A stretch of DNA of 64,000 nucleotides from a virus (lineage: Duplodnaviria > Heunggongvirae > Uroviricota > Caudoviricetes). Shown piece after piece: positions 1 through 64,000 of this stretch. The translations under genes were made by a program, and so were the position numbers. Numbering within the stretch: position 1 is the stretch's first letter; each line of letters opens with the position of its first letter. The notes under the pieces were generated by a model that had not been told where the DNA came from, searched no databases, and saw only the letters and a program-made list of their open reading frames with translations. The stretch lies in IMG/VR virus record IMGVR_UViG_3300011339_000564, positions 14,318 through 78,317 of that record. One strand, 5' to 3'.

Positions 1-378
1 TTTGGAGCGTCAACGTCTGTCTTTGGAAGCGCACAAAACATTAACCAATCAACCGGAAATCAATCAGTACTCACGGGAGCCGCACCAACAAATGCCGCCA
101 GCGGAGCAGACGTATTAGTAGCAAATGATAACACAGATTGGATTAACAAAAAATGGCGTCCAGTTATGGGTTGGGTGTATATGTTAACTTGCACTATGGA
201 CTTTGTTGTATTCCCTATATTATGGAGTTTACTGCAAGCATTGAGTAAAGGTAGCGTTACTATGCAATGGCAACCATTAACATTACAAGGTGCTGGTCTT
301 TACCATATTGCTATGGGTGCAGTTCTTGGTATTGCGGCTTATGGGCGTACTAAAGAAAAGATTGAAGGTAAATCATAA
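1..378 (+). CDS. 5'-partial ORF continuing from upstream of the window; the C-terminal part (166-378) has two hydrophobic helices. Membrane protein, possibly holin-like.
   Basis: Frame 1 is open from nt 1 into the 166-378 ORF. Hydrophobic segments WVYMLTCTMDFVVFPILW and LYHIAMGAVLGIAAY. Confidence 0.4.
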   Translation, partial: FGASTSVFGSAQNINQSTGNQSVLTGAAPTNAASGADVLVANDNTDWINKKWRPVMGWVYMLTCTMDFVVFPILWSLLQALSKGSVTMQWQPLTLQGAGLYHIAMGAVLGIAAYGRTKEKIEGKS

Positions 379-444
379 GTAACACTATGATAATAGATGA
401 AGTTGACCATTTGCGGTAATGGAACAATTAACTAGAAAACTAGT

Positions 445-473
445 TTGACAATTTTAATTGTATAGTATATAAT
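445..473 (+). promoter_or_regulatory. sigma70-like promoter: TTGACA (445-450), 17-nt spacer, TATAAT (468-473). The ATG at 481 lies 7 nt downstream, so the transcript is probably leaderless.
   Basis: Exact consensus hexamers with 17-nt spacing. No SD sequence before the ATG at 481. Confidence 0.55.
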
Positions 474-480
474 ATATGTT

Positions 481-849
481 ATGCATATTTTGTCAACTCA
501 ATTAAAATTCACCAAAGAACAAATACTTGAATTTGGTAAAATAACCGGAGACTCGGGGCCTATACATAGCATTGATTTAATAGTACAAGGCGGATTAATT
601 ATAAGTTGTTTACCAAAAATTCTAAATGATATTATGACTAGAGATAATATTGATGAAGGTTATACTCATAGTGTTAGTATGATTTTAGAAGCAAAATTTA
701 GAAACAAATTGCCAGCCGATACATTAGTTACTGTTGATTTTATCCGCGAAGATACTACCAAATTAATTTCCAGATTTAGTTGGCGTGTATATAGTGTAGA
801 TACTGAATATTGTTTTGGTAAATGGGTAATTTACAAAGCTAAACGTTGA
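481..849 (+). CDS. hypothetical protein (122 aa)
   Basis: ORF immediately downstream of a consensus promoter; AT-rich phage codon usage. Confidence 0.5.
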   Translation: MHILSTQLKFTKEQILEFGKITGDSGPIHSIDLIVQGGLIISCLPKILNDIMTRDNIDEGYTHSVSMILEAKFRNKLPADTLVTVDFIREDTTKLISRFSWRVYSVDTEYCFGKWVIYKAKR

Positions 850-857
850 CTTGATTA

Positions 858-1661
858 ATGGATCATTATGTAACTTTAGGGGTAAACAAAAATGCTACCC
901 CGGACGATATTAAAAAAGCATATCGCAAACTGGCAAGTAAACATCATCCCGATAAAGGGGGCGATACCGCAACGTTTCAACAAATTGAAGAAGCATATCG
1001 TATTCTCAGTGATCCACAACAACGTCAACAATATGACAATCCAATGCCACAAGGCTTTGGGCAGAATTTTAATTTTAACGGTGGACCTGATATCTTCCAA
1101 GACTTTATGAGTCAGGTGTTTAGGCAACAACATCAGCAACATCAACACCGCCAGAGACAAAAACCAGTATTTAGAACCACAGTAACTGTAACACTTGAAC
1201 AGTCATACAAAGGTGAAGAGCAAGTTATCAGACTACAAACACCTACACTTACACATGCGGCAAATATTCAAACTCCGAAAGGGGTTCATAATGGTGACCA
1301 AGTTAAATTTGATAATATCATACAAGAGGCAAGTCTTATTGTAGAGTTTAAAATTATACCACATTTAAAATATGATAGAAATGGAAATGACTTGTTATCA
1401 AATCACCCGATATCAATATTAGATTTAATTACAGGGACATCGTTTGAGTTTACTACTATTTCAGGTAAAACATTTGAAGTTACAGTTAAACCTAAAACGC
1501 AACCATTTATACAATTAAAAATTACAGGACAAGGTATGCCCATACATGGAACCAATCAGTTTGGCGACCAAATAATCTTGTTAAAACCCTATATACCTGA
1601 TATAATTGACGAATCAATTATTAACAGCATTCTACAATCTAAAAATAAGGAATCAATATGA
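858..1661 (+). CDS. J-domain co-chaperone (DnaJ/CbpA-like, no zinc finger)
   Basis: N-terminal J domain with the HPD motif (KHHPDKGG). The context YVTLGV...AYRKLA is typical of J domains. A Gly/Phe-rich linker ([15 protein letters not shown]) follows. Confidence 0.8.
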
Positions 1662-3919
1662 CAAATTCTCCGGAAATAGAAAACATTATCGAACAATCGA
1701 TTGAGTATGCCAAACAACGTAAACATCAATATGTTACAGTTGAACACTTACTTCTTGCATTAATTAATCATCCATCTTTTACTAAATGCGTAGTTGGCTT
1801 TGGCATAGATGTTGAGTCAATGTCACACGAAATCACTGGTTATTTAGATAGCTTACACGCTATTGTTTATACTGAAACTGAAGTAGTTCCACGCAAAACA
1901 AGTAGTTTAGAACGGGTTATGAATCGTTCTGTCACTCAGGTTCTATTCACCGGACGTAGACAAGTTACTACTATTGATTTGTATCTAAGTATTGCAAGTG
2001 AAGGTAACAGTCACGCACATTATTTCATGCTCAAATACGGTATGCAAAAGAATGAGTTTGTTGCGTACTGGCAAAAACACTATAAGAATGAAGGCGCCGG
2101 CAATCTTACTGAAAATCAAGCAGATGAAATTCTTGAAGAATATACTATTAACCTAAGTGAACTTGCTAGTCAAGGTAAACTTGAACCATTGATTGGTCGT
2201 GCAAAAGAACTTGATGATATTATCAATGTGCTTGCTAAACGATTTAAATCAAATGTATTGATGGTGGGTGATCCGGGTGTAGGTAAAACTGCTATTGCCG
2301 AAGGTCTTGCACAAATGATGCACGACAAACAAGTGCCTGAATTTTTAGAAGGTCATCAACTATATTCATTAGAAGTTGGTTCATTACTTGCCGGCAGCAA
2401 ATATCGCGGGGACTTTGAAGAAAAAGTCAAAGCCATTATCGATGCATTGAATACTAAAAAGAAAGCTATTTTATTCATTGACGAAGCACATACTATGCAA
2501 GGTGCAGGTTCAAGCTCCAATGGTAGTGTTGACTTTGCTAATATGATTAAACCAGCAATTACTAAAGGCACATTGAAAGTTATTGCTAGTACTACTTGGG
2601 AAGAATACTACGAAAGTTTTGAGAAGGATCGTGCATTAATGCGTAGATTCTATCGTGTCTCAATTGATGAACCAAGCAACGAATCTACTGTTCGAATTCT
2701 TTCTGGACTAAGCACACGATTGAATGACTTTCATAGTGTTGAAATTCAAGAAGATGCAATTAAAGCATCAGTTGAAATGTCAACACGATACATTCACGAC
2801 CGAAAAAATCCTGATAAAAGTATTGACTTATTGGATGCGGCTTGTGCTAAACAACGTGTTGCAGGTAATAAAGGTGCACATATTACTAAAGACTTAGTGT
2901 TTGACCAAGTAGAGAAGTTTACGGGAGTTCCTGCAGATAAGATGAAGGGTGATAATTTTGACCTTATCAATAACCTTGAGATTAATATCAAAGGTAAATT
3001 ATATGGTCAAGATGAAACCGTTCAGCAAGTGTTAGAACGTATCTATGTTAACTTTGCTGGTATCGGTAATGATACTAAACCAACAGGTAGTTTCTTGTTT
3101 TTAGGCCCAACAGGTACAGGTAAAACAGAATTGGCTAAGTTGTTAAGTAAGAACCTTGACATGCCATTGCTCAAATATGATATGAGTGAATACGGAGAAA
3201 AACATTCAGTATCTAGTTTGATCGGTCCGCCCCCTGGTTATGTTGGCTTCGGTGACAGTCAAGTCGGTGGTGGCCGTTTAATCAACGACTTAAGTAAGAA
3301 CCCACATGCTATCATGTTGTTTGATGAAGTTGAAAAAGCACACCCTGATATATTTAACATCTTCTTACAGATGTTAGACGAAGGTACTATTACAGGAAGT
3401 AATGGTAAGAAGGTTAACTGTAAGAATGCTATTATCATTATGACTAGTAACTTAGGTAGTGCCGATGGTGAGCGCAATAACATTGGTTTTGGATCACAAG
3501 ACAAGCAAGGAGAAGATGATAAAGCATTGAAAGAATTCTTTAAGCCAGAATTCAGAAATCGTGTTGATTTGATTTGCAAGTTTAACAAACTTGATAGCTT
3601 GGCTATTAAGAAAATTGTTATTAAGTTTACTGAAGATTTGAAAAAATCATTAATTGAAAAACACAATATCAATTTAGTATTGACAGAACCAGTAGTTGAG
3701 TATCTAGCTGAACAAGGGTATGACAAGAAAATGGGTGCTAGACCACTAGCACGTAAGATTGACGAATTGATTCGTGTACCACTGAGTAAAAAAGTATTGT
3801 TTGAACGCATTAAAAATGCTACTATTACTGCCAACATTGTTGGTGACACTATTGATTTTGCAGTGACACACAAATTAACAGCTAAGGTGAATGACGATGG
3901 CATTATTGAGGTCAGTTGA
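1658..3919 (+). CDS. clpA: ClpA-like ATP-dependent Clp protease ATP-binding subunit (two AAA+ modules)
   Basis: Two Walker A motifs (GDPGVGKT and GPTGTGKT). An IGF loop (NNIGFGS) sits just before [10 protein letters not shown], as in the ClpA ClpP-docking loop. At 753 aa there is no long ClpB middle domain. Confidence 0.85.
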
Positions 3920-4631
3920 AAATATACCCGGTGTTAATTTTTATGAACATCGGGATCAGCTTTATTATAACAAATATGAATATAGAGCTAGATTTTATCT
4001 AGTGGGAGTTCGGTATACATGGTATATCAAAGATAATATTCAGGAACTAGTTGACAAATTAAATGGCCCTGCAATAGGCTACAGCTACAGTTACATAAAT
4101 GGAGAAACCAATAGAGATGAGATTAAAGAAAATATTCCTAAATTAAAGAAATTTTTACACTGGCGTAACGAAATTAAAAAGAAGAAAAATTCTACTATAA
4201 GAGTTGAGCATAATACTGTTGCGGTGTTCAGTAATGATTTACAAGAATTACACGACATTACAAATATTATTCCTGATATTGAAATAGATATCACACAAGC
4301 ACAAACATCTAATTTTGTTGGGGTTAGGTATTTTGTGCGTAAACCAAAACATAGTTATAGAGTTTATTTAAAATCTAGGCGTATTGAGGGTTCATTTGCT
4401 AAGGATTTACATGAATTGTTTAAAAAGAACAAAAAGTTGTATCCATGCAATTCGCTTAAACATTGGGCTAAGGGTAGTGCAAGCAATACTAATATGTGGA
4501 GGTATCGTTTTAGTAGTGCTACTCACTTTATTGACTATGATGATGAGAGCACCTTAAGCTATCTAGCAATATTGCACGGAGATATGCTTGGAAAACGCTA
4601 TAAATTAGAAAAACGTCCTGATCCTATCTAA
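3891..4631 (+). CDS. hypothetical protein (246 aa)
   Basis: Long ORF that overlaps the end of the ClpA-like gene. Confidence 0.5.
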   Translation: MTMALLRSVENIPGVNFYEHRDQLYYNKYEYRARFYLVGVRYTWYIKDNIQELVDKLNGPAIGYSYSYINGETNRDEIKENIPKLKKFLHWRNEIKKKKNSTIRVEHNTVAVFSNDLQELHDITNIIPDIEIDITQAQTSNFVGVRYFVRKPKHSYRVYLKSRRIEGSFAKDLHELFKKNKKLYPCNSLKHWAKGSASNTNMWRYRFSSATHFIDYDDESTLSYLAILHGDMLGKRYKLEKRPDPI

Positions 4632-4666
4632 AATGATAAATACTCTAATAAAATGGAGTATTTACC

Positions 4667-4831
4667 ATGGCAAAGATTGTCGAAGATGTATTAGTCATCA
4701 AATTCAGTAAAATCGTTAAGGACAGCGAAGAAGGTTCTCCTATCGCTGGTTCTGATGTTCAAGCCGCATTAGAGCAAGTAGCACAGGAACTAGTTGGTTC
4801 GGGTGTTGTTGTTGAGGTTGTTCAAGCATGA
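4667..4831 (+). CDS. small acidic hypothetical protein (54 aa). It is not in the ORF track because it is under 60 aa.
   Basis: ATG at 4667 is preceded by GGAG at 4655-4658. The stop overlaps the next start (ATGA at 4828-4831). It fills an otherwise 195-nt gap. Confidence 0.4.
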   Translation: MAKIVEDVLVIKFSKIVKDSEEGSPIAGSDVQAALEQVAQELVGSGVVVEVVQA

Positions 4832-5202
4832 GCCAAACTACAACATTAATACTGTTGCCGCAAACTACATACCAGAATCCAGGTAACGGAGCACCTTACA
4901 CAGTTGTAGGGAACGCTCAACCAGCCGCTGCCTACTATCTAGGTAACAGAGACTTGCAAACAGTTAATCTTAGTTTAACTAACATGACAGGTAATATTGT
5001 AATTCAAGCTACACTATCAAATCCAGCAACACTTGATAGTCAATGGTTTGATGTATATGAATTAGATGCAAATGCTAATTCATCCGGCGATAACTCAAAC
5101 GCACAAACATATACAAATATAACAGGTAACTTTGTTTATATGAGAGCAAAGATTGTAGACTTCCAAGCTGGAGGCGTTAATTTTGTTAAGCTAAGTTATT
5201 AA
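4828..5202 (+). CDS. hypothetical protein (124 aa)
   Basis: ORF with an ATGA overlap to the upstream small ORF. Confidence 0.5.
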   Translation: MSQTTTLILLPQTTYQNPGNGAPYTVVGNAQPAAAYYLGNRDLQTVNLSLTNMTGNIVIQATLSNPATLDSQWFDVYELDANANSSGDNSNAQTYTNITGNFVYMRAKIVDFQAGGVNFVKLSY

Positions 5203-5203
5203 T

Positions 5204-6487
5204 ATGAAACAAATTGTCATTATGCCGGGAGGCTTTCATCCATTTCATGCAGGGCACGCCGCACTATATCAAAGTGCAGTGAAAGCATTTCCGAGTGCAG
5301 AAGTATATGTTGCCGCTACCAATGACACAAAAACAAGACCTTTCCCCTTTAATATCAAAGAAAAACTAGCAAAACTTGCTGGCGTAGCTCCTGGACATTT
5401 TGTACAAGTTAAAAGTCCTTTTAAAGCAGAAGAAATCACAAGTCAATATAATCCAGAAGAAGATGTATTAATTTTTGTGCGTAGTGAAAAAGATAGAACA
5501 GAACAACCTAAACCAGGTGGCACAAAGAAAGATGGTACACCTGCTTACTTTCAACCATGGACCGGTAAGAATTTACAGCCATTCAGTAAACATGCTTACA
5601 TTGCTTACTTACCAACTGTAGAGTTTGGACCTGGAATTCAGAGTGCGACTGAGATTCGCAACATGTGGCCTAAACTAAACGATAAGCGCAAGACTGCATT
5701 GGTTATGAGTTTATATCCGATAACACAGACAAATCCTAAACTTGCCGCTAACGTTGTTAAGATGTTAGATATAGGCATGGGTGAACGACAAGGTGTGGCG
5801 GAGGATAAAGAATCCGATCCAGTCACAAGTGCTGTATTAAATTTCTATAAGCCAGTAATAAATGATATCCACAAAGAAAAACTACCAGACTATGTTGACC
5901 AAGCTCGTGGATTGTTACAGAAAACAAATGATCCTGATATTCGTAGTAAATTAGTTGATATCTTTAAAAAGGGTAAAGAAAATCCATATATTCAAGGTGG
6001 CATTGTTACTACCGTTGGTGCAGTATTAGCCGGTGGTATATTAACTACAGCACAGAAGATGGGACTAAGCCCTGCACAAACTAACTTAGCATTACAAGCA
6101 ATATTGAATACAGTTATTCCTACAGTTGTTTCACGTATCAATGGTAAAAACTGGAGTGATACAATTAAGTATACATTAGCAAGTGCAGGTATAGGTACAG
6201 GTATTGCCGGCGCAAGTTTAGTAGAAAACGATCCTTGGGGAGATCAAGGTAACTTTGCAGGTGATCGACACGTTGATATTGGTGGAATTTTTACTAGACC
6301 TAAATTAGGTGTAGGTGATATGGTTAAAGTAAATGCAGGTCATTTCAAAGGCATCGGAGAGATATCAGAAATTAAAGGTGACCGTGCAGAAGTTTGGATG
6401 GACAGCTATGCTAAATCCTTCATGTTTGATTTATCTGACCTAGTAAAGTATATACCCGAATCCATAGATTACTTAGAAGAAAAATAA
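5204..6487 (+). CDS. Two-part protein. An N-terminal HxGH nucleotidyltransferase domain (NMN/NaMN adenylyltransferase-like) is followed by a GVAE motif and a Gly-rich hydrophobic C-terminal half.
   Basis: IMPGGFHPFHAGH (the (T/H)xGH motif of the cytidylyl/adenylyltransferase superfamily). RQGVAEDKE at about aa 195. Hydrophobic segment GGIVTTVGAVLAGGILTTA. Confidence 0.6.
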   Translation: MKQIVIMPGGFHPFHAGHAALYQSAVKAFPSAEVYVAATNDTKTRPFPFNIKEKLAKLAGVAPGHFVQVKSPFKAEEITSQYNPEEDVLIFVRSEKDRTEQPKPGGTKKDGTPAYFQPWTGKNLQPFSKHAYIAYLPTVEFGPGIQSATEIRNMWPKLNDKRKTALVMSLYPITQTNPKLAANVVKMLDIGMGERQGVAEDKESDPVTSAVLNFYKPVINDIHKEKLPDYVDQARGLLQKTNDPDIRSKLVDIFKKGKENPYIQGGIVTTVGAVLAGGILTTAQKMGLSPAQTNLALQAILNTVIPTVVSRINGKNWSDTIKYTLASAGIGTGIAGASLVENDPWGDQGNFAGDRHVDIGGIFTRPKLGVGDMVKVNAGHFKGIGEISEIKGDRAEVWMDSYAKSFMFDLSDLVKYIPESIDYLEEK

Positions 6488-6538
6488 TTTGACCCCCTCG
6501 ATAGAGTGTAAATATCTTTATCTTAACAAGAGGACCAA

Positions 6539-7435
6539 ATGGCAACTAAGAAAACCAAAAAAACTGAAGAAAAAACTGTACCCGTAGAAAAGGTACAGGA
6601 AATCGCTGAACAAGCGGCACAAGAACAGCAACAAGCCCCGCAACAGGGTCAAGTTCAAGTTAATGTTGACTTTCTAAAAACTACCCGTGTGCACATTGCT
6701 ATGCCATGTTACGGTGGTATGTTGACAGAATCAACATTTATGTCATTCATCAAGTGGGCTAACACAGCCCGTCAACTTGGTATTGACTGGACATTAGAAA
6801 CAATGGTTAACGAATCATTGATTAGCCGAGCACGTAATACACTAACTGCAAAGTTCTTGGACATGCCAGACGCTACTCACTTGTTCTTTGTTGACGCTGA
6901 CATTGGCTGGGAACCCTGGCATCTATTAGTTCTATTGAACCGTGATGTTGATGTTATTGGTGGACTATATCCAATGAAGACTATGCCTATTAAATGGGTA
7001 GTTAATGGTTTTGAAGGTGCAGAAGAAGGCACTGATGGCCTACAGGAAGTATCTAAAGCAGGTACCGGTTTCTTACTAATGAAGAAGCATGTATTTGACA
7101 AATTGAAGTCTCATCCTGCAGTTAAGCAGTATAAGAACGACATTGGTTTAGATCCAAGATTTGACCAACACTTAAAGACTTACTTTGATACAGCAGTTCG
7201 TCAGAATCGTTACTACAGTGAAGACTGGACATTCTGTGAAAACTGGCGTGATATAGGTGGTAAGATTTGGGTTGACAAGCGTGTACTATTACGTCACAGC
7301 GGCTCATATGTTTTCTGCCAAGAGAACCAAGAACACTTGATGAAGACTATTGGACCCATGTACGTAGACCAATTGACTCAACAAGGTATTAAGCTAGTTG
7401 ACAAAGACGGCAACGAAGCTAAAATCAACAAATAA
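6539..7435 (+). CDS. putative glycosyltransferase (DxD-type); assignment tentative
   Basis: FFVDADIGWEP contains a DXD-like motif in a predicted alpha/beta context. SD-like AAGAGGA lies upstream. Confidence 0.45.
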   Translation: MATKKTKKTEEKTVPVEKVQEIAEQAAQEQQQAPQQGQVQVNVDFLKTTRVHIAMPCYGGMLTESTFMSFIKWANTARQLGIDWTLETMVNESLISRARNTLTAKFLDMPDATHLFFVDADIGWEPWHLLVLLNRDVDVIGGLYPMKTMPIKWVVNGFEGAEEGTDGLQEVSKAGTGFLLMKKHVFDKLKSHPAVKQYKNDIGLDPRFDQHLKTYFDTAVRQNRYYSEDWTFCENWRDIGGKIWVDKRVLLRHSGSYVFCQENQEHLMKTIGPMYVDQLTQQGIKLVDKDGNEAKINK

Positions 7436-7436
7436 A

Positions 7437-7464
7437 ACAAAGCCCCGAAAGGGGCTTTTGTTTG
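7437..7464 (+). terminator. rho-independent terminator
   Basis: aaagccccgaaaggggcttttgttt: a GC stem (AGCCCC/GGGGCT) with a GAAA loop, then a T-run. Confidence 0.8.
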
Positions 7465-7475
7465 ATAAATACACT

Positions 7476-8792
7476 ATGAATTTAAAAGAACTTGATTCCT
7501 TTCGCATCTCTGACGCTATTAGTTTCCATGACAAATTGAACCCTAAGTTATGGAATAATACACGGTTGCGTCCTGAAGTAAAACAACAACTATTAATAAT
7601 AGCAGAAGATTTTTTAGAAGAATTAGGTATTAGTGGATTAGATGTAATAGACATGACTGTATCTGGTTCTAATGCCGCATTTAGTTATACACCCAACAGC
7701 GACCTAGACTTACACATATTAGTTGATATGAGTAAGTTGCCAAATGATGAAGTTTACAGAGAATTATTTACAGCAAAAAAATCATTATACAATGACAGCC
7801 ACGACATAAAAATACACGGGATACCAGTAGAGTTATATGTACAAGACGCCAGAGAACCAGTCGTAAGTCTAGGTGAGTACAGTCTCACAAATGATAACTG
7901 GCTTAAAATCCCATCAAAACGCAGAGCCAATTTTGACCAAACCGCCACCAAGACGAAATATGAAAAGTTATTAACATTAATAGAGCTAGCCCTCAAATCT
8001 AGAAAATACAGTAAAGTAAGTAACATAGCTAAAACAATTAAAAGATATAGACAATCAGGATTAGATAAGGGTGGCGAGTTTGGTCCTGAAAATCTAGCAT
8101 ACAAAGCATTAAGAGCACAGGGTTACATTACTAAGTTATACGATTTGCGTGACAAGTTACATAGTGAGAAGTTAACTATTGAAACGATGTACCAGCCCAT
8201 AAACGATGACTATGATCCAAATGGTCCTCCTCCAGGTCCCGAGTTTAAACCAACTATGCCTAAAGGTACTGTTAAAGTAGACGTAAGTGATGTATATGAT
8301 TGGTATAAGTTAGGACAACATATTAGTAATCTTAAGGGTCTAGGTAAGCACGACTTTGGTAGTGGACCTCCTAGTACTATTTTTTCATTTGGTGATGAAG
8401 ATACAGAACACCAGTACATTAAAGATTTAGAGAAGACCGGATTAACGACAACTGATATTGATCCAGTTGATCCCAAGCAACCCAAGGGTATGAAGCGTCA
8501 GAAAGTTGATCCTACATATAACGTCAATGAATACAACACTATGCAATTTGCGGCTGAAAAAACACCAGCAACAAACCCATATGGTGGTCTTAAAGATAAT
8601 CAATTTCGAGGAAGTATGTCAGAAGCAAGTGGATATATACCTTCAGAAAAACAAAAAAATGATCCTCGTTTTAGTACAGCATTGACAGTGGATGTTCATC
8701 CTGATTCAATCAAAAAGAACGCAAAAGCATTTGGATGGCTCACTAGCAGAGCCGGAATCCCTCCTACAGCGAAAGCAAACGGCAAAATCTGA
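7476..8792 (+). CDS. Pol-beta superfamily nucleotidyltransferase-domain protein (438 aa). The start is taken after the terminator; the track ORF 7398 is an upstream extension.
   Basis: GSNAAFSYTPNSDLDLHIL matches G[SG]-x9-13-D-h-D-h of minimal nucleotidyltransferases. The ATG at 7476 follows the terminator. Confidence 0.55.
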   Translation: MNLKELDSFRISDAISFHDKLNPKLWNNTRLRPEVKQQLLIIAEDFLEELGISGLDVIDMTVSGSNAAFSYTPNSDLDLHILVDMSKLPNDEVYRELFTAKKSLYNDSHDIKIHGIPVELYVQDAREPVVSLGEYSLTNDNWLKIPSKRRANFDQTATKTKYEKLLTLIELALKSRKYSKVSNIAKTIKRYRQSGLDKGGEFGPENLAYKALRAQGYITKLYDLRDKLHSEKLTIETMYQPINDDYDPNGPPPGPEFKPTMPKGTVKVDVSDVYDWYKLGQHISNLKGLGKHDFGSGPPSTIFSFGDEDTEHQYIKDLEKTGLTTTDIDPVDPKQPKGMKRQKVDPTYNVNEYNTMQFAAEKTPATNPYGGLKDNQFRGSMSEASGYIPSEKQKNDPRFSTALTVDVHPDSIKKNAKAFGWLTSRAGIPPTAKANGKI

Positions 8793-8841
8793 TGGTAAAA
8801 AATTCTCTTTTGACTAAATATAAGTATCAAGGGAATTTTCT

Positions 8842-9087
8842 ATGCCAATTGCGAATAGCTATAATAATACACCAAACGTAGTTTTAGGTCCTCCAACTAG
8901 TTCTCCACCTACAGTTGATCCGGGCGCGGCTACAGGAACTAACCCAATAGTTAGAAGACCAACTCCTACAATATCATCTAATACTGAAGTAGCAAGTAAT
9001 GCTATTCCTGAAGCAGTTCCTACTCCGACTGTTAATCTTCCCACCGCAACTAACACAACAATATTGAAGTTGTGGAAAACAGCATAA
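8842..9087 (+). CDS. Pro/Thr-rich low-complexity small protein (81 aa); coding status uncertain
   Basis: ORF with GGGAAT upstream. Low-complexity PT-rich composition. Confidence 0.3.
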   Translation: MPIANSYNNTPNVVLGPPTSSPPTVDPGAATGTNPIVRRPTPTISSNTEVASNAIPEAVPTPTVNLPTATNTTILKLWKTA

Positions 9088-9162
9088 TAAACTAACAAGT
9101 TTGGTGGAATTCCTTGTCTATATAGATTTTTGATAAATACTATATAATATTGGAATTCCATC

Positions 9163-9942
9163 ATGCGTTTTACAGAAATATCAGAATCTACAACATCAGG
9201 CTCAGTATCTACTGTAGCAATGCCACTAGGCAAAACTCAAACACGTACTCAAGTATCTGGTTTAGAACCCGTGAAAAAAGTAATGGGCGGCACTGCTAAG
9301 AAAAAAGGTCCATATGGAAATAGTCTTACTGAAGGTGCTATGAAGCAACTTTCAATGGATCTTAAAGAGTTAAAAGACGAAGAATTCAAAAAGAAATATA
9401 ATATGACTAAGCAGGAAGCCCGTACTGAATTATCTGCAAAGCCTGAACCCATCAAAGAAGCAGAACTATCTGAAGATGATATCATATTAGTTCCAGGACA
9501 GGGACGCAAAATGAAAACTGGATTTGTACCGCATGGTCAAAGTCGTGTAGACCATGAAGTAGAAATGGCACGTAGTGATTTATTCAGTGCGGCAAAGAAC
9601 GCTAAACAAGTATATGAAATGATTCATAGTGTATCTGAAGATGAGGGTCTTGAGGGCTGGGTACAAGAAAAGATTATCAAAGCCAACGACTACCTAAATA
9701 CAGTACGTGAATACTTAGAAGGTAAACAAATTCAACAAGAAGCTAGTAGTCTTACATATGAAGGTAAGATTGACTTTGCCAAAAAGATACAAAAGAATGT
9801 AGATAAGAGTAACAAAGCAGTAGTAAAGACTAGAAAAGAAGTTGGTGCAAGAATTGCTGATATTGGTGCAGGCGGCAAAGAACACAATGTTAAAACTGAC
9901 AAAGCGTGGGACGATGCACAAAAAGCAAAGAAAGCAAAATAA
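9163..9942 (+). CDS. Lys/Glu-rich hypothetical protein (259 aa), possibly virion-associated or scaffold-like
   Basis: Long charged ORF directly upstream of the giant protein gene. Confidence 0.5.
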   Translation: MRFTEISESTTSGSVSTVAMPLGKTQTRTQVSGLEPVKKVMGGTAKKKGPYGNSLTEGAMKQLSMDLKELKDEEFKKKYNMTKQEARTELSAKPEPIKEAELSEDDIILVPGQGRKMKTGFVPHGQSRVDHEVEMARSDLFSAAKNAKQVYEMIHSVSEDEGLEGWVQEKIIKANDYLNTVREYLEGKQIQQEASSLTYEGKIDFAKKIQKNVDKSNKAVVKTRKEVGARIADIGAGGKEHNVKTDKAWDDAQKAKKAK

Positions 9943-9943
9943 A

Positions 9944-12900
9944 ATGAGCAATATTCTACAAGGCTTAAACGAAACACAAAAACATGACGGTGTATTCTTG
10001 TTAACAGAATCTCGTACATACAAGTTATGGGAGAGTGCTGGACAAAAGATTAGTGAAGCACAACTAACTGCCGATCAGATTAATCAAATCTTTAAACAAG
10101 TTGAACAAGGTGCTACTGCCGCAGGTGGTAATCGTACAATGCTCGGTAAAGGTAAAGACGCAGCCGGCGCAGTAAAGCAAGCATATGATGATTTGGTGAG
10201 TAAAGCACAGAACTCAGGACCTATTAAAGGTGTTGATGCGATGTACGACAAAGCCGCCGAAAAATTAAAACAAGCAACTGGTGGCGATCAGGGTGTAATG
10301 AAATATGTACAGAAATATCGTGACTTTGCTAAAGAACACCCAGTAGCACAAGGTTTAATATATTCAGCATTAATTGCAGCCGCTGGTATCAGTGGTGCAG
10401 GTATTGGTGGTGCAGCCGCACTAGGTTTGTTTAAGATGGTAGACAAATTGTTACAGGGTGAGAAGTTTAGTACTGCTGTAGGTAAAGGCGTAACTACTGG
10501 TGCAATGGCTTATGGTGCAAGTAAAGTTGGTGATCTTTTCAAAGGTTCACCGCAAGGCGCACCTACTACTGCTGGATCAGACGCTACCGCAGGTGCGGCA
10601 CAAGATACATTGTCTGCGACTAGACAAGCAGTGGAAAAAGAAGCTATGGATGCCATTAAGTCTAGAATTGCCAATGGAGAAATAGCACCCGGCGATCAAG
10701 GTGCCATACGATATTTGGCATACAAAATGCTAGCTGGATCATGTATGCCGCCGCCGTCTATAGAAACTTCTGTAGAAAAATTAATAACACGATCTATGGG
10801 TGATGTAGGAACTAGCGCAACTAATACAGTGTCCGGCACATTGTCAGGTGTTACCGGAGAACAGATGGCTAGTCATCCTGCATACCAAGCAATGATTCAA
10901 AAGTTTGGCAATACACCCGGCGCTCGTCAGGCGGCTATGGCTGCTGCCAAGTCAGCAATTCTTAAGGGACAAGTCAATGAAAGTATCAATTTATCAGAAT
11001 CTCAAATCTTTCTATTGATAGGTAAGATTGTTGAACGTCAACGTAAACTTGACGAAGGCATCATGGATACACTTAAAGGCGCCGCAGGTAAAGCCGCCGA
11101 TTGGGCACAAACTAAAGGAACTAATTTAACAACTAAAGTTACTGCTGACAAATTATTACAAGCGTGGAAGAAAGCTGGTAGTCCAACAGATAGTTTAGAT
11201 GTTGCAAGCATTATTCAAAAAGCTGGTGTACCATCTGATTCAATCAAACAAGTATACACTACAATGCAAATACCTTTTGCAGGTGAAAAAGGTGCAGGTG
11301 CGAGTACAAAACGTAATATAGATGTTGATCCATCAAGTGTTGCACCAGCCGCTCCAACAAGTACACCCACTGCTTCTGCACCGTCAGCTACAGCAAATGC
11401 GCCGGCGGCAGATGCATCACAGCCTGCTACGGCCGCAACTGGCTCTTTAGCACAAGCACAAGAACTCATTGCAAAATTAGATCCAGAAACTAAAACAAAA
11501 CTTATATCAACATTGAAACAAGAGTTGAGTGTAGCTGAAAGTCGAATCAATGAATTATCTAATGAAAAATTAGGACAATACAAAAAAGCCGCAAGTGCTG
11601 ACGCTACTGCCGCTGACAAAGCAGGTGACTATAAGCGTGGTGATAAACGTTTCAGTGGTATTGTTCGTGCAACTAACAAACAGTTTGCTAATGATACTAA
11701 AAAACATGGTCAGCAAGGTGTGGCGGAAGGCTTAGAGCAATCATTATCGTCAATGGTAAGACAAGATCAGACTGAGCGGAATGAGTATGCAACCTTTGTA
11801 AAATCACAAGCAGGTGGTGATTGGTCCAAAGGGGCTAAAATGTATGCTCAACTCAAAAAAAGACCCATCGATGATATATTTGGTGATGCAATAAGATTAA
11901 ACCAGTTTATGAAAATGAAGTTTGATTTTGATAAATTTACCAATGAAGATTGGGACAATTATTGGTTGTTAGCACAGCATTGTGATAATAATCGTGACTT
12001 TCAAAAGAATGCTTTATCAATAATTAAAAAATATCAAGGTACAGATCATTCGCACTACAAATATCTATACGATAGAATCAGTATGGGTCTAACTGGTAAA
12101 CAGAAATACGGAACACAGAATATTAAAGAGCAAGGCGTGGCAGAAGGCTTCCCTCATGATGTTGACCATATGCCGGGTCCTGTGATTCGCAATGCTGATA
12201 TGACTACAGATAATGTCAAGACCAAAGACAAAGCAGAATGGGACAGAGCCACTGATAGCATCAACGCACGGGTGTTTGATGATATGAGTGAATTTCGCAC
12301 TGACAACAACGGTGAAACAGTTGTCGGTGATAGCGCAGTTTGGGCCAAGTGGGACAATGCTACACAAACAGGTTGGTTCAATGCCAAAGGTCGCCCATTA
12401 AAGCCTTGGCCTGTTAAAGAGCAAGGTGTGGCGGAAGGTGATGGGCCAAGATATATTGATAACATAATGAACCAGTATAAGGCAGGCTTGCCTGGCCAAA
12501 ACCCGGCGGCCTTATCTAAACCAACTAGAGCAGTTGATGCCAGAGGTCGCACACAAGAACAATGGGCACAATTAGTTAGGAGCAAGTTTCCGGGTGCTAA
12601 AATTACACAGGCTAAAATGATTGACGGGCCTATGCAAGCAACCTTACCTGATGGTAGAAAACTTGGATGGAAAAAAGTTGAACAAATTGATGAAATTATT
12701 GATCCTAGCACAAAGATGGCATGGGCATTACGCCACATCGCCGGGTTCCTTACTAGATTATTTCCTTACGCAGTGGGCGCCGGAACTTTGTGGGCAGCCA
12801 GTGGACTGTTGGCCCCACTAGTGGCTGCATCCGGTGGAGTGGCCGCGGCAATTTCTGCATTAGGCGGTTCAATGGGATCAGCTACAGGCGCGGCTGCAGG

Positions 12901-13795
12901 AGCAGTTGGCGGTGCCAGTATAATGCAAATTATTAAAAACTTATTTGCCGCAGACGAGAATAGTATACAAGCAGGAATTAAAAAGTGGGTAGAAAGACAA
13001 GTAGGTGACGAAGCCGATGTACAAGAATTTTTACTAACTCATGCCAAAGCCGCATATGACGGTAAACCTGGTTTCCGTTGGAGGGCTAAAGAGTGGCCTG
13101 TTAAATTAAGTAAAGATCAAGCAGAAGCATATTTAGAAAAGAAAGATAAATCTTGGCTTGATTATGAAAAGCAAAAAATAATCGATGCTGAAAAAGCGAA
13201 GGCTGAAAAAGATAAAGAAGGTATGATGGAAGAACAACTTGATGAACTAAATTGCTGGTCAGGTTACCATAGAGTTGCCGGCACTAAAGCAGGCTTTCCA
13301 GGTAGTTGTGCTAAAAATAAAACAAATGAATCAGAACATAAATGCCCACATTGCGGTGGCGAGATGGTTAGTGAAGAACTAATGAATGAAAAGAAAGATG
13401 CTTGCTACTATAAAGTAAAGAGCCGTTATAAAGTATGGCCAAGTGCTTATGCTAGTGGTGCGTTAGTTAAGTGCCGTAAGAGTGGTGCTGATAGCTGGGG
13501 CAACGGTGGAAAGAAGAATGAAGGTTCTATACTAGAAGGTATTAACCGAGCAGACGAAAGTTTGCATGATTGGTTTAATAAAGAAAAGTGGGTTCGCATG
13601 GATACTAAAGGAAAGATTAAAGGTCCGTGTGCTAGAGAACCAGGAGAAGGTAAACCTAAATGTTTACCTCAAGCAAAGGCACATAGTTTAGGCAAAAAAG
13701 GTCGTGCAAGCGCGGCTGCTAGAAAACGCAGAGAAGATCCCAATCCAGAACGTAGTGGTAAAGCCATCAATGTTAATACTAAAAAGAAAGACTAA
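9944..13795 (+). CDS. giant protein (1283 aa). Features are Gly/Ala-rich hydrophobic segments, three EQGVAEG motifs, coiled-coil and a C-terminal Cys cluster. Putative virion internal/ejection protein.
   Basis: ATG at 9944 lies just after the TAA of the upstream ORF; the track start 9842 is an in-frame upstream extension. Motifs: QQGVAEGLEQ, KEQGVAEGFPHD, KEQGVAEGDGPRY; CPHCGG...C...C near the C-terminus; hydrophobic block AVGAGTLWAASGLLAPLVAASGGVAAAISALGG. Confidence 0.75.
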   Translation: MSNILQGLNETQKHDGVFLLTESRTYKLWESAGQKISEAQLTADQINQIFKQVEQGATAAGGNRTMLGKGKDAAGAVKQAYDDLVSKAQNSGPIKGVDAMYDKAAEKLKQATGGDQGVMKYVQKYRDFAKEHPVAQGLIYSALIAAAGISGAGIGGAAALGLFKMVDKLLQGEKFSTAVGKGVTTGAMAYGASKVGDLFKGSPQGAPTTAGSDATAGAAQDTLSATRQAVEKEAMDAIKSRIANGEIAPGDQGAIRYLAYKMLAGSCMPPPSIETSVEKLITRSMGDVGTSATNTVSGTLSGVTGEQMASHPAYQAMIQKFGNTPGARQAAMAAAKSAILKGQVNESINLSESQIFLLIGKIVERQRKLDEGIMDTLKGAAGKAADWAQTKGTNLTTKVTADKLLQAWKKAGSPTDSLDVASIIQKAGVPSDSIKQVYTTMQIPFAGEKGAGASTKRNIDVDPSSVAPAAPTSTPTASAPSATANAPAADASQPATAATGSLAQAQELIAKLDPETKTKLISTLKQELSVAESRINELSNEKLGQYKKAASADATAADKAGDYKRGDKRFSGIVRATNKQFANDTKKHGQQGVAEGLEQSLSSMVRQDQTERNEYATFVKSQAGGDWSKGAKMYAQLKKRPIDDIFGDAIRLNQFMKMKFDFDKFTNEDWDNYWLLAQHCDNNRDFQKNALSIIKKYQGTDHSHYKYLYDRISMGLTGKQKYGTQNIKEQGVAEGFPHDVDHMPGPVIRNADMTTDNVKTKDKAEWDRATDSINARVFDDMSEFRTDNNGETVVGDSAVWAKWDNATQTGWFNAKGRPLKPWPVKEQGVAEGDGPRYIDNIMNQYKAGLPGQNPAALSKPTRAVDARGRTQEQWAQLVRSKFPGAKITQAKMIDGPMQATLPDGRKLGWKKVEQIDEIIDPSTKMAWALRHIAGFLTRLFPYAVGAGTLWAASGLLAPLVAASGGVAAAISALGGSMGSATGAAAGAVGGASIMQIIKNLFAADENSIQAGIKKWVERQVGDEADVQEFLLTHAKAAYDGKPGFRWRAKEWPVKLSKDQAEAYLEKKDKSWLDYEKQKIIDAEKAKAEKDKEGMMEEQLDELNCWSGYHRVAGTKAGFPGSCAKNKTNESEHKCPHCGGEMVSEELMNEKKDACYYKVKSRYKVWPSAYASGALVKCRKSGADSWGNGGKKNEGSILEGINRADESLHDWFNKEKWVRMDTKGKIKGPCAREPGEGKPKCLPQAKAHSLGKKGRASAAARKRREDPNPERSGKAINVNTKKKD

Positions 13796-13804
13796 AGGAC
13801 AATA

Positions 13805-14245
13805 ATGTTATCAGATAATCTAAAAGTACTTTTAGCTAGTACACAAAGTTTTGCTATTAAAACACAAAACTTTCATTGGAATGTTGAGGGGAGTAATTTT
13901 CCACAGTATCATGCATTTTTTGATACGTTATACGGTGATGTAAGTGCTACTATCGATCCTATCGCTGAATATATCAGAATATTAGGTGCTTACACACCCG
14001 GCAGTTTACAACGTTATGCTGAACTAAGTATCATTCAAGACCAAATCAAAATCCCACGTGCTCAACTAATGTTTGCTGAATCACTACAAGATTGTGAAAA
14101 AATGAGTGAATTAGTCGTTGCTATGTTTGACGAAGCAACAAACGAACGTCAGCAAGGCATTGCTAATTACATGGCTGAACTACAAGACCTATACGGTAAG
14201 AAAGCATGGTTCATTCGTTCTACATTGAAAACAGAACGTGAGTAA
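13805..14245 (+). CDS. dps: Dps-like ferritin-fold DNA-protection protein
   Basis: LKVLLASTQSFAIKTQNFHWNVEGSNFPQYHAFFDTLY matches the Dps N-terminal signature (HWNVxGxxFxxLHxxF). About 146 aa, typical Dps length. Confidence 0.7.
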   Translation: MLSDNLKVLLASTQSFAIKTQNFHWNVEGSNFPQYHAFFDTLYGDVSATIDPIAEYIRILGAYTPGSLQRYAELSIIQDQIKIPRAQLMFAESLQDCEKMSELVVAMFDEATNERQQGIANYMAELQDLYGKKAWFIRSTLKTERE

Positions 14246-15515
14246 ATTAGAATTTACCCAGAAAGAATGGGAAAAGATAGAAAATAACGGGACTTATTGT
14301 CCCGGTTTATTTAACAGCAAATACATAGAAACTGACGGTGGACTGAGAGCATGTTGTGTTCAAGATTTAAAAGGTGAACATTATACAAATACAGAATCCT
14401 ATAACACCACTTCGTTAAAACAAGCCAGACAAAATTCATTATCAGGGATTAAAGATTCCAGTTGCGCTAGATGTTGGGAAAATGAATCATTAAACACCAG
14501 ATCATATAGACAAGGTCTAGTAGAGTCTGCTATTCACTGGAAAAGTAAAATCAAAGATAATATAAATGTTGACTATTCCATCACAGAACCCACCATAGAC
14601 TACTTAGACATTAGATTTGATAATATCTGTAATTTAAGATGTAGATATTGCAGTACTATTTTTAGTTCTAGTTGGAGACACGAAACTGAGTTACTAGAAA
14701 AAGAATTACCAATATTTAAATATATAAAAAGAAGATCAGTAGATACAAAAATATTGAATAGTGTAACCGATATTGACACGATATTAGCTGACCTTAGAAC
14801 AGTTAAAAAAATATTTTTTGCGGGTGGCGAGCCATTAGTAAACGATAAACATTATGAAGTGTTAGAATATCTAATAGATAATAATAGAACCAACATTGAA
14901 ATAACGTATAATACTAATTTTACAAACATTAAAAAAGTTATTCCTTATTGGAAAAAGTTTTCAAACATACACGTGGGTGCAAGTTTAGATGCAAATTATA
15001 AAAGAGGAGAATACATTCGTAAAAATCTCGTATGGGACCAGATTGTAGAAAATAGAAAATTAATGATTGCCGAAGTTCCTCATGTTCAATTTGAAATAAA
15101 TGCGTCAATGAGTATATTGAATGCGTATAATGTAGTAGATTTTCATAAAGAATGGATTAATGATAAATTAATTGGACCTTTTGATTTAACTGCATGGAAT
15201 TTTGTATCTAAACCTGAACATTATGATATTAGGAATTTACCTGACCATCATAAGATTAAATTAAAAGAAATATATCAAACTCATATTGATTGGTTAAACT
15301 CCCTCACATCAGGCAATGATATTAAGTTTAAAAGTAAAAATGATTCTAGTTTTGCTATTCAATCATATCAAGGTATAATTAATAGGTTAAATTTAAGTAG
15401 AAATTCATCTTTTGACAAATTTTGGGAATTTGACAAATGGTTAGATAATAATAGAGATGAAAACTTTTTTGATGTGTTTCCTGAGTATGAGGACTTTGCT
15501 AGATATTTTAGCTAA
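14238..15515 (+). CDS. radical SAM domain protein with an N-terminal Cys-rich extension
   Basis: CNLRCRYC is a CX3CX2C radical SAM cluster motif. Additional N-terminal cysteines (CPG...ACC...CARC). No C-terminal SPASM cysteines. GTG start assumed at 14238. Confidence 0.65.
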   Translation: MSKLEFTQKEWEKIENNGTYCPGLFNSKYIETDGGLRACCVQDLKGEHYTNTESYNTTSLKQARQNSLSGIKDSSCARCWENESLNTRSYRQGLVESAIHWKSKIKDNINVDYSITEPTIDYLDIRFDNICNLRCRYCSTIFSSSWRHETELLEKELPIFKYIKRRSVDTKILNSVTDIDTILADLRTVKKIFFAGGEPLVNDKHYEVLEYLIDNNRTNIEITYNTNFTNIKKVIPYWKKFSNIHVGASLDANYKRGEYIRKNLVWDQIVENRKLMIAEVPHVQFEINASMSILNAYNVVDFHKEWINDKLIGPFDLTAWNFVSKPEHYDIRNLPDHHKIKLKEIYQTHIDWLNSLTSGNDIKFKSKNDSSFAIQSYQGIINRLNLSRNSSFDKFWEFDKWLDNNRDENFFDVFPEYEDFARYFS

Positions 15516-15544
15516 ATATTATTATAAGAACAATAGAGAGTAAC

Positions 15545-15982
15545 ATGAAAAAAATTATAACAACAATACTATTGGCATTAGCCACTGTAACATATGCACA
15601 GAAAACACCTCAAGGTGTTACATACGATGCAAACATCATTAAAGTAAGTGACGGTGACACTATTGTTATTGCCGCACCTTTTTTACCAGCTCCATTAAAG
15701 CCACAGTTAGCAGTTAGAATATTTGGTGTTGACACCCCTGAAAAAGGATTCAGAGCTAAATGTGAATCAGAAAATCAACGTGGTTTAGCCGCTAGCGAGT
15801 TTACTAAGAAACTCGTAGGTGCTAGTCAGAAGCGTCAAGTGATATTATATGATTGGGATAAGTTTGGCGGCCGTGTCTTGGGTGACATTATATTAGACGG
15901 CAAAAGCCTACGACAACAATTGATTGCTAATGGCTTTGCCCGTGAGTATTTTGGTGAAGCCAAGCAATCTTGGTGTAATTAA
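15545..15982 (+). CDS. secreted staphylococcal-nuclease-like thermonuclease (SNase fold)
   Basis: Signal peptide MKKIITTILLALATVTYAQ. VSDGDTIVI...RIFGVDTPEKG matches the SNase catalytic region. Confidence 0.7.
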   Translation: MKKIITTILLALATVTYAQKTPQGVTYDANIIKVSDGDTIVIAAPFLPAPLKPQLAVRIFGVDTPEKGFRAKCESENQRGLAASEFTKKLVGASQKRQVILYDWDKFGGRVLGDIILDGKSLRQQLIANGFAREYFGEAKQSWCN

Positions 15983-16707
15983 TTCTTAGTATAAACAAAG
16001 TATAATCTATCGTTATTGTCTTTCTTAAAGGTATCTAACTTTAGATTGTATTTCTCAGCAAACTCATTTACAACTTCAAAGCTCCAAGGGAAGATTTCTA
16101 CATAAGGTCCATTTTTGTGAGGAATTCCTGGATTGGCTCGTAGATAAAATTTTCCACCTACCTTTAGCAAACTAACACAGTGTTCAAATCGTGTTTCAAT
16201 CTCATCTTTGCTATTGAAGTTAATTGAACCAAGAGCCAGAATTACATCGTGTGATTCTGGTTTTACTTTGTACTCTAATATATCAACTTCATAATCAGCT
16301 TGATTATTGTATGGATCAATGCCAATCAGATTCTGAATGCGACCCTTGAATGGGTGATATCCGCAACCAACATCAAGTACTTTTTCTGGGTTTAGTTTGT
16401 TAACTTCATCAGCTAGTTCCCAACCAGTGTGTTCATAGTCACCTGTGCGTGGTTTCCAAATCTCACTAAAAAAACGTAAGATATAACGTTCACTTAAGTC
16501 ATGTACAATTTCTTTTAATGTACCCACATAGTCGCAGGGTAGACTTAATTCAGCTTCCACCGCGTTTTTAAACTTGCTATATCGTGCAGGAGTCCAGGGT
16601 AAGTCTTGGACAATAGTGTTTTCATCAATAGAAATTTTGGAATACTTAGGTAAATTAAACGCAAGTTCTAAATTTTCCTTGACTAACTTAAAAATTTTTG
16701 TGTTCAT
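15979..16707 (-). CDS. class I SAM-dependent methyltransferase
   Basis: Motif I VLDVGCGYHPF. A lone minus-strand gene among plus-strand genes. Confidence 0.65.
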   Translation of the reverse strand: MNTKIFKLVKENLELAFNLPKYSKISIDENTIVQDLPWTPARYSKFKNAVEAELSLPCDYVGTLKEIVHDLSERYILRFFSEIWKPRTGDYEHTGWELADEVNKLNPEKVLDVGCGYHPFKGRIQNLIGIDPYNNQADYEVDILEYKVKPESHDVILALGSINFNSKDEIETRFEHCVSLLKVGGKFYLRANPGIPHKNGPYVEIFPWSFEVVNEFAEKYNLKLDTFKKDNNDRLYFVYTKN

Positions 16708-16787
16708 AGTAATTTTTTCTATATTTTGTAAATTTTTATGCCAAATGGAATAAATATATGTTCATCATATTTATTATCGGAGGACAG

Positions 16788-17747
16788 ATGAGAAAACTTT
16801 TAGTATTATTAGCATTTATACCGTTAGTTGCTTTTGCTTGGCAACCAACAAAACCTGTAACAGTTATATTCCCAAATGGCCCGGGAGCAGGAAATGAAAT
16901 ATCATTTCGTATTGTAGCAGAGATTGTAGAAAAACAAACTGGTGCAAAATTTGTACCTGAATATAGGCCGGGAGCTGATGGCAATATAGCTATCAATCAC
17001 TTTGTAACAGTTCCTACTGATGGGCACACTATCAGTGTTCCGGCATGTCAGTCAAATTGGGTCACCCCTGAAGTGTGGTATCCAAAGGTAATCAAGTATA
17101 ACCCAATGGATTTAGAACCCATTGCTAATATTGCACGTAGTCCATTAGCATTCTGGGCGCATCCTAGCAGTAAGATTAATACTCCCGAAGAACTAGTAGC
17201 CGCTATTCGCAAAAAAGAGCGCCCTATTACAATAGCAATAGGTGGCGGCGGTCATAAGTTAGCAGTTGAATATCTTGCTGCCAAACTAAATGTACCGGGC
17301 GGTGATCGAATAGAAACAGCTATGTATAAAGGTCCAGCACAAGCGTTATTAGATGTAATGGGAGGTCACGTTGAATTTGGAGTGACCCCGGTTGCTGTTG
17401 GATACCCTCACGTACAAACAGGAAAACTAAAGTTAATTGGTATTGCTGATACTAGACCATTGCCTGGATTAGAAACAGCACCATTGATGAATAAGGCAGC
17501 ACCTGGATTAAGCATACATGGTTGCTGGAATATAGTTCTACCTCCCAATACCCCGCAGGATATACAAAAATGGTATGCTGAACACTTTGTTCCTGCAATA
17601 CGTAGCGCGGAAGCAGGCGCTAAATTCAAAGAAAACATGATGTACATTACACCCGAAGAACATAGCCCAGCAGGTGTTCGTGCTAGTATGTCGAGACTAC
17701 AGCAAGTTTGGCAACCGATTGCTAGAAGAATAGATCCTAATAAATGA
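16788..17747 (+). CDS. TctC/Bug-family periplasmic solute-binding protein (tripartite tricarboxylate transporter receptor-like)
   Basis: Signal peptide MRKLLVLLAFIPLVAFA. Length and motifs (PNGPGAGNEISFRIVAE, EYRPGADGNIAI) resemble the Bug/TctC family. Start chosen at the internal ATG 16788 with GGAGGA upstream. Confidence 0.55.
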   Translation: MRKLLVLLAFIPLVAFAWQPTKPVTVIFPNGPGAGNEISFRIVAEIVEKQTGAKFVPEYRPGADGNIAINHFVTVPTDGHTISVPACQSNWVTPEVWYPKVIKYNPMDLEPIANIARSPLAFWAHPSSKINTPEELVAAIRKKERPITIAIGGGGHKLAVEYLAAKLNVPGGDRIETAMYKGPAQALLDVMGGHVEFGVTPVAVGYPHVQTGKLKLIGIADTRPLPGLETAPLMNKAAPGLSIHGCWNIVLPPNTPQDIQKWYAEHFVPAIRSAEAGAKFKENMMYITPEEHSPAGVRASMSRLQQVWQPIARRIDPNK

Positions 17748-18319
17748 AAATAGGTTTATCAATGGAGATGACCCGCAAGTTGCGTGATACGTGGCATGCG
17801 GCTATCAATTACGAATGGTATGACTTTTTATCAGAGCATGATACTGTTCCTTTATCCTGTCATGGAAAAGTTCCGCAGACAGATGAGTTTGACTTAATCA
17901 TATTGGCAGGTGGTAATGACATGCACGGCATTAAAACATGGCGTGACAATCATTATCCAATACGTGACCACTATGAGCATAGTTTGATTCAACAATGTTT
18001 GTTAACTAACACCCCTGTTGCTGGCATATGCAGAGGAGCTCATTTTATCAATCATGTTATGGGTGGCACACATAAGTTAATGGATCACCCATACGACAAT
18101 GTTAAAGTTCAATTGCCTCAGTTTGAAGTAACTTGCCATCACACAATTCAACTTGATACATTAGCTCCTGGCTTTGAAGTGTTACAACAAGATAAAAATG
18201 GTATTGTTGAATTAGCAGTAAATAAATCACAACGTATGTTAGGTATTGGTTGGCATCCAGAACGTGAAGTTAACAAACATACTAGACAATACATTTTAGA
18301 TTTGATTAAGGACTTATGA
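17744..18319 (+). CDS. class I glutamine amidotransferase-like protein
   Basis: GICRGAHFINHV (nucleophile-elbow-like Cys) and GWHPERE (His-Pro-Glu of the GATase triad). Confidence 0.5.
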   Translation: MKIGLSMEMTRKLRDTWHAAINYEWYDFLSEHDTVPLSCHGKVPQTDEFDLIILAGGNDMHGIKTWRDNHYPIRDHYEHSLIQQCLLTNTPVAGICRGAHFINHVMGGTHKLMDHPYDNVKVQLPQFEVTCHHTIQLDTLAPGFEVLQQDKNGIVELAVNKSQRMLGIGWHPEREVNKHTRQYILDLIKDL

Positions 18320-18936
18320 AATACATATTTGTAGCAGGTGCACCGGGCAGTAAGTGGAGTAGTGTGGTAAAGAACATTTACTATAGCCCTAGTGTTGACC
18401 AATCAGACTATAGTGATGATAGAACATATTATCACGATGCCAGTGGTAAGTTGGAGTTGATGCATCTAGGTGCATACTATGATCCTGGTATGGAGTTTGG
18501 TAAATTGTTTCACAGACTACCTATGTATGACAAAGAAACATTAGAACGTGACTTTGATGAAGCATTTACTGGTGAAGGTGTTCGTATTATTAAGTCACAC
18601 GTGTTTAGTAATCACATTGACTATATCAAAGAAACATGGCCTGAATGTCCATTAGTTCTGGTGCATCGTCCCGATGACGCATGTTTAGGATGGTGGGTGA
18701 AGTGCGGGCATTTCAACATCACATACCCTGACTATAGTGAATATTATCAGAACTTGAAAGTAATGGCTGAAAAGATTAAAGAACAGAATCAGGGTATTAT
18801 CAAAGCAACATATAAGTATCCAGGTCGAGCACCATTAACTAATCACATGCTGTGTAAGATGCTAAATATAGAACTACCACCGAGTGAGTATGAACAAAAT
18901 TACGGTGTATCAAACATAAGGGTAACAGTAATATGA
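18316..18936 (+). CDS. hypothetical protein with a P-loop-like N-terminus (possible sulfotransferase/kinase fold)
   Basis: FVAGAPGSKWSSV resembles the sulfotransferase PAPS-binding or kinase P-loop; not conclusive. Confidence 0.4.
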   Translation: MKYIFVAGAPGSKWSSVVKNIYYSPSVDQSDYSDDRTYYHDASGKLELMHLGAYYDPGMEFGKLFHRLPMYDKETLERDFDEAFTGEGVRIIKSHVFSNHIDYIKETWPECPLVLVHRPDDACLGWWVKCGHFNITYPDYSEYYQNLKVMAEKIKEQNQGIIKATYKYPGRAPLTNHMLCKMLNIELPPSEYEQNYGVSNIRVTVI

Positions 18937-19619
18937 TAAGCAGTTGGGAACAAAGTAAGAAAAAAAGTAATTATCATTTTGATAATTTCAAAAATGATTT
19001 ACAAGTTGACAAAGTAACTAAGTTGGGTAAGATAGTTGCAGACTACAGTGAGGATGTTAAACATGCAATAGAATCTTCAAAGCCAGCAACATGGCGTACA
19101 CGTGGTGCAGTGGGTAAAACAAGACCTGAAGAAGAATTAGCCGCAGAAGACTATGATTTGGAACAATTTGGTTATGGTAAAGATTATCAAATCACTCACT
19201 TAAATTGGGAAATAACTCCTAACTTGAAAAAGATTAGTGATTTGTTCGGTCTATCAGATTGCATGGAACGTATACATGTTCAAAAGCCCGGTGAAGTTTG
19301 GAATCTGCATTTAGATAAATTAGAGAAGTGGGCACCCGATTCACCTTGGACAGTCATGCGTGTGCAAGTAGCATTGACTGATTGGGAGCAAGGTCATTTC
19401 TGGAGTTATGGTAATTACAATCATCAGCAATGGCATGCAGGCGATGTGACAACATTTGACTGGCATAATTTACCACATTGTACTGCAAATGCAGGACATA
19501 ACCCTAGAGTCACGTTTCAATTAACTGGTGTTATTACTGAAAAAACTAAAGAGTTTTTAAGTAGATTAAAGAGATTTGATAATTATACCTTGAATTTGTC
19601 AGAGAATTCTTGGTTCTGA
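18933..19619 (+). CDS. hypothetical protein (228 aa)
   Basis: ORF overlapping the previous stop. Confidence 0.5.
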   Translation: MISSWEQSKKKSNYHFDNFKNDLQVDKVTKLGKIVADYSEDVKHAIESSKPATWRTRGAVGKTRPEEELAAEDYDLEQFGYGKDYQITHLNWEITPNLKKISDLFGLSDCMERIHVQKPGEVWNLHLDKLEKWAPDSPWTVMRVQVALTDWEQGHFWSYGNYNHQQWHAGDVTTFDWHNLPHCTANAGHNPRVTFQLTGVITEKTKEFLSRLKRFDNYTLNLSENSWF

Positions 19620-19741
19620 ACACACCTTAGGACCGGTACTTGTTACCGCGGTGTAGCCGGCTGCTGGCTTGACGTATGAATTCGCTACTCAGAAGTCTAA
19701 AGTGAGCTTTAATGATAAATAGTATACAAAGGACATTTATT

Positions 19742-19981
19742 ATGAAAGAACATATCTACACATCATCCAAAGGAGAGAGTTTTTTATCATGGGATGATTG
19801 GGCACTCCAAACACTAAACGAAAGTGATTTGAGTGTTTATCTTAGCCCCCAAGTAGAAGGTTCAACATTATCTGCTGATAAATTGGCTTTATATGCACGT
19901 TGGGTAGACGAAGAACAAATATTAACACACGTTGTTAAAGAAGATGATGTTATAATACAACAATCAAATGCACTCAAGTAA
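19742..19981 (+). CDS. hypothetical small protein (start moved to the internal ATG at 19742)
   Basis: AAGGA lies upstream of the ATG at 19742. The track start at 19712 lacks an SD. Confidence 0.4.
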   Translation: MKEHIYTSSKGESFLSWDDWALQTLNESDLSVYLSPQVEGSTLSADKLALYARWVDEEQILTHVVKEDDVIIQQSNALK

Positions 19982-20540
19982 TTTTATTACAGAATCTGCC
20001 GTAGATGAGTTAGCAAAAAAACTACCCTCATTGACTAAACACGACTATGATACCATTGATACATTAATGAGAAGTATTGCCAGTAGACATAGCATGAGTG
20101 GTAATGCATTACATGATTTGTTTGTAAAAAAATATAAAAGAACACCCGATAACTGGATTAAACATAAATTAGACGAAGGTGATGATTCAGATTTGCAACA
20201 AGAAGTTGATAAATTCTGCGATTGGGCATGTAAACGATTGCATATAAAATCTAAACCTGAAATTGAACTCAGTATGGATACTGAAGAAGCACAAAATAAT
20301 CATCATACAGGTGGTCATCAAATGGGCGCTGATAGTATTTGGGTATATGTAAATAATCGTAACCTAGTTGATATACTACGCACAGTATTTCATGAATTGG
20401 TTCATGTGCGCCAAGGTGAATTAGATATGATTAAGCCGGGTGATAGTTACCCAGGTAGCCCAATTGAAGCAATGGCAGATATGCTTGCGGGCAAATACAT
20501 CAAAATTTATGGTGAACAGAACCATCATATCTTTCAATAA
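19968..20540 (+). CDS. putative small zinc metallopeptidase (HExxH)
   Basis: FHELVHVRQGE contains HExxH in a short (190 aa) protein. Confidence 0.45.
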   Translation: MHSSNFITESAVDELAKKLPSLTKHDYDTIDTLMRSIASRHSMSGNALHDLFVKKYKRTPDNWIKHKLDEGDDSDLQQEVDKFCDWACKRLHIKSKPEIELSMDTEEAQNNHHTGGHQMGADSIWVYVNNRNLVDILRTVFHELVHVRQGELDMIKPGDSYPGSPIEAMADMLAGKYIKIYGEQNHHIFQ

Positions 20541-20560
20541 TTGATTATTTGTGCTATAAT
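20532..20560 (+). promoter_or_regulatory. sigma70-like promoter (TTTCAA-17-TATAAT). The ATG at 20567 is 6-7 nt downstream, so the transcript is probably leaderless.
   Basis: TATAAT at 20555-20560. The -35-like hexamer TTTCAA sits 17 nt upstream. Confidence 0.4.
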
Positions 20561-20566
20561 GCACAG

Positions 20567-21163
20567 ATGATTAAGATTACAGTTCCATTACCCAAACAAA
20601 TTACTGTTGCATGTAGCGGCGGTGTTGATAGTATGGCTGTAGTTGACTTTCTAAGTCGCAAACACGATGTAACTATTGCCCATTTTAATCATAGAACACA
20701 AAACGGTGAACGTGCCGCCCAATTTGTTTCTGGGTATTGTGGTGATAATAATATTCCTATGCTATACGGATCACCTCGCAGTGAACGCGGAACAAAAGAA
20801 TCAATGGAAGAATATTGGCGCAGAGAACGATATGAATTCCTAAGCGAATTAGGACCGGTCATCACTTGTCATCATCTGGATGACTGTGTTGAGACATATG
20901 TTTGGTCTAGTTTACATGGTACAGCCAAAGTTATCCCACTCACTCGCAAAAATGTATTGCGCCCATTTTTAACTACACGTAAGAGTGAATTTGTTCGATG
21001 GTGTGAACAACATAAAGTTCCTTGGATTGAGGACGAATCAAACAAAGATACCAAATACACAAGAAATTACATTCGCAACGAAATGATGCCACATATATTG
21101 AAAGTCAATCCGGGCATTCATACTTTGGTCAAGAAGATTGTAGAAGGTAAGCAAAATACTTGA
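20567..21163 (+). CDS. tilS: TilS-like PP-loop ATPase: the tRNA(Ile)-lysidine synthetase catalytic domain only (about 198 aa)
   Basis: SGGVDS PP-loop. CHHLDDCVETYVW matches the TilS AHHLDDQxETFL block. RPFL...WIEDESNKDTKYTRNYIRNEMMP matches TilS RPLL...WIEDESNQD..Y.RN.LR. It lacks the QueC C-terminal Zn cysteines, so it is not QueC. Confidence 0.7.
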   Translation: MIKITVPLPKQITVACSGGVDSMAVVDFLSRKHDVTIAHFNHRTQNGERAAQFVSGYCGDNNIPMLYGSPRSERGTKESMEEYWRRERYEFLSELGPVITCHHLDDCVETYVWSSLHGTAKVIPLTRKNVLRPFLTTRKSEFVRWCEQHKVPWIEDESNKDTKYTRNYIRNEMMPHILKVNPGIHTLVKKIVEGKQNT

Positions 21164-21187
21164 CTTCTCTACGCAAGCCAAGTACAA
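21159..21187 (+). promoter_or_regulatory. sigma70-like promoter TTGACT-17-TACAAT
   Basis: Hexamers with 17-nt spacing. Followed by AAGGAG and the ATG at 21212. Confidence 0.5.
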
Positions 21188-21211
21188 TAACTAATTATTT
21201 AAGGAGAAACT

Positions 21212-21478
21212 ATGTCAGATTATAACAGAACCTTTAACGGTGAGGCAAAAATTAAACTAACTCAACTAGTAAATGAGGGCATGACAGTCCTACATGAGAT
21301 TGATACATTGAATGGTGGATTGAATGACACTATTAAAGCAGTCGCAGAAGAACTTGAAATCAAGGCTTCTACTTTGAAGAAAGCAATTAAAATTGCTCAC
21401 AAAGCAAGTCTCGGTCAGACTAACAAAGACCACGATGAACTCAACACTATCTTGGAAACTGTGGGCAAAACACTTTGA
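21212..21478 (+). CDS. hypothetical protein (88 aa)
   Basis: Strong SD (AAGGAG) and ORF. Confidence 0.5.
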   Translation: MSDYNRTFNGEAKIKLTQLVNEGMTVLHEIDTLNGGLNDTIKAVAEELEIKASTLKKAIKIAHKASLGQTNKDHDELNTILETVGKTL

Positions 21479-24183
21479 GTTACGTTGACGCTATTCATAG
21501 TAGGGATGAAGACCGTATCTACGTGGTAGAACGTGATAAGAATGGCGTACGCCAGTATAAAGAATATCCTACTAACTATGTGTTGTATTACCCTGACCAC
21601 AAGGGTAAACATCGTAGTATCTATGGCAATCCAGTTAGTCGTTTCAGTACACGCAAACGCACCGAGTTTGAAAAAGAAAAGCGCATCCACTCAGGTAAAA
21701 CATTGTTTGAATCTGATATCAATGTAGTCTTTCGTTGTCTAAGCGAAAACTATCTTAAAGTTGATGCACCTAACCTTCATACTTGCTTCTTTGACATTGA
21801 AGTGGACTTTGATCCAGTCAAAGGATTCAGTCCTACAAGTGATCCATTCAATCCCGTAACTGCTATCAGTTGTTACTTAGATTGGCTTGACCAATGTATT
21901 ACATTAGTTATTGCTCCTAAGCACATGACCACTGAGACTGCGTGGGAAATAGTTAGAGAGTTTCCTAATTGTTTTCTTTGCAATAACGAAAAGGAAATGT
22001 TTGATACATTCTTTGAATTAATTGAAGATGCTGATGTATTAACTGGCTGGAACTCAGAAGGATACGATATTCCATATATGGTCAATCGTGTTACTAGAGT
22101 AATGAGTAAAGATGATACACGCAAGTTTTGCTTGATGGGTCAGCTTCCTAAACCTCGTGAGTACGAACGATTTGGTAAGAAAGAAATGACTTACGATTTA
22201 GTCGGTAGAATTCACCTTGACTATTTACAACTTTACAAAAAGTATAACTATGAATCTCGACATTCATATAAGTTAGATGCTATCGGTGAGATGGAAGTTG
22301 GTGAAAACAAAACACAATATGAAGGTACTCTTGACCAGTTGTATAACAAAGACTTTAAAAAGTTCATTGAATACAATAGGCAAGATACAATGTTGTTGGT
22401 GAAGATTCACAACAAACTTAAGTTTTTAGAATTAGCTAATCAACTTGCACACGAAAATACAGTACTGCTTCCAACAGTAATGGGTTCAGTGGCAATGATT
22501 GAGATGGCAATTTTTAATGAGGCCCACGAACGTGGGTTAGTTGTCCCAGATAAAAAACGAAAGGTTGAAAATGCAGAAGAAATCCAGCAGGCAGCAGGTG
22601 CCTATGTTGCTACGCCCAAAAGAGGTATGCACGAATGGGTCGGCGCCGTCGACATTAACTCGCTCTATCCCTCGGTTATTCGTGCCGTCAACATGGGAGG
22701 AGAAACGATTGTCGCACAAGTCAGACAAACATTAACCGATCACTACATAAAAGAAAAGGGTCGTAATCTTGCTGAAGGAAAGAAATATTTCAAAGAAGGT
22801 GATGAAGATGTGACTGGTGCTATATTATGGGAGAACTTGTTCGGCTCATTAGAATATACTGCTATTATGAACCAAGAGCGTGGCACAATGCTTACTGTAG
22901 ATTACGAAGATGGTCGTAGTGAAGAAATGAGTGCGGCAGAAGTATGGAAGATGATTTTTGATAGTCACAAACCCTGGATGCTCTCTGCAAACGGAACAAT
23001 CTTCACATATGAAAAAGAAGGTGTTGTTCCTGGTCTACTCACACGCTGGTATACAGAACGTAAAGTAATTCAAAAACAAGCAAAAGAAGCATATGGCACA
23101 GATATGTATGATTATTACGACAAGCGACAACTAGTTCGTAAGATTTTATTGAACTCCGCGTATGGTGCATTGTTGAACGAACATTGTCGTTTCTATGATA
23201 AGCGCATTGGTCAAAGTGTTACATTGAGTGGGCGTCAAATCGTGCGACACATGATGAGTACAATCAATGAATCAGTAACTGGTGATTATAATCACGAAGG
23301 TCCTGCAATTGTTTATGGTGATACTGACTCATGTTATTTCACAGCATATCCTATTCTTAAACAGCAAATTGAGAGTGGCGAACTAACTTGGGATAAAGAA
23401 ACTTGTATCGGATTGTATGATGGCATCGCTGACCAAGCTAATGAATCGTTCCCTGCATTTATGGAACGTGCATTTCATGCACCTCGCAAGAATGGTGAGA
23501 TTATTAAAGCTGGTCGTGAACTGATCGGTGATCGTAGTATCTTTATCACTAAGAAACGTTATGCTATTAACATCTTTGACAAAGAGGGCAAGCGTAAAGA
23601 TAAAGACGGTGCTCTTGGTGATATCAAAGCTATGGGTCTTGACTTGAAACGTGCTGATACACCTAAGTATGTACAAGAATTCTTAATGGATGTGCTTGAG
23701 ATGGTTCTTCAACGAGGTAAAAATCGTGAGGATGTAATTGAACGTGTTAAGGAATTTAAACGTGTTATGGTAGCACAGGACAGCTGGACTAAAGGTTCTC
23801 CTAAATCAGTTAATAATTTAACTAAGCATACACAAATATTTGACAAAACAGGTAAGTGTGGTGTTGGTCACGCACGTGCCGCAATCAATTGGAACTATCT
23901 ACGCAGAATGAATGGGGACAACTACAGTCAACAAATTGTTGATGGTATGAAAATTATTGTATGTAAACTTAAATCTAACCCATTAGGCTTTAATAGTATT
24001 GCTTATCCGGTTGATGAATTACGATTGCCTACATGGTTCAAAGAATTACCATTTGACGATAGTGCAATGGAATCAACATTGGTTGATGAAAAGATTGACA
24101 ACTTGCTTGGTGTTCTTAATTGGGACATTAAGAGTAACATTGATGTTAAATCTACGTTTGATGACTTATTCAGTTTCGGTTAA
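21475..24183 (+). CDS. family B DNA polymerase with 3'-5' exonuclease domain
   Basis: Exo I FFDIEVD; Pol motif A DINSLYPSVI; motif B KILLNSAYGAL; motif C VYGDTDSCYF. Confidence 0.95.
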   Translation: MSYVDAIHSRDEDRIYVVERDKNGVRQYKEYPTNYVLYYPDHKGKHRSIYGNPVSRFSTRKRTEFEKEKRIHSGKTLFESDINVVFRCLSENYLKVDAPNLHTCFFDIEVDFDPVKGFSPTSDPFNPVTAISCYLDWLDQCITLVIAPKHMTTETAWEIVREFPNCFLCNNEKEMFDTFFELIEDADVLTGWNSEGYDIPYMVNRVTRVMSKDDTRKFCLMGQLPKPREYERFGKKEMTYDLVGRIHLDYLQLYKKYNYESRHSYKLDAIGEMEVGENKTQYEGTLDQLYNKDFKKFIEYNRQDTMLLVKIHNKLKFLELANQLAHENTVLLPTVMGSVAMIEMAIFNEAHERGLVVPDKKRKVENAEEIQQAAGAYVATPKRGMHEWVGAVDINSLYPSVIRAVNMGGETIVAQVRQTLTDHYIKEKGRNLAEGKKYFKEGDEDVTGAILWENLFGSLEYTAIMNQERGTMLTVDYEDGRSEEMSAAEVWKMIFDSHKPWMLSANGTIFTYEKEGVVPGLLTRWYTERKVIQKQAKEAYGTDMYDYYDKRQLVRKILLNSAYGALLNEHCRFYDKRIGQSVTLSGRQIVRHMMSTINESVTGDYNHEGPAIVYGDTDSCYFTAYPILKQQIESGELTWDKETCIGLYDGIADQANESFPAFMERAFHAPRKNGEIIKAGRELIGDRSIFITKKRYAINIFDKEGKRKDKDGALGDIKAMGLDLKRADTPKYVQEFLMDVLEMVLQRGKNREDVIERVKEFKRVMVAQDSWTKGSPKSVNNLTKHTQIFDKTGKCGVGHARAAINWNYLRRMNGDNYSQQIVDGMKIIVCKLKSNPLGFNSIAYPVDELRLPTWFKELPFDDSAMESTLVDEKIDNLLGVLNWDIKSNIDVKSTFDDLFSFG

Positions 24184-24191
24184 ATTGCTCA

Positions 24192-24220
24192 TTGACATTT
24201 GCAATAAATGCCATTATAAT
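24192..24220 (+). promoter_or_regulatory. sigma70 consensus promoter TTGACA-17-TATAAT
   Basis: Exact consensus hexamers. Followed by SD AAAGGAAA and the ATG at 24265. Confidence 0.6.
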
Positions 24221-24264
24221 ACACAACATAACTACCTAAATAGTACTATACATAAAGGAAAAAC

Positions 24265-24993
24265 ATGAAAGACTATCTTAAAGACTTAATCGACCATACA
24301 CATGGTCTTGGTATTGATTTGATTAAAATCACAGGTACCGACACAGAAACACAATTCAATGCTATTGCAGAAGATAAAAGTGTTATTGTTAGTGGAACAT
24401 TTAAAAACCCAATTCACGATTTCATCGGTGTATTTGGTATGCCTAACTTAAGCAAACTAAAAACAATCGTTGGCTTTGATGAGTATGATGAACATGCTAA
24501 AATCAATGTGTCTAAAACACAACGTGACGGTGAAGATGTTCCCGGAGCAATTCACTTTGAAACAAAGGCAGGTGACTTCATTAATGACTATCGTTTGATG
24601 TATAGAACAGTTGTTGAAGAAAAGATTAAATCTGTTGGCTTTAAAACTCCACCATGGAACGTTAGCTTTGAGCCTACTATTGCTGGCATTCAACGTTTGA
24701 AAAAACAAGCAAGTGCTAATAGCGAAGAAGAACATTTTGTTGCAAAAACTGACGGTGATGACTTGAAATACTATTTTGGTGACCCATCAACACACAGTGG
24801 TAGTTTTGTGTTTCATCCACAAGTAGGTGGTACATTATCTAAGAGTTGGTACTGGCCTGTTAAACAGGTTATTGGCATCATGGATCTAGTCGGTGATAAA
24901 ATTGTTCGTATCAGTGATGCTGGTGCAACAGAAATTATTGTTGATAGTGGTTTAGCTACATATTGCTATAGACTCCCAGCACAAGCAAAATGA
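24265..24993 (+). CDS. hypothetical protein (242 aa). A sliding-clamp-like role is possible from position and size only.
   Basis: ORF directly downstream of the polymerase. No motif support. Confidence 0.45.
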   Translation: MKDYLKDLIDHTHGLGIDLIKITGTDTETQFNAIAEDKSVIVSGTFKNPIHDFIGVFGMPNLSKLKTIVGFDEYDEHAKINVSKTQRDGEDVPGAIHFETKAGDFINDYRLMYRTVVEEKIKSVGFKTPPWNVSFEPTIAGIQRLKKQASANSEEEHFVAKTDGDDLKYYFGDPSTHSGSFVFHPQVGGTLSKSWYWPVKQVIGIMDLVGDKIVRISDAGATEIIVDSGLATYCYRLPAQAK

Positions 24994-25382
24994 TAGACTA
25001 TATACATGGTGGCGAGTATCTTAATGTTGTTAGTAACAAAGGTGCTCAGCCTTATATCAATATGAGTAGTACTCAGCCCATGATTGGTGCATTGTCTTAT
25101 GACCATAGTAGTCAACATATGAAAGTATATGATGGTAATGGGTGGATGACTATTGGCGGTGGCAGTGCTACTGTCAATCTAGCACCAAATGCTATCAATA
25201 TTTTAAAGTGGGCTGAACAGAAAATGCTAGAAGAAGCCGAGCGCAACAAATTAGCAGAAACAACCCCCGCTATTAGAGATTTGATGGACCAGATAAAAGA
25301 AAAAGAAGAACAGATAAAAATGGTCATGACTTTAATTAAAAGTACTGGTAATGATGCAATTAAACCCTCAATGGTACCCTAA
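24990..25382 (+). CDS. hypothetical protein (130 aa)
   Basis: ORF with overlapping stop/start codons. Confidence 0.5.
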   Translation: MIDYIHGGEYLNVVSNKGAQPYINMSSTQPMIGALSYDHSSQHMKVYDGNGWMTIGGGSATVNLAPNAINILKWAEQKMLEEAERNKLAETTPAIRDLMDQIKEKEEQIKMVMTLIKSTGNDAIKPSMVP

Positions 25383-26935
25383 TGGAACAAGATAATCTAT
25401 CAGCAAAACAAAACCCAGAGTGGGCATTGTTCTTACCCGCAGTTAGTAGTTTTTATATTAGTGGTTTGGGTAAGCAACGTAAAGGTGAGGAGTACTTTGA
25501 TAAGGCTCGTATCCCTACTCAGTTCAACGGTGATGTTGAGAAATTAAATTTCTTAAACAGTAGTGAAGGTCTCTATTATTATAAATGGGGCTTGTACAGT
25601 GCTGGTCACGCTAACTTAGATACTACTAAAGACGATGCTAGTGAATCAATCATTAGAGAACGTGAAGAAGGTACATTTATGTTGGGTGACAGTGGTGGAT
25701 TTCAGATTCTTAAAGGTCAATGGCCAGCAGACTGGAAAGATCCTAACTGCCCACGTGCTATGATTAAGCGTAAAGCTGTGTTGAATTGGATGGATACATA
25801 TATGGATTATGGTATGTGTTTAGATATCCCAAGTCAATCACTAACAACGTTTGGCATGAAAGATAAGAATGGTAATAGTCTGCATGGTATCAGTACTATT
25901 GAAGAAGCTATTACTGCCACTCACATTAACAACGAATACTTTATTAAGAATCGTAATGGGAAATGTAAGTTCTTAAATGTACTTCAAGGTCGTAATCATG
26001 GTCAGTCGGAAGACTGGTACAATGAAATGAAGAAGTACTGTGATCCAAACGTATATCCGGACAATCATTTCAATGGCTGGGCATTCGGTGGTCAGAACAA
26101 GATTGATGTACACTTGATGTTAACACGTATGGTTGATATTATCCATGATGGATTGTTGGTAGAAGGTAAACATGATTTGATTCATTGTTTGGGTACAAGT
26201 ATCTTAGAGTATGCGGTATTGTTTACTGATATTCAAAAAGCTATACGTAAATATCATAACTCAAAACTTCAGATTACATTTGACTGTGCTAGTCCATTTT
26301 ATAGTGCGGCTAAAGGATTAGCATATTTCAATACTAACATTGAGCATAATAAAAAATGGTCATACAGTATGGAAAAGACTGCTGAAAAGAAAAGTTATGC
26401 TAATGATACACGTAAATACCGTGATGCTGTGTTAGCAGAAGGCATCCATAAACTCTTTACAGATAGTCCAGTTACTGATAAACTACTACTTAAGGACATG
26501 TGTTATCGTGGTCAAGGGTTCATAGGACAACATGGTAAAGAAACTAAAACTAGTTGGGATACATTAAGTTACACATTGATTCAAAGTCATAATGTTTGGA
26601 TGCATATGAATGCAGTTCAAGAGGCTAATCGTCAATATGAAACAGGTATTACTCCTAAAATGCTTATTCATAAATTTGAAGGTAGTAAGTTTTTTGGTGA
26701 AATAGTTGATGAAATTTTCTCAAAGAAAACTAAACAAGAAGCTATTGACTTGATTGATTATCATCGTAGTTATTGGATGCAATTTCAATCAGGTAGTCAG
26801 GGTATTAGTGGTAAGCGTACAGTTAATGCTATGACAATGTTTGACCAATTATTTGAAGTAAATACAGATGAACCGGAAGTTGATGAAGTCATTGAGGACA
26901 GTGATGATGAAATTTTCAAAGTACTAGGAGAATAA
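25382..26935 (+). CDS. dpdA: DpdA-like DNA transglycosylase (TGT / tRNA-guanine transglycosylase superfamily)
   Basis: FMLGDSGGFQ matches the TGT catalytic-Asp motif (DSGGFQ). ITFDCASPF matches the TGT second catalytic Asp block (MFDCVxPT). No CxCxxC zinc site, as in many phage DpdAs. Confidence 0.7.
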   Translation: MEQDNLSAKQNPEWALFLPAVSSFYISGLGKQRKGEEYFDKARIPTQFNGDVEKLNFLNSSEGLYYYKWGLYSAGHANLDTTKDDASESIIREREEGTFMLGDSGGFQILKGQWPADWKDPNCPRAMIKRKAVLNWMDTYMDYGMCLDIPSQSLTTFGMKDKNGNSLHGISTIEEAITATHINNEYFIKNRNGKCKFLNVLQGRNHGQSEDWYNEMKKYCDPNVYPDNHFNGWAFGGQNKIDVHLMLTRMVDIIHDGLLVEGKHDLIHCLGTSILEYAVLFTDIQKAIRKYHNSKLQITFDCASPFYSAAKGLAYFNTNIEHNKKWSYSMEKTAEKKSYANDTRKYRDAVLAEGIHKLFTDSPVTDKLLLKDMCYRGQGFIGQHGKETKTSWDTLSYTLIQSHNVWMHMNAVQEANRQYETGITPKMLIHKFEGSKFFGEIVDEIFSKKTKQEAIDLIDYHRSYWMQFQSGSQGISGKRTVNAMTMFDQLFEVNTDEPEVDEVIEDSDDEIFKVLGE

Positions 26936-26936
26936 T

Positions 26937-27146
26937 ATGCCATATAAAAGCCGTATTAAAACATTAGAAGAATCACATAGATTAGTAGAAAATCAACTTT
27001 TTCAATTAGAAAAATCAAATGGTGATCCTGAAAAAATTAAAAAGTTGAGAGAGGCTAAGGAAAAGTATTTCACTGAATTACGTGCAATGAATCGGGCTCA
27101 ATGGGATCATGACCATGAAACTGTAGATTTGAACGATGACCGATGA
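26937..27146 (+). CDS. hypothetical small protein (69 aa)
   Basis: ORF with SD and overlap. Confidence 0.45.
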   Translation: MPYKSRIKTLEESHRLVENQLFQLEKSNGDPEKIKKLREAKEKYFTELRAMNRAQWDHDHETVDLNDDR

Positions 27147-27711
27147 TATTAAATTAATTCCCAATATACTAAAACCAGAGGTAGAGTGGGATATTAATAA
27201 ACGAGTTATTGTTATTGATAACGCAATTAGCCCGGATATGTGTGATAGTATTATTAATTTTGCAACTGATAGAGTAGCAAAAGGAGTAAACAAATATCCA
27301 CATGTATTTGGTATTAGTTTTCATTCATGTCTACTTCAGTTAGAACATGAAGTTCATCAATTGTTGCAACCAATATGGCAACAATCAATTAATCAATTGG
27401 GATTTGATATTGATTTCGTTGAACCATATGAAGTTAAAAAGTATACTTCTAAAGATTTCTTTGGTAAACACGTAGATAATTACTACAGTTTGACCAAAGA
27501 CATAGACAGAAAGATAACAATGAGTGTACAATTGACTGACAAATCAGAATATACTGGTGGTGAGCTATTAGTGTTAGGTAGAGACATGGGTGCTAAGTCT
27601 AAAGGTAGCGTCACTGTGTTTCCTAGCATTTTTTCACATGAAGTAAAACCCATTACTTTTGGTACACGATGGTCATTAATAAGTTGGGCTTGGGGCCCTT
27701 ATTGGAAATAA
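27136..27711 (+). CDS. 2OG-Fe(II) oxygenase-like protein
   Basis: HVDN (HxD) plus a distal SHEV...R (second His/Arg), spaced as in prolyl-hydroxylase-type dioxygenases. Confidence 0.5.
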   Translation: MTDDIKLIPNILKPEVEWDINKRVIVIDNAISPDMCDSIINFATDRVAKGVNKYPHVFGISFHSCLLQLEHEVHQLLQPIWQQSINQLGFDIDFVEPYEVKKYTSKDFFGKHVDNYYSLTKDIDRKITMSVQLTDKSEYTGGELLVLGRDMGAKSKGSVTVFPSIFSHEVKPITFGTRWSLISWAWGPYWK

Positions 27712-27712
27712 C

Positions 27713-28165
27713 ATGGAACAACATATTCAAGCAGAAACAGAAAAACGAGTACGCATTAAGCATCATGCAAAGCGTATGATTTTCGTAACATTTCAAAAAG
27801 AGGGTATTCATATGTACCCGGCGGCGGCAACAGATCCAGCACTCGCAACGGGTGATGAATATGATGTTCGCTTTTTAGGAACTCCACATCGTCACATCTT
27901 TCACTTTAACGTGGCGATTGAAGTATTTCACAACGACAGGGATATTGAATTCATTCAATTTAAACGCTGGTTAGAGAATCTCTATAAAGGCGGTACACTT
28001 GAATTGAATTACAAGAGTTGTGAAATGATTAGTGATGACCTCTATGAAGTTATTGCTACTCGCTATCCCGATCGTAACATTGAGATTACCGTCAGTGAAG
28101 ATGGTGAGAACGGTGCTACGATTTATTACAACACAATTAGACCTTATCTTTCAACCGCTATTTAA
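27713..28165 (+). CDS. hypothetical protein (150 aa)
   Basis: ORF. Confidence 0.5.
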   Translation: MEQHIQAETEKRVRIKHHAKRMIFVTFQKEGIHMYPAAATDPALATGDEYDVRFLGTPHRHIFHFNVAIEVFHNDRDIEFIQFKRWLENLYKGGTLELNYKSCEMISDDLYEVIATRYPDRNIEITVSEDGENGATIYYNTIRPYLSTAI

Positions 28166-28177
28166 AGGATTATCAAA

Positions 28178-28384
28178 ATGGCAAAACCAACATTTCAAAC
28201 TAACCCACGTGTTCATCAAATATTTGAGGACTTGGAAAAGTATCTTGAATTCTGTCAAGAGTATGGATATAAGTATAATGAGGCAGACCTCTATGACCAA
28301 CGCAGTTATGTGTTTCGTCAGTTTGCAAAATGCATGACAGGTAAGCCTGCAAAAAATCAATGGACAGAACACTCACGTCCATGA
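28178..28384 (+). CDS. hypothetical small protein (68 aa)
   Basis: AAGGA SD lies upstream. Confidence 0.4.
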   Translation: MAKPTFQTNPRVHQIFEDLEKYLEFCQEYGYKYNEADLYDQRSYVFRQFAKCMTGKPAKNQWTEHSRP

Positions 28385-29133
28385 AGATAGTATTAGTAAC
28401 TGGTGGATTTGATCCATTACACAGCGGTCATATTGAATATTTCAAAGCCGCAAAACAACTCGGTGTCAAGTTAGTTGTCGGGGTAAACAGTGATGCATGG
28501 TTGGCTCGTAAAAAGGGCCAACCTTTTATGCCTAGCATTGAGCGTATGTCAATAATTGAAAATTTAAAAATGGTAGATCATTGTGTTATCTTTAATGATG
28601 ATGATGGTTCTAGTATTGAAGCTATCAATAATGTAAAGATGATGTATCCTGATTCTGAAATCATCTTTGCTAATGGAGGGGATAGAACATCAGCCAACAT
28701 TCCAGAAATGATCTTTGATGATGTAGAATTTGTTTTTGGTGTAGGTGGCGAGAATAAAATGAACAGTAGTTCATGGATACTACGTGAATGGAAACAACCT
28801 AAAACATTGCGGCAATGGGGTTATTATCGTATACTACATGATGTGCCCGGGACTAAAGTAAAAGAACTAACAGTAGAATCTGGAAAGAGTTTGAGTTTAC
28901 AACGACACAAACATAGAGCAGAATACTGGCATGTATCAGAGGGAAGATGTGCAGTAGAACAAAGAATGCCTAATGGCTATCAACTACCTACTCTAGAATT
29001 AGATACACTAAGTCAAATAGTTATTCCTATGAATGATTGGCATAGGCTATACAATCCGTTTGATGTCCCATGTAGAATTATTGAAGTTCAATATGGTACT
29101 ATGTGCGAAGAAGAAGATATAGAACGCAAATGA
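28360..29133 (+). CDS. bifunctional-looking cytidylyltransferase-fold nucleotidyltransferase with a C-terminal cupin (PMI type II-like) domain
   Basis: VLVTGGFDPLHSGHIEYF (HxGH). C-terminal QRHKHRAEYWHVSEGRCAVE matches the cupin motif of mannose-6-P isomerase/GMP domains. Confidence 0.6.
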   Translation: MDRTLTSMKIVLVTGGFDPLHSGHIEYFKAAKQLGVKLVVGVNSDAWLARKKGQPFMPSIERMSIIENLKMVDHCVIFNDDDGSSIEAINNVKMMYPDSEIIFANGGDRTSANIPEMIFDDVEFVFGVGGENKMNSSSWILREWKQPKTLRQWGYYRILHDVPGTKVKELTVESGKSLSLQRHKHRAEYWHVSEGRCAVEQRMPNGYQLPTLELDTLSQIVIPMNDWHRLYNPFDVPCRIIEVQYGTMCEEEDIERK

Positions 29134-29858
29134 ATCGTGCTATCTGTGCCCCGTGCGGTGGTTTAATGAATCATGTCAGATGGTTAACATTAATGTCATC
29201 TGAATTTAAACTTCCTTTTAAAGGTAAGTTAGAATTTATGAAGGGTGTTTACGCTACCAACAGATCGCCATTTGTATGGTTAAAAAATGAATATTTTTAT
29301 AGGGAACGACCTTTTATAAAGGATTTGGTATTTGGAACTCATCACATTGAAGACTGCCTAACATTAGAAAGTCCTAGAAAAATTTTAATATTGGTTCCTT
29401 CCCCTGAATTAAGTTTCACCCATTATTTAAAGTTTAATCCATCATTGAATGGATTATTAAAACTACGAATCAATCAGCCCTACCTTACAGTAGAAGATAT
29501 AAAAAATCTGTATTTGCTTGGCATTTCGGATCACAATTACCGTAATAAGTTGCATGATACCTCAACTAATGATATAATTACTTCAAATATTGATAAATTA
29601 TATACTAATAGAGAATTAGATGTGGACACGTATCGTACTATAACTGATTTTTTTGAGATATCAAATGAATACAACTTAGCAAATGAAGTTCACAATATGT
29701 GGTTTGATTTACAAGAACATGGTAAAAAATTAATGCTAACACTCTCAGAAAACGCAAAAGATGTAGAGAATTATTGGAGATTGAATCATATTGAAGCAAT
29801 CAACCAATCTGATTATAATATTGCACTTAAACTTATTAAAGAGACATACGGAGAATAA
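29130..29858 (+). CDS. hypothetical protein (242 aa from the ATG at 29130)
   Basis: ORF. Internal ATG chosen to give an ATGA overlap with the previous stop. Confidence 0.45.
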   Translation: MNRAICAPCGGLMNHVRWLTLMSSEFKLPFKGKLEFMKGVYATNRSPFVWLKNEYFYRERPFIKDLVFGTHHIEDCLTLESPRKILILVPSPELSFTHYLKFNPSLNGLLKLRINQPYLTVEDIKNLYLLGISDHNYRNKLHDTSTNDIITSNIDKLYTNRELDVDTYRTITDFFEISNEYNLANEVHNMWFDLQEHGKKLMLTLSENAKDVENYWRLNHIEAINQSDYNIALKLIKETYGE

Positions 29859-31058
29859 ATGAAAACATTATATTATATGGGACTAGAACCCTACAAAGCA
29901 CGTTACACTCTACAGTTACAAGAGTGGAATGAACGGGTCTTTAAACAACGTGGTATTAACTATGTCATTGTACCCGGTGAAACACTAACTAATGACCAAG
30001 CTATTGTAACTGGTCAAGTACTAGATGCACATGGTCGTACATACTTTGGTATGAGTCAACTTATGAATCTAGTTAAGATGATGAAGCAAGGTGAAGTAGG
30101 TGCAGGTGATATCGTATACTTTGAAGATATGTTTCAGCCGGGCATTGAGTCATTGCCATACATTATGAAACAGATTCCGATCACAAGTCGTCCTAAGATT
30201 TTTGTTCGCTGTTTAGCACAAAGTATTGACCCAGATGACTTTGTTCATGTCTGGGGTATGAGTGAATTCATGGGTCACTATGAGAAGATGGTTGATTCGT
30301 TTGTTGATGGTGTGCTTGCTAGTAACGAAGAAATGGTAATGCACATGAAGATTGCGGGTTGGAAAGCTCCTATCTATAATATATCAGGTCTAGCATTTGG
30401 TAAAGATGAAGTTCGTAGTCGTATTAATAATAATATTAAACCCTTTGATGAACGTAAAATGCGTATTGCTTTTAGTGCAAGATGGGACCAAGAGAAACAA
30501 CCTGACTTCTACATGGATGTGATTGAAGAATTCTTTAATCGGTATGGTGAGAAGGATCGTCACGGTATATATCGTGGTGTAGAATTTTGTGTATTCAGTG
30601 GTAGCAAATTAAAAAGCAATAACGATAGTTATATGAAACGCACACACGACTTTCAAGGTCGTGGATTGTTGACAGTTTATGAAGACTTGGACAAGAATGC
30701 ATATTATGAATTATTAAATGATACCAGAGTATTGTTTAATTGTGCATTACAAGATTGGGTAAGTAATACAGTTAGTGAAGCAGATAGTTTGGGTTGTAAT
30801 GTGTTGTATCCAGCATATCGCAGTTTTCCAGAAACGTTTGCAAACGACTATACAAGAATGTATGCGCCCTGGTCAGTTGAAGATGCGGCAATAAAGTTGT
30901 ATAATATGTTACATCAGCCACATATAAATCAAGGAAAGATTAGTGATTGGACTGATGGTACTATTGATAGAATCTGTGATATCTTAGAAGGTAAGGGACA
31001 ACAATGGTTGCGTATGGACAAAGATTATCGCAAACATACTAGAGAAAATAAATACTAA
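29859..31058 (+). CDS. hypothetical protein (399 aa)
   Basis: Long ORF. Confidence 0.5.
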   Translation: MKTLYYMGLEPYKARYTLQLQEWNERVFKQRGINYVIVPGETLTNDQAIVTGQVLDAHGRTYFGMSQLMNLVKMMKQGEVGAGDIVYFEDMFQPGIESLPYIMKQIPITSRPKIFVRCLAQSIDPDDFVHVWGMSEFMGHYEKMVDSFVDGVLASNEEMVMHMKIAGWKAPIYNISGLAFGKDEVRSRINNNIKPFDERKMRIAFSARWDQEKQPDFYMDVIEEFFNRYGEKDRHGIYRGVEFCVFSGSKLKSNNDSYMKRTHDFQGRGLLTVYEDLDKNAYYELLNDTRVLFNCALQDWVSNTVSEADSLGCNVLYPAYRSFPETFANDYTRMYAPWSVEDAAIKLYNMLHQPHINQGKISDWTDGTIDRICDILEGKGQQWLRMDKDYRKHTRENKY

Positions 31059-31070
31059 AAGGAGAAAATT

Positions 31071-31760
31071 ATGTTTGAAACAACTTATACAGATAATGTA
31101 AATTACCGTTCTGCTAGCGAAATTAACTCAGCAATGGGCCGTGTTTATGGTCACATGAGTCTAGCTGTCATTGTATCAATGTTAGTTAGCTATTTTGTAG
31201 GCTCTAGTCCAGAGTTACTACAATTCTTTTTTACAGGTGTATTGAAATGGATTGTGATCTTTGCCCCATTAGCGGCAATATTTGGTGTTGCTATGGTCCT
31301 AGGTAACAACCCTAGTAAGGGCGTAGCACAACTATGTTTACATGGATTTGCCGCACTAATGGGATTAAGTTTTGCTACAATCTTTGCTGTATTCAACATG
31401 GGTAGTATTGTAAGCTCATTTATGGGAGCAGCCATATTGTTTGGCGTTATGAGTGGCTATGGTTATTTTACTAAACAAAGTTTAGACAGTCTTGGCAAGT
31501 TTATGTTTGTTGGATTGATTGCAATAGTTATTGCCAGCATTGTCAATATCTTTATCGGCAGTACCGTAATGCAAATGGTTATCAGTGCGTTGGCTATCAT
31601 TATCTTTTTAGGATTGACTGCTTACGACACACAAAAGATTCGTGAAGAATTAAGTCTAGAAACCAGTGATAGTGCAGAAGTACGCGGTGCATTAACATTG
31701 TACATGGACTTCATTAATTTGTTTATTAACCTCTTACAACTATTTGGTGATAGGAAATAA
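31071..31760 (+). CDS. Bax-inhibitor-1/YccA-family integral membrane protein
   Basis: Seven predicted TM segments, about 229 aa. N-terminal AMGRVYGHMSLAVIVSML resembles the BI-1/YccA signature. Confidence 0.5.
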   Translation: MFETTYTDNVNYRSASEINSAMGRVYGHMSLAVIVSMLVSYFVGSSPELLQFFFTGVLKWIVIFAPLAAIFGVAMVLGNNPSKGVAQLCLHGFAALMGLSFATIFAVFNMGSIVSSFMGAAILFGVMSGYGYFTKQSLDSLGKFMFVGLIAIVIASIVNIFIGSTVMQMVISALAIIIFLGLTAYDTQKIREELSLETSDSAEVRGALTLYMDFINLFINLLQLFGDRK

Positions 31761-31762
31761 TC

Positions 31763-32179
31763 ATGGCAACATGGATATTAAAAACACTGCACAAAAAGAG
31801 TGCATATGAAAGACAGCATTGGTACAAAGATGGTAAAGAAATCATCCGTGAAGAAGGTTACCGTTGGGGCACATTTTACTGTGAAAGTGATGAGAAACCT
31901 GATATTGACCTAACTAATGATGATGGTTATGAAATTGGTCAAGATGAGTATGAGTGGGAGCTTGATAGCCTCGATGACGGTTGTTGGGCTGATTGGGAAT
32001 TCCCCGATGACATGAGTGAAGAAGAACAAGAAGAAATTCAAAATGCTTGGGATGAAAATTATTTTGAAGGCATGGAAGAATTAGGTTGGAGTTGCGATGA
32101 TACAGATTATATCTTGCAAGGTCCGTTAGAATTATCAGATGAAGATGGTAATGTAGTAGGTTCTGGTGATACAGAATAA
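31763..32179 (+). CDS. acidic small protein, 'WEF' paralog family member 1
   Basis: CWADWEFPDDMSEEEQEEIQ. Paralogous to 32575-33060 and 63727-end. Confidence 0.5.
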   Translation: MATWILKTLHKKSAYERQHWYKDGKEIIREEGYRWGTFYCESDEKPDIDLTNDDGYEIGQDEYEWELDSLDDGCWADWEFPDDMSEEEQEEIQNAWDENYFEGMEELGWSCDDTDYILQGPLELSDEDGNVVGSGDTE

Positions 32180-32202
32180 GTTCATTTCAAATAGGAGAAA
32201 AC

Positions 32203-32397
32203 ATGAGCGCACAAAATGATATCGAAACAAGTTTGGCAGCATACAACGCTGAAAACGATAAGTTTAACAAAGGAAATGCAGCCGCAGGTACACGTGCCCG
32301 CAAAGCATTAGCAGAACTAGCTAAAGCAGTTAAGGCTCGCCGTAACGAAATTACAGCAGAAAAAGCCGCACGTGCTGAAGCAAAGGTAAAGGCTTAA
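32203..32397 (+). CDS. Lys/Ala-rich histone H1-like DNA-binding protein (64 aa)
   Basis: AAGTRARKALAELAKAVKARRNEITAEKAARAEAKVKA resembles bacterial H1-like nucleoid proteins. SD AGGAGAAAA lies upstream. Confidence 0.45.
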   Translation: MSAQNDIETSLAAYNAENDKFNKGNAAAGTRARKALAELAKAVKARRNEITAEKAARAEAKVKA

Positions 32398-32574
32398 TAT
32401 GACCTGCAGAGGCTATGATAGCAGGGCAATTAAATTGCCAAAAGAGATAAAATGCAGAGCGGCAACTATTTTAGATAATCATCAGCGAGGTGAATTTATA
32501 CGTAGTTGGGTAGCAATATATAAAGAGGCCGCACATTCAAGGGGCTCCAATAAAAAACATTCTAAGGATTAATA

Positions 32575-33060
32575 ATGGCTAATGTCTACTGTATTAAACC
32601 ACTAGAGAAGAAAAGTATTAGCTGGCGGGTAGAAATGTACCGTGAGAATAGTGACGGATCTTTCAGTTGGTTTAATATGGAAGAATTATATCGTTGGGGT
32701 CAGGGTTTTATTGAAGAAGACCTTGATTGCAACCTGCCTTGGAAAGGTTCTAACTCTGCACATTGCAAAACAGATGCAGGTTGGGGATGTGAGTTTGAAG
32801 ATTCTATCAGTATTGACTGGGAATTTTCAGACGATATCACAGAATTGGAACAACAAGAAATTAAAGAATCATACTATGATGGTGGCGCGGCTTGGTTGTT
32901 TGACGGTGAACATGATTGGCAAACTGAAGATGATTATGTCATAGTCTTGGCGCCCTTTAGTGTTGACTATGCTAGTGACAACGGTGATATAATCACTGAG
33001 AACGTAGAATTAAAAGAACGTCCACCATTAGACCCAAATGCGGCATGGCCTTTTTCTTAA
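32575..33060 (+). CDS. acidic small protein, 'WEF' paralog family member 2
   Basis: SIDWEFSDDITELEQQEIKE. Confidence 0.5.
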   Translation: MANVYCIKPLEKKSISWRVEMYRENSDGSFSWFNMEELYRWGQGFIEEDLDCNLPWKGSNSAHCKTDAGWGCEFEDSISIDWEFSDDITELEQQEIKESYYDGGAAWLFDGEHDWQTEDDYVIVLAPFSVDYASDNGDIITENVELKERPPLDPNAAWPFS

Positions 33061-33144
33061 ACAAACACACACTAAGATAAATAAAGATGTAACACAAAGG
33101 TTACAAAATTTCAAAACAAAAACCATCACAAAGGAAGGTTATCT

Positions 33145-33825
33145 ATGAGTTATAATAAAACAAAAACAGATCCAGAGTTGGGTCAACGAGTACACGAACA
33201 TCTAGTTAAGATGGGTGTTGAAACTCCCACTAATCCAAACAACTATGACCGTAAAGAAAAGATAGATCATATTGAAGCGCATTTTACACACATTATGCGT
33301 ATCTTGGGTCTTGACTTAACAGACGATAGTTTGATTGAAACCCCTAAGCGTGTTGCCAAGATGTATGTCAACGAAATCTTTTGGGGACTTGACTATGACG
33401 CATTCCCTAAATGTACAACAGTTGACAACAAGATGCAATACAACGAAATGGTTGTAGAGCGTAATGTTAACGTTCAATCTAACTGCGAACATCATTTTGT
33501 AGTCATCGATGGACTAGCTACTGTAGCTTATGTCCCTAAACAAAAAGTTCTAGGGCTTAGTAAGATAAACCGTATCGTAGAATATTTTAGCAAAAGGCCT
33601 CAAATCCAAGAGAGGTTAACAGAGCAAATTTTTCACACCTTACAGTTCATCCTTGAAACAGAAGATGTTGCAGTTATGATTGATGCACAACACTATTGTG
33701 TAAAATCACGTGGTGTAGAAGATACGGGATCTAGTACTGTTACTTGTCGTTTAGGTGGCGGTTTCAAATCAGATCCTGCGGCAAGACAAGAGTTTTTACA
33801 GATTGCTAACAAAGGTTGCAAATGA
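33145..33825 (+). CDS. folE: GTP cyclohydrolase I (FolE)
   Basis: NCEHHFVVI (CEHH zinc site) and overall FolE-like length; SD AAGGAAGG. Confidence 0.85.
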   Translation: MSYNKTKTDPELGQRVHEHLVKMGVETPTNPNNYDRKEKIDHIEAHFTHIMRILGLDLTDDSLIETPKRVAKMYVNEIFWGLDYDAFPKCTTVDNKMQYNEMVVERNVNVQSNCEHHFVVIDGLATVAYVPKQKVLGLSKINRIVEYFSKRPQIQERLTEQIFHTLQFILETEDVAVMIDAQHYCVKSRGVEDTGSSTVTCRLGGGFKSDPAARQEFLQIANKGCK

Positions 33826-33953
33826 TTATTACAATATTAGTTACAATAGCAGTAATAATAGCTATTGTTATAATGATTGCTACGATGCCAAATGCTAGTA
33901 GATGTAACGGAGACTGCAATCAAGGTCGTAACTGTACTTGTAGGGAGCAATAA
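33822..33953 (+). CDS. tiny hydrophobic peptide (43 aa) with a Cys-rich tail (CNGDCNQGRNCTC); speculative
   Basis: ATGA overlap with the folE stop. The TAA overlaps the next ATG (33953). One TM helix. Confidence 0.3.
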   Translation: MIITILVTIAVIIAIVIMIATMPNASRCNGDCNQGRNCTCREQ

Positions 33954-34171
33954 TGGCACTGATATATAAAGAAGTAGAAGTTGATATTGATCTGAGCGAT
34001 TTTGATACTGACGAATTAGTTGAAGAATTGGAAAACCGTGGCTCAGGTGTTATGGACTACGATGACGGCAAGGAAGTACTACAGTCGATTTACGAAAAAC
34101 GTAGACTTGGACAAGACTATCAGCAAGAACTAGACCAATTAATTTGGTTAGGATTAGGGAGAGTTGTATGA
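33953..34171 (+). CDS. acidic hypothetical protein (72 aa)
   Basis: ORF. Confidence 0.45.
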
Positions 34172-34362
34172 TGAAATTTAAATTAGGTGACATGGTTAAA
34201 AAAGTGTCTGGTTCACAATGGCATGGAAAAGTAGTTGGTACATACTCAACTGAGTTAACGCCTGAAGGATATGCAGTTGAGAGTCATACAGAAAAAGGTT
34301 CTGTACAAATATACCCTGCAAAGGCTCTTGAGTTATGGGAGTTGAATAATGGGATTTCGTAA
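34168..34362 (+). CDS. hypothetical small protein (64 aa)
   Basis: The ATG at 34168 overlaps the previous stop, with AGGGAGAG upstream. Confidence 0.4.
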
Positions 34363-34585
34363 ACAAATGGACTACAATGCAGTACATCATCAAATCTATA
34401 TGAGTGGTGTAGAATTACATAGTAATTACAATGATGGTTACAATCAGTTTGAAATCAAAAAAGATTTACATCGTATCAAGTGGTTGTTAGATGAGATTAT
34501 GGCTGACAGCCCTACATTTGCAGGGGAAGACGAATTCTTAAAAGAACATGAACAAACTAAGATGTGGAGAACTCTTTCAAAATGA
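34349..34585 (+). CDS. hypothetical protein (78 aa)
   Basis: ORF. Confidence 0.45.
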
Positions 34586-35055
34586 TTTTCAATCACATTA
34601 AAAAACTCAAACAAGATGGAAAGAAGATAGGTATTACTTTTAGTACATTCGACCTACTTCACGCAGGTCATATTGCTATGTTAAGTGAAGCAAAAAATCA
34701 TTGTGATTATCTTATTTGTGGATTACAAACTGACCCCACGATTGATCGACCTGAAACAAAGAATAAACCCATTCAAAGTATCGTAGAACGACAGATTCAA
34801 CTTGCGGCTTGCCGCTATGTCGATGAAGTTGTTGTTTATCAAACTGAACAGGACCTTATTGACTTGTTACTTATTCTACCACTAGATGTTCGCATTTTGG
34901 GTGTAGAGTATGCAGATAAAGACTTTACCGGAAGATATGAAGGTAGTGAGCGTGGCATTGAAATTGTATTCAATGGTCGTGACCACAGTTTCAGCAGTAG
35001 TAGTTTACGAAAACGGGTAGCTGATGCCCAGATTATTAACGTTCTTAATAAATAA
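34582..35055 (+). CDS. cytidylyltransferase (TagD/glycerol-3-phosphate cytidylyltransferase-like)
   Basis: IGITFSTFDLLHAGHIAMLSEAK closely matches the TagD-type GTFDLLHxGH motif. About 158 aa. Confidence 0.7.
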   Translation: MIFNHIKKLKQDGKKIGITFSTFDLLHAGHIAMLSEAKNHCDYLICGLQTDPTIDRPETKNKPIQSIVERQIQLAACRYVDEVVVYQTEQDLIDLLLILPLDVRILGVEYADKDFTGRYEGSERGIEIVFNGRDHSFSSSSLRKRVADAQIINVLNK

Positions 35056-35084
35056 CTATAGCGGTCTTTGGACATCATCCCGCT

Positions 35085-35112
35085 TTACAAATTCTGCTGC
35101 CTATGCTATAAT
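35085..35112 (+). promoter_or_regulatory. sigma70-like promoter TTTACA-16-TATAAT upstream of queD
   Basis: Hexamers found; AGGAGAAA SD and the ATG at 35130 follow. Confidence 0.45.
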
Positions 35113-35129
35113 CAACATAGGAGAAATTC

Positions 35130-35612
35130 ATGGCAAACAAAAAATTCTTTTCAACAAAGACATACAGACAAATAGGTCCTGTCGCTTATCGTCAATGGCG
35201 TGCTGACAGTCATTGTAACTTAATTCATGGCTATGCTATGAGTTTTCACTTTGAGTTTGAGGCTGATACGTTAGACGCACGTAACTGGGTAACTGACTTC
35301 GGTGGATTACGACCTCTCAAAGATAAACTAGAAGAATGGTTTGACCATACATTACTAGTTGCACAAGATGACCCAATGCGTGAACATCTATTAGAACTAG
35401 GTCGTTTAAAGCTAGCTAAAATTACAGAAGTAGAACGTACTGGGTGTGAAGGTATTTCTGACTTTTTATATGAATACATTAACACAATTTTTTTGCCTAA
35501 CTGCGGTAGTGAAGAAGCTAAACGTGTATGGTGCTGTAGAGTAGAAGTCCGCGAGACTGATAGTAACATGGCAGGACGTAGTGGTCATAGGGAAGATAGA
35601 GAGTTTGAATAA
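35130..35612 (+). CDS. queD: 6-carboxy-5,6,7,8-tetrahydropterin synthase (QueD)
   Basis: SHCNLIHGYAMSF (the Cx3HGH zinc/catalytic motif of QueD/PTPS). About 160 aa. Confidence 0.7.
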   Translation: MANKKFFSTKTYRQIGPVAYRQWRADSHCNLIHGYAMSFHFEFEADTLDARNWVTDFGGLRPLKDKLEEWFDHTLLVAQDDPMREHLLELGRLKLAKITEVERTGCEGISDFLYEYINTIFLPNCGSEEAKRVWCCRVEVRETDSNMAGRSGHREDREFE

Positions 35613-36235
35613 TGTTAGAAACAATTTGCGATACATTAGTTGAAGCATATAAACGCAACTGGATTACCAGTCGTGATGGCAATGTAAGTATTCGTCATCA
35701 TGATCGGGATCATTTTTACATCACACCCAGTGGTGTGCGTAAGCAGACAATGCAACCGGATCAGTTTAAGAAGATTCGTATTGTTGGTAGTATGTTATGG
35801 GAAGAGCAACCATACACTGATATCAGTGCTAATCTTAAACCGTCAGGTGAGCTACCACTACACCTCGGACTACAGCGAAAAATGGGACAGCACAATAATG
35901 ATGTTAGAGTAGTAGTACATTTACATCCCACATACTGTGTTGCCGCTATGCACCGCGGCATTGAGTTGAGTAGTCTGGCTAATGACTTTCCTGAACTCAG
36001 TCGCTATACTAGCGTGGCACCCAATGTGGGTGATGTGCCTCCTATTAGCCAGGAACTTGCAGACCGCTGTCATGAAAATTTGGGACTAGATAAGAATGGT
36101 ACTATTGCTTATGACATTGTAGGTATCAAAGGTCACGGTGTGGTCGCTATAGATACTAGCCCATGGAGGGCTTTTGAACATATTGAACGATTAGAACATA
36201 TTTGTCAAATCGTATTAGCATCAGGGAAATATTAA
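35612..36235 (+). CDS. class II aldolase/adducin-domain-like protein
   Basis: SRDGNVSIR...FYITPSG resembles the fuculose-phosphate aldolase N-terminal signature (GNxSxR...TPSG). Confidence 0.5.
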   Translation: MLETICDTLVEAYKRNWITSRDGNVSIRHHDRDHFYITPSGVRKQTMQPDQFKKIRIVGSMLWEEQPYTDISANLKPSGELPLHLGLQRKMGQHNNDVRVVVHLHPTYCVAAMHRGIELSSLANDFPELSRYTSVAPNVGDVPPISQELADRCHENLGLDKNGTIAYDIVGIKGHGVVAIDTSPWRAFEHIERLEHICQIVLASGKY

Positions 36236-36236
36236 A

Positions 36237-36650
36237 ATGTTAGACTGTATAATTATAGGTGATAGCATTGCAGTTGGTACAGCTATGGCTCGTCCAGAGT
36301 GTGTAAGTTATTCAAAAGGCGGCTGGAACAGTTGGCAATGGAACAAGGATTACTTAGCCAAAGCCTCTGCTCAACCTGCTCAAACTATAATCATTAGTCT
36401 TGGAGCCAACGACCACAAGGGTGTTAAGACTGAGCTTGAGTTACGTAAAATGCGAGAAGCAGTTAAGGGCCAGCGTGTGTTTTGGATCGATCCAGGTCAA
36501 GACCGTAAACCTATTCCACACGATGCAATTATTCGCATTGCTAAAGAATATGGTGATACAGTATTGCCTAGGCCAAAGAATCATATGAGTGCTGACGGAG
36601 TACATCCAACTGGTCGAGGTTATAAGATTTTAGGAGAGATGGCAAAATGA
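36237..36650 (+). CDS. short SGNH/GDSL-like hydrolase
   Basis: IIIGDSIAVG (GDS block I). SLGANDH (GxND block III). DGVHP (DxxH block V). Confidence 0.5.
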   Translation: MLDCIIIGDSIAVGTAMARPECVSYSKGGWNSWQWNKDYLAKASAQPAQTIIISLGANDHKGVKTELELRKMREAVKGQRVFWIDPGQDRKPIPHDAIIRIAKEYGDTVLPRPKNHMSADGVHPTGRGYKILGEMAK

Positions 36651-37282
36651 GTTATATTGTAGGATCATTACCTCCTATTAAGTGTTGGATAAAACGTGAA
36701 TTTCTTTACAACTTTGAAAAAGGTCACGGAGAATTAGAACCTGCCATATGGGTAAGTCTTAAAGCATTACGTGGACAAGTGTTTCGTATTGAATCATTAT
36801 TACCCAATTACGGAGCACTCTACGATAAACTGCCCATTCATGCCTATGTATGGCAAGACAACTACACAGGCAATCTACCTATAGATACTTTACAACTCTG
36901 GGACTGCATGGGTTATCGCTTTACTATCATTGAAAAAATAGGTTTACGTAATCTAGGTGTTAAGTTCTTGGGCAAAGATAAAGAATGGCATCACGGAACT
37001 TATTTATTTACAGTAGATTTTTGTGCTGATGGAATGGATGTAGATACAGGTTTTACTGAAGTAGCAGAAGAACACAAGTCGTTTAATTTTATTAGATTAG
37101 AAAATGGACAGTTTGCTTGTCAACCCAATAATCGATGTTTGTGGTACGACCAAAGTTTGATTTCAGGTACAGTGAAATTTCCAGACTTTAAAGCCGCACA
37201 GACCATATTTACAGTAGATGGTACTCGCAAGTGGAGTGCAGGAGATGATTGGTTTTATTCTATTGAGGAAAAAAATGAATAG
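36647..37282 (+). CDS. hypothetical protein (211 aa) inside the que module
   Basis: ORF with overlaps on both sides. Confidence 0.5.
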   Translation: MSYIVGSLPPIKCWIKREFLYNFEKGHGELEPAIWVSLKALRGQVFRIESLLPNYGALYDKLPIHAYVWQDNYTGNLPIDTLQLWDCMGYRFTIIEKIGLRNLGVKFLGKDKEWHHGTYLFTVDFCADGMDVDTGFTEVAEEHKSFNFIRLENGQFACQPNNRCLWYDQSLISGTVKFPDFKAAQTIFTVDGTRKWSAGDDWFYSIEEKNE

Positions 37283-37466
37283 TTTAGAAAAAATATGGGC
37301 TAGAGCAACTGGTCATTTAATGGGTAACACTGATGATGATAGACCCGATGTACCTATTCTTACTTTACGAGAAGCAAGAATTGCATTGTTCCTAAAAACT
37401 TTCTGGATTATACTACATGTGATAACATGTTGTTTCATCATAGCAAATACATTACGTCATTGGTAA
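37275..37466 (+). CDS. small membrane protein (63 aa from the internal ATG)
   Basis: Hydrophobic FWIILHVITCCFIIANTL. The ATG at 37275 overlaps the upstream stop. Confidence 0.35.
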   Translation: MNSLEKIWARATGHLMGNTDDDRPDVPILTLREARIALFLKTFWIILHVITCCFIIANTLRHW

Positions 37467-37469
37467 AAT

Positions 37470-37667
37470 ATGAACAAAAAAATTACAGAACTATGGGAAC
37501 AGGCCGCTCAACGAGATGACTTACTAGACGAAAAACGGTATGAGCATTTTGCTGAATTATTAATTAGAGATTGTGCAAAACAAGTTAATCATCTGGCTAA
37601 ACAAGGTGGCGGAACTTGGGGCGAAGTCATTCTAGAAAACTACAATATAAGTGTATATAAAAAATGA
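37470..37667 (+). CDS. member of the small 'FAELIVREC' paralog family (65 aa)
   Basis: HFAELLIRDCAKQV is shared with six other small ORFs in the window. Confidence 0.45.
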   Translation: MNKKITELWEQAAQRDDLLDEKRYEHFAELLIRDCAKQVNHLAKQGGGTWGEVILENYNISVYKK

Positions 37668-38512
37668 GTCATTTAAAAGTATCAGAATTATTTTACAGTA
37701 TCCAGGGAGAAGGTCGCTATATGGGAGTGCCAAGTATTTTCCTAAGAACATATGGATGCAATTTTACATGCGGTGGCTTCGGTATGCCTAAGGGAGAAAT
37801 GAGTAATGAGAGAGATGTTATCGCAATTAAAGCAGAAGATTATACAGATTATAAATCCTTACCACTTGTCAGTACTGGATGTGATAGTTACGCATCTTGG
37901 GACCCTCGCTTTAAACATCTTAGTCCTGTTATCTCTACCGATTCTATTGCTGACAGTATTATGGATATACTTCCTCACAAGCGTTGGATGGATGAACATC
38001 TTGTTATTACAGGTGGTGAACCTTTGCTTGGATGGCAAAGAGCGTATCCAGACTTACTTTCAAACGAGAAAATGAGAGCATTGAAAGAGATTACATTTGA
38101 AACTAATGGCACACAAGAACTAAGTAAAGACCTTACTAACTATCTTCATCAATGGAAGATCAGCCGTGAAAATAACGCACTTACATTCAGTGTGAGTCCT
38201 AAACTTAGTATCAGCGGTGAGAAGTGGGAAGAAGCAATATGTCCACAAGTTGTTCGTCAATATGAAAGTGTTGGCTTTGTATATCTTAAATTTGTTATTG
38301 CTACTAAAGAAGATGCGATTGAGGCAGATAAAGCAGTTAAAGAATTTCGTACAGCTGGATTCAGAGGTCCAATATACTTCATGCCATGCGGTGGTGTAGA
38401 AAGTATCTATAATTTAAATGCTAGAAATGTTGCTATTGAAGCAATGAATCGTGGCTATCGCTATAGTGATAGATTACAGGTGCCTCTATTTAAAAATGAA
38501 TGGGGGACATAA
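37664..38512 (+). CDS. queE: QueE-like 7-carboxy-7-deazaguanine synthase (radical SAM) with atypical cysteine spacing
   Basis: YSIQGEGRYMGVPSIFLRTYGCNFTC matches the QueE N-terminus (QGEG...GCNxxC). The third cluster Cys is displaced by a long insertion. Confidence 0.65.
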   Translation: MSHLKVSELFYSIQGEGRYMGVPSIFLRTYGCNFTCGGFGMPKGEMSNERDVIAIKAEDYTDYKSLPLVSTGCDSYASWDPRFKHLSPVISTDSIADSIMDILPHKRWMDEHLVITGGEPLLGWQRAYPDLLSNEKMRALKEITFETNGTQELSKDLTNYLHQWKISRENNALTFSVSPKLSISGEKWEEAICPQVVRQYESVGFVYLKFVIATKEDAIEADKAVKEFRTAGFRGPIYFMPCGGVESIYNLNARNVAIEAMNRGYRYSDRLQVPLFKNEWGT

Positions 38513-38715
38513 TGACAGAAACAAAAAAACGCACAGTGGTAAGGATGCTTACCTATAGATTGACAGCATGGTTATTCACAATCTTTTGGACTTATCTGTT
38601 TACAGGTAATCTAGGTAACTCAGCCGGCTTTGCTACTGCATTACATATATTATTAAGTATAGACTATTACATTCACGAACGCATTTGGTTGAGAATCAAA
38701 TGGGGTAAGGAATAA
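38500..38715 (+). CDS. small membrane protein (71 aa)
   Basis: Two hydrophobic helices. Confidence 0.4.
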   Translation: MGDIMTETKKRTVVRMLTYRLTAWLFTIFWTYLFTGNLGNSAGFATALHILLSIDYYIHERIWLRIKWGKE

Positions 38716-38716
38716 T

Positions 38717-38941
38717 ATGCCATTAGATCAAGTCCAATCATATGATTACTTTTATGACAAATTGATAGGTACTGAACTTAAGTTTACTTGGCTACCCCAA
38801 ACTTGTGACATATCAGGTAAGCGTATTTGGTTAAAGTATGGGTATAGGATGACTAGGATGATTACTGGACCGGGCACACCTGTCTTTGAGTATAGATGGC
38901 ACGATAAGAATACCCATATTATATGGAAACTAAAAAGGTGA
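38717..38941 (+). CDS. hypothetical protein (74 aa)
   Basis: ORF. Confidence 0.4.
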   Translation: MPLDQVQSYDYFYDKLIGTELKFTWLPQTCDISGKRIWLKYGYRMTRMITGPGTPVFEYRWHDKNTHIIWKLKR

Positions 38942-38945
38942 ATAT

Positions 38946-39125
38946 ATGTATGAATTAAGATATCTTGTCCGAAACGGTTGGGATGGACCTGAACAAGTGT
39001 TACAATATAGAACTCAACATGAAGTAACAGACTATAGTGGCACAGATCCTAAAACAGGTGGATTCATTAGAAAAATAGAATGGACTGAATGGAAGTATGT
39101 CCCCACCGTAGATGAAACAAAATGA
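38946..39125 (+). CDS. hypothetical small protein (59 aa; below the ORF-track threshold)
   Basis: ORF with an ATGA overlap to the next gene (39122). Confidence 0.35.
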   Translation: MYELRYLVRNGWDGPEQVLQYRTQHEVTDYSGTDPKTGGFIRKIEWTEWKYVPTVDETK

Positions 39126-40471
39126 AATTATACGATAAACGAATTGCTTTTTTGATTAGTGACCAACATTTTATACCGCATGGTGGTATAGGTAGTTTTG
39201 CTAAAGGCTTTACTGAGATGTGTGGTCGTATCGGGTGGAAGGTTGATATTATATTAGACAAAGCACCTACTAATTTATTCAGTGATTTAATTATTAGTCT
39301 AGGTGCTAACATTGTTTACCCTGATGAACCACTACGATACAGTGACCATACTGCTACGTTTGCATTTAGCGATACTATCAACTTTGAAAAGATTATCAAC
39401 TTCCGTAAAGCAATATTAAAAGCATTTGAAACAAATGTATACGACATGATTGTGTGTAATACACAAGAGGCAATGACTGCTAGTTATGCCATGACGGTTA
39501 ACAAGTATATACCTGTTGTATTCTATACTCATTTGCACAGTATGATTTTTCGTGAAAGTCAAGGTAGTGATGTATTTTTAGACAGCTATCACAATTTCTA
39601 TAACAAACATATGGAGTTTACTGATATCATTATAGGCACACAAAGTCAAAAGAACATTGACGAACTAACTAAGTTTGGTGCAACTAACTGTCAGTTATTG
39701 CGTATGCCAATGAGTGAACGTGGTCTATTAGAACGATACAATGGATCTAAGAAGGGTGTACTATTCATTGGACGATGGGAAGAAGGTAAGAACCCTGAAG
39801 CATATATTCGTGTAATGAAAGAATGTAAATTACCATGTAAGGTAATGACAAATAGTAACGGTGCAAAAAAGTTTGAGAAGGCATTCAGTGACGCAGGTAT
39901 TACTGATTATGAAATCAAAGCCGGTATTACTGGACAAGAGAAAGTAGATTTTGTTCGTGGTGCTAATGTATTCTTTATGCCCAGCCTTCGTGAAAACTAT
40001 CCATTTGCATTTTTAGAATGTCTTGGTCATATGCCTTGTGTTGTGCTTGATAATCAAGATTGGTCAGACAACTTTGAGCGAGAATACTATCATCAAGTTT
40101 CAATTGGTTCAGCAGCCGACATGATTAAAACATTGTATGGCACAAATCAATTATCTTCAGTATTAGACTATGTGAAACAATTAGATGATGAGGTAGCTCA
40201 AGGTTGGATTACATTCTTAGATAATTTTGCAGGCAAGCGTAGCAACACAAATGCCGCAAAGATTAATACATATGATACAGTTAAGTATAGTGATTATATC
40301 AAGGATTTAAATCGTACACATTTAGCACGTGAGGACTTTGAAAGCGTACTCGCAAACAAATATAAGTTTTTAAATGTCTGCTACACAGATAGTGACACTT
40401 ACCTAAGCAAAGACCCAACATATAAACCAGTCGAGGAAGAAACAGCATTAAGTCTGTTTGAAGGATTATGA
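39122..40471 (+). CDS. GT4-family (GT-B) glycosyltransferase
   Basis: FIGRWEEGKNPEAYI and FFMPSLRENYPFAFLECLGHMPCVV match the C-terminal motif of group-1 glycosyltransferases (E..G...EA...G.P). Confidence 0.6.
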   Translation: MKLYDKRIAFLISDQHFIPHGGIGSFAKGFTEMCGRIGWKVDIILDKAPTNLFSDLIISLGANIVYPDEPLRYSDHTATFAFSDTINFEKIINFRKAILKAFETNVYDMIVCNTQEAMTASYAMTVNKYIPVVFYTHLHSMIFRESQGSDVFLDSYHNFYNKHMEFTDIIIGTQSQKNIDELTKFGATNCQLLRMPMSERGLLERYNGSKKGVLFIGRWEEGKNPEAYIRVMKECKLPCKVMTNSNGAKKFEKAFSDAGITDYEIKAGITGQEKVDFVRGANVFFMPSLRENYPFAFLECLGHMPCVVLDNQDWSDNFEREYYHQVSIGSAADMIKTLYGTNQLSSVLDYVKQLDDEVAQGWITFLDNFAGKRSNTNAAKINTYDTVKYSDYIKDLNRTHLAREDFESVLANKYKFLNVCYTDSDTYLSKDPTYKPVEEETALSLFEGL

Positions 40472-41298
40472 AAAAAGTTTTAATTACAGGTAACTCAGGT
40501 TACATTGGCAGTCATCTAAGTAAGATGTTAATGGATACAATGAAATATGAAGTTCATGGATTAGATATCCGTGACCCGCAATATGCATTGAATAGATTTT
40601 ATCGTCAAGATATCAATAGACAATTTTCATTAGATGAAGAATTTGATGCAGTCATTCACTTAGCCGCATTAGTTAATGTAGGTGAAAGTGAACAGATACC
40701 CATTCAATATTATATCACTAACTTAAATGGCACAATGAATGTCATTAACAAAGTAAAGACTAAAAACTTTATATTTGCAAGTACGGGTGCCGCAGTTGGT
40801 TGCGAAAGTGCTTATGGTATCAGTAAACGTGCCGCAGAAGATGTAGTCAAAGAATACTGCACACATCACAATAAAAAAGATTATACTATCTTTAGATTTT
40901 ATAATGTGATTGGTACTACCGTTGTTCCACCTACAAATCCAGATGGATTAATGTATAACTTAATGAAAGCACGTGAAACAGGTGAGTTTACTATCTTCGG
41001 TAATGACTATGACGTTAGTGATGACGGTACATGTGTGCGTGATTATGTACATGTGAATGAAATTTGTGACTCATTAGCACAGGCTATCGAAAAGCCTAGT
41101 AACCAAATTGAATCATTGGGTCACGGAGTGGGATGGACAGTTAAAGAGATTGTCGATGAGTTTCAAAAAGTCAATCACGTTGACTTTGAAGTAAAATACG
41201 GCCCAAGAAGAAAGGGTGATCTTGCTAGTTCTGTACTAGAAGATGTTTCACCCTATATGCGTAATCTATATACTATGGATGAGTTGCTTAAGGTTTAA
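40468..41298 (+). CDS. NAD-dependent sugar epimerase/dehydratase (SDR superfamily, GalE-like)
   Basis: ITGNSGYIGSHL (GxxGxxG Rossmann motif). YGISK (YxxxK catalytic dyad). Confidence 0.8.
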   Translation: MKKVLITGNSGYIGSHLSKMLMDTMKYEVHGLDIRDPQYALNRFYRQDINRQFSLDEEFDAVIHLAALVNVGESEQIPIQYYITNLNGTMNVINKVKTKNFIFASTGAAVGCESAYGISKRAAEDVVKEYCTHHNKKDYTIFRFYNVIGTTVVPPTNPDGLMYNLMKARETGEFTIFGNDYDVSDDGTCVRDYVHVNEICDSLAQAIEKPSNQIESLGHGVGWTVKEIVDEFQKVNHVDFEVKYGPRRKGDLASSVLEDVSPYMRNLYTMDELLKV

Positions 41299-41299
41299 T

Positions 41300-41773
41300 T
41301 TATAGACCAATCTTGGGTGGATACATTGGGCCAGACTTTATTCGTTCACCACCGTCAAAGTAACTAATTTCTACTGGTAATTCTTTCCAGCCTAATCTAT
41401 GTGCAGCCATGATACGATGATTACCTTCGTTTACCCAGGCACTGCCATCATAGGCCACATTGATAAAAGGTTTGTATTCTTCACTAGAGTGTGAATGTAA
41501 TGGTAGCTTGCCGGTGTCCTTCATTATTTTCATAATTGCAATAAGATCACCTTGACGCACATTTTGTTGTTCGTTTCGCATACCGGGTATTTGTCTTAGT
41601 AAGTTAACAGGAATTTCAACTTTTCTGACAGTAGCAGTTGTCTTTCCCATGTAGGGCAAACCATTACGATCAGGACTTTTTTGCTTGGCATACGCAATAG
41701 CATCGTTTAGCCATTCCTCATTAGGCACATCAACACTAAGTGTTCCTTCAGTTATAAATTCTTTTGCTCTCAC
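41300..41773 (-). CDS. hypothetical protein (157 aa)
   Basis: ORF on the minus strand. Its stop abuts the plus-strand epimerase stop within 1 nt. Confidence 0.5.
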   Translation of the reverse strand: MRAKEFITEGTLSVDVPNEEWLNDAIAYAKQKSPDRNGLPYMGKTTATVRKVEIPVNLLRQIPGMRNEQQNVRQGDLIAIMKIMKDTGKLPLHSHSSEEYKPFINVAYDGSAWVNEGNHRIMAAHRLGWKELPVEISYFDGGERIKSGPMYPPKIGL

Positions 41774-42444
41774 ATTGATCCTTTAGAATTAACAAACCAG
41801 GGGTCAACTATAACTAATTCTCCATTACTACGTTGCATGACATTTTCGGTGTGCAAGTCCCAACCAAATTTGTTTATTCTACCCGATTGATATAATAGTT
41901 TCATTACACTAAACAAGGTAGCATACGTCTTATAAAAAGTAACACCTTGCTGTGTCATTGCATTATCTATAAGTTTAGCCATTTTAGATGATATTGGGCT
42001 AGAGAAGAATTTCCAAGTTTCAGGATCAGTTAGTGAAGGTAAGATTTGTTGCCAAGTCTCACCTGTAACAGCATAGTCACTTAATATCCAGACCATTGCT
42101 TCTTCAACACTGTTCTTTTTAATAGGCTGAAGATGTTCCATGTCAATTTGTATGTAATCCTCACCGGCAATATCGATTGTATTCATTTCATTAAATATAG
42201 GTAAACAAGAAATCTCAGGATGATTTTCACAGAATTCGTAAAACTTTTTAAATACTTTTTCAGCGTGACCACTAGGATCATCTGGCATTAATATTTTAAT
42301 CACATGACTAGTATCTTTAGCCCATACTCTTGCATCAGCTCCGCTACCAATATGTTTGTAACCTAGTGATTTTAAATGCGCGGCAATTTCTTTGAAGGCT
42401 GGTCCTGTTGCAGCCTCATCTACTGCAAATTCATTGGCTCTCAT
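41770..42444 (-). CDS. hypothetical protein (224 aa)
   Basis: ORF. Confidence 0.5.
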   Translation of the reverse strand: MRANEFAVDEAATGPAFKEIAAHLKSLGYKHIGSGADARVWAKDTSHVIKILMPDDPSGHAEKVFKKFYEFCENHPEISCLPIFNEMNTIDIAGEDYIQIDMEHLQPIKKNSVEEAMVWILSDYAVTGETWQQILPSLTDPETWKFFSSPISSKMAKLIDNAMTQQGVTFYKTYATLFSVMKLLYQSGRINKFGWDLHTENVMQRSNGELVIVDPWFVNSKGSM

Positions 42445-42623
42445 TTCTTGCGACCCCTAAACCCTACTGGCATCTGCAAATCATTAACGGGAAACATTGC
42501 TTTGAACCACTCATCAGTACCAGGCTTAGCAGTAATTTTGCTACGGTCTATAGGCACAGAAGATGTAGGTTTTCCTCTATGGTCGGTAACTCCTGCAAGT
42601 CTTTTAAGTTGATCTATGTTCAT
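42441..42623 (-). CDS. hypothetical small protein (60 aa)
   Basis: ORF that fills the gap, with overlaps on both ends. Confidence 0.35.
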   Translation of the reverse strand: MNIDQLKRLAGVTDHRGKPTSSVPIDRSKITAKPGTDEWFKAMFPVNDLQMPVGFRGRKK

Positions 42624-43174
42624 AGACTCTTACCCCAGCGTGTGTTAATCACATTCCAGTTGATAATCTTCCACTGTTCAGCCAAATACTTTTTCTTATC
42701 AGCACCGTAGTCTAATATCCACGCATGTTCCCACCAATCAACTAATAACAATATATCATTGCGTACTTCATGGTTCTTAATTGTTTTAATTTTACCATCA
42801 GTTGCTAAATATACCCACCCACTACCTTGTATCTTCATTGCTTCAGTTTCAAACTGTGACTTCATATTATCGTATGAGCCAAAATGTTTGTTAATAAAGC
42901 CCATCATGGGGCCGTTTGGATTGTTTTTATTTCTTACTTCACGGAACTGAGGGAACAATGTATTATGTAAGAATGCACCTGCATAGTTAAATTCTTTATC
43001 TCCGATATCTTTGTTATATCTTTCAGCATAGCCATGTGCTAACTTGCCATAGTGTAAGTCTATAGTGTCTACCGACAAAACCGGACTTAGTTCTTTTGGC
43101 TCAAAATTAAGCTGAATGATTTCTATATCTTGAGGTTTTGACTTATCCTCAAGTAACTGAATTAAATCACGCAT
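42620..43174 (-). CDS. sodA: Fe/Mn superoxide dismutase
   Basis: N-terminal LHYGKLAHGYAERYNK matches H..KHH..YV. C-terminal VDWWEHAWILDY matches the SOD signature DxWEHAYY. Confidence 0.8.
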   Translation of the reverse strand: MRDLIQLLEDKSKPQDIEIIQLNFEPKELSPVLSVDTIDLHYGKLAHGYAERYNKDIGDKEFNYAGAFLHNTLFPQFREVRNKNNPNGPMMGFINKHFGSYDNMKSQFETEAMKIQGSGWVYLATDGKIKTIKNHEVRNDILLLVDWWEHAWILDYGADKKKYLAEQWKIINWNVINTRWGKSL

Positions 43175-44955
43175 CAGTGTTTCAATAATAATGTAGAAAT
43201 GATGTTAGGATCGTTAGCACTGATATCACCTTCACCGGGTGCAACGATAACATTGTACTTCATACCGGCTGGTATTGATTTACGTTTAGCCATGTACTGA
43301 TTATAGTCTAATATAGAGTTGGCACTTAATCCATACTCTTTTGCAAGACGATTCTTTAGTTCAGGTAACTTATCAGGTTGTACTTGCCATTGGCCTTCTG
43401 ACCCCTTAACTAAGTTTTTCTTTTCGTCCTTAACTAATAAATCTTGGAACAAGTCATCTGGAACAATACGACTATTCTTAGTTTTATCTAAGTTAGCATC
43501 ACTTGCCTTAACTTGTTTCTCTTGTGATGTATGAGCACCTTCACTCCAATTGATAATAAAGTTAGGTGGCTTCTGACCTAATGCGGCACCAGCCATCTTT
43601 GTGTAAGCATAGAACTTAGTATCAGGATGCTTTGCAGCCATCTTTAATGCCAAGTCTAAATATTCTGGGCTGAAGAAGTCACCAGCATCATGCCAACGAA
43701 TAGTAGTTTGCCAACCTTTAGGGAATTTCTTATCACCCTTTTGACCAGCTTGTTCTTCTTTGCTAATCTCACTACTTAATTGATTGAAGAACCCGTCTGG
43801 ATCATTCAATAGATATGTTAATATTCTTCCGTCACTTTGCCATGCGTTCTTAAACTGAATTTTTCCGCCCTTCATAGCAAAACAATCTATTTTACATGAG
43901 CCTGCGCCCGGGCATGTATTAACAATGATTAGTTTATTTGTTTGTTCGTCTAGTGCAATACCAGTCAATGCCGCAAAGCCAACGTTGAAGAATTGTTCAA
44001 ACTCTCCGTTACTATGCTTCATCTTTTCGTTTTGCTTTAGTAATGATTTAGGGCGTTGTGACAATGTTTTCTTAACTGCATCCTCATCATATGTTGCACC
44101 ATCTGGACCTAAGTATTCAACTACACTACTACGGTGGATATAAGGCATTTTGTATCTATCTGTTTTTGTTTTACCAGATACATATTTTTCATTACCCTTT
44201 TTATCTACCTTAACATTACCTGCTTTGTCTGTATCAGGAGTACCAACAATACGTTTCATGTAATCTTGGAACTCATCGCCACCAAACTCACGGCTACTTG
44301 CTGGCAGTTTAGTTGCTTCTTCTAAGCCAGATAGTTTGCGAATTCTATCTAAGCCTTCCGCCACACCTTCATTTGCACTTTGACTAGCCAATTTATAAAT
44401 ATACGCAGTACCGTTGGGTAATAGATACGTAGTATAATTTCCTATACCCCTCTCACCCATTTGAGCCTGTTGAATTGTTATCATTTTTGCGCCGCGCGGC
44501 GTTGGGCCATCATTAGGTACCAGCATACCTTTATATTCTTTGCCTCCATGGTGCACAACTATACCAGTGTCGCTTCGTTCTACTTTTTCTGCTGTATCAA
44601 CATTTTGATTTGGCATCTGACCACCAGATTTTTCTGCACTGGCTTGAAATCCTTGTTGAGCCATTTGTTGTGCGGCACTAGGTGACATTTGGCCATCAGC
44701 ACCAAGACTAACTCTTGCGTGTGCAGAGCCAGCTGACCCTAACGCACCCATTGCACCTAATGCCATTGCACCTGTTGCGGCTGCTTTTTTCCAATTAATT
44801 TCGTCAAGTTGCTCTTCCGTCATACCTTCTTCTGATTCTTCATCGGGCATATCACCCGCTTTAGTAACGAATTGCTGAGGTGTCATAATTTGGATGCCAC
44901 TAGGTGCTCCAGGCATTTTTGGCTCTACGCCTTCGAATAGTTCTTTGAAATTCAT
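43174..44955 (-). CDS. large hypothetical protein (593 aa) with a Gly/Ala-rich N-terminal region and a GVAEG motif; candidate packaged virion protein
   Basis: NEGVAEGLDRI at about aa 200. AATGAMALGAMGALGSAGSA block. Confidence 0.55.
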   Translation of the reverse strand: MNFKELFEGVEPKMPGAPSGIQIMTPQQFVTKAGDMPDEESEEGMTEEQLDEINWKKAAATGAMALGAMGALGSAGSAHARVSLGADGQMSPSAAQQMAQQGFQASAEKSGGQMPNQNVDTAEKVERSDTGIVVHHGGKEYKGMLVPNDGPTPRGAKMITIQQAQMGERGIGNYTTYLLPNGTAYIYKLASQSANEGVAEGLDRIRKLSGLEEATKLPASSREFGGDEFQDYMKRIVGTPDTDKAGNVKVDKKGNEKYVSGKTKTDRYKMPYIHRSSVVEYLGPDGATYDEDAVKKTLSQRPKSLLKQNEKMKHSNGEFEQFFNVGFAALTGIALDEQTNKLIIVNTCPGAGSCKIDCFAMKGGKIQFKNAWQSDGRILTYLLNDPDGFFNQLSSEISKEEQAGQKGDKKFPKGWQTTIRWHDAGDFFSPEYLDLALKMAAKHPDTKFYAYTKMAGAALGQKPPNFIINWSEGAHTSQEKQVKASDANLDKTKNSRIVPDDLFQDLLVKDEKKNLVKGSEGQWQVQPDKLPELKNRLAKEYGLSANSILDYNQYMAKRKSIPAGMKYNVIVAPGEGDISANDPNIISTLLLKH

Positions 44956-45644
44956 TTCTTGTGGTTCCTAATAAATTGTTCTGCTAGCATTACTAATTCT
45001 TGCATTTGCTCAATAGATTCACAATGCCATCTACGTAAACTCTTATTAATATTGCTGTTTGGATCACGTGCTGTTTTAGCACTTGTACGATGTTTCTTCA
45101 TACCGCGCATTCTAGCGCAAAAACTAGCACGGCGCTTTGCGTCCTTGCTACCCTTTTTAATCTTGCTTGGCTTTTTAGTAACTGCTGTTTGAATCTTGCT
45201 ACCAGGATGACTACGGCGATAACTACTTACAGATTTTTTACTCATCCCACCTACACGTTTGTTATTGTGCTTTGACCAATTCTCGCCTTCCGCCACACCT
45301 TGACTTAATAATTTTTTAACAGATATTGGACCTGATTGATTTTCTGCACCGGTTAAAAATTCATTTCCCCATGGGGTTATCCAACCATCAAATTCAATAT
45401 CATTGCCTTGAACCATAATATCATTATTACCATCAAGGTTTTGATATCCATTCAACTCTTTGTACCATTTTCTTAATGATTGTAACTTGTATGGACCTTT
45501 GTAGCCTTGTTTTTTCAAAATAGAAATAATTTCCGGAGTAAATCCAACTGGTTGACCCTCAGATACTTTCTCTTTTTTGCTAATAGCAATAGCGGCTTGT
45601 TGTGCTGGATTTGCGGCTTCTGTTAAAATTTCTGTTATTCTCAT
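44952..45644 (-). CDS. hypothetical protein (230 aa). A GVAEG motif is followed by a highly basic C-terminal half. Internal-protein-like.
   Basis: SQGVAEGENW, then a Lys/Arg-rich tail (KKPSKIKKGSKDAKRRASF...KKHRTSAKTARD). Confidence 0.55.
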   Translation of the reverse strand: MRITEILTEAANPAQQAAIAISKKEKVSEGQPVGFTPEIISILKKQGYKGPYKLQSLRKWYKELNGYQNLDGNNDIMVQGNDIEFDGWITPWGNEFLTGAENQSGPISVKKLLSQGVAEGENWSKHNNKRVGGMSKKSVSSYRRSHPGSKIQTAVTKKPSKIKKGSKDAKRRASFCARMRGMKKHRTSAKTARDPNSNINKSLRRWHCESIEQMQELVMLAEQFIRNHKK

Positions 45645-45662
45645 AATGGTATCCGTAAATAG

Positions 45663-45691
45663 TTGACTTTATTGCGTAGTTGTGCTACACT
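45663..45691 (+). promoter_or_regulatory. sigma70-like promoter TTGACT-17-TACACT in the divergent intergenic region
   Basis: Hexamers with 17-nt spacing upstream of uvdE (ATG 45721). Confidence 0.4.
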
Positions 45692-45720
45692 GTATATATT
45701 ATTTATCACTTTGGGCTTTT

Positions 45721-46749
45721 ATGTACACAAATCAATCAGTCAAACGTATCGGCTTTGCTTGCAAATGGGCAGAAATCAACAAGAAAGGTGAAATTGCTTC
45801 AGCCGAAGGTCTTAACACTGGCGGCACAACTCATGCTTGGGCAAAGCGTAATAGTCGTAATGTAGTAGAAGAAAAGATTATGGATGTTGCAAAACGCAAT
45901 ATTATGAATACACATGCACTAGTTAAACGTGTCGCTACACTAGAACCACAATTACGTATGTTGCGTCTTACTAGCGATATGCTGAGTTTTTACACACTAG
46001 ATGAATATAAAGGCTTTTGGCAAAGTAGTGATGTACAAAACAGCTTGGCTCGATGGTTTGCCCCGATCGGGGAAACAGCACGTGCCAATGATGTTCGTCT
46101 TAGTTTTCACCCTGACCAGTTTGTAGTTTTAGCAAGCGACCGTGAAGAAGTAGTAAATAAGAGTATTGAAGAATTTGAATATCATTGTGACATGGTTCGT
46201 TGGATGGGCTATGGCAAAGAGTTTCAAGACTTCAAAGTAAATGTACATATCTCGGGACGTAAAGGCCCACAAGGCATCAGGGATGTGTACAACAGATTGT
46301 CGCCAGAAGCGAGAAACACACTAACACTAGAGAATGAGGAATACACACATGGACTTACTGACTGCTTATCATTATCTGACCTCGTACCTACGGTCATGGA
46401 CATACATCACAATTGGATTCGTGAGGGAGAATATATTTCCCCCAATGATGACAACGTTAAAAAGGTTATTGATAGTTGGCGCGGTATTAGGCCTACTTTA
46501 CATTACTCCGTCAGCCGTGAAGATGTACTTGTCGGGCATTCCGGATCACAGTTACCCGATCATGGTGCGTTGATTGAATCTGGATACAGTAAGCAAAAAC
46601 TTCGGGCACATAGTGATTACTATTGGAACGAAGCTGTGAACGATTGGGCATTGACATTCATTGATAAATTTGATATGATGTGTGAATCGAAGGCAAAGAA
46701 TCTTGCCAGCTTTAAATTATTAGAGAGATATAAATGTTTGACAAAATAA
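45721..46749 (+). CDS. uvdE: UV-damage endonuclease (UvdE/UVDE family)
   Basis: RLSFHPDQFVVLAS, VNVHISG, LTLENEE, MDIHHNW and RAHSDYYW align with conserved UvsE/UVDE blocks (RTSFHPNQF, INIHIGG, MTLENDD, FDFHH, RSHADYV). Confidence 0.8.
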   Translation: MYTNQSVKRIGFACKWAEINKKGEIASAEGLNTGGTTHAWAKRNSRNVVEEKIMDVAKRNIMNTHALVKRVATLEPQLRMLRLTSDMLSFYTLDEYKGFWQSSDVQNSLARWFAPIGETARANDVRLSFHPDQFVVLASDREEVVNKSIEEFEYHCDMVRWMGYGKEFQDFKVNVHISGRKGPQGIRDVYNRLSPEARNTLTLENEEYTHGLTDCLSLSDLVPTVMDIHHNWIREGEYISPNDDNVKKVIDSWRGIRPTLHYSVSREDVLVGHSGSQLPDHGALIESGYSKQKLRAHSDYYWNEAVNDWALTFIDKFDMMCESKAKNLASFKLLERYKCLTK

Positions 46750-47165
46750 AAAACTTATTTAAAAAGCCAGAACCTGTAAAGCCTGTACAGCAAAAGAAAC
46801 CACGACAGCCTAAAAAGAAGAAGGAAGATACACCTCTTTCAGAAAAAGAAAAAGCTACAATGGAAGGCATGCCCTATGTTAATATTCTTAAAATGGAACT
46901 AGATCCATACGATATTAATACAGGTGCATTTGAATTAGATTGGAACGATAAGTTTGTATTGAACTTAATCAAATCTGGATTTAAGATTCGTGAGGATGAT
47001 ACTGATACAATGATTGTTGAACGTTGGTTTCAAACAGTATGCCGCAATGTCGCACTAGAACTCTATGAACAGCAACAAGCTGATCCAGAGAATCGTACAA
47101 TGGCTAGTGAAATGCGTGTGGTCCGTGCTAAAGATTTGGGCGATGGCCGTACTGAGGTAAGCTAA
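46734..47165 (+). CDS. hypothetical protein (143 aa)
   Basis: ORF. Confidence 0.5.
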   Translation: MFDKIKNLFKKPEPVKPVQQKKPRQPKKKKEDTPLSEKEKATMEGMPYVNILKMELDPYDINTGAFELDWNDKFVLNLIKSGFKIREDDTDTMIVERWFQTVCRNVALELYEQQQADPENRTMASEMRVVRAKDLGDGRTEVS

Positions 47166-47191
47166 TTTACCCAAAATCTTAACGAATAAAG

Positions 47192-47220
47192 TTGACATAT
47201 ATTCCATTTAACTGTATAAT
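47192..47220 (+). promoter_or_regulatory. sigma70 consensus promoter TTGACA-17-TATAAT
   Basis: Exact hexamers. SD AAGGGG and the ATG at 47256 follow. Confidence 0.6.
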
Positions 47221-47255
47221 ACTATTTCTTTCAACAACTCTTAAGGGGTAAACAA

Positions 47256-48440
47256 ATGGCTTATTTCTATAAATGGAAAAACAATAGTCAAAAACGCAAA
47301 CTTGTCCCAATCGACAATAAACTCAAACGTGAGAAGAATACCTTTAAGGTTAAGGATGTTGTTGGATTAGCAAAAGAATTGAATGATCCTTCCAATACAG
47401 GATGGCATGACAACATTGCACACTATACTGCAAACAATATTTATTTTGAACTTAACAAGCGTCCTAAGCATGACCAAATTGAATTGCGTCTGTTACTTAG
47501 TGACGAGGACATTCAACGGTTGTTAGATGGTGGACACTGTGCTGACATTTCGGCCCCGGGAGTATTTGATGAGCGCAGACTTAATCCCATTTTTGCTGTA
47601 AAATTACCTAACGAAGATTATTTTCACGTTACTGATGGCCAACACACTCTTGCAGTTATTGCTGGATTAGCACTAGCAGGTAGATTGAAACTTAATGGTA
47701 AAATCATTGAGTCAAAAGATTGGTTGAGCGTTAAGGTTGATGTGATGTATGTAGAAAGTGATAGCCTAAGTTTTGCACGTAAACACTTCCTATATATCAA
47801 TGGTGAAGGTAAGAAACCAATTGAAGAATATGATACTCATGCAGTTAATACATTATGTGTTCGTTTAGATAGTGATACTGATCCAGATTCTCTCAAAGCA
47901 GAAGAATTGCAGGCTATTGCAGAAGAATATGGTATTACTACATTACCTAAAAATCATTCTCAATCAGAAGAACCAAACGCAGTAACTCACATTAGTGGTA
48001 TGAATAAGATGACTGCTGAGGCATGGCGCTTCTTATGTGCAAATCACGCAAAATATTGGTCAAGCGAGAAAGTTGACAATGCTGAATTTGGTTTGTTTGG
48101 TGGACTGTATGAACATTGTACTAAAACTAAATCTGGAATACGTACTGATACTAAAGCATTCACTGAATTTCTCCGTGATTTTAATGCTACAGTAAAAGAA
48201 GTTTTTGTAAATCCAAATGGATTAAAGGAAGCTACTACTGAAGCATATAAAAAGTATTCACTGCAAACAGTTAAGTATGAAAAAAGTCCTGATAAAACAG
48301 TTGCATTGGCAATCGTACTAAAGATTTACAAAAAAGCAGGTGGCACACATATTGTTCCCGGAGTTATTATGGCTCACGCACAAGATGGGTACGATGTTAC
48401 TGATTTTCTTTCTGATGAAATTAAGGCAAAGTTACCATGA
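47256..48440 (+). CDS. DGQHR/ParB-like (DndB-like) domain protein
   Basis: HVTDGQHTLAVIAG resembles the DGQHR motif of DndB/ParB-like proteins. Confidence 0.45.
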   Translation: MAYFYKWKNNSQKRKLVPIDNKLKREKNTFKVKDVVGLAKELNDPSNTGWHDNIAHYTANNIYFELNKRPKHDQIELRLLLSDEDIQRLLDGGHCADISAPGVFDERRLNPIFAVKLPNEDYFHVTDGQHTLAVIAGLALAGRLKLNGKIIESKDWLSVKVDVMYVESDSLSFARKHFLYINGEGKKPIEEYDTHAVNTLCVRLDSDTDPDSLKAEELQAIAEEYGITTLPKNHSQSEEPNAVTHISGMNKMTAEAWRFLCANHAKYWSSEKVDNAEFGLFGGLYEHCTKTKSGIRTDTKAFTEFLRDFNATVKEVFVNPNGLKEATTEAYKKYSLQTVKYEKSPDKTVALAIVLKIYKKAGGTHIVPGVIMAHAQDGYDVTDFLSDEIKAKLP

Positions 48441-48859
48441 AATGGTTCTATGTTATTAAAACAAGTCACAATGACACACTAGGATTTGGAATTACTATTC
48501 ATTTGTCTAAACGATTAGTTGATGGTTATTGTAATCCTAGTGCGGCAAAACAACAATTTTCAAAATTGTATTATGGAGAAAATCTCCATATCAATCAATT
48601 AGAAAAATATATCAAACAGGTATATAGTAATAAACGATTAAACTTTACTAACACACGTACCCGTAAATTAGAATGGATAGATCCAAAATATGACATTTCA
48701 ATTGAGGATTTGATTGATACTGTTGAGGATCGTATTTTGGGCTACCCATTACCTATCAAACGTATCAGGGATAAATTCTTACCATACACCCTTGATAATC
48801 CGGATATCTTTAAAACAATCAATGAGAATCCTGATTTGTTTTTGGAACAACTCGGTTGA
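48437..48859 (+). CDS. hypothetical protein (140 aa)
   Basis: ORF. Confidence 0.5.
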   Translation: MKWFYVIKTSHNDTLGFGITIHLSKRLVDGYCNPSAAKQQFSKLYYGENLHINQLEKYIKQVYSNKRLNFTNTRTRKLEWIDPKYDISIEDLIDTVEDRILGYPLPIKRIRDKFLPYTLDNPDIFKTINENPDLFLEQLG

Positions 48860-48884
48860 CAACATCTAAATAGTAGTATATAAT
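48856..48884 (+). promoter_or_regulatory. sigma70 consensus promoter TTGACA-17-TATAAT. The ATG at 48891 is 6 nt downstream, so the transcript is probably leaderless.
   Basis: Exact hexamers; no SD. Confidence 0.55.
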
Positions 48885-48890
48885 AGACAC

Positions 48891-49889
48891 ATGAAATACG
48901 CACTCATTGACACAGCAAATACATTCTTCCGTGCCCGTCACATTGCATCACGTAATAGTGATACATGGGAAAAGATCGGCATGGCCCTACACTTGACATT
49001 GGCAAGTACTAATCAAATTGTTCGCAAGTTTGGTGTGGATCACGTTGTGTTTTGTTTAGAGGGTCGTAGCTGGCGCAAAAGTTTCTACGAGCCATACAAG
49101 AAAAATCGCATTGTTGATACACTATCACAAACAGAAGCCGAGATTGAAGAAAATAAAATGTTCTGGGAGACGTATGAAGTATTTACAAATTTTTTACGTG
49201 AGAAAACTAATGTTAGTGTCCTTCGTCATGCTGAGGCTGAGGCTGATGACTTAATTGCACGTTTCATTCACTTGCATCCCGATGATGAACATTTTATTAT
49301 CAGTAGCGATAGCGACTATGTGCAATTGATTACCGAAAATGTAAAACAATATAATGGGGTAGCTAATCAACTGATTACGTTAGATGGTTACTTTGATGAC
49401 AAGGGTAAGATTGTCAAAGATAAGAAAACTAAAGAACCCAAGCTACTAGAAGATCCACAATATTTGCTATTTAAAAAATGTATGCGGGGTGATGGTACTG
49501 ACAATGTGTTTAGTGCTTATCCTGGTGTGCGTGAGAAAGGTAGCAAGAATAAAGTTGGCTTGATGGAAGCATATGCTGATAGAGAAAAACAGGGCTACCA
49601 GTGGAACAATCTACTACTTCAACGCTGGCTAGACCATAATGGAGTAGAACATCGTGTACGTGAGGATTATGAACGTAATCGTATACTAATTGATTTGACT
49701 GCACAACCTCAGGATATCAAAGACAAGGTTGATGCTAGTATCATTGAGGGTGTTCGTACAACTACTACCCCTCAAGTTGGTATTCACTTTATGCGATTCT
49801 GTGGCAAATATGAGTTGACTAAGATTAGTGAACAAGCAGAAACATATGCGAAATGGTTGAATAGTCCTTACATGGGAAGTTTAGTATGA
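48891..49889 (+). CDS. 5'-3' exonuclease / flap endonuclease (RNase H / FEN family)
   Basis: EADDLIARFIH and IISSDSDYVQL match the conserved acidic blocks of T4 RNase H / T5 D15-type exonucleases. Confidence 0.75.
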   Translation: MKYALIDTANTFFRARHIASRNSDTWEKIGMALHLTLASTNQIVRKFGVDHVVFCLEGRSWRKSFYEPYKKNRIVDTLSQTEAEIEENKMFWETYEVFTNFLREKTNVSVLRHAEAEADDLIARFIHLHPDDEHFIISSDSDYVQLITENVKQYNGVANQLITLDGYFDDKGKIVKDKKTKEPKLLEDPQYLLFKKCMRGDGTDNVFSAYPGVREKGSKNKVGLMEAYADREKQGYQWNNLLLQRWLDHNGVEHRVREDYERNRILIDLTAQPQDIKDKVDASIIEGVRTTTTPQVGIHFMRFCGKYELTKISEQAETYAKWLNSPYMGSLV

Positions 49890-50092
49890 ATGAAATAATT
49901 AAAGAACTAATGAAACATGCCGGTACTGATACTAGTGGTAAATGGATGGGTGTAGAACACGCTGAAAAGTTCACCGAATTGATTGTGCAGGAATGTGCTG
50001 ATGTTCTATTAAAGTGGAAGGGTGAACCCTTTCCATTTGATGAAGACCTTGCGGCAAGTCTAATTAAAGAACATTTCGGAGTTGGATCGTGA
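49886..50092 (+). CDS. small 'FAELIVREC' family paralog
   Basis: KFTELIVQECADV...KEHFGVGS. Confidence 0.45.
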   Translation: MNEIIKELMKHAGTDTSGKWMGVEHAEKFTELIVQECADVLLKWKGEPFPFDEDLAASLIKEHFGVGS

Positions 50093-50292
50093 ACGAACGA
50101 ATTAAACAGATTGCAGATGACTGCGGATTGTATATTGCCTACGACAATAGAGAAGTGACTAACAAAGAGTTATCATTTTTTGCCGAGACAATCGTGCGAG
50201 AATGTATGGATGTTGTTAGTAAAGCCACTGCCAGTCCAAACGGATATCAGGCTCTTATGAAACATTTCGGAGTTGATAATGTGGGCACGTGA
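50089..50292 (+). CDS. small 'FAELIVREC' family paralog
   Basis: MNERIKQIADD...FFAETIVRECMDV...MKHFGVDN. Confidence 0.45.
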   Translation: MNERIKQIADDCGLYIAYDNREVTNKELSFFAETIVRECMDVVSKATASPNGYQALMKHFGVDNVGT

Positions 50293-50479
50293 ACAAAGTA
50301 TACACTATCTCAAACAGTATATTCATGCCAGGAAAACAACACCATGGGTTGTGAGTATGTGTCCCAATAGTGAAGAACGTGCTAGATGTGCTATACAATA
50401 CTTAGGTGGCATGGCCGGAGATTGGTATGGTAACCGAAATGACTGTCACTACTATTATTCTCAACAGGTAAAAGAATGA
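50273..50479 (+). CDS. hypothetical small protein (68 aa)
   Basis: ORF. Confidence 0.4.
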   Translation: MIMWAREQSIHYLKQYIHARKTTPWVVSMCPNSEERARCAIQYLGGMAGDWYGNRNDCHYYYSQQVKE

Positions 50480-50619
50480 AACTATACAAACACAGCAACG
50501 GTAAGTCAAGTCTCTTCCCCGAGCATATCCCTAAGGGTTGGGAAGTTATGTTGAAGCCAACTACATTCGAAATTGTATGGCGTAGAATTAAATCAGGCCT
50601 ACTGCATATCAAGCGTTAA
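50476..50619 (+). CDS. tiny basic ORF (47 aa); speculative
   Basis: ATGA overlap with the previous stop. Otherwise the region is a 160-nt gap. Confidence 0.3.
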   Translation: MKLYKHSNGKSSLFPEHIPKGWEVMLKPTTFEIVWRRIKSGLLHIKR

Positions 50620-50641
50620 TGGAACATTGGAGTATTGAAGA

Positions 50642-50869
50642 ATGAACTACTCATTCCCTGACAAAATTATCAAAACGATTAGGAAAGATGATCCAGACTT
50701 TCATATTGTTAATGGCATCACTATGGCACCACGTGCAGGGTTTGAGATTAGTAACAAATGTCCGAGTCAATATAAATTTATGATTATAGAAGCTATTAAC
50801 AATGGTTGGCTCAAACCCATAGCATACATGAAAGATTCTGAATATATGTGGGAAAAACTAGGAGAATAA
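50642..50869 (+). CDS. hypothetical small protein
   Basis: ORF. Confidence 0.4.
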   Translation: MNYSFPDKIIKTIRKDDPDFHIVNGITMAPRAGFEISNKCPSQYKFMIIEAINNGWLKPIAYMKDSEYMWEKLGE

Positions 50870-50870
50870 T

Positions 50871-51113
50871 ATGAATGATGAAGGACGAGAATACATTATC
50901 AATGGATTAACCCCAGCAGAAGTTAAAATGCTTGAAATAATGTGGAATATCCAATCGTCTGACGATATGGAAGATTGGTTAATGAGCCTTAGTCGTAAAA
51001 AACGTGTAATGGCGCATCGTCTTAAAATGTTGTTGCTCATTGAAATGATTGATTATGATGCAATAAAAGATTTGTCTATAGCCAAAACTTACTTGAAAAA
51101 GTTTCAATTATGA
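50871..51113 (+). CDS. hypothetical small protein
   Basis: ORF. Confidence 0.4.
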   Translation: MNDEGREYIINGLTPAEVKMLEIMWNIQSSDDMEDWLMSLSRKKRVMAHRLKMLLLIEMIDYDAIKDLSIAKTYLKKFQL

Positions 51114-51574
51114 AAAAAATATTTTATGAAAAGGTAGGTCGTAGATACGTACCAGTGTACGAATACGACCAAACCATGATGGATGCTTTTCCCAAAGGTA
51201 ATCACATTGTGATGTGCTACCCAGGGGGACAAAGCCGTCGGTACAATATTGATCCCAACTATGCGGCTATGATTGCCGCAGGGCGTGTAGCTGAGGATGC
51301 TATTAGCAGTGCTATTCACAAAGCAAGCGAACTAAGTCCACAACGAACACCACTAACTAAGAGTCAACTTAAGGCTTGGCAGAACTTGGCTAAAGAGTTT
51401 GGTGAAGAGCTTTGCACCTTGCAAGGGGCAAGCACCCGAGACATTGCGGAAGCAGGCGTAAAGGCTATGATGGAAGAGGCTAATAAATTGATGTCAAATC
51501 CAGCCGCTAAAAAAGCATTCGAACATTTTCTTTTAGTGTGTGAATTAACTAAAGAACAACATGAACCTAGCTGA
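51110..51574 (+). CDS. hypothetical protein (154 aa)
   Basis: ORF. Confidence 0.45.
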   Translation: MKKIFYEKVGRRYVPVYEYDQTMMDAFPKGNHIVMCYPGGQSRRYNIDPNYAAMIAAGRVAEDAISSAIHKASELSPQRTPLTKSQLKAWQNLAKEFGEELCTLQGASTRDIAEAGVKAMMEEANKLMSNPAAKKAFEHFLLVCELTKEQHEPS

Positions 51575-51839
51575 TTACTTTGATAAACATCGGTACAAGC
51601 CCAAATATGAGTTTATGGCTAGGGTAACCGGAATGCACGGAAAAATCAGATGGATTGGTAGTGTGGGTAATGACACTGTTATAAGTGAACAGCGTGGACC
51701 CGAATTACATATCCATCTAGATTTACCATTAAAGATTGACAATAGATACACAAATGTGTTAGTATGTACACATAAGGGCGTAACAAGATTAACTAATTTT
51801 GATGACGAGCCTTCAACAAAGAAAAGAAAAAAATTATGA
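51561..51839 (+). CDS. hypothetical small protein
   Basis: ORF. Confidence 0.4.
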   Translation: MNLADYFDKHRYKPKYEFMARVTGMHGKIRWIGSVGNDTVISEQRGPELHIHLDLPLKIDNRYTNVLVCTHKGVTRLTNFDDEPSTKKRKKL

Positions 51840-52297
51840 CTAATAAAATACTAATTGCAAAACCAGTAGTACAGAACCAGTTCTGGATAGTAACAGACGG
51901 AAACGAAAAAGTCGGTAACGTATTAGCTGATGGTTCCGGGTTTGAAGTTAAACTGAATGGTAACAAAACTCATTTTAAAAATACAAATGCTATTGAGAAG
52001 CAAACTAAAATTGAATTCCAGAAGGTTAAGAAAGAAAAAGTTAAAAAAGATATTCCTTTCAGTGAATACCCAACAACTAAAAAGGTATATAATTCTATCT
52101 TAGATATCAAACGTAAGATTCACTTGTTTACAAAGACACCAAAAAGTAAGTGTTATTATGCCGCAGGATGGTATATTGTTAGTCAGGGTAGTGAACCTAC
52201 TATAGAATTTTGCCCTAAATATATCTTTATTCAGCGTTATGACTACGTTGGTCCATTTAAAACAGAAGATGAAGCAAAAGACTTGATAAATATCTAA
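51836..52297 (+). CDS. hypothetical protein (153 aa)
   Basis: ORF. Confidence 0.45.
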   Translation: MTNKILIAKPVVQNQFWIVTDGNEKVGNVLADGSGFEVKLNGNKTHFKNTNAIEKQTKIEFQKVKKEKVKKDIPFSEYPTTKKVYNSILDIKRKIHLFTKTPKSKCYYAAGWYIVSQGSEPTIEFCPKYIFIQRYDYVGPFKTEDEAKDLINI

Positions 52298-52494
52298 TGA
52301 TTCAAATTAAGCGGTTTATTGAGAGAGTATCGTTAATTGAGGGGCGCCAAGGTAAGGATGTGGTTATTCCAGTATCTGACGCTAGAGGCCTACGTGATGA
52401 ATTATCTAAGCTATTAGCAGACCACTATGAAATGAAAAAGGATTCCCCGAATGAGGTAATTCAAGTTCAAGTAACCGGGGGAACATTTAAATGA
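52297..52494 (+). CDS. hypothetical small protein
   Basis: ORF. Confidence 0.4.
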   Translation: MIQIKRFIERVSLIEGRQGKDVVIPVSDARGLRDELSKLLADHYEMKKDSPNEVIQVQVTGGTFK

Positions 52495-52784
52495 GTAGAA
52501 CACAACCAAAAGTCTTACTAGAATTAGTAGATAAAGTAACATACAAGTGCGATCAGATTGTTGAAGCAAGTGGCATCTGGGCTGTATTCTATGATGGACA
52601 ACCAATTAATCTAAAATCACAACATTACTTAGATAACGAGGCTACACCCAAGTATAAGAAGACAAGTTTTAGTAATCCCGGTCACGCAAGAAACTTATGT
52701 AGAAAATTAAACGCACAATTTAAATCTGATAAATTTACTGTCGTGTTTATGAATAATGGTACTATTGTGTACCCCAATGAGTGA
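52491..52784 (+). CDS. hypothetical small protein
   Basis: ORF. Confidence 0.4.
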   Translation: MSRTQPKVLLELVDKVTYKCDQIVEASGIWAVFYDGQPINLKSQHYLDNEATPKYKKTSFSNPGHARNLCRKLNAQFKSDKFTVVFMNNGTIVYPNE

Positions 52785-53169
52785 TAGCAAATCAAATAAG
52801 CAACGTATCACTGAGGCTGTACTTAAACAGTTGCCGCCCACAGATCAACCTATAGATAAAATAATTAACGAATGGTGGTTCACTAGATCCAGTGAGGGAC
52901 TACGATTATCTGCCATTGGTGATTTAAGTTTTCGTCACGCACAAATAGAATTCTTTAATCTCCCATTAAAAATTACTCAGGACAATTGGCATAAGTTTAT
53001 AGTTGATTGTAGTAAGAAGATTAAATGTCCATATTACTTTGGTGTCAATAAAAATGAATTAAAAGAAAAAGAGGCATACATAAGATTGTATGACAGTAAA
53101 ATTGCTATGATGATACAATTATATGGGGATATACACAGTTATTTAGAATCAGTAAAGGCAAGAAAATGA
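52777..53169 (+). CDS. hypothetical protein (130 aa from the ATG at 52777)
   Basis: ORF; 8-nt overlap with the upstream stop. Confidence 0.4.
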   Translation: MSDSKSNKQRITEAVLKQLPPTDQPIDKIINEWWFTRSSEGLRLSAIGDLSFRHAQIEFFNLPLKITQDNWHKFIVDCSKKIKCPYYFGVNKNELKEKEAYIRLYDSKIAMMIQLYGDIHSYLESVKARK

Positions 53170-53333
53170 CAGAAGAAAAGAAAAGTAAAAATCCGTTTAT
53201 TAATTTAGCTAATGCCGCTAAGAAAGATAGTAAGCATCCTGGATTAGGTAAAGCTCCTAAATCACAAGGACCTAAACCAACTAAGGGTAACGGTGGTGCA
53301 ACGGTTGTTCGTAGAAGCGGTCGCGGTGGTTAA
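53166..53333 (+). CDS. small basic Gly/Lys-rich protein (55 aa); speculative
   Basis: ATGA overlap with the previous gene. Confidence 0.3.
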   Translation: MTEEKKSKNPFINLANAAKKDSKHPGLGKAPKSQGPKPTKGNGGATVVRRSGRGG

Positions 53334-53818
53334 TACCATCTACCTTCATTACGCATACGTTTAATGAGAGTTAGATAAGTGCTACATACACCATAGCATT
53401 TTAATTGCACAGTACTAAACAAACTACGGTCATCTATTTCGGGAAGAAAGATAATACTAGTATTGTTTATAGCAACAGTACCCGGAGTGATTAGTTTCCC
53501 ACTACTTGTAGTAACTGGGGTACTCTCAGTAGCATCGGGAAACCAAAAGTAATTAGGATATAATTTACTCGGTTGAGTAGTTAACCAAGTTTGCATGTCT
53601 GTATTTCTAGCGTTGATCCAAAAACGTACACCTTGTAGATATTTTTCGGTCACTTCAGTAGTTGGTTCAAAACTACCCAAATATAGTTTTCCATCTACTC
53701 TCCAAACATCTACCATGCAGGAATATCCGGCGTTGAATGCTTTTCCTATTTGTGCTGGGGTATTAGCATCTTCAAAATTTTGGCTATCAAAGATACCCTG
53801 GTAAGATATATATAACAT
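53330..53818 (-). CDS. hypothetical protein (162 aa) on the minus strand
   Basis: ORF. Confidence 0.4.
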   Translation of the reverse strand: MLYISYQGIFDSQNFEDANTPAQIGKAFNAGYSCMVDVWRVDGKLYLGSFEPTTEVTEKYLQGVRFWINARNTDMQTWLTTQPSKLYPNYFWFPDATESTPVTTSSGKLITPGTVAINNTSIIFLPEIDDRSLFSTVQLKCYGVCSTYLTLIKRMRNEGRWY

Positions 53819-53916
53819 AATATGTATTTATGTCAACGGAATACATAGCTGCCGCGTTATATATATGTAGACACAAAAAATGTTGTTCTACTTTCATTAA
53901 CATAAAGGAAATCAAA

Positions 53917-54237
53917 ATGAAACAACTTATCGCTCTATTTGCCGCTGTTGCAGTTGGCACCGCTTTTGCTCAAGCTCCTGCTAAAAAGGAAGAAGCCAAG
54001 CCAGCCGCGGCTGCTCCTGCTAAAAAGGAAGAAGCCAAGCCAGCCGCGGCTGCTCCTGCTCCAGCTAAAGCAACAGCGCCGGCTGCACCTGCTAAAGCAG
54101 AAGCACCAAAAGAAGAAATGAAATTAGCTAAGAAGAAAGAAGACAAAAAAGCTGATGCCACTAAAAGTGAAGCAAAGCCTGCTAGTCCAGCGCCAGCAAA
54201 AGCTGACGATAAAAAAGCCGAAGCTCCTAAGAAGTAA
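53917..54237 (+). CDS. secreted Ala/Pro/Lys-rich repeat protein (106 aa from the ATG at 53917)
   Basis: AAGGAAA SD before the ATG at 53917. Signal peptide MKQLIALFAAVAVGTAFAQA. Tandem KKEEAKPAAAAPA repeats. Confidence 0.55.
   Translation: MKQLIALFAAVAVGTAFAQAPAKKEEAKPAAAAPAKKEEAKPAAAAPAPAKATAPAAPAKAEAPKEEMKLAKKKEDKKADATKSEAKPASPAPAKADDKKAEAPKK
53975..54052 (+). repeat. 39-bp perfect tandem direct repeat x2 (gctcctgctaaaaaggaagaagccaagccagccgcggct) inside the secreted repeat-protein gene
   Basis: Identical 39-mers at 53975-54013 and 54014-54052. A partial third copy may follow. Confidence 0.8.
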
Positions 54238-54520
54238 TCCATATAGGCTCACTGCAATTAGAATCTGGGGTTTCGATCCCAATAAGGTTCTAGTTGATGA
54301 TGAGGATATATTAGTTAATTCCCGTCGTATCATATTAAAGATTAAAACTTCTTTAGATAATGATGTGGAATTAACTGATTATGTCAAGTTAAGATTGTTT
54401 CTGGCCAGAGAAATGGCTATGTCAAAATATAGAGAAATCTATCAGACGGCATAAATATACATGAAGTTATGAGTTCTTCATAAAAACTCAATTTTTAAAC
54501 ACACACATAGGAGATATAAA

Positions 54521-54796
54521 ATGTTTAACACAGCAACTTACGCCTTTATTGACGGCGTTTCAGACTTCAAAAAGAAATTCGTAGAACAAACAGTTCAACA
54601 CGATGGCATCAAAACAGCATTAAACGGTTTTGTTGATGCACAATCAAAATACACAAAAGCAGCCGCAGATGCAGGAATGCAATCTATGATGGCTATGGGT
54701 ATGATTTTTAGTAGCAAAGAATTCTACACACAATTAGCTGACCAGTATAAAGCAATGGTTCCTGCTTTCAACGCTAAAAAAGCTAAGGCTAAGTAA
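54521..54796 (+). CDS. hypothetical protein (91 aa)
   Basis: SD TAGGAGAT lies upstream. Confidence 0.5.
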   Translation: MFNTATYAFIDGVSDFKKKFVEQTVQHDGIKTALNGFVDAQSKYTKAAADAGMQSMMAMGMIFSSKEFYTQLADQYKAMVPAFNAKKAKAK

Positions 54797-54798
54797 TT

Positions 54799-54963
54799 AT
54801 GAAACTTTTAGGAATGCTAATAGCGTTCCTAGGTTTCTCTACAGACACCTACGGAACTGAGTTGGAAAAATATATAGTCGGCCGAAATCCACAAGATGTA
54901 GGTGACATTGAACGATTAACATACGAGTTCCATCGCAAACAATCTGATTGGAGATTTCTATGA
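54799..54963 (+). CDS. tiny ORF (54 aa), first of a chain of three ATGA-coupled micro-ORFs (54799-54963, 54960-55043, 55039-55140)
   Basis: Serial ATGA overlaps; no other ORFs fill 54797-55169. Confidence 0.3.
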   Translation: MKLLGMLIAFLGFSTDTYGTELEKYIVGRNPQDVGDIERLTYEFHRKQSDWRFL

Positions 54964-55169
54964 ACACACTTAAACAACTTTTTAACAGCCTACTAGAGGC
55001 AATACAATCTATCAAAGACTACAAAGCGAGTAAAATGAAATGAATCAATGGCAACCTATGACTGACGAAGATTGGGAATGGGTTAATCATGGTACATTAC
55101 CAAAACCGGTTGACATCCCAGTCAAAACAAACTATAATTAACACACATACACTTTTTTAAGGAAATAAA

Positions 55170-55445
55170 ATGACAGACTTTACACCAAAATTGCCAGAAG
55201 TTAAATTTAACAAAAATGGCTACGAACTACGTACAGATATTTTAGCTATGGCTAAAGATGTTGTTCAACAAGAATATCAAATGAAATTTCAAGGTTGGGA
55301 ACTAACAGCAAAACGTGATGAGAAAACAGGTCAACTAGTAACAACAGTTGGTATGCCTGAGTTTCCAGGTCTAGATAAGGTCCTTGAAACTGCTGAAAAA
55401 ATGTACGGCTTTGTAAATCAAGGTCAAACACAATCTAAGAAGTAA
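55170..55445 (+). CDS. hypothetical protein (91 aa)
   Basis: SD AAGGAAAT lies upstream. Confidence 0.5.
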   Translation: MTDFTPKLPEVKFNKNGYELRTDILAMAKDVVQQEYQMKFQGWELTAKRDEKTGQLVTTVGMPEFPGLDKVLETAEKMYGFVNQGQTQSKK

Positions 55446-55456
55446 TTCTTAACATG

Positions 55457-55479
55457 AAGGCTCTTTGTGAGCCTTCCTT
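55457..55479 (+). terminator. hairpin terminator (GAAGGCTC tttgt GAGCCTTC)
   Basis: Perfect 8-bp inverted repeat directly after the stop at 55445, followed by a T-rich tract. Confidence 0.55.
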
Positions 55480-55498
55480 TACGGCTATAAATAATTTT

Positions 55499-56122
55499 AT
55501 GAAATATCATATTTTAGGAAGACCGGGCGGAAGCAGACCACTAGTATCAACTATTTTTAATATGATGGGATACAATTCGTATTACGGCTCTTTAGATAAA
55601 CCCAATGACAATGATACAGCAATATTAATAACATATCAATACGATATGTTCGCATGGGTAATGACCTCTAGATACGTTGAAGATATATTATACAATTATA
55701 ATTTAGGTAATAAAGAAAACTTTAATCATTGGCTTACTCACTATGTGGGTCCAGGCACACCGTCAACCCCAGATGATATCAGCATGAGTGATTGGGCGGC
55801 GCACGTAGTGAACAGTTATAAACACATAGGAATGTTTGCTCCTTTAAACGGTATCTATGAAGATTTAGAATTATATTGTAAAGATTCAAAATGTATGCGA
55901 CACGAATTGCCGTTAGAATTAATTGTAGATAGTCCAAATCAGGCTATAATTAGGATAGAAGAAATTACAGAAAAAGTTATGGATCAACAAATTAAGAATT
56001 TTTTCTTAAAAGAAGTTGAGAAACAAAAAATATTACTTTCTCCATGGATGGATGATTACTATAAAGCAAAAGAAAAATCCACAGACAGTTATCTGTGGCT
56101 TAAAAAGCAATCCTCAATTTGA
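55499..56122 (+). CDS. hypothetical protein (207 aa from the ATG after the hairpin)
   Basis: The track ORF 55454 would run through the hairpin, so the internal ATG 55499 is preferred. Confidence 0.45.
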   Translation: MKYHILGRPGGSRPLVSTIFNMMGYNSYYGSLDKPNDNDTAILITYQYDMFAWVMTSRYVEDILYNYNLGNKENFNHWLTHYVGPGTPSTPDDISMSDWAAHVVNSYKHIGMFAPLNGIYEDLELYCKDSKCMRHELPLELIVDSPNQAIIRIEEITEKVMDQQIKNFFLKEVEKQKILLSPWMDDYYKAKEKSTDSYLWLKKQSSI

Positions 56123-56153
56123 CATAAATTCCAAATAGTGTTACAATAAGGGT

Positions 56154-57455
56154 ATGAAAAAATTTATACTCATACTATCTATTGTTCTATCCGGTTGTGG
56201 GGGCGGTGGTGGCACCAGTACTGGCGATAGTTCGCAGGCAGTATCAGTAAAATCAACGTGTACCCTTGCTGTAAATTCAAATACAGTTCCACAATCATAT
56301 TATGGCACTAATTCAATACCCACACCATTATCAAAATTTGATAATACTATTCTAAGAGGTATTGGTCTTAAAGATTATCATCCTAGATTTAATCTGGCAA
56401 ATACAAATTGCACTCAAGATGAACATTCCAGATTACTATATCAAAAAACACTAGACAGATTAAAACTATTAAACGTAGATTATGTTGAAGTATATCAATA
56501 TGGCCCGGTAGTTGATTTTAATGCTACTACTTGGGTAGTAGATAAATCTACATGGCAAATACCAGAAAGTGAATTGATCTGGTTTATTAAAGAGGCTAAT
56601 AGTAGAAACATTAAAGTAAATATTATTTGGCAATTATGGCCAACTGATAGTAAAGGTAATACTATAAATTCAAGTTATGATATGTCAGAAGCGGAAATGT
56701 TAAAAGTATTGCGGGGATGGCATAATATTATTGTAGATTTAGCTAAGTTTGGTGGTAGTAATGGTTTGAATATATTAACCGTACATTGGAATGCATTTCA
56801 TTTTCCAGTAACTAACAAATATAAAGAATCTGCCACCTTAGAATTTTTATCAATCATTAATGATGTGCGACAACATTTTAATGGTAAATTATTTATGGGA
56901 GCATCGCCTGTATTTTTTGATAAGAGAATTGTTGAAAAGGTCGATGGTATTATTATTCCATTAACTCCTAGTAATTGGTCTAGAAATGATGATATTAATA
57001 TATCTGTCAGTTTGTTAAAAAGCCGATATTTAGATAATATATTAGGAAAAGCATTAGAACTTTCTATGGCTACTGGATTAGATTTAAAAAGTATTCCGGT
57101 TATCTGGGATTTTAATATTCAGAGCAGAGATAAAGCATTGAGTGAAGGTTGGGTAGAAGATGGATTTTGTATTAAAGAAGGTGGCGATGGTGCCCCTGTA
57201 AGTTGGGGTAATCCTGAATGTGCCAAACAAATGAATTATATAACCGATTTTAGTATTCAAGCATTAGCTATTGAAGGTGCATTTCAGGCTATTAAAGAAC
57301 AAACATTAATTAAAACATATGGTATTAACTTTAGTACTAGTTATTGGCATACTGATACGTTAGTACCCGGGCAAGAAGGCTTTCCCAACTTGTCGCAATC
57401 TATTCGAGGAAAACCTGCTGAGAATGTAGTCAAACATTGGTTCTCCAAAAATTGA
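56154..57455 (+). CDS. lipoprotein (433 aa), function unknown
   Basis: Signal peptide plus the lipobox LSGC, followed by a poly-Gly linker (CGGGGGTSTGDSS). Confidence 0.6.
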   Translation: MKKFILILSIVLSGCGGGGGTSTGDSSQAVSVKSTCTLAVNSNTVPQSYYGTNSIPTPLSKFDNTILRGIGLKDYHPRFNLANTNCTQDEHSRLLYQKTLDRLKLLNVDYVEVYQYGPVVDFNATTWVVDKSTWQIPESELIWFIKEANSRNIKVNIIWQLWPTDSKGNTINSSYDMSEAEMLKVLRGWHNIIVDLAKFGGSNGLNILTVHWNAFHFPVTNKYKESATLEFLSIINDVRQHFNGKLFMGASPVFFDKRIVEKVDGIIIPLTPSNWSRNDDINISVSLLKSRYLDNILGKALELSMATGLDLKSIPVIWDFNIQSRDKALSEGWVEDGFCIKEGGDGAPVSWGNPECAKQMNYITDFSIQALAIEGAFQAIKEQTLIKTYGINFSTSYWHTDTLVPGQEGFPNLSQSIRGKPAENVVKHWFSKN

Positions 57456-57480
57456 CAATAAATGGGTATTGTGCTATAAT
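57452..57480 (+). promoter_or_regulatory. sigma70 consensus promoter TTGACA-17-TATAAT
   Basis: Exact hexamers. The shared flanks (ttgacaataaat...gggtaTATAAT) recur at 57789 and 58112. Confidence 0.6.
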
Positions 57481-57512
57481 AGAATCTTAAACAGTAAAGA
57501 AAAGGAAACGAA

Positions 57513-57785
57513 ATGTCAGCACTCACAGAATACACATTGGAAATTTACAAAACTGACAAGCGTACCAAAGAAGGTAAGCGTTTGGTTTCAAAGCAAGATT
57601 TTGCACCAGTAACAGTAGACTACATTAATGCCGTTGCAGACGGTAAGCGTAGGTTGGGTTTTGTTGTTGAAGTGTTCGAAACCTTTGTTACCCGCAAAAA
57701 CTTGATGGCAGGTAAGTCATTCCAAGAACGTTATGACACCCCTTACTTTTGTTCACCAAGTTCCGAATCTTACTGGTCAATGTAA
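57513..57785 (+). CDS. hypothetical small protein (90 aa)
   Basis: SD AAAGGAAA; downstream of a consensus promoter. Confidence 0.5.
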   Translation: MSALTEYTLEIYKTDKRTKEGKRLVSKQDFAPVTVDYINAVADGKRRLGFVVEVFETFVTRKNLMAGKSFQERYDTPYFCSPSSESYWSM

Positions 57786-57788
57786 AGG

Positions 57789-57817
57789 TTGACAGTAATT
57801 GGATTTGGGTATATAAT
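57789..57817 (+). promoter_or_regulatory. sigma70 consensus promoter TTGACA-17-TATAAT
   Basis: Exact hexamers. Confidence 0.6.
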
Positions 57818-57848
57818 ACTTGTATTGACTTGATTAAAGGACTACAAA

Positions 57849-58115
57849 ATGGCTAAGAAAATCTCTATCAAAGTGTTTGCAGACCCCGGACATGCTTGGG
57901 CACGTTTTCCCAAAGCAAAATTGGTCAGTCTCGGTATTGCTGACAAAATTAGTACTTATAGTTACATGAATGGTTCCAATGCATTCTTGGAAGAGGACTG
58001 TGATTTGTCTGTATTGCTGGTTGCTCTCCGTAATCGTGGCTATGAGATTAAATTTAACGAAAGTCACACAAACCGTCAAAGCAAAATCCGCAATTATTTT
58101 ACCTACAAGGCTTGA
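57849..58115 (+). CDS. hypothetical small protein (88 aa)
   Basis: SD AAAGGA; downstream of a consensus promoter. Confidence 0.5.
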   Translation: MAKKISIKVFADPGHAWARFPKAKLVSLGIADKISTYSYMNGSNAFLEEDCDLSVLLVALRNRGYEIKFNESHTNRQSKIRNYFTYKA

Positions 58116-58140
58116 CAATAAATCACTTTGGGTATATAAT
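58112..58140 (+). promoter_or_regulatory. sigma70 consensus promoter TTGACA-17-TATAAT
   Basis: Exact hexamers overlapping the end of the previous ORF. Confidence 0.6.
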
Positions 58141-58174
58141 AGAGTCTTATTCAGTCAAACAACAGGAGTTAAAA

Positions 58175-58378
58175 ATGGGTCTCGAAAAAGACGTTCTCGC
58201 TAAGGTTGCTAGTGTTATCGGTGATGACAAATCTGCCGCGTTTGAATATGGTACTTTGTTTGTTATGTGTGAAGAAAGTCAGGCCCGTTCAGTGTTTCAC
58301 AAACTGAGCAAAGACTACGGTTTTGGTAAAGTACGTGTTTCTAAAACCCCCTTTGAATATGCTTTTGATTTTGTTTAA
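58175..58378 (+). CDS. hypothetical small protein (67 aa from the ATG at 58175)
   Basis: SD ACAGGAG before the ATG at 58175. The track start 58112 lies inside the promoter. Confidence 0.45.
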   Translation: MGLEKDVLAKVASVIGDDKSAAFEYGTLFVMCEESQARSVFHKLSKDYGFGKVRVSKTPFEYAFDFV

Positions 58379-58387
58379 GGAGTAATC

Positions 58388-59041
58388 ATGGCTCGCTATC
58401 AAAAACCCGTTCTCAATATCCCTGCTGAAAACGTCTGGGGTGCGGCATGTCAGGCACAACGCATTAACGGTGCCTATGTTAAACTGAGTGTGTTGACAGA
58501 GGCTGACAAGACAGAGAACAAATTGTCCAATCGTCAACTGGTCGAAAGTTTCATGGTTGACCCTAGCTTGATTACCGAAGAAGATATGGAGCAAGGTAAA
58601 AAAGTTCGTGCATTTTATCAGGCATTCACTTTCAAAATCTTGCAAGGCAAACGATTGAATGAATTTGACAACACCGCAATGTTGCTTGCCAATCGTGATG
58701 TTATTACTGGTAGTTATGATGTTGCGGTTATTGCTAGTTTGCCAAGTTGCTATGAGCGTGGTATGAAACGTCAAACAGCAGACCAACGTGTTAATTTTGC
58801 TAGCGGTGGATTTGTGGGTTCAGTTGGTGATAAAGTTTCAACTACTATTGAAGTATTGAAATCTGTATTCTCAATGAAATGGGGCACACACTATGTTACC
58901 GGCATCACTAGTGATGACCAAGTAGTGTTCTTTGCTTACAAAAGTGAATTACCAATTGGTAAGATATATGATATTTATGGTACTGTTAAAGCACACCGAG
59001 ATAACACTACCCAACTTAATCGTGTAAAGGTTATTGTATGA
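58388..59041 (+). CDS. hypothetical protein (217 aa)
   Basis: SD AAGGAG lies upstream. Confidence 0.5.
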   Translation: MARYQKPVLNIPAENVWGAACQAQRINGAYVKLSVLTEADKTENKLSNRQLVESFMVDPSLITEEDMEQGKKVRAFYQAFTFKILQGKRLNEFDNTAMLLANRDVITGSYDVAVIASLPSCYERGMKRQTADQRVNFASGGFVGSVGDKVSTTIEVLKSVFSMKWGTHYVTGITSDDQVVFFAYKSELPIGKIYDIYGTVKAHRDNTTQLNRVKVIV

Positions 59042-59325
59042 ACGAACGAATTCGACAACTGGCTCTACAGGCTGATGAATATGCTGAACAAACTGTTCAT
59101 TATTATATGGGTCAGTTTGATGGATTGACTTGGGAAGGCAAAATCAAACAAACAAGAGATACAAAGTTCGCCGAGTTGATTGTTAGGGAATGTATTGACA
59201 AGATTACAACTTATGATTTGGTTCCAGGTCATTCAGCCAAATGGGAAGATATCTACGATATCCATACTAGGCTGCTACAAGACTTAGGTGAAGAATTGAA
59301 AGAACATTTCGGAGTTGAAGAATGA
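59038..59325 (+). CDS. small 'FAELIVREC' family paralog
   Basis: MNERIRQLALQ...KFAELIVRECIDK...KEHFGVEE. Confidence 0.5.
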   Translation: MNERIRQLALQADEYAEQTVHYYMGQFDGLTWEGKIKQTRDTKFAELIVRECIDKITTYDLVPGHSAKWEDIYDIHTRLLQDLGEELKEHFGVEE

Positions 59326-59549
59326 ATACAGAATTGATTCAGAAATTGAAGTCACAATGTATCTTCCGTGAAATGCGTGGTACTACTGCGTTTAACAGTT
59401 ATATGGTAGATCGGTTTGATAGTGAAAAGTTTGCAGAACTGATTGTACGAGAGTGTGACCGTTATGCCCGTAGTGTATGGGAACATGGTCCATTGTTAGG
59501 TAAGGATTTGTTAATACATTTTGGAATTGAGGAGATGAGTGATGAGTAA
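59322..59549 (+). CDS. small 'FAELIVREC' family paralog
   Basis: KFAELIVRECDRY...IHFGIEE. Confidence 0.5.
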   Translation: MNTELIQKLKSQCIFREMRGTTAFNSYMVDRFDSEKFAELIVRECDRYARSVWEHGPLLGKDLLIHFGIEEMSDE

Positions 59550-59670
59550 ATTAATTATTGGTTTTATTCTTGGTATTGTTGTATCAACGGTTGGCTTTAG
59601 TGGCATCGCTAGAATGGCTGATAAAGGCGTAGACAAGGTTAAAGAAGTAACCATCGAACAAGCAAAGTGA
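59542..59670 (+). CDS. tiny single-TM peptide (42 aa); speculative
   Basis: GGAG lies 8 nt upstream. Hydrophobic LIIGFILGIVVSTVGF. Confidence 0.3.
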   Translation: MSKLIIGFILGIVVSTVGFSGIARMADKGVDKVKEVTIEQAK

Positions 59671-59699
59671 AATTTAAACGTAAACAGGTGGAGGATAAA

Positions 59700-60122
59700 A
59701 TGGGACTAGATATGTATGCTTATGTTGCCAGCAGAAAAGGTCAGTATGATGAATTCCATGAAAAGGCTGAATGGGATGAGACTATAAAAGATTTTACCTC
59801 TCCTATCAGTAAGCCATTGGAGATTGCTTATTGGCGTAAGCATCCTAACTTGCATGGTTGGATGGAACAACTATGGGAACGCAAAGGCAAACCCGGTGCA
59901 GGCCCTAAAGAAATATTCAATGGCATTGAATTGGAACTGACATGGGATGATTTGGATGAGCTTGAACGAGCTATTCTCCGTGGTCAACTCCCGGATACTC
60001 AAGGTTTCTTTTTTGGTAAACCAGCAGATAATCGTTATTATGAACAAGACCTAGAGTTTGTAGACAACGCTAAGGCGGAAGTGTTTTTGGGATTGAAAGT
60101 ATTTTACAACAGTAGTTGGTAA
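59700..60122 (+). CDS. hypothetical protein (140 aa from the ATG at 59700)
   Basis: GGAGG SD before 59700. Confidence 0.45.
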   Translation: MGLDMYAYVASRKGQYDEFHEKAEWDETIKDFTSPISKPLEIAYWRKHPNLHGWMEQLWERKGKPGAGPKEIFNGIELELTWDDLDELERAILRGQLPDTQGFFFGKPADNRYYEQDLEFVDNAKAEVFLGLKVFYNSSW

Positions 60123-60225
60123 TGTATATTACAAATAAATATCATTCAATTAAGTTGCCATATAGTGAAGATTTATTAGAATGGCTGATTGAAACATATC
60201 CTAAATCAGAATATAGAGTAGTAAA

Positions 60226-60564
60226 ATGAACGAAAATATTAAAGCAGGTGGAGACATTCACGCAGGTGATGGTGGTTACTCTATTGGCACCAAAGAAAAA
60301 TATGATGAATTTGTGAAGAATAGGAATCGTATGAACGACCGAATTCGACAACTTATAGAGCAAGCTACGGATACTATAGAAATTGTTAATCCAGATACTG
60401 GAATCACTCATTATCGTGAGTTTTTTGATAAGGAAAAATTTGCCGAGTTGATTGTGTGGGAATGTATGGAACAGGTTTGGTATAGTCGTGAAGATAGTAT
60501 CAACGGCAATGTTTCCGAAGTTATCAAAGACAGGATTAAGAAACATTTCGGAGTTGAAGAATGA
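60226..60564 (+). CDS. small 'FAELIVREC' family paralog. The true start may be the internal MNDRIRQL at 60331.
   Basis: MNDRIRQLIEQ...KFAELIVWECMEQ...KKHFGVEE. Confidence 0.45.
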   Translation: MNENIKAGGDIHAGDGGYSIGTKEKYDEFVKNRNRMNDRIRQLIEQATDTIEIVNPDTGITHYREFFDKEKFAELIVWECMEQVWYSREDSINGNVSEVIKDRIKKHFGVEE

Positions 60565-60956
60565 ACTTAACAAAATACAGTAAAAACAAAATGTTGCAAA
60601 CATTTGCACGTTGGGAAGTTCCCAAAGAGTTTGTTGAACCTTTCTATAACTATCTAGTCTGGGGATTTAGGCCAGGTAGTTGTTTTGAAGCAATACTGGC
60701 TAATGATTTTGCCAAGGCAATCTCACGTAGTCATCCTAGTAATACTATAGAAGCGTACAAAGCCTTGGTAGGTTGGATTGACAGCACAGTACCGAAAGTA
60801 GCACGTGGCAGTCATAAACAGATTCTGCTTTGGTCTAGTATTGATGAAGAACAACGTAGAAGTATTTTAGAAGAACATCGCTTGATCTTCACCAGCAAGG
60901 AAGAAGTTATGTTGATTCTAAAAGATGAACGTATAGTTGAACCACACTTATATTAA
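60561..60956 (+). CDS. hypothetical protein (131 aa)
   Basis: ORF with ATGA coupling. Confidence 0.45.
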   Translation: MNLTKYSKNKMLQTFARWEVPKEFVEPFYNYLVWGFRPGSCFEAILANDFAKAISRSHPSNTIEAYKALVGWIDSTVPKVARGSHKQILLWSSIDEEQRRSILEEHRLIFTSKEEVMLILKDERIVEPHLY

Positions 60957-60996
60957 GGTAACATAATCACTAACTAAATATGCTACTAGGTGTAGT

Positions 60997-61230
60997 ATGT
61001 TCCACAAATTGTTTAAAGATGTAATTATAATAATATTATCAATATTAGCAATATACTTTTGGTTGGGAAATGAAACAGAATATTATGAATATGATAACTC
61101 CGATGATGTTACCATTGAATATAAATGTAGTGTAATTAAAGAATACCAACATGTTCCAGCCGAAGTTCTTAAGGAATGTAGGAAACGGAAAAACGTACCC
61201 GAAGATATTGACGATAAAACAGCAGTGTGA
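60997..61230 (+). CDS. small membrane protein (77 aa)
   Basis: N-terminal TM helix IIIILSILAIYFWL. Confidence 0.4.
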   Translation: MFHKLFKDVIIIILSILAIYFWLGNETEYYEYDNSDDVTIEYKCSVIKEYQHVPAEVLKECRKRKNVPEDIDDKTAV

Positions 61231-61265
61231 TATAATATAACATATTATTAACTTAAGGAATTTTC

Positions 61266-62603
61266 ATGTCAGCATCGTGGATTCGTAAACTAAATGAATC
61301 AGACAGCCGCCTTCACAAGGAAGACGTAATCAAACAAGCATTAGAGGCAAGTGTCCTTGGTAGCACAAATGCTATTAATTTCCTCTCATTCACTAAAGCC
61401 TGTTATAACCCGTATGTAACATTTGGTGTTCGTCAAATACCAGAACTGGTAGGGATCACTAACGCAGAAAATCCCTGGGAAGAATTTAATGAGTTGATGT
61501 TACAACTTAGTCAACGTAGATTGACTGGTCATGCCGCACGTGATGCTATTCAAAGTATGGCTGAACGTTTTGATAGTGACGAATGGAATACATTCTTAGC
61601 ACCTGTATTGCGTAGAGACTTACGTGCAGGCATTAGCGACAAAACAATCAATAAAATTTGTAAGAAAACAGATTATGAAATTCCAATCTTTGGTTGTCAA
61701 TTAGCGACCAACAGTGAAGGTCGTCCTGAGATGAAAGGCATCAAACGTCTTGAACCTAAGTTAGACGGTGTTCGCATGTTGATGATGGTCATCCCAAGCG
61801 ATTTTGGTGATGTGACTATTATCTGTTTTAGTCGCAATGGCAAACAGTTTGATAACTTCATTGACATTGAAAAACAAGTGCGTGATAATTGGGTCAAGAT
61901 GGTTCGCAAGGCCGCAACGTCAAACTTGAGTATGGGATTTGTACTTGATGGTGAAGTGATTGGTAATAGTTTCCAAGAACTAATGCGACAAGCCCGCCGC
62001 AAGACTGATGTACGAGCAGAAGATAGTGTCTATAATGTGTTTGACATTTTACCTCTAGATGCTTTCCGTGAAGGTCATTGGAATGCTCAACTTGAAAAGC
62101 GCATCAAAATCTTAGATGACATGCGCCCGATCATTGATACTATGCCTAATGTCGAATTGCTTCCGCACATCATGGTTGACCTTGATACGGCCGCAGGTAA
62201 GGATCAACTTGAACGCTATGCCAAAGATAATGTGAACGCAGGGTTTGAGGGCATTATGATTAAAGAATTAGAAGCACCATATATCTGTAAGCGTAGTACA
62301 GATTGGATGAAATGGAAACCTACGATTACAGTAGACTTGGAGGTAGTAGGTGTTGAAGAAGGAACTGGTAGAAATTTGGGAAGACTTGGAGCACTTGTTT
62401 GTCATGGAGTTGACGACGGGAAAGAAATTACAGTCAATGTGGGTAGTGGCTTTAGTGATACTGATAGAGATGACTATTGGACTAACCGTAATTTGGTCAT
62501 TGGTCGTACTGCTGAAGTCCTGTGTGATGTGATTACACAGAACCAAGATGGAACATACAGTTTACGTTTTCCTCGATTTGTTAGATTTAGGGATGACAAA
62601 TGA
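61266..62603 (+). CDS. ATP-dependent DNA ligase
   Basis: Motif I EPKLDGVRML (KxDGxR). Adenylation-domain-like downstream blocks. Confidence 0.85.
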   Translation: MSASWIRKLNESDSRLHKEDVIKQALEASVLGSTNAINFLSFTKACYNPYVTFGVRQIPELVGITNAENPWEEFNELMLQLSQRRLTGHAARDAIQSMAERFDSDEWNTFLAPVLRRDLRAGISDKTINKICKKTDYEIPIFGCQLATNSEGRPEMKGIKRLEPKLDGVRMLMMVIPSDFGDVTIICFSRNGKQFDNFIDIEKQVRDNWVKMVRKAATSNLSMGFVLDGEVIGNSFQELMRQARRKTDVRAEDSVYNVFDILPLDAFREGHWNAQLEKRIKILDDMRPIIDTMPNVELLPHIMVDLDTAAGKDQLERYAKDNVNAGFEGIMIKELEAPYICKRSTDWMKWKPTITVDLEVVGVEEGTGRNLGRLGALVCHGVDDGKEITVNVGSGFSDTDRDDYWTNRNLVIGRTAEVLCDVITQNQDGTYSLRFPRFVRFRDDK

Positions 62604-62776
62604 TTAAAGTAGTATTTGCATTCATTGTTATTTTTGCACTATTCTTTTTGGGCATCAAAACTATCAGAAATATGTCCGGTAAAGATGCATTGGCATTGAC
62701 AAAAATAGTAGGTTATAGTATACTATGTTCACTACTGACGATTGCGATATTAATTTCAATCGTTGTTATTTTTTAA
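62600..62776 (+). CDS. small two-TM membrane peptide (58 aa); speculative
   Basis: ATGA overlap with the ligase stop; hydrophobic. Confidence 0.3.
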   Translation: MIKVVFAFIVIFALFFLGIKTIRNMSGKDALALTKIVGYSILCSLLTIAILISIVVIF

Positions 62777-62874
62777 GGACTATAATATGTTTCCTGACTT
62801 TCTTATTAGACCTTTGTATTTTATACTTGGGTTTGTTTTTTGTTTTTTTCTTTTTGTAAAAGGTATTATCTAAA

Positions 62875-63672
62875 ATGATTCGCTCTATTAAAATTGGTTT
62901 TGTTCTCACCGCAGTTGCACTGGTTAGTGCATGTACTCGCATTGAGACTGGTGAGGTTGGTGTACGTGTTGGTTTTGATAAACAAGTGCAAAGTGGTGAA
63001 CTCTTACCCGGCTCATTTAATCAAACCTTTATTGGTGACGTTCTTACATTTCCAATCAAAGACGTTAATGTTAAACTGGATGATATGACTCCAGTTGCTA
63101 AAGATAACAGCACCATGAAAGACTTTGATGCTGTGGTTATCTATAACATCAATCAAGCACAGGTTGCTGAATTGTACTCAACTAAGAGTCAAGCATTCCA
63201 CGCTCGGCATAACGGTGATATTTACTTGATGTACAACTATATTGTTCAAGCTACACGTAATGCTATCTACAAAGAAGCACGTAAGTATGAAGCACTGGAT
63301 ATGGCAGACAATCGCCAGGCTATGGAACAGGCAATTAAAGAACAAGTTCAAAAGTCACTAGCTGATGAAAAACTTGACGGTAGTTTAATTATTGGACAGG
63401 TATTGATTCGAAATATTGTACCTGCAGATTCAGTTGTTGCTAGTGCAAATGAGTTGGTTCGTGCTAAGAATGAATTGAAACAAAAAGAAGTTGAAGTTAA
63501 GACAGCAAAGATGGAAGCTGAACGTATGCAAGCATTGAGTAATCAAGGTGCTCAAAGTATTGCTTACATGCAAGCGCAGGCCATGATGAATATTTCTGAA
63601 GGTATTAAGAACGGCAAGGTGCAGACTATTGTTGTTCCAAGTAACTTCAATGCATTGATGATGAGCAGGTAA
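62875..63672 (+). CDS. SPFH/Band-7 (prohibitin/HflKC-like) domain lipoprotein
   Basis: Signal peptide with the lipobox LVSAC. GEVGVRVGF...DAVVIYNINQAQVAELY is typical of SPFH domains. Confidence 0.65.
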   Translation: MIRSIKIGFVLTAVALVSACTRIETGEVGVRVGFDKQVQSGELLPGSFNQTFIGDVLTFPIKDVNVKLDDMTPVAKDNSTMKDFDAVVIYNINQAQVAELYSTKSQAFHARHNGDIYLMYNYIVQATRNAIYKEARKYEALDMADNRQAMEQAIKEQVQKSLADEKLDGSLIIGQVLIRNIVPADSVVASANELVRAKNELKQKEVEVKTAKMEAERMQALSNQGAQSIAYMQAQAMMNISEGIKNGKVQTIVVPSNFNALMMSR

Positions 63673-63679
63673 TAAAAAT

Positions 63680-63697
63680 AGGGGAGATTCTCTCCCT
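63680..63697 (+). terminator. hairpin (AGGGGAGA ttc TCTCCCTT) followed by a T-rich tract
   Basis: Inverted repeat immediately after the stop at 63672. Confidence 0.5.
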
Positions 63698-63726
63698 TAT
63701 TCCTTAATTTTTGAAAGGACCATATT

Positions 63727-64000
63727 ATGGTAACAATCGTTAAACATGAATGGCATCAACATGATAGACAATATGCTATTGAACTTGATGAAGCACTATT
63801 GAGTGAGATTTATCCCGACAAGGAAGAAGATGAGATTAAAGTAATACTAGATGGTATTGCTGATGGCACATATGATTATGAAGATGTTATTAATGATGCC
63901 TATGAGAATGACGTAGAGATTGAATGGGAGTTTCAATATGATGATTGTTGGACTGACCGCAAAGGTGGTTACGATGTTACATACGAACTAGGTGATGAGG
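63727..64000 (+). CDS. acidic 'WEF' family paralog 3 (3'-partial at the window edge)
   Basis: VEIEWEFQYDDCWTD; SD AAAGGA lies upstream. Confidence 0.45.
   Translation, partial: MVTIVKHEWHQHDRQYAIELDEALLSEIYPDKEEDEIKVILDGIADGTYDYEDVINDAYENDVEIEWEFQYDDCWTDRKGGYDVTYELGDE

Follow-up and report, generated by a model that had tools for sequence, protein, structure and literature searches.

A polyprotein of exchangeable cassettes, joined by a linker conserved at the DNA level, in an uncultured jumbo phage

A gene of the T4-superfamily jumbo phage analysed here encodes a 'beads-on-a-string' polyprotein of 1283 aa, in which a leader and a helical core are followed by exchangeable cassettes and then by C-terminal modules. 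Three copies of the peptide QGVAEG serve as junctions, and each is coded by a form of the near-invariant 18-mer CAAGGTGTGGCGGAAGGC, which contains rare codons. Within the family the architecture is mosaic, the junction is conserved at the nucleotide level and has spread widely among phages, and cassette exchange breaks at junctions. The reading that we prefer, with a probability of roughly 0.55, is that the protein is packaged in the phage head, processed by a protease and ejected.

The gene lies on the + strand at 9944–13795 of a 64,000-nucleotide stretch of viral DNA (hereafter the window), running from ATG 9944 to a stop codon that the end coordinate includes. The gene is real, as a first-pass annotation of the window had it, and ATG 9944 is taken as its start because the N-terminus MSNIL(Q/K)GLNE is common to homologues; the longer alternatives, TTG and P0001, were probably called in error. 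The DNA polymerase of the source phage is 44–49% identical to those of Phosso, Atu_ph07 and RaK2, which places the phage, on that one gene, as an uncultured member of the T4 superfamily. The family of the 1283-aa protein is large and unannotated, comprising 1,725 clusters at 50% identity with lengths from 295 to 1866 aa, and is confined to metagenomic phage contigs, all 399 matches to the protein being metagenomic. The earlier statement that no family could be named holds for curated families: a Pfam search with the protein returned DUF2076 and DUF5872, both under their gathering thresholds, and all of its PHROG matches are of unknown function.

The family-defining core (10001–11710, aa ~15–590) is all-helical and basic, and 117 of 119 homologues cover aa 20–500. 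A conserved block A (aa 20–200), a variable insert (aa 200–340) and a conserved block B (aa 341–447) are followed by an Ala/Pro/Thr linker (aa 462–500), recognised already in the first pass, and by a helical tail ending in KQFANDTKK. The AF2 model of the core is all-alpha (pLDDT 61.8), and neither its fold nor its sequence finds a match in the PDB. While the core is constant in homologues, the flanking modules vary, permute and sit on either side of it. It holds a Gly/Ala-rich hydrophobic hairpin, in which segment 1 (10343–10441, aa 134–166; Kyte–Doolittle 19-aa maximum 1.72) has a glycine-zipper-like pattern and is nearly invariant over 55 homologues at G148, G153, G155, G156, A157, A158, L160, G161 and L162. 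A second hydrophobic segment (aa ~925–997, nt 12716–12934; Kyte–Doolittle maximum 1.93) lies among the cassettes. Both stretches had been noticed earlier, but the second was placed at aa 990–1040 and truly lies about 40–60 aa upstream. The long coiled-coil then proposed is borne out in part, by one predicted helix of 46 residues (aa 514–559) and a charged helix at aa ~1055–1100.

The three junctions occupy aa 591–596, 730–735 and 827–832, that is, nt 11714–11731, 12131–12148 (encoded by CAAGGCGTGGCAGAAGGC) and 12422–12439 (encoded by CAAGGTGTGGCGGAAGGT), the sequence given above being that of the first. They are the three putative protease sites of the first-pass annotation, and their recurrence is far beyond chance, since, with ≤2 mismatches allowed, the window contains six copies of the 17-mer CAAGGTGTGGCGGAAGG where 0.02 would be expected. 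GTG and GCG, the codons used, are rare, accounting for 12% and 6% of their respective families, and in locus L124, which was picked without the DNA motif, five of six junction sites use the same codons. The exact junction 14-mer is present in IMG/VR in at least 120 loci and at least 160 copies, with at least 28 multi-copy loci. Among the matches listed, Gln precedes 84 of 135 in-frame copies, and the base after the 14-mer, which is unspecified, is C in 74–78% even though GGC accounts for only ~20% of Gly codons. As a control, a synonymous GTT-GCA version gave no multi-copy locus and was preceded by Gln in 6 of 84 cases. Segments flanked by junctions (n = 190, median 83.5 aa) fall into 139 sequence clusters; in IMG/VR loci the junction, always in frame, separates hundreds of unrelated modules of about 55–100 aa, and the module upstream of junction 1 is joined at that point to at least seven different downstream modules.

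How cassettes are exchanged can be seen by comparing near relatives. Cassette M1 (11732–12130, aa 597–729) is nearly unique to the source phage, M2 (12149–12421, aa 736–826) is acidic (pI 4.9), M3a (12440–12694, aa 833–917) ends in EQIDE, and M3b (12695–13246, aa 918–1101) contains hydrophobic segment 2, the charged helix and, as a degenerate junction, GMMEE↓QLDE (the arrow marks the boundary). The direct repeat GAACAAnTTGATGAA, encoding EQ[I/L]DE, flanks M3b, and a relative that is 97–99% identical (L246) lacks the whole M3b block, reading ...KKVEQIDELNCW... instead. The window matches this relative and a second one (L247) in blocks of 91–99% nucleotide identity; DNA homology to both stops at nt 11732, at junction 1, and that to L246 resumes at nt 12426, in junction 3, with 97.8% identity before breaking again at the EQ(I/L)DE repeats. 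Near-identical relatives vary by entire cassettes, with DNA breakpoints exactly at junctions.

The C-terminal part (13250–13792) consists of four small, basic, Cys-containing modules (pI 9.6–10.1), recognisable as CW.GY (aa 1103–1128), CPHCGG with a DUF5872-like region (aa 1134–1190) and LHDWF...DPNPxRxGKAINV (aa ~1200–1283). The Cys cluster reported in the first pass is present (C1134, C1137, C1154, C1177), with further pairs at C1104/C1122 and C1229/C1240. These modules are nearly invariant in 17 homologues and in others occur in reverse order or N-terminal to the core. Residues 1104–1279 are truly homologous, at 47–55% identity, to the cyanomyovirus protein T4-GC119 (P-SSM2 PSSM2_123, S-RIM2 gene 101), a virion structural protein found with 13 peptide counts by mass spectrometry in purified S-SM1 virions. 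Its length is strongly variable (gene size 276 to 2985 nt among cyanophages), and a fourth module, DUF6321, matches the window ORF 44952–45644. However, T4-GC119 has neither the core nor the hydrophobic segments nor a canonical GVAEG junction; at its module boundaries stand VEE↓G, VNE↓G and QME↓G, and unlike the 1283-aa gene it is encoded in the neck/terminase module, between gp15 and gp16/gp17. Virion detection is limited to the C-terminal modules, and to another phage family.

The N-terminal leader MSNILQGLNE (9944–9973) ends in L-N-E and is a candidate capsid-targeting propeptide with its cleavage site. It is kept among homologues though the sequence after it varies. Compared with the T4 capsid-targeting sequence, MKTYQEFIAE, it fits less well than the leaders of its neighbours, which have the form MRxxEFΦxE. 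In related loci M[RK]xx[DE]ΦΦxE leaders head 78 ORFs and are enriched on those that bear junctions (odds ratio 6.4, P 1.5e-11); the codons of these leaders vary, so that they are conserved as protein. The upstream gene (9163–9942, +, 259 aa), whose stop lies 1 nt ahead of ATG 9944, begins with the leader MRFTEISE, then STTSGSV, and is conserved in position; its homologues begin MKISQIIQETSTTAGSVA in L123 and MKINQIIVETSTTAGVVA in L124, and relatives in two further loci (L026, L056) carry GVAEG junctions. A late-promoter-like element, TGATAAATA (NATAAATA), at 9131–9139 (+) precedes the two-gene unit 9163–13795 by 31 nt and resembles the T4-type consensus (PMC2984593). The window has six copies against 2.25 expected, a number reached by 2 of 100 shuffles; many IMG/VR loci have GATAAATAC ~25–35 nt ahead of genes with a leader, and ATAAATA occurs ≤70 nt upstream of 26% of leader or junction ORFs compared with 11% of other ORFs. 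These counts hint weakly that the elements are late promoters.

Other genes of the window share these features. A protein at 5204–6487 (+) has a nucleotidyltransferase domain, then QGVAED (nt 5789–5806) and hydrophobic and other modules. On the – strand, 43174–44955 begins with MNFKELFEG and contains GMTEE↓ followed by QLDEINW and a Sec-like signal peptide (…AHA), and NEGVAEG (nt 44354–44370) followed by a GP88 domain; 44952–45644 begins with MRITEILTE and has SQGVAEG (nt 45286–45302) ahead of its DUF6321; and 41770–42444, with the leader MRANEFAVDE, is kinase-like, its weak Kinase-PolyVal match (E 0.003) being sub-threshold. Directly downstream of the 1283-aa gene is a Dps/ferritin-like gene (13805–14245, +), and in every related locus read a ferritin-like gene likewise stands near the member of the 1283-aa family: directly downstream of it in five, one gene upstream in L248 and two downstream in L249. 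The window neighbours otherwise comprise DnaJ/ClpB, radical-SAM and DNA-polymerase genes, with no head module, and both the prohead protease and the major capsid protein (MCP) of the source phage are absent from the 64 kb. In other phages, portal–protease–scaffold–MCP genes adjoin junction ORFs (L019, L051, L083), as does TerL (L033, L059, L099, L103, L119), and four junction ORFs match a 'virion structural protein' PHROG. Related loci also encode ART-PolyVal, GH19+LysM, GNAT, ParB_N and SNase.

T4 gp21 cleaves after L/I-X-E (PMC9026906), and three traits of the system are T4-like: the junction V-A-E↓G, the N-terminal leaders and the upstream GATAAATA elements. The first-pass annotation had likened the gene to ejected inner-capsid or tape-measure-like proteins forming a channel across the host envelope. 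The inner-capsid, ejected half of this proposal is the best supported, because the junctions and leader fit the gp21 motif and capsid-targeting logic, T4-GC119 is found in virions, other phages have junction ORFs next to their genes for protease, major capsid protein and terminase, and PolyVal modules occur in related loci (ART-PolyVal) and, sub-threshold, in the window. The basic character of most segments (pI 9–10), like that of T4 internal proteins, and the gene content of related loci, which is typical of injected effectors, suggest the same by analogy, and the late-promoter-like elements add weakly to this.

On this model the protein would probably be expressed late and directed by its leader into the prohead core, where a T4-gp21-type prohead protease would probably cut after Glu, at L-N-E↓ of the leader and at V-A-E↓G of each junction, with GMMEE↓Q, SILE↓G and other degenerate sites as possible further targets. 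The freed modules would remain associated with the DNA in the capsid and be delivered along with it to the next host, a fate parallel to that of T4 internal proteins, Alt and the predicted polyvalent proteins of phages. After entry, nucleic acid is the probable ligand of the basic Cys modules, while hydrophobic or signal-peptide-bearing modules would probably go to the membrane or periplasm. The 18 nt of the junction would double as a microhomology joint for the in-frame swap, insertion or deletion of cassettes. Against packaging stands the gene neighbourhood in the window, of chaperone, Dps and replication genes. In L051 the MCP carries, close to the N-terminus, L-L-E↓G and L-M-E↓G instead of GVAE↓G. 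Modules resembling Sec or TAT signal peptides follow some junctions or leaders, and fit export from the producing cell equally well; nor does anything in the protease hypothesis demand the strict nucleotide conservation of the junction.

Several known systems share part of this organisation. T4 IPI, IPII, IPIII and Alt, from the superfamily to which the polymerase assigns the source phage, have a short leader ending hydrophobic-x-Glu, cleavage-type motifs after Glu, basic mature parts and highly variable cargo after a conserved leader. However, the internal proteins have no sequence homology with the 1283-aa protein, in which many cargoes share one polypeptide with internal sites, packaging is a prediction, and the junction is far more specific than L/I-X-E and conserved as DNA. 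The inner-body and ejection proteins of phiKZ, 201phi2-1 and SPN3US likewise come from jumbo phages, in which many head proteins are cut after Glu at a short motif (S/A-X-E), DNA-associated and ejected, but they are separate gene products without homology to this cassette polyprotein, whose source, with its T4/RaK2-like polymerase, is of another lineage. The His-boxes of T-even tail-fibre adhesins and shufflon repeats are short conserved coding-region sequences that act as segment-swapping joints; they serve one locus and one function, whereas here a single joint recurs across numerous genes, functions and lineages of phage. Phages and conjugative elements also encode polyvalent proteins, which according to the retrieved passages are similarly giant, multi-module and extremely mosaic, and are predicted to travel with the DNA, from packaging to delivery (Iyer, Burroughs, Anand, de Souza, & Aravind, 2017; PMC5512222). 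Modules of their type (ART-PolyVal, ParB_N, GNAT, NTase, peptidase and a sub-threshold Kinase-PolyVal) occur in neighbours and sisters of the 1283-aa protein, which itself, unlike them, has small modules and no signature enzymatic domains; a fixed junction peptide or DNA joint and a shared leader do not figure in those passages.

It is less probable, though worth taking seriously, that the gene encodes a non-virion, multi-domain membrane or envelope protein of the infected cell, anchored by its Gly/Ala segments, with possible roles in envelope remodelling, superinfection exclusion or lysis control; the junction would then be a mere flexible linker and recombination joint, uncleaved or cut in the cytoplasm. 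The headless neighbourhood and the two hydrophobic segments are in keeping with this, as are LysM in about 20 homologues and, in related proteins, the TonB_C, M48, TAT and Sec-like signal modules that come after junctions. It leaves unexplained, however, the leaders resembling capsid-targeting sequences, the uniform form of the junctions (every one Φ-x-E followed by a small residue), T4-GC119 in virions and the junction ORFs within head modules, and the permuted module order argues for pieces that act independently. By contrast with that account, a tape-measure or tail-channel protein is highly improbable, and the tape-measure and envelope-channel parts of the first-pass proposal are unsupported: the protein is long, mostly helical and has hydrophobic segments, yet its gene has chaperone, Dps and replication genes around it and no tail genes nearby, PHROG and Pfam searches gave no tape-measure match, no structural match turned up, and a length ruler is incompatible with the length range of the family and with modules permuted even among close relatives.

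Cutting by a dedicated non-head protease is unlikely. A candidate peptidase, judged by its HExxH motif (HELVH), is the 190-aa protein at 19968–20540 (+, leader MHSSNFITE); L123 and L124 have it in the corresponding place, and in L002 and L060 junction-bearing polyproteins begin with its N-terminal module. A Peptidase_M48 module in a sister polyprotein, or a host protease, might also serve, and metallopeptidase autoprocessing has been proposed for polyvalent proteins in the passages retrieved (PMC5512222). Nevertheless, Pfam gives no significant peptidase match for the HExxH protein, the 1283-aa protein itself lacks a peptidase module, and cutting after Glu with a hydrophobic P3 is the signature of gp21-type serine proteases and is not known for zincins. 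It is a little more doubtful still that the 18-nt element works chiefly as RNA or DNA, be it a programmed rare-codon translational pause between domains, a regulator site or a nuclease or recombinase target, with the peptide incidental. Its codon conservation is strict and unusual and extends even to the unspecified third base of the last Gly codon; but it always keeps one frame inside ORFs, the variants GMAEA (GGTATGGCTGAAGCT) and GLAEA (GGTTTGGCAGAAGCA) hold the peptide pattern and not the nucleotides, its flanks have neither conservation nor structure, and Rfam has no match to it.

The 'protease sites', a detail in the first-pass annotation, have become the main result: a QGVAEG linker found, with even its nucleotides conserved, across many uncultured aquatic phages.

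The giant protein is encoded by a genuine open reading frame (ORF) of 1283 aa on the + strand, from an ATG at 9944 to a stop codon at 13795; this ATG lies one base past the stop of the upstream gene, and the N-terminus, MSNILQGLNE, is common to the homologues. Much of what the first-pass annotation had described is present, including an Ala/Pro/Thr linker (aa 462-500), the C-terminal cysteine cluster CPHCGG...C...C and three suspected protease sites, which are three copies of the peptide QGVAEG (junctions 1 to 3; aa 591-596, 730-735 and 827-832) whose cleavage is predicted. The two hydrophobic stretches rich in Gly and Ala were confirmed (aa 134-166 and ~925-997), the second lying ~40-60 residues upstream of the place first assigned to it, and the supposed long coiled-coil reduces to one predicted 46-residue helix plus one charged helix. 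Segments of the protein are mostly basic (pI 9-10). The impression that it belongs to no nameable family was borne out by Pfam and PHROG scans of the protein and its segments, which gave only sub-threshold matches or matches of unknown function; in Pfam, DUF5872 (19.1 bits, cutoff 27.5) and DUF2076 (22.4 bits, cutoff 38) both fell below the gathering threshold.

A word-indexed search returned 399 matches, all metagenomic and none functionally named, some bearing the label 'hypothetical protein' and others 'LysM repeat protein', with lengths of 708-1866 aa among the 120 matches listed. Searching exhaustively with HMMER, with aa 1-600 as the query, recovered 1,725 clusters at 50% identity, of which 1,194 had E ≤ 1e-10; some of these clusters, at only ~420-450 aa, consist of the core alone. 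This core (aa ~15-590) is common to all homologues over aa ~20-500, or as far as 590, and has two strongly conserved blocks that take in the first hydrophobic segment: block A (aa 20-200; GxxxxGxGGAAxLGL) and block B (aa 341-447; IVERQRKLDEGIMDT...KVTADKLLQAWKKAG), each present here. A scan of 185,579 GTDB genomes found no relative of the core, and the gene is therefore not a prophage gene. AlphaFold2 predicts an all-helical core with moderate confidence (pLDDT 61.8, pTM 0.34), for which Foldseek found only generic helical repeats in the PDB (E > 0.1) and phmmer no match among PDB sequences; the model of the C-terminal modules (pLDDT 46) is unusable. Outside the core everything is variable. 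Of the 119 closest homologues, no more than 3-10 have the region at aa 600-1100 and 34 have the C-terminal modules (aa 1120-1283). The order of the modules changes from homologue to homologue, and they may precede or follow the core. When the whole protein was compared with 50,697 phage records by tblastn, matching was limited to the C-terminal 12%.

The origin of this variability can be read from the DNA of close relatives. Locus L247 (protein P0002) is 94% identical to the window over 9753-11732, that is, up to the exact end of junction 1, and is then divergent until 13343. Locus L246 (protein P0010) aligns in blocks at 10994-11732 (91% identity), 12426-12694 (97.8%, beginning inside junction 3), 13232-13330 (97%) and 13335-14300 (99%). 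The second hydrophobic cassette (aa 918-1101), bordered in the window by the direct repeat GAACAAnTTGATGAA coding EQ(I/L)DE, is absent as a block from L246, which reads ...KKVEQIDELNCW... at this place, and an additional module flanked by GVAEE is present in L246 but not in the window. These alignments are direct evidence that modules have recently been gained, lost and replaced in frame at the joints. The protein is a cassette polyprotein, and recombination breakpoints coincide with its junctions.

Across the homologues, (K/E)(Q/E)-G-V-A-E-(G/E) stands at essentially every boundary of unrelated modules, and the tail of the core, ...KQFANDTK(K), is linked through it to at least seven different downstream modules. 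The 147 junction-bearing proteins contain 190 segments with junctions on both sides (median 83.5 aa, interquartile range 64-145), which form 139 sequence clusters, 114 of them singletons. Within the window the junction also lies in frame in a nucleotidyltransferase fusion (5204-6487), a GP88 domain protein (43174-44955, - strand) and a DUF6321 protein (44952-45644, - strand). The DNA for QGVAE↓G (arrow, predicted cut) is CAAGGTGTGGCGGAAGGC; CAAGGTGTGGCGGAAGG occurs six times in the window at up to two mismatches, against 0.02 expected, and uses codons that are rare in this genome (GTG is 12% of Val and GCG 6% of Ala codons). Five of the six GVAE sites in locus L124 are encoded by GGTGTGGCGGAA, and these sites are unbiased for DNA because that locus was fetched by protein identity. 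An exact scan of IMG/VR with a junction 14-mer found at least 160 copies in at least 120 loci, at least 28 of which have 2-4 copies each. Among the matches listed, 135 of 160 copies are in frame in long ORFs, 84 of these 135 being preceded by Gln, and the following base, which was not in the query, is C in 74-78%, GGC being only ~20% of Gly codons. A control scan with the likeliest synonymous version, GGTGTTGCAGAAGG, gave no multi-copy locus and a preceding Gln in 6 of 84 in-frame copies. The sequences flanking the 14-mer copies are unrelated, and the loci are mostly on contigs of 36-47% GC (96 of the 120 listed are below 50%). The junction is conserved at the nucleotide level and widely shared. 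No description of a QGVAEG joint was found in the searchable literature, in which the string GVAEG retrieved nothing relevant.

A second recurrent element is found at N-termini. Complete junction ORFs and many of their neighbours start with a leader of the form M-(R/K)-x-x-(D/E/Q/N)-Φ-Φ-x-E (e.g., MRANEFITE, MKITELVQE, MRFNEITES); 78 ORFs in the loci have the pattern, and junction ORFs are overrepresented among them (odds ratio 6.4, P 1.5e-11). Leader codons vary, so this conservation is at the protein level. In the window, leader-like N-termini are seen on the HExxH ORF (19968-20540; MHSSNFITE), the kinase-like ORF (MRANEFAVDE) and the DUF6321 ORF (MRITEILTE); the leader of the giant protein (MSNILQGLNE, with L-N-E as its last residues) and that of the gene upstream (MRFTEISE) fall outside the strict pattern. 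The capsid-targeting sequence (CTS) of T4 is MKTYQEFIAE, and the T4 prohead protease gp21 cleaves at L/I-X-E↓ (PMC9026906). The leaders resemble this CTS, and they conform to the gp21 motif, as does the junction, V-A-E↓G. The N-terminus of the giant protein, like those of its leader-bearing neighbours, matches at the level of sequence pattern only the 10-19-residue propeptide ending in L/I-X-E that marks T4 internal proteins. Signal-peptide-like segments were observed directly after a leader or junction, in the window at 44812-44700 (- strand; GMTEE followed by QLDEINWKKAAATGAMALGAMGALGSAGSAHA with a Sec-like AxA, in ORF 43174-44955), within a 1166-aa protein of locus L123 (4699-8199, aa 748-771; ...PINE followed by DISRRGFLKGMGAAAVAGAAG, a Pfam TAT_signal match) and at N-termini in L024 and L060; in MRATEFVTE/MDRRGFLRG such a segment follows a leader. 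These segments would become N-terminal only upon cleavage.

Upstream of the first genes of leader-carrying operons, often 25-35 nt before the ATG, lies GATAAATAC, which recurs in many IMG/VR loci and matches the late promoters of T4 (TATAAATA) and S-PM2 (NATAAATA) (PMC2984593). The late-promoter-like TGATAAATA occurs six times in the window against 2.25 expected, a modest statistical excess, at 4634, 7463, 9131, 19713 and 52284 (+ strand) and 45708 (- strand), and five of the six copies are upstream of leader- or junction-carrying gene clusters. Canonical TATAAATA is absent upstream of the giant gene, where only the variant GATAAATA, itself weakly enriched, is found. Most leader-bearing genes have no Shine-Dalgarno sequence (e.g., in L002, L024, L060 and L099, and at 41770-45644 in the window) and many start a few bases from the preceding stop codon (…taaATGAGAGCA…), which suggests coupled or Shine-Dalgarno-independent initiation.

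Several lines of indirect evidence connect these elements with virions. Residues 1104-1279 are 47-55% identical to cyanomyovirus genes located between gp15 and gp16/gp17, the copy in P-SSM2 (PSSM2_123) being annotated T4-GC119. Sullivan et al. (2010, Supplementary Table 8) list this protein as structural, with 13 peptide counts from purified S-SM1 virions, and the length of its gene varies between 276 and 2985 nt in cyanophages; the detection bears on the C-terminal modules only, and in another phage family. By local tblastn, junction ORFs adjoin genes for portal, gp21-like protease, scaffold and major capsid protein (MCP) in loci L019, L051 and L083, and TerL in L033, L059, L099, L103 and L119; the families listed for 87 junction-bearing ORFs (PHROG and Pfam) include no MCP, scaffold or portal family. 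Positions 1-9938 of L051 form a compact T4-like head module (M23-peptidase/tape-measure-like protein, portal, small protein, acidic core protein, gp21-like protease, scaffold, MCP), in which the MCP has a leader-like N-terminus, MSQALLE/GRWDETKEALME/G, and between this MCP and the junction polyprotein lies a basic ORF of 240 aa.

The modules carried by sister proteins and neighbours include ART-PolyVal (in L249), GNAT, ParB_N, GH19+LysM, dCMP deaminase, SNase and M48, whereas a Kinase-PolyVal match in a window neighbour is weak and sub-threshold. Such a repertoire has been described for polyvalent proteins of phages and conjugative elements, which are predicted to be packaged and injected and to have 2-15 effector domains per polypeptide, with MPTase, ParB, ART-PolyVal and Kinase-PolyVal among the signatures (PMC5512222). 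The giant protein is multi-modular, and no polyvalent signature domain was detected in it. Polyvalent proteins go with phages that use portal-terminase packaging, and this phage fits that description: its polymerase is T4/RaK2-like, and junction-bearing relatives adjoin TerL and portal genes. No homology to IPI, IPII, IPIII or Alt was found by PHROG, Pfam or tblastn, and membership of the T4 internal proteins thus fails on homology. Functionally the protein comes nearest to T4 internal proteins with Alt (CTS plus gp21), to phiKZ/SPN3US ejection proteins and to the polyvalent proteins, whereas homology links it to T4-GC119 alone, through the C-terminus. Homology to phiKZ-type inner-body proteins was rejected, as was homology to the T7- or N4-type ejection proteins with which a comparison had been proposed.

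The source is an uncultured jumbo phage of the T4 superfamily, as judged from its family-B DNA polymerase, which shares 49% identity with the enzyme of Sinorhizobium phage Phosso, 46% with the Atu_ph07 enzyme and 44% with the one from K64-1/RaK2. The window has 37% GC and almost every gene on the same strand; positions 1-25000 have no real DNA match to cultured phages (megablast), ARAGORN found no tRNA, and a comparison of the whole window with Rfam gave no match. Its genes include DnaJ, a ClpB/ClpC-like ATPase, Dps/ferritin, radical-SAM enzymes, the polymerase, a ligase, nucleases and a 7-deazaguanine pathway (FolE, QueD, QueE); no structural gene was found. The giant gene is flanked by the leader-bearing upstream gene, of unknown function, and by Dps and radical-SAM genes, with the nucleotidyltransferase fusion and ClpB further upstream, and on contigs of up to 358 kb the order ClpB ... 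nucleotidyltransferase ... 250-350-aa leader protein, giant protein, Dps ... DNA polymerase is kept. The Dps/ferritin-like gene (13805-14245) is directly downstream; in 7/7 related loci examined such a gene is no more than two genes away from the family member, following it directly in five, standing one gene before it in L248 and two genes after it in L249. DnaJ and a double-AAA+ ClpB/ClpC-like chaperone form a pair (858-3919; also L124 1-1934 and L249 2387-5456) that, in related loci reaching that far, precedes the family member by 6-8 kb (ClpB alone in L124), and one may speculate that it handles unfolded or packaged cargo.

Other genes in the window merit a brief account. The preQ0/queuosine-precursor set at 33145-38512 comprises FolE (33145-33825), QueD (35130-35612) and QueE (37664-38512), to which 36647-37282, 17744-18319 and 20549-21163 also belong, and it is accompanied by an amidotransferase and one weak QueC-like ORF; the set suggests hypermodification of phage DNA. 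A phage-encoded TctC-like periplasmic-binding-protein homologue (tripartite tricarboxylate transporter receptor; 16758-17747) is also present in L124. Within the leader/junction operon is an Fe/Mn superoxide dismutase gene (42620-43174, - strand) whose product's N-terminus, MRDLIQLLEDKSKPQD, is seen again in L032 and L118. The TTG start listed for ORF 7398-8792 is probably wrong, an ATG at 7476 (MNLKELDSF...) fitting the N-terminus of the 1166-aa L123 protein (NTP_transf_2, DUF5661, DUF6934, TAT, TonB_C, M48). The C-terminus of that protein matches too, so that the gene in the window has the look of an abridged form without the middle cassettes. ORF 5204-6487 matches a Microcystis phage gene at only 28%, and its orthology to the virion cytidylyltransferase T4-GC190 is unsupported.

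We favour, at a probability of roughly 0.55, a model in which the giant protein would be expressed late, directed by its leader to the prohead and cut after Glu at leader and junctions by a gp21-type protease, the released pieces being packaged with the DNA and then ejected, while the junction 18-mer would double as an in-frame recombination joint. Against head packaging, the gene is outside any head module, and the Sec/TAT-like modules that follow junctions equally suit an intracellular polyprotein with exported parts. That the product is a membrane protein with no place in the virion is nonetheless unlikely, given the T4-GC119 virion listing and the CTS-like leaders. Cleavage might also be the work of a zincin or some other protease; HExxH and M48 sequences do occur among the associated genes, the leaders and junctions both fit gp21, and we regard this as improbable.

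The nucleotide conservation of the junction could alternatively reflect an 18-mer that acts mainly at the RNA or DNA level, for which the rare shared codons speak; the variant junctions GMAEA and GLAEA use other codons and retain the peptide pattern, and this alternative seems very improbable. The tape-measure resemblance noted at first sight is scarcely credible, failing on both gene context and length. A tape measure gene is expected between the tail-assembly chaperone and baseplate/tail genes, with a length conserved within a tail type. Here the neighbours are not tail genes, family members span 295-1866 aa, and cassette indels separate relatives that are >91% identical.

A broader proposal, which we advance tentatively and consider possible rather than probable, is that QGVAE↓G is a universal dual protein/DNA joint for the plug-and-play exchange of injected modules, in use across a wide variety of uncultured aquatic phages. 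In the protein, the junction would serve as a processing site freeing each module of capsid-delivered polyproteins, and in the DNA as an in-frame microhomology letting any module move between genes and phages. Combined with the common capsid-targeting leader, it would let phages evolve their repertoires of injected effectors combinatorially, as a counterpart of gene cassettes for protein domains. Leader and junction together may offer a natural toolkit for loading foreign proteins into phage heads, a use to which the T4 CTS is already put. If the favoured model is right, hundreds of 'hypothetical' modules of uncultured jumbo and T4-like aquatic phages would be cargo delivered to the host at infection, with boundaries readable from the junction sequence, so that a large effector and anti-defence repertoire would become searchable. 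The junction would then be a rare instance of a single short sequence under selection both as a protease site in protein and as a recombination joint in DNA, which would account for the way in which phages assemble and diversify their giant mosaic proteins.

Follow-up and report, generated by a model that had tools for sequence, protein, structure and literature searches.

The closest solved homologue of the protein considered here is the Dps of Pseudomonas aeruginosa (PA0962; PDB 8ff9), in which the ferroxidase residues are H37, H49, D64 and E68 with W38 adjacent, the ferritin-like pore is lined by D125, D129, 'D130' and D134, iron is bound by D134 and Q138, and the oxidant is H2O2, not O2, a delta-dps mutant being sensitive to H2O2 (PMC10002758). 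DNA binding in some Dps proteins has been attributed to basic tails at the N- or C-terminus, several Dps bind no DNA, and the P. aeruginosa protein, without basic tails, interacts with DNA and cleaves it in vitro; in Listeria Dps, the pair W32/Y50 has been implicated in radical trapping (PMC10002758). Among phages, Dps-like genes have been described for 'Gratiaviridae', for seven Lactobacillus phages and for a further 36 genomes of gut phages, where they were taken to confer tolerance of oxidative stress (PMC8008677, PMC6669764). When a large Yersinia phage infects its host, the host's own dps, catalase and peroxiredoxin rank with the genes that are induced most (PMC7354516).

The window analysed here, a stretch of 64,000 nucleotides of viral DNA, encodes a 146-residue protein (Table 1) that an earlier note had assigned to the Dps family from its length and a short motif. 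With P. aeruginosa Dps it shares 32-33% identity over 139 ungapped residues, a modelled fold that superposes at TM 0.92-0.94 and an rmsd of 1.1-1.2 Å, identical ferroxidase ligands and neighbouring Trp, and the lack of basic tails; it differs in being phage-encoded where the other is cellular, in having T112/Q116/Q117/N121 in place of the acidic pore residues, and in having Q14, A17 and L68 where the P. aeruginosa protein has Y27, Y30 and Y81 of its ten-Tyr network. The tail-less Listeria innocua Dps, HP-NAP, B. anthracis Dlp-1 and S. aureus Dps, which we adopt as functional model, are of similar size (142-156 residues), superpose at TM 0.90-0.95 and, like the phage protein, are extended little or not at all at their termini, and the Listeria protein has a W/Y radical-trap pair at the same spacing; yet these mini-ferritins are only 17-29% identical to the phage protein, and S. 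aureus Dps and Dlp-1 carry acidic residues at the pore positions equivalent to 116, 117 and 121. E. coli Dps (model NF006975) belongs to the same superfamily and has the same ferroxidase chemistry, but the phage protein scores 45 bits against the equivalog cutoff of 114. A Lys-rich N-terminal tail mediates DNA condensation by E. coli Dps and has no counterpart in the phage protein, where 23 residues precede the HW motif, against 50 in E. coli Dps. The phage Dps proteins reported earlier (PHROG 3636) belong to the same family (E=4.8e-29) and have been given the same antioxidant role that is proposed here (PMC8008677, PMC6669764), but no GenBank phage Dps is more than 33% identical to the window protein, and the window phage is much larger and of a different type.

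Table 1. Features discussed in the text; positions are those of the window, except for the two fusion genes, which are given on their own loci.
Feature	Position	Strand	Basis or remark
ClpA/ClpB-like double-AAA+ ATPase, full-length	1658-3919	+	Clp_N, AAA, AAA_2, ClpB_D2-small; phrog_4871 E=1e-234
1317-aa ORF, conserved upstream neighbour of dps	9842..13795	+	ends 9 nt 5' of dps
Shine-Dalgarno-like AAGGA	13795..13799	+	read from sequence; 5 nt 5' of the dps ATG
dps CDS, 146-aa Dps-family mini-ferritin	13805..14245	+	ORF list; ATG start, TAA end; stop codon included
Ferroxidase-centre segment (H24, W25, H36, D40, Y43, D51, E55)	13874..13969	+	ungapped alignment to P. aeruginosa Dps
Ferritin-like three-fold pore lining R115-Q116-Q117-G-I-A-N121...E125	14147..14179	+	alignment to P. 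aeruginosa Dps
Radical SAM protein	14238..15515	+	Pfam Radical_SAM E=7e-11; start overlaps dps stop
SNase-like nuclease	15545..15982	+	Pfam SNase E=2.4e-10
TctC-family periplasmic binding protein, then class-I glutamine amidotransferase/Peptidase_C26 gene	16758-18319	+	
Fe/Mn superoxide dismutase	42620..43174	-	Pfam Sod_Fe_C E=4.3e-24; PDB 1ues E=2.9e-23
Gene adjoining SOD, GP88 domain	43174-44955	-	
UvdE UV-damage endonuclease	45682-46749	+	2.5 kb from SOD
P0242 Dps fusion	L245:7001-9208		adjoins Phage_portal gene
P0224 Dps fusion	L246:7001-9889		

Gene, fold and ferroxidase centre

The reading frame is preceded by a Shine-Dalgarno-like sequence that overlaps the stop codon of the upstream ORF by one base, and neither strand has a competing ORF of at least 40 aa there. 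Residues 24-40, HWNVEGSNFPQYHAFFD, hold the motif quoted in the earlier note, but the family resemblance extends well beyond them. Pfam PF00210 (Ferritin) aligns with residues 5-143 at 58.8 bits (E=7.2e-16), well over its gathering score of 24.5 bits; the PHROG 3636 profile aligns its positions 7-148 of 149 with residues 1-142; and the best PDB sequence match, 8ff9 (E=3.5e-21), covers residues 3-141 without a gap, about 70 further Dps chains being matched in the same search. Since PF00210 and 8ff9 span the full length, the match is not confined to the N-terminal motif. The NCBIfam Dps equivalog models, NF006975 among them, were matched below cutoff only, so that the phage protein is no orthologue of a characterised Dps.

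An AlphaFold2 monomer model built on an alignment of 87 sequences reaching down to 31% identity (pLDDT 97.8, pTM 0.92) superseded an earlier one from a shallow alignment of 88-95% identity (pLDDT 64.8). Its helices span residues 2-26, 32-59 (with a kink at 48-49), 68-74 (BC), 86-113 and 117-141, giving the topology typical of Dps: four helices form a bundle, the long crossover loop contains the short BC helix, and a C-terminal E helix is lacking. In a Foldseek comparison with the PDB the top 50 matches were Dps subunits throughout (TM 0.90-0.95, rmsd 0.9-1.6 Å). The modelled fold, together with the full-length profile and structure-sequence matches, bears out the Dps assignment of the earlier note.

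With P. aeruginosa Dps the alignment has no gaps and a constant offset of 13, by which H37, H49, D64, E68 and W38 of that protein map to H24, H36, D51, E55 and W25 of the phage protein. All five are invariant among the best 120 of 2111 relatives, and in the diverse 87-sequence alignment the sole invariant columns are H24, H36, D51, E55 and R58, the last being the equivalent of P. aeruginosa R71; W25 is present in 83 of those 87 sequences, and Y43 is conserved in at least 90% of them, at a spacing from W25 (18 residues) that equals that of W32 and Y50 in Listeria Dps. The inter-subunit ferroxidase centre appears complete, with H24 on helix A and H36 on helix B predicted to be contributed by one subunit, D51 and E55, four residues apart on helix B, by its partner, and W25/Y43 to act as a radical sink. 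The earlier note had proposed checking whether the ferroxidase residues are conserved, naming their loss together with a match limited to the short N-terminal motif as the outcome that would speak against Dps: all four ligands are present and invariant in relatives down to 31% identity, and the match is full-length. By its sequence and predicted structure, the gene product is a bona fide tail-less Dps mini-ferritin with an intact catalytic site.

Codon 40 (13922-13924) is dimorphic: among the best 120 of 2111 relatives, 86 have D and the other 34 have N. The corresponding ferroxidase position, second-shell or part of site B, is Glu in P. aeruginosa Dps and G, E, D or Q across the wider family.

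A jumbo-phage lineage and the history of its dps gene

That the DNA belongs to a phage, as the earlier note had assumed, is corroborated by a T4-type family B DNA polymerase (phrog_262, E=2e-197) whose nearest relatives come from jumbo phages of 346-490 kb, the closest being those of Sinorhizobium phage Phosso (469 kb; 49%) and Agrobacterium phage Atu_ph07 (490 kb; 46%), followed by the Klebsiella phages RaK2/K64-1 (~346 kb; 44%). Given this polymerase kinship and the occurrence of Dps relatives on contigs of up to 524 kb, the window is judged to be part of a widespread uncultured RaK2/Atu_ph07-like jumbo-phage lineage. A search with the 9-20 kb region found no nucleotide match to GenBank phages, so there is no close cultured relative. 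Other genes in the window encode an ATP-dependent ligase, the ClpA/B-like ATPase, the SNase-like nuclease, the TctC-family protein, a glutamine amidotransferase and UvdE.

Relatives of the protein fall into 2111 protein clusters at E<1e-5 in a large protein collection, with identities of 88-98% among the 120 matches listed, and IMG/VR holds 209 viral dps loci, on contigs that include ones of 335, 348, 352, 367 and 524 kb. For 52 distinct dps alleles dN/dS has a median of ~0.08 and dS stands at ~1.26, 121 pairs being saturated; by this measure dps is under strong purifying selection, and a decaying gene or pseudogene is rejected by the dN/dS of 0.08 together with the invariant catalytic residues. 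A single-protein scan of species-representative bacterial and archaeal genomes found no close cellular relative, the best cellular matches (subfamily profile A3) being 32-39% identical and spread over many phyla. Because cellular homologues do not exceed 39% identity, the GC content fits that of the neighbouring genes and dS is near saturation, recent acquisition of dps from a host is rejected; on this comparative evidence the gene is an old, selected resident of the jumbo-phage lineage.

Among cultured phages the gene is scarce. A tblastn search of GenBank phages returned homologues in 44 of 50,697 records, at most 33% identical, from Salmonella 7-11-like, Proteus, Cronobacter and Aeromonas phages, Synechococcus phages S-SRM01 and S-EIVl, and a Bacteroides phage, and gave no match in the cultured polymerase relatives Phosso, Atu_ph07 and RaK2/K64-1; in BFVD, 18 viral proteins matched the structure at E <=1e-3, Lactobacillus phages and Bacillus phage G among them. 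The remark in the earlier note that Dps is rare in phages is in keeping with these counts, but needs the qualification that phage Dps had already been described (PHROG 3636; PMC8008677, PMC6669764): it is a rare yet established category, to which the window gene adds a structurally intact, well-supported example. The nearest standalone relatives, P0123 and P0126, lie on contigs shorter than 1 kb.

Possible roles: iron and peroxide removal or DNA binding

The genome that carries dps also encodes an Fe/Mn superoxide dismutase (SOD), a pairing to which the earlier note had drawn attention and which withstands closer inspection. The alignment with 1ues covers both SOD domains (residues 17-64 for the N-domain, 61-179 for the C-domain), and the metal-binding D-x-W-E-H motif is present ('vdwwehaw', against 'fdvwehay' in 1ues). 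Related SOD genes occur at 537 viral loci, and the two genes recur together on related contigs: at least ten contigs, including those of 335, 348, 367 and 524 kb, are common to the top-80 lists for dps and SOD, and four of the five contigs longer than 300 kb among the dps top 80 also have SOD. At distances of ~20-66 kb, the two genes share a genome, not an operon. Close to SOD lie the GP88-domain gene that adjoins it and the gene for UvdE; the combination of UvdE, SOD and Dps suggests a photo-oxidative damage kit.

We consider it probable, from sequence and model, that this jumbo-phage Dps-type mini-ferritin is made during infection and functions as an antioxidant cage that removes iron and peroxide. 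Twelve subunits would assemble as a hollow cage, and, to judge from Dps biochemistry, Fe2+ would be oxidised at sites in the dimer interfaces, preferentially by H2O2, and stored as a ferric mineral, a reaction that would remove both Fenton reagents from the infected cell. The phage SOD would convert superoxide into H2O2, which Dps would then consume, and the two together would hold down hydroxyl-radical damage to the replicating phage DNA once host stress responses fail. The induction of host dps, catalase and peroxiredoxin by the large Yersinia phage provides a rationale for a phage-encoded replacement (PMC7354516). Against an antioxidant cage can be set the NCBIfam equivalog scores (45 versus 114 bits), the absent acidic pore lining, with iron uptake perhaps altered or reduced as a result, the distance of 20-66 kb between SOD and dps without an operon, and the activity of the tail-less P. 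aeruginosa Dps on DNA in vitro (PMC10002758). Widespread uncultured phages of 335-525 kb keep dps under strong selection beside SOD and UvdE; if the proposal is right, this implies that oxidative damage in the course of infection genuinely lowers the fitness of these phages.

The name Dps implies DNA protection, and the charge of the protein bears on how such protection might come about. The phage protein is acidic, with a pI of 4.92 (4.66-5.73 across its clade) and a net charge of -6; it begins MLSDNLK, its helix A starts at residue 2 and its helix D extends to residue 141 of 146, and neither terminus has a basic tail. Since the protein is acidic and lacks basic tails, protection is most likely chemical, through removal of iron and peroxide, and not by coating or condensing DNA. 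Of the name given in the earlier note, membership of the mini-ferritin family therefore stands, whereas DNA protection by binding does not follow for an acidic protein without a basic tail.

A DNA-binding, condensing nucleoid protein of the E. coli Dps kind, serving either to protect phage DNA or to shut off the host nucleoid, is accordingly an unlikely alternative to the antioxidant cage, even though PHROG 3636 and many GenBank records bear the label 'DNA binding protein' and the closest solved homologue, though devoid of basic tails, is active on DNA in vitro (PMC10002758). These labels are inherited names, not tests; DNA binding is tied to basic tails in some Dps and absent in several others (PMC10002758), and the phage protein, with its low pI and helices reaching nearly to both ends, has no tails. 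The marks of the E. coli-type condensing protein are likewise missing from it, NF006975 being matched below cutoff and a Lys-rich N-terminal tail being absent.

Three-fold pore, fused relatives and gene neighbourhood

The ferritin-like pore departs from that of canonical Dps. In the alignment with P. aeruginosa Dps, D125, D129, 'D130' (which reads as E in the 8ff9 alignment), D134 and Q138 correspond to T112, Q116, Q117, N121 and E125. In a joint alignment none of 120 clade members (0 in 120/120) has an acidic residue at 116, 117 or 121, against two or three acidic residues at the same positions in 72 of 79 cellular relatives, a sample drawn by motif patterns; the canonical negatively charged entry for Fe2+ is thus not seen at these three positions. 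Near the phage pore E114 and E125 remain, and the exchange of D134/Q138 for N121/E125 retains one carboxylate, moved one helical turn inward. The pore looks re-engineered, with neutral Q116, Q117 and N121 and a carboxylate at E125, and not demonstrably lost; given these neutral residues and the displaced carboxylate, iron uptake kinetics or ion selectivity may differ from those of cellular Dps.

The pore motif recurs in larger proteins. Of the cluster representatives at 50% identity, the closest 150 include 22 that are at least 300 aa long, and 18 of these 22 keep the full ferroxidase motif. In P0224, P0242 and P0243 Pfam places a Peptidase_S78 domain, the prohead protease of caudoviruses, on the N-terminal side of Dps, and it finds Zeta toxin, WGR and Hva1_TUDOR domains as other fusion partners; PHROGs describe P0224, P0242, P0243, P0247 and P0266 as head maturation protease, portal-fusion, minor head or virion structural protein, and BFVD names three such fusions 'Prohead protease'. 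In 20 fusion domains, positions 116, 117 and 121 hold no or one acidic residue, N121 is present in all 20, and the pore motif is of the QQGIAN type found in the phage Dps. A neighbour-joining tree without bootstrap places the query clade in a group of 49 tips with 14 fusions and one of the 79 cellular sequences, and this group nests in one of 104 tips that holds all 20 sampled fusions and four of the 79 cellular sequences. Together these data suggest a phage-type Dps lineage, marked by the neutral QQGIAN pore and mostly apart from the sampled cellular Dps, within which the Dps domain seems often to be delivered into proheads. A literature search for Dps fused to prohead protease or polyvalent proteins, or for Dps in jumbo phages or among auxiliary metabolic genes, found nothing relevant.

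Several members of this wider set deserve separate mention. The Zeta-toxin, WGR and Hva1_TUDOR fusions resemble the 'polyvalent' packaged proteins of phages. P0122 (777 aa) carries two complete Dps domains in tandem, and a region with 'AGRVLNGRNLNKLRQA' comes after them; P0121 (2161 aa), a highly repetitive protein, matches the Dps motif region 26 times ('RVERSNLPSGHAFFSTLYG' repeats) and is probably a repeat that has been translated spuriously. Among 'cellular' Dps the best match, at 39% identity, lies on a 48-kb contig binned as an Aquiluna MAG (CAZKLA010000004.1, our L165); it has the phage-type pore motif NKQGLADF, and the contig may be mis-binned phage DNA and not actinobacterial.

Upstream of dps the gene order is conserved (g6539, g7398, g9163, the 1317-aa ORF, then dps), and the 1317-aa ORF stands 5' of dps in 63 of the best 80 of 209 related viral loci. 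This ORF matches only PHROGs of unknown function; over its last 140-180 residues it also resembles hypothetical proteins from many cyanomyophages. The C-terminal domain (approximately residues 1138-1313) contains Cys, the N-terminal half is Ala/Gly-rich with a hydrophobic Gly/Ala stretch, and a (K)EQGVAEG or QQGVAEG motif occurs three times; these repeats are possible protease cleavage sites. A head module was rejected as an explanation of the upstream block, the neighbours resembling nucleotidyl- and cytidylyl-transferases and a cyanomyophage domain.

Against this background, Dps as virion cargo, packaged in the capsid or ejected with the DNA so as to protect the genome or mineralise iron in the head, seems a rather improbable reading of the window gene, one drawn by analogy with the fusions. 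The query nests with all 20 multi-domain fusions and only four of 79 cellular sequences, albeit in a tree without bootstrap support; the fusions bear head-protein regions, keep the ferroxidase motif and share the query's QQGIAN-type pore, P0242 adjoins a portal gene, and dps is tightly coupled (9 nt) to the conserved 1317-aa ORF. The window protein is, however, a bare 146-aa domain with no extension for targeting or scaffold binding, and its neighbours are nucleotidyltransferase-like, cytidylyltransferase-like and a ClpA/B-like ATPase, with no recognisable head genes among them. Were the cargo reading true, Dps would be a packaged antioxidant or iron cargo, a phage counterpart of the ferritin-like cargo of encapsulins, and would represent a new class of virion-delivered protective protein; the pore and the fusions would extend Dps biology from a cytoplasmic stress protein to virion-associated cargo. 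The parallel with encapsulins, whose shells have the HK97 fold, applies only to the fusion relatives, in which a ferritin-superfamily domain is coupled to HK97-type head proteins; the window dps is standalone, and encapsulin cargo is of the Flp/IMEF type, not Dps.

The region 3' of dps is a variable spot among the 80 related loci. The radical SAM gene is found beside dps in none of the best 80 of 209 related loci, is confined to contigs with an identical Dps and has a GC content of 26-33%, against 36% for dps; it looks like a recent AT-rich insertion in this spot. An iron depot, in which the cage would store and release iron for the phage radical SAM enzyme, Fe-SOD and ribonucleotide reductase in iron-poor water, is just as doubtful as virion cargo, because the overlap of the radical SAM gene with the dps stop codon in the window, which together with the Fe/Mn SOD in the same genome would favour it, is variant-specific and apparently recent, and because Dps cages store little iron relative to ferritins. 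The antioxidant cage remains the reading that we prefer.

The SNase-like gene lies 0.5-5.4 kb 3' of dps in 53 of the best 80 of 209 loci. The TctC-family gene (TctC being the binding-protein family of tripartite tricarboxylate transporters) and the amidotransferase gene that follows it are unusual phage auxiliary genes, and among the 80 related loci the pair adjoins dps only ~9 times. Two copies of the T4 late-promoter motif TATAAATA are present where 8 would be expected, giving no late-promoter signal, and sigma-70-like sites stand at chance (39 against 36.1 expected). A terminator-like hairpin just 3' of dps (14288-14304) was set aside as coincidental, since it falls where the conserved N-terminus of the radical SAM protein is encoded. 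Another terminator-like hairpin, strong and bidirectional, at 7439-7458 (AAAGCCCCGAAAGGGGCTTT plus a T-run) stands 3' of an ORF ending at 7435 and lies within what is annotated as the 5' end of the following ORF (TTG at 7398), whose PHROG match begins at residue 41; the true start of that ORF is probably further downstream.

Follow-up and report, generated by a model that had tools for sequence, protein, structure and literature searches.

Natural-product tailoring sets such as CyrI, CyrJ and CyrN of cylindrospermopsin and SulN, SulO and SulP of sulfazecin combine a hydroxylase with a sulfotransferase, with or without an APS kinase and a methyltransferase, and the bacterial sulfotransferase RaxST has its own PAPS-supplying partners, RaxP and RaxQ. 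Orphan receptors of the Bug/TctC type stand beside catabolic enzymes in Betaproteobacteria, and cyanophages encode the binding protein PstS; the one role known for TctC/Bug proteins is the binding of carboxylates in the periplasm. The DNA analysed here, a stretch of 64,000 nucleotides (the window), derives from an uncultured jumbo phage of a large, apparently freshwater clade. Between positions 13805 and 19619 it follows the enzyme logic of the Cyr and Sul sets, an Fe(II)/2-oxoglutarate-dependent oxygenase with a sulfotransferase and a methyltransferase, to which some related phages add an APS-kinase-like gene. The likeness is one of enzyme kinds, and the phage differs in having a lytic jumbo-phage genome without NRPS/PKS scaffold-building machinery and a periplasmic solute receptor in place of scaffold biosynthesis.

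The run of accessory genes that an earlier note had described in this interval is borne out as gene content, each of the eight open reading frames lying where it had been placed, and the Dps, radical SAM, signal-peptide SNase, TctC/Bug and class-I GATase assignments are upheld by Pfam scores and motifs. Domain searches altered one call, since the protein described as P-loop-like has a sulfotransferase fold, and added a 2OG-Fe(II) oxygenase (18933-19619) that the earlier note had left undescribed. The possibility that these genes would turn out to be an incoherent set from routine nucleotide metabolism found no support, none of them belonging to such metabolism. The interval lies between a gene for a giant, putatively structural protein of 1317 aa and small genes that may be of early type. 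As for the proposed single coherent island, neighbourhood comparison confirms it for the right half, a conserved unit, but not for the left half, which is mosaic among the related loci compared; the interval is thus made up of two separate parts, a cargo slot with exchangeable contents and, next to it, a conserved module.

The left border of the slot is formed by a conserved Dps-like mini-ferritin gene (13805-14245, plus strand, 146 aa); of 56 related loci, 21 have a Dps gene within range. Its product matches Pfam Ferritin with 58.8 bits and phrog_3636 with an E value of 4.8e-29 and retains the ferroxidase motif H24-x11-H36-x14-D51-x3-E55, while its scores against the NCBIfam Dps equivalogs are under their cutoffs. 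Downstream of this gene the content is hypervariable: the window, L090 and L093 carry a radical SAM gene and an exported SNase, L091 a Peptidase_U49, a GH19 and an SNase gene, L092 and L022 an Endonuclease_NS, and L025 and L037 an SNase and nothing else. The radical SAM gene (14238-15515, plus strand, 425 aa) is facultative cargo, because it is missing from L022, where the flanking genes are 80-93% identical to those of the window, and because a relative of 57% identity in L101 lies at another genome site, adjoining SOD and epimerase genes. A relative of 74% identity occupies the same post-Dps slot in L099 and L100; most related loci lack the gene, and three have weak matches (23-31%) elsewhere.

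The radical SAM protein scores 43 bits against Pfam Radical_SAM and resembles the N_Twi_rSAM family (NF033640) in its full-length match (302.8 bits, cutoff 170), in its CX3CX2C motif (C131x3C135x2C138) and in an N-terminal Cys-rich auxiliary-cluster region, with further cysteines at 21, 39, 40, 76 and 79. The extra N-terminal cysteine set had been recognized correctly, whereas the accompanying statement that a SPASM domain is missing is half right: the set represents an N-terminally placed SPASM/twitch element, and Pfam SPASM matches residues ~12-91 in relatives of 34-43% identity but is below significance on the sequence from the window. Our searches found no function for the NF033640 family. 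Its distant relatives occur in marine arrays comprising several radical SAM paralogues, a PNP_UDP_1 protein (MTA/SAH-nucleosidase family) and a SAM synthetase, a context that the window does not share. The exported nuclease (15545-15982, plus strand, 145 aa) matches Pfam SNase with 41.3 bits, contains the catalytic motif R58-IFGV-D63-T-P-E plus G-R110 and begins with a visible Sec signal peptide, MKKIITTILLALATVTYA/QK. The same position holds an SNase in 10 of 56 loci and an unrelated exported Endonuclease_NS in 15. At its 3' end, the SNase gene overlaps the converging methyltransferase gene by 4 nt.

From a comparison of 88 related loci, containing 65 distinct sulfotransferase sequences on uncultured phage contigs of 200-520 kb, only the methyltransferase, TctC, sulfotransferase and oxygenase genes emerged as a conserved unit. 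The oxygenase gene is present in 83 of 85 related loci. Eighteen loci extend at least 5.5 kb to either side and share no flanking gene with the window; of these, 16 retain the methyltransferase, 16 TctC and 17 the oxygenase, whereas flank genes are retained in only ~40-50% of loci. The stop of the sulfotransferase gene and the start of the oxygenase gene share a 4-nt overlap in 59 loci, and an overlap of the same type joins the sulfotransferase gene to its upstream gene in 50; the four genes form a conserved, translationally coupled module with the methyltransferase on the minus strand. This pattern bears on the idea that no shared pathway exists and that the genes, each with an auxiliary or host-takeover function of its own (iron storage, an exported nuclease, a nutrient-uptake receptor and assorted tailoring enzymes), have accumulated in an insertion-tolerant region and remain syntenic by descent. 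All loci were recruited by sulfotransferase similarity (63-98%) and stem from related phages of one clade, so part of the synteny could reflect inheritance and not functional coupling; in addition, the left half is mosaic, the GATase, the APS-kinase-like gene and other inserts vary in presence, and in the one deposited genome that has a homologue, that of a marine virus, the sulfotransferase-like gene adjoins psbA and no homologue of the oxygenase could be detected. Nevertheless, retention of the core genes where every flanking gene differs, the conserved start/stop overlaps and the invariably divergent methyltransferase, which points to co-regulation, make this idea unlikely in our judgement.

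The methyltransferase gene (15979-16707, minus strand, 242 aa) is found in 62 of 65 loci, and in all 65 of its occurrences it lies on the minus strand, divergent from the TctC operon. The protein consists of a unique N-terminal region of ~95 aa and a Rossmann domain with motif I, VLDVGCG, at residue 110. Like the sulfotransferase and the oxygenase, it stays under the thresholds of curated families; in 14-18 of 19 orthologues, matches to Methyltransf_23/25/11/CMAS fall short of the threshold, but remote relatives exceed the Methyltransf_23 cutoff (P0382, 32.1 bits; P0416, 46.1 bits). Motif I and the profile matches of relatives therefore support the predicted class-I SAM-dependent methyltransferase, in accordance with the earlier reading of this reverse-strand gene, even though it has no above-threshold family match of its own. 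Mean column identity among methyltransferase orthologues is 84%. This protein and the sulfotransferase show a level of conservation similar to that of the DNA polymerase, which suits an essential phage process, such as modification of virions or nucleic acids, no less than auxiliary metabolism.

The divergent intergenic region (16708-16787) contains ATAAATA on both strands (16750-16756, plus; 16768-16774, minus), and these elements may be promoters for the two transcription units, that of the methyltransferase and that of TctC. In 39 distinct orthologous regions, TAAATA occurs on the plus strand in 31 and on the minus strand in 34, compared with 18-21% in shuffles, and the plus-strand copies cluster 37-41 nt upstream of the ATG. 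Across the window, 7 of the 20 ATAAATA copies fall within the 5% of the DNA that is intergenic and are directed at downstream genes. The motif also precedes the GTP cyclohydrolase I gene and is therefore uninformative on late timing.

The coupled operon opens with TctC (plus strand, 319 aa), which is found in 60 of 65 loci. Its frame is open from 16758, and translation probably starts at 16788, 5 nt after a GGAGGA ribosome-binding site, giving a gene of 16788-17747. The protein matches Pfam TctC with 77.9 bits and has a visible signal peptide, MRKLLVLLAFIPLVAFA/WQ, that ends in AFA/WQ. Like orphan Bug receptors it lies next to enzymes and lacks TctA and TctB partners, no TctA-like multi-TM protein being encoded within the window, and like cyanophage PstS it is made by the phage for the periplasm and depends on a host transporter. 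It differs from orphan Bug receptors in its distance from bacterial homologues, none of which is close (best 27-30%), and in diverging more between phages (23-96% identity) than the accompanying enzymes; the low identity to bacterial proteins argues for a long-standing phage lineage and against recent capture. The following gene (17744-18319, plus strand, 191 aa) encodes a stand-alone class-I GATase of the C26 gamma-glutamyl hydrolase type (Peptidase_C26, 68 bits; GATase, 32.9 bits). The triad reported for it, Cys-His-Glu, is intact, with a nucleophile elbow GIC96RG followed by H171-P-E, and its best NCBIfam match, gamma-glutamyl-CDP-amidate hydrolase, reaches 73.6 bits against a cutoff of 250, which makes it a non-member. 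This gene is a facultative operon member, occurring in 17 of 65 loci and at times upstream of TctC.

The next gene (18316-18936, plus strand, 206 aa) encodes the sulfotransferase-fold protein at the core of the module. Sulfotransfer_3 is its sole recurrent Pfam signal (sub-threshold in 20 of 24 members), a protein of 62% identity in BFVD is named 'Sulfotransferase family', and the invariant K93-S-H95 and R118-P-D-D121 align to the region of Sulfotransfer_3 positions 106-154. The enzyme would depend on PAPS. Against this, its 5'-phosphosulfate loop, PGSKWSS, is non-canonical and is also similar to a shortened kinase P-loop. We regard it as decidedly improbable that the protein is instead a small-molecule or nucleotide kinase, with hydroxylation followed by phosphorylation, because nine sulfotransferases ranked over every kinase, a canonical GK[ST] Walker A is absent, the invariant residues lie in the part that aligns to Sulfotransfer_3, and that family gives the only recurrent Pfam signal. 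Protein-tyrosine sulfotransferases head the sulfotransferase matches, which counts against the small-molecule reading favoured below. Identity to the human tyrosylprotein sulfotransferases TPST1/2 is only 12-14%, and the phage protein differs from TPST1/2 and RaxST in size (206 versus ~270-330 aa), in having PGSKWSS and not P(R/K)SGTT, in failing the Pfam sulfotransferase thresholds and in having no gene for a peptide substrate or for secretion beside it.

The last gene, joined to that of the sulfotransferase by translational coupling, encodes a proline-hydroxylase-like Fe(II)/2OG oxygenase (plus strand, 228 aa), the two best matches of which act on free proline or pipecolate. It has its own N-terminal helical region, which sets it apart from the free L-proline cis-4- and cis-3-hydroxylases (PDB 4p7x and 1e5r), to which no sequence-profile match was found. 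The profile searches made against PDB sequences all came up without a significant match. Phage thymidine hypermodification has a 5-hydroxymethyluracil DNA kinase step, and by analogy the oxygenase could act on DNA or tRNA and hydroxylate a base or methyl group there, the P-loop-derived enzyme activate the hydroxyl with a sulfate or phosphate leaving group for substitution, and the methyltransferase supply or cap the group. Such nucleic-acid hypermodification is improbable in the extreme, as no TET/JBP-type match was found among the top 60 structural matches, the methyltransferase has no DNA-methyltransferase family match, the module conserves no leaving-group-displacing transferase and an exported solute receptor would have no role in it.

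A somewhat less doubtful alternative, still improbable, is that the three enzymes of the module (oxygenase, sulfotransferase and methyltransferase) carry out post-translational modification of a protein of the phage or its host, such as a fibre of the virion or the giant protein encoded nearby, through prolyl hydroxylation, O-sulfation of tyrosine or hydroxy-amino acids and methylation, with TctC as an unrelated co-transcribed passenger. Against it, free amino acids are the substrates of both top oxygenase matches, the surroundings of the module show no conserved candidate for a substrate protein, and this reading leaves unexplained why an exported small-molecule receptor should be translationally coupled to the other genes in 60 of 65 loci; late expression cannot be invoked in its favour from ATAAATA, given the GTP cyclohydrolase I copy.

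What was observed for the module is its set of genes, their folds and intact catalytic motifs, their conserved linkage and their translational coupling. The best explanation for the interval as a whole is a cargo slot next to a conserved module which probably hydroxylates and sulfates a substrate, to which we assign a probability of roughly 0.45. The small-molecule modification pathway suggested earlier is the best reading of the conserved half, though it rests on genes other than those then stressed. According to this two-part reading, the TctC receptor would be exported to the host periplasm, bind a carboxylate, amino-acid-like solute and hand it to host TctAB membrane components; in the cytoplasm the oxygenase would add a hydroxyl group, which the sulfotransferase would O-sulfate with PAPS, and the methyltransferase would add a methyl group, while the C26 enzyme, where encoded, may free substrate or product from a gamma-glutamyl amide. 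We hypothesize that the enzymes act in this order on one common substrate. This would be a small molecule, in keeping with the place of TctC in the same coupled operon and with the free amino acids used by the two best oxygenase matches.

PAPS would come from the host here, and in some relatives possibly from a phage APS-kinase-like enzyme, whose gene, absent from the window, lies directly 3' of the module in 15 of 70 related loci. Against Pfam APS_kinase (cutoff 21.1) this protein reaches 45.2 bits; the five best NCBIfam matches are adenylyl-sulfate kinases or fusions with that domain, all under the cutoffs. As the match covers no more than the N-terminal two thirds of the Pfam model and the C-terminus is NMN-adenylyltransferase-like, it may instead be a NadR-like NAD-salvage enzyme. 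The kinds of enzyme brought together in this locus are known, and their combination would represent a previously uncharacterised phage module.

The interval studied (13805-19619) comprises eight closely spaced ORFs, seven of them encoded on the plus strand and one, 15979-16707, on the minus strand. It belongs to a T4-superfamily jumbo phage, the family-B DNA polymerase of which shares 44-49% identity with its counterparts in Sinorhizobium phage Phosso, Agrobacterium phage Atu_ph07 and the Klebsiella RaK2 group. A JGI metagenome contig of 77 kb and several contigs from ENA and Logan contain the same sequence, and a megablast search of the interval against 50,697 deposited phage records gave no DNA-level match. 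When the eight proteins were joined and compared with the deposited phages by tblastn, only scattered single-gene matches were obtained, to the SNase-family nuclease in Rhizobium and Synechococcus phages, to Dps in S-SRM01 and, at 22-25%, to the radical SAM protein in Ralstonia and Vibrio jumbo phages. Matches to the methyltransferase, sulfotransferase-like protein and oxygenase taken together were limited to three contigs of Marine virus AG-345-D19, and consequently cultured relatives give no neighbourhood information. The contigs of this marine single-cell-associated virus carry weak homologues of the sulfotransferase-like protein and of the methyltransferase, alone among the 50,697 deposited phage genomes, in which no oxygenase homologue was found. 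One of these homologues (280 aa, L097:5974-6816, MH319720.1) retains the motifs GAPGSRW, KSH and YRPDDAC and adjoins psbA and thyX, without the oxygenase, on a marine cyanophage-like contig; other contigs of the same virus hold a second sulfotransferase-like copy and the weak methyltransferase homologue.

The sulfotransferase-like protein (18316-18936), used as a query, recruited 288 IMG/VR loci, of which 80 were kept and, with contigs from later look-ups, make up 88 loci with 65 distinct sulfotransferase sequences; some of the compared contigs span 200-520 kb, and presence was scored only where flanking DNA sufficed. Among loci with coverage, the oxygenase (18933-19619) was found in 83 of 85, the methyltransferase, always on the minus strand, in 62 of 65, and the periplasmic receptor TctC in 60 of 65. 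The corresponding counts are 17 of 65 for the C26/GATase gene, 21 of 56 for Dps, 10 of 56 for SNase, and 33 and 22 of 70 for the downstream neighbours o190 (a 190-aa ORF, 19968-20540) and a TilS-like gene, respectively. Eighteen loci have 5.5 kb or more of sequence on either side and lack all of the window's flanking genes; among these, the methyltransferase and TctC were each retained in 16 and the oxygenase in 17. Likewise, the stop of the sulfotransferase gene overlaps the oxygenase start by 4 nt in 59 loci, and the end of TctC or C26 overlaps the sulfotransferase start by the same length in 50. Flank-independent retention and these two conserved overlaps show that the four-gene core is a unit. 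The alternative that its members share no pathway draws on the fact that all compared loci come from one clade, but is weakened by the same linkage and overlaps. Since this core is conserved, and the stretch from Dps to the methyltransferase has a mosaic make-up even in near-identical phages, the island is a composite, with a cargo slot beside a conserved module, and not the one pathway that the earlier note had considered among its possibilities. It can be misleading to interpret a run of genes as a single operon-like pathway; here the radical SAM gene, the one that most catches the eye, is the least conserved. As to the downstream neighbours, the TilS-like gene (20549-21163) encodes a 204-aa protein that corresponds to the TilS N-terminal PP-loop domain alone (TIGR02432, 126 bits, cutoff 93.6), without the tRNA-binding C-terminal domains, and in many relatives it is kept with o190 and o88 upstream of the DNA polymerase.

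The slot is occupied by radical SAM and SNase genes in the window and in two related loci (L090 and L093), by Peptidase_U49, GH19 and SNase genes in L091, by an Endonuclease_NS with a signal peptide in L092 and L022 (and in 15 of 56 loci altogether), and by SNase alone in L025 and L037. Family searches mostly bore out the domain calls of the earlier note, namely Dps, radical SAM, SNase, TctC and C26/GATase. Dps matches PF00210 (Ferritin) with 58.8 bits and carries the ferroxidase residues H24, H36, D51 and E55 at Dps spacing, in agreement with a ferritin-like fold and an inter-subunit ferroxidase site, and scores under the cutoff of the NCBIfam Dps equivalogs (45 vs 114 bits). On its other side lies a 1317-aa protein (9842-13795) that contains three copies of the motif (E/Q)QGVAEG, long low-complexity tracts rich in Ala, Gly, Pro and Thr, two hydrophobic segments and a C-terminal part rich in Cys. 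The radical SAM protein matches the Pfam family Radical_SAM (43 bits) and, over residues 19-420, NF033640, 'twitch domain-containing radical SAM protein' (302.8 bits, cutoff 170). Its cysteines comprise CX3CX2C at C131/135/138 and an N-terminal set, C21/39/40/76/79. This extra set had been noticed before and was taken to accompany the absence of a SPASM domain; the set stands, and the absence does not, because Pfam SPASM matches residues ~12-91 in relatives 34-43% identical, so that the N-terminal cysteines form a SPASM/twitch auxiliary-cluster domain placed at the N-terminus. Comparison of this protein with the PDB gave noise only, and a literature search on twitch radical SAM proteins returned nothing specific.

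The radical SAM gene is absent from most related loci, including L022, whose giant protein and Dps are 93-94%, and module genes 80-92%, identical to those of the window. A 74% identical relative occupies the same slot after Dps, and another, 57% identical, has SOD and an epimerase as neighbours at a different place in a related genome. Relatives of about 34% form arrays of three paralogues in marine contigs (L102:7001-15659), followed in L102 by an MTA/SAH-nucleosidase-family (PNP_UDP_1) gene and SAM synthetase, a SAM-intensive cluster. SNase matches PF00565 (41.3 bits, cutoff 21) with R58, D63-T-P-E66 and R110 intact, and inspection of the sequences revealed typical Sec signal peptides at the start of both SNase and TctC. 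The position directly upstream of the methyltransferase is held either by SNase (15545-15982 in the window) or by Endonuclease_NS (L022:5671-6546, L092:2923-3741), both with signal peptides, a clean case of non-orthologous replacement between unrelated families, which suggests that these phages are under selection for a DNase that acts in the periplasm or outside the cell. The SNase and methyltransferase genes converge and share 4 nt at their 3' ends (15979-15982), which leaves no space for a terminator between the opposing transcripts.

On the other side of the methyltransferase, the 80-nt region that separates it from TctC carries ATAAATA on each strand (16750, plus; 16768, minus). Of 39 distinct orthologous intergenic regions, 31 contain TAAATA on the plus strand and 34 on the minus strand, against 18-21% in shuffles, and the plus-strand copy stands 37-41 nt before the ATG. 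Seven of the 20 ATAAATA copies in the window fall in intergenic DNA, which makes up 5% of the sequence, and are oriented at downstream genes, including that of GTP cyclohydrolase I; intergenic sites at 4636, 16750, 16768 (minus), 33077, 53825 (minus) and 54451 lie 7-70 nt upstream of genes. The element resembles the T4 late promoter, TATAAATA, and may serve as a promoter in this group of phages. The promoter region of its own that had been proposed for the methyltransferase thus gains backing from the conserved divergent elements, as a putative assignment. The GTP cyclohydrolase I gene (33145-33825, 207 bits) is accompanied in the window by one for a weak radical SAM/Fer4_12 protein (37664-38512), and in a related phage (L101:13991-17021) GTP cyclohydrolase I is found with PTPS (QueD-type) and a Vut_1/YhhQ-type transporter, a gene set that may represent a 7-deazaguanine/queuosine-precursor pathway.

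Within the module, the reverse-strand protein (15979-16707) is a predicted class-I SAM methyltransferase, on the grounds of motif I, recurrent sub-threshold matches and remote homologues over the cutoff. Motif I, VLDVGCG at 110-116, and GIDP, with the acidic post-I residue of a Rossmann-type enzyme, are both invariant. The window protein scores below the curated family threshold (best 16.4 bits, cutoff 27); sub-threshold matches to Methyltransf_23, 25 and 11 recur in 14-18 of 19 orthologues, and three homologues found with phmmer exceed the Methyltransf_23 cutoff (P0382, 32.1 bits; P0448, 27.6; P0416, 46.1). Its N-terminal region of ~95 residues is unique, the fusion partners of remote relatives contain no recognisable domains, and the divergent homologues sit on contigs too short for their context to be read.

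The protein encoded at 18316-18936, described previously as P-loop-like, has a predicted sulfotransferase alpha/beta fold in an AlphaFold model built on 66 homologues (pLDDT 87.5). No family match of the window protein is above threshold (Sulfotransfer_3, 13.4 bits, cutoff 27), and the same sub-threshold match recurs in 20 of 24 orthologues (best E 5.5e-4); a 62%-identical protein in a viral structure library has the UniProt name 'Sulfotransferase family', and the top matches are protein-tyrosine sulfotransferases. P10-G-S-K13-W-S-S, K93-S-H95 and R118-P-D-D121 are invariant and, by eye only, resemble PKSGTT, K-T-H and R-N-P-x-D, as if they were variant forms of, respectively, the 5'-phosphosulfate loop, the region of the catalytic His and the 3'-phosphate motif. 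A kinase in place of a sulfotransferase is possible, given that the phosphate-binding loop is atypical. The family comprises 4131 clusters at 90% identity, and all named public copies examined of this protein, the oxygenase and the methyltransferase are labelled 'hypothetical protein'. In 21 of 70 relatives the sulfotransferase and oxygenase genes are separated or followed by the gene for a 209-aa protein with the N-terminal P-loop-like motif TGPQGSGNH and without family match (L015:10618-11250, L094:11292-11921 and about 20 other loci); considered as a second sulfotransferase paralogue, this protein was rejected, with an hhalign probability below 1% and no detectable relation.

The support for putative sulfuryl transfer from PAPS is contextual and comes from an APS-kinase-like gene (265 aa) that in 15 of 70 loci immediately follows the module, a fusion seen at L094:11912-12709, L012:2860-3663 and about 15 other related loci. 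Its N-terminal half matches Pfam APS_kinase (45.2 bits, cutoff 21.1) over only model positions 4-94 of 152 and, by eye, retains the CysC pattern LDGDxxR / FS…R…R / FI(S/A)P; its top five NCBIfam matches, all under the cutoffs, are adenylyl-sulfate kinases or fusions containing that domain. The C-terminal half resembles NMN adenylyltransferase (HxGH), and the domain order, kinase then adenylyltransferase, mimics that of animal PAPS synthase; a minimal PAPS synthase is one possible identity, and a NadR-like enzyme of NAD salvage is another. The window lacks this gene, so PAPS would here have to come from the host. A literature search on phage sulfotransferases and APS kinases returned nothing specific.

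The oxygenase (18933-19619), which the earlier note had left undescribed, is predicted to adopt a double-stranded beta-helix fold (pLDDT 78.7), and H126-x-D128, H182 and R192-x-T194, invariant in 68 sequences, correspond to an iron triad and the basic residue for the 2OG C5-carboxylate. It has no Pfam, NCBIfam or PHROG match, its profile found among PDB sequences only a non-significant match to AtsK (E 0.47), and the family comprises 1244 clusters at 90% identity. Its best matches are to enzymes that use free proline or pipecolate as substrate, and those to prolyl hydroxylases are only slightly lower in score. Taken with the protein-tyrosine type of the sulfotransferase matches, the latter make modification of a protein by the module enzymes a serious alternative to small-molecule chemistry; the methyltransferase and sulfotransferase, moreover, show roughly the degree of conservation of the DNA polymerase, as would suit a core function. 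Hypermodification of nucleic acids lacks specific support, as neither a TET/JBP-like match nor a DNA-methyltransferase signature was found. It is conceivable, and we consider it unlikely, that this widespread freshwater jumbo-phage clade possesses a sulfation system of its own (hydroxylase, sulfotransferase and, in some, PAPS supply) for a phage-essential macromolecule, such as a virion protein or a hydroxylated DNA or tRNA base, the sulfate on a base being then a charge tag or a leaving group for further hypermodification. We know of no description of sulfation as a modification of phage macromolecules.

The small-molecule reading, which we prefer, rests in part on TctC, which matches PF03401 (77.9 bits, cutoff 27), has a visible signal peptide and probably starts at 16788, directly after GGAGGA. 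To our knowledge, Bug/TctC proteins have no established role other than to bind carboxylates in the periplasm for TctAB transporters. Neither TctA nor TctB is encoded in the 64-kb window, in which a single ORF reaches six TM-like segments and none has more, so the receptor would have to use host components. This ORF (31071-31760) encodes a Bax inhibitor-1/YccA-family protein (Bax1-I, 180 bits). Recent capture of TctC from a host was considered and rejected, as the search found no bacterial homologue exceeding 30%; between phages its identity is 23-96%, far more divergent than the adjoining enzymes. Given this divergence, the lack of a close bacterial homologue and the absence of a TctA-like protein, we regard it as a receptor of long standing in phages, made by the phage to operate with the TctAB of its host. 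A literature search on phage TctC returned nothing specific. The facultative C26/GATase protein is a generic C26/class-I GATase with intact triad (Peptidase_C26, 68 bits; GATase, 32.9 bits; GIC96RG and H171-P-E). As a Campylobacter MeOPN gamma-glutamyl-CDP-amidate hydrolase of the phosphoramidate pathway (NF045546) it falls far short (73.6 bits, cutoff 250), and pairing with the downstream TilS-type PP-loop protein as an amidotransferase was likewise dismissed, the two showing no consistent co-occurrence.

Based on the gene content, folds, motifs and linkage shown here for the module, we hypothesize that the phage receptor would take up a carboxylate, perhaps amino-acid-like, via host TctAB, that the oxygenase would hydroxylate it, that the sulfotransferase would O-sulfate the new hydroxyl, and that the divergently transcribed enzyme would methylate the product, a gamma-glutamyl amide being cleaved where the C26 enzyme is present. 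That the enzymes share one substrate, that the steps follow this order and that sulfation depends on PAPS is what we infer. The same enzyme logic is found in bacterial natural-product tailoring, for example in CyrI/CyrJ/CyrN of cylindrospermopsin and SulN/SulO/SulP of sulfazecin. All components of the module belong to known enzyme kinds, and literature searches returned no description of the methyltransferase/TctC/sulfotransferase-like/oxygenase combination. Should the proposed scheme hold, a defined enzyme chemistry could be assigned to thousands of phage proteins now called 'hypothetical', and phage-directed hydroxylation and sulfation would join the known auxiliary metabolism of aquatic phages. 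Infection would then be tied to the PAPS and sulfur metabolism of the host and to its tripartite tricarboxylate transport, which also offers a clue to the host, in which TctAB should be present.
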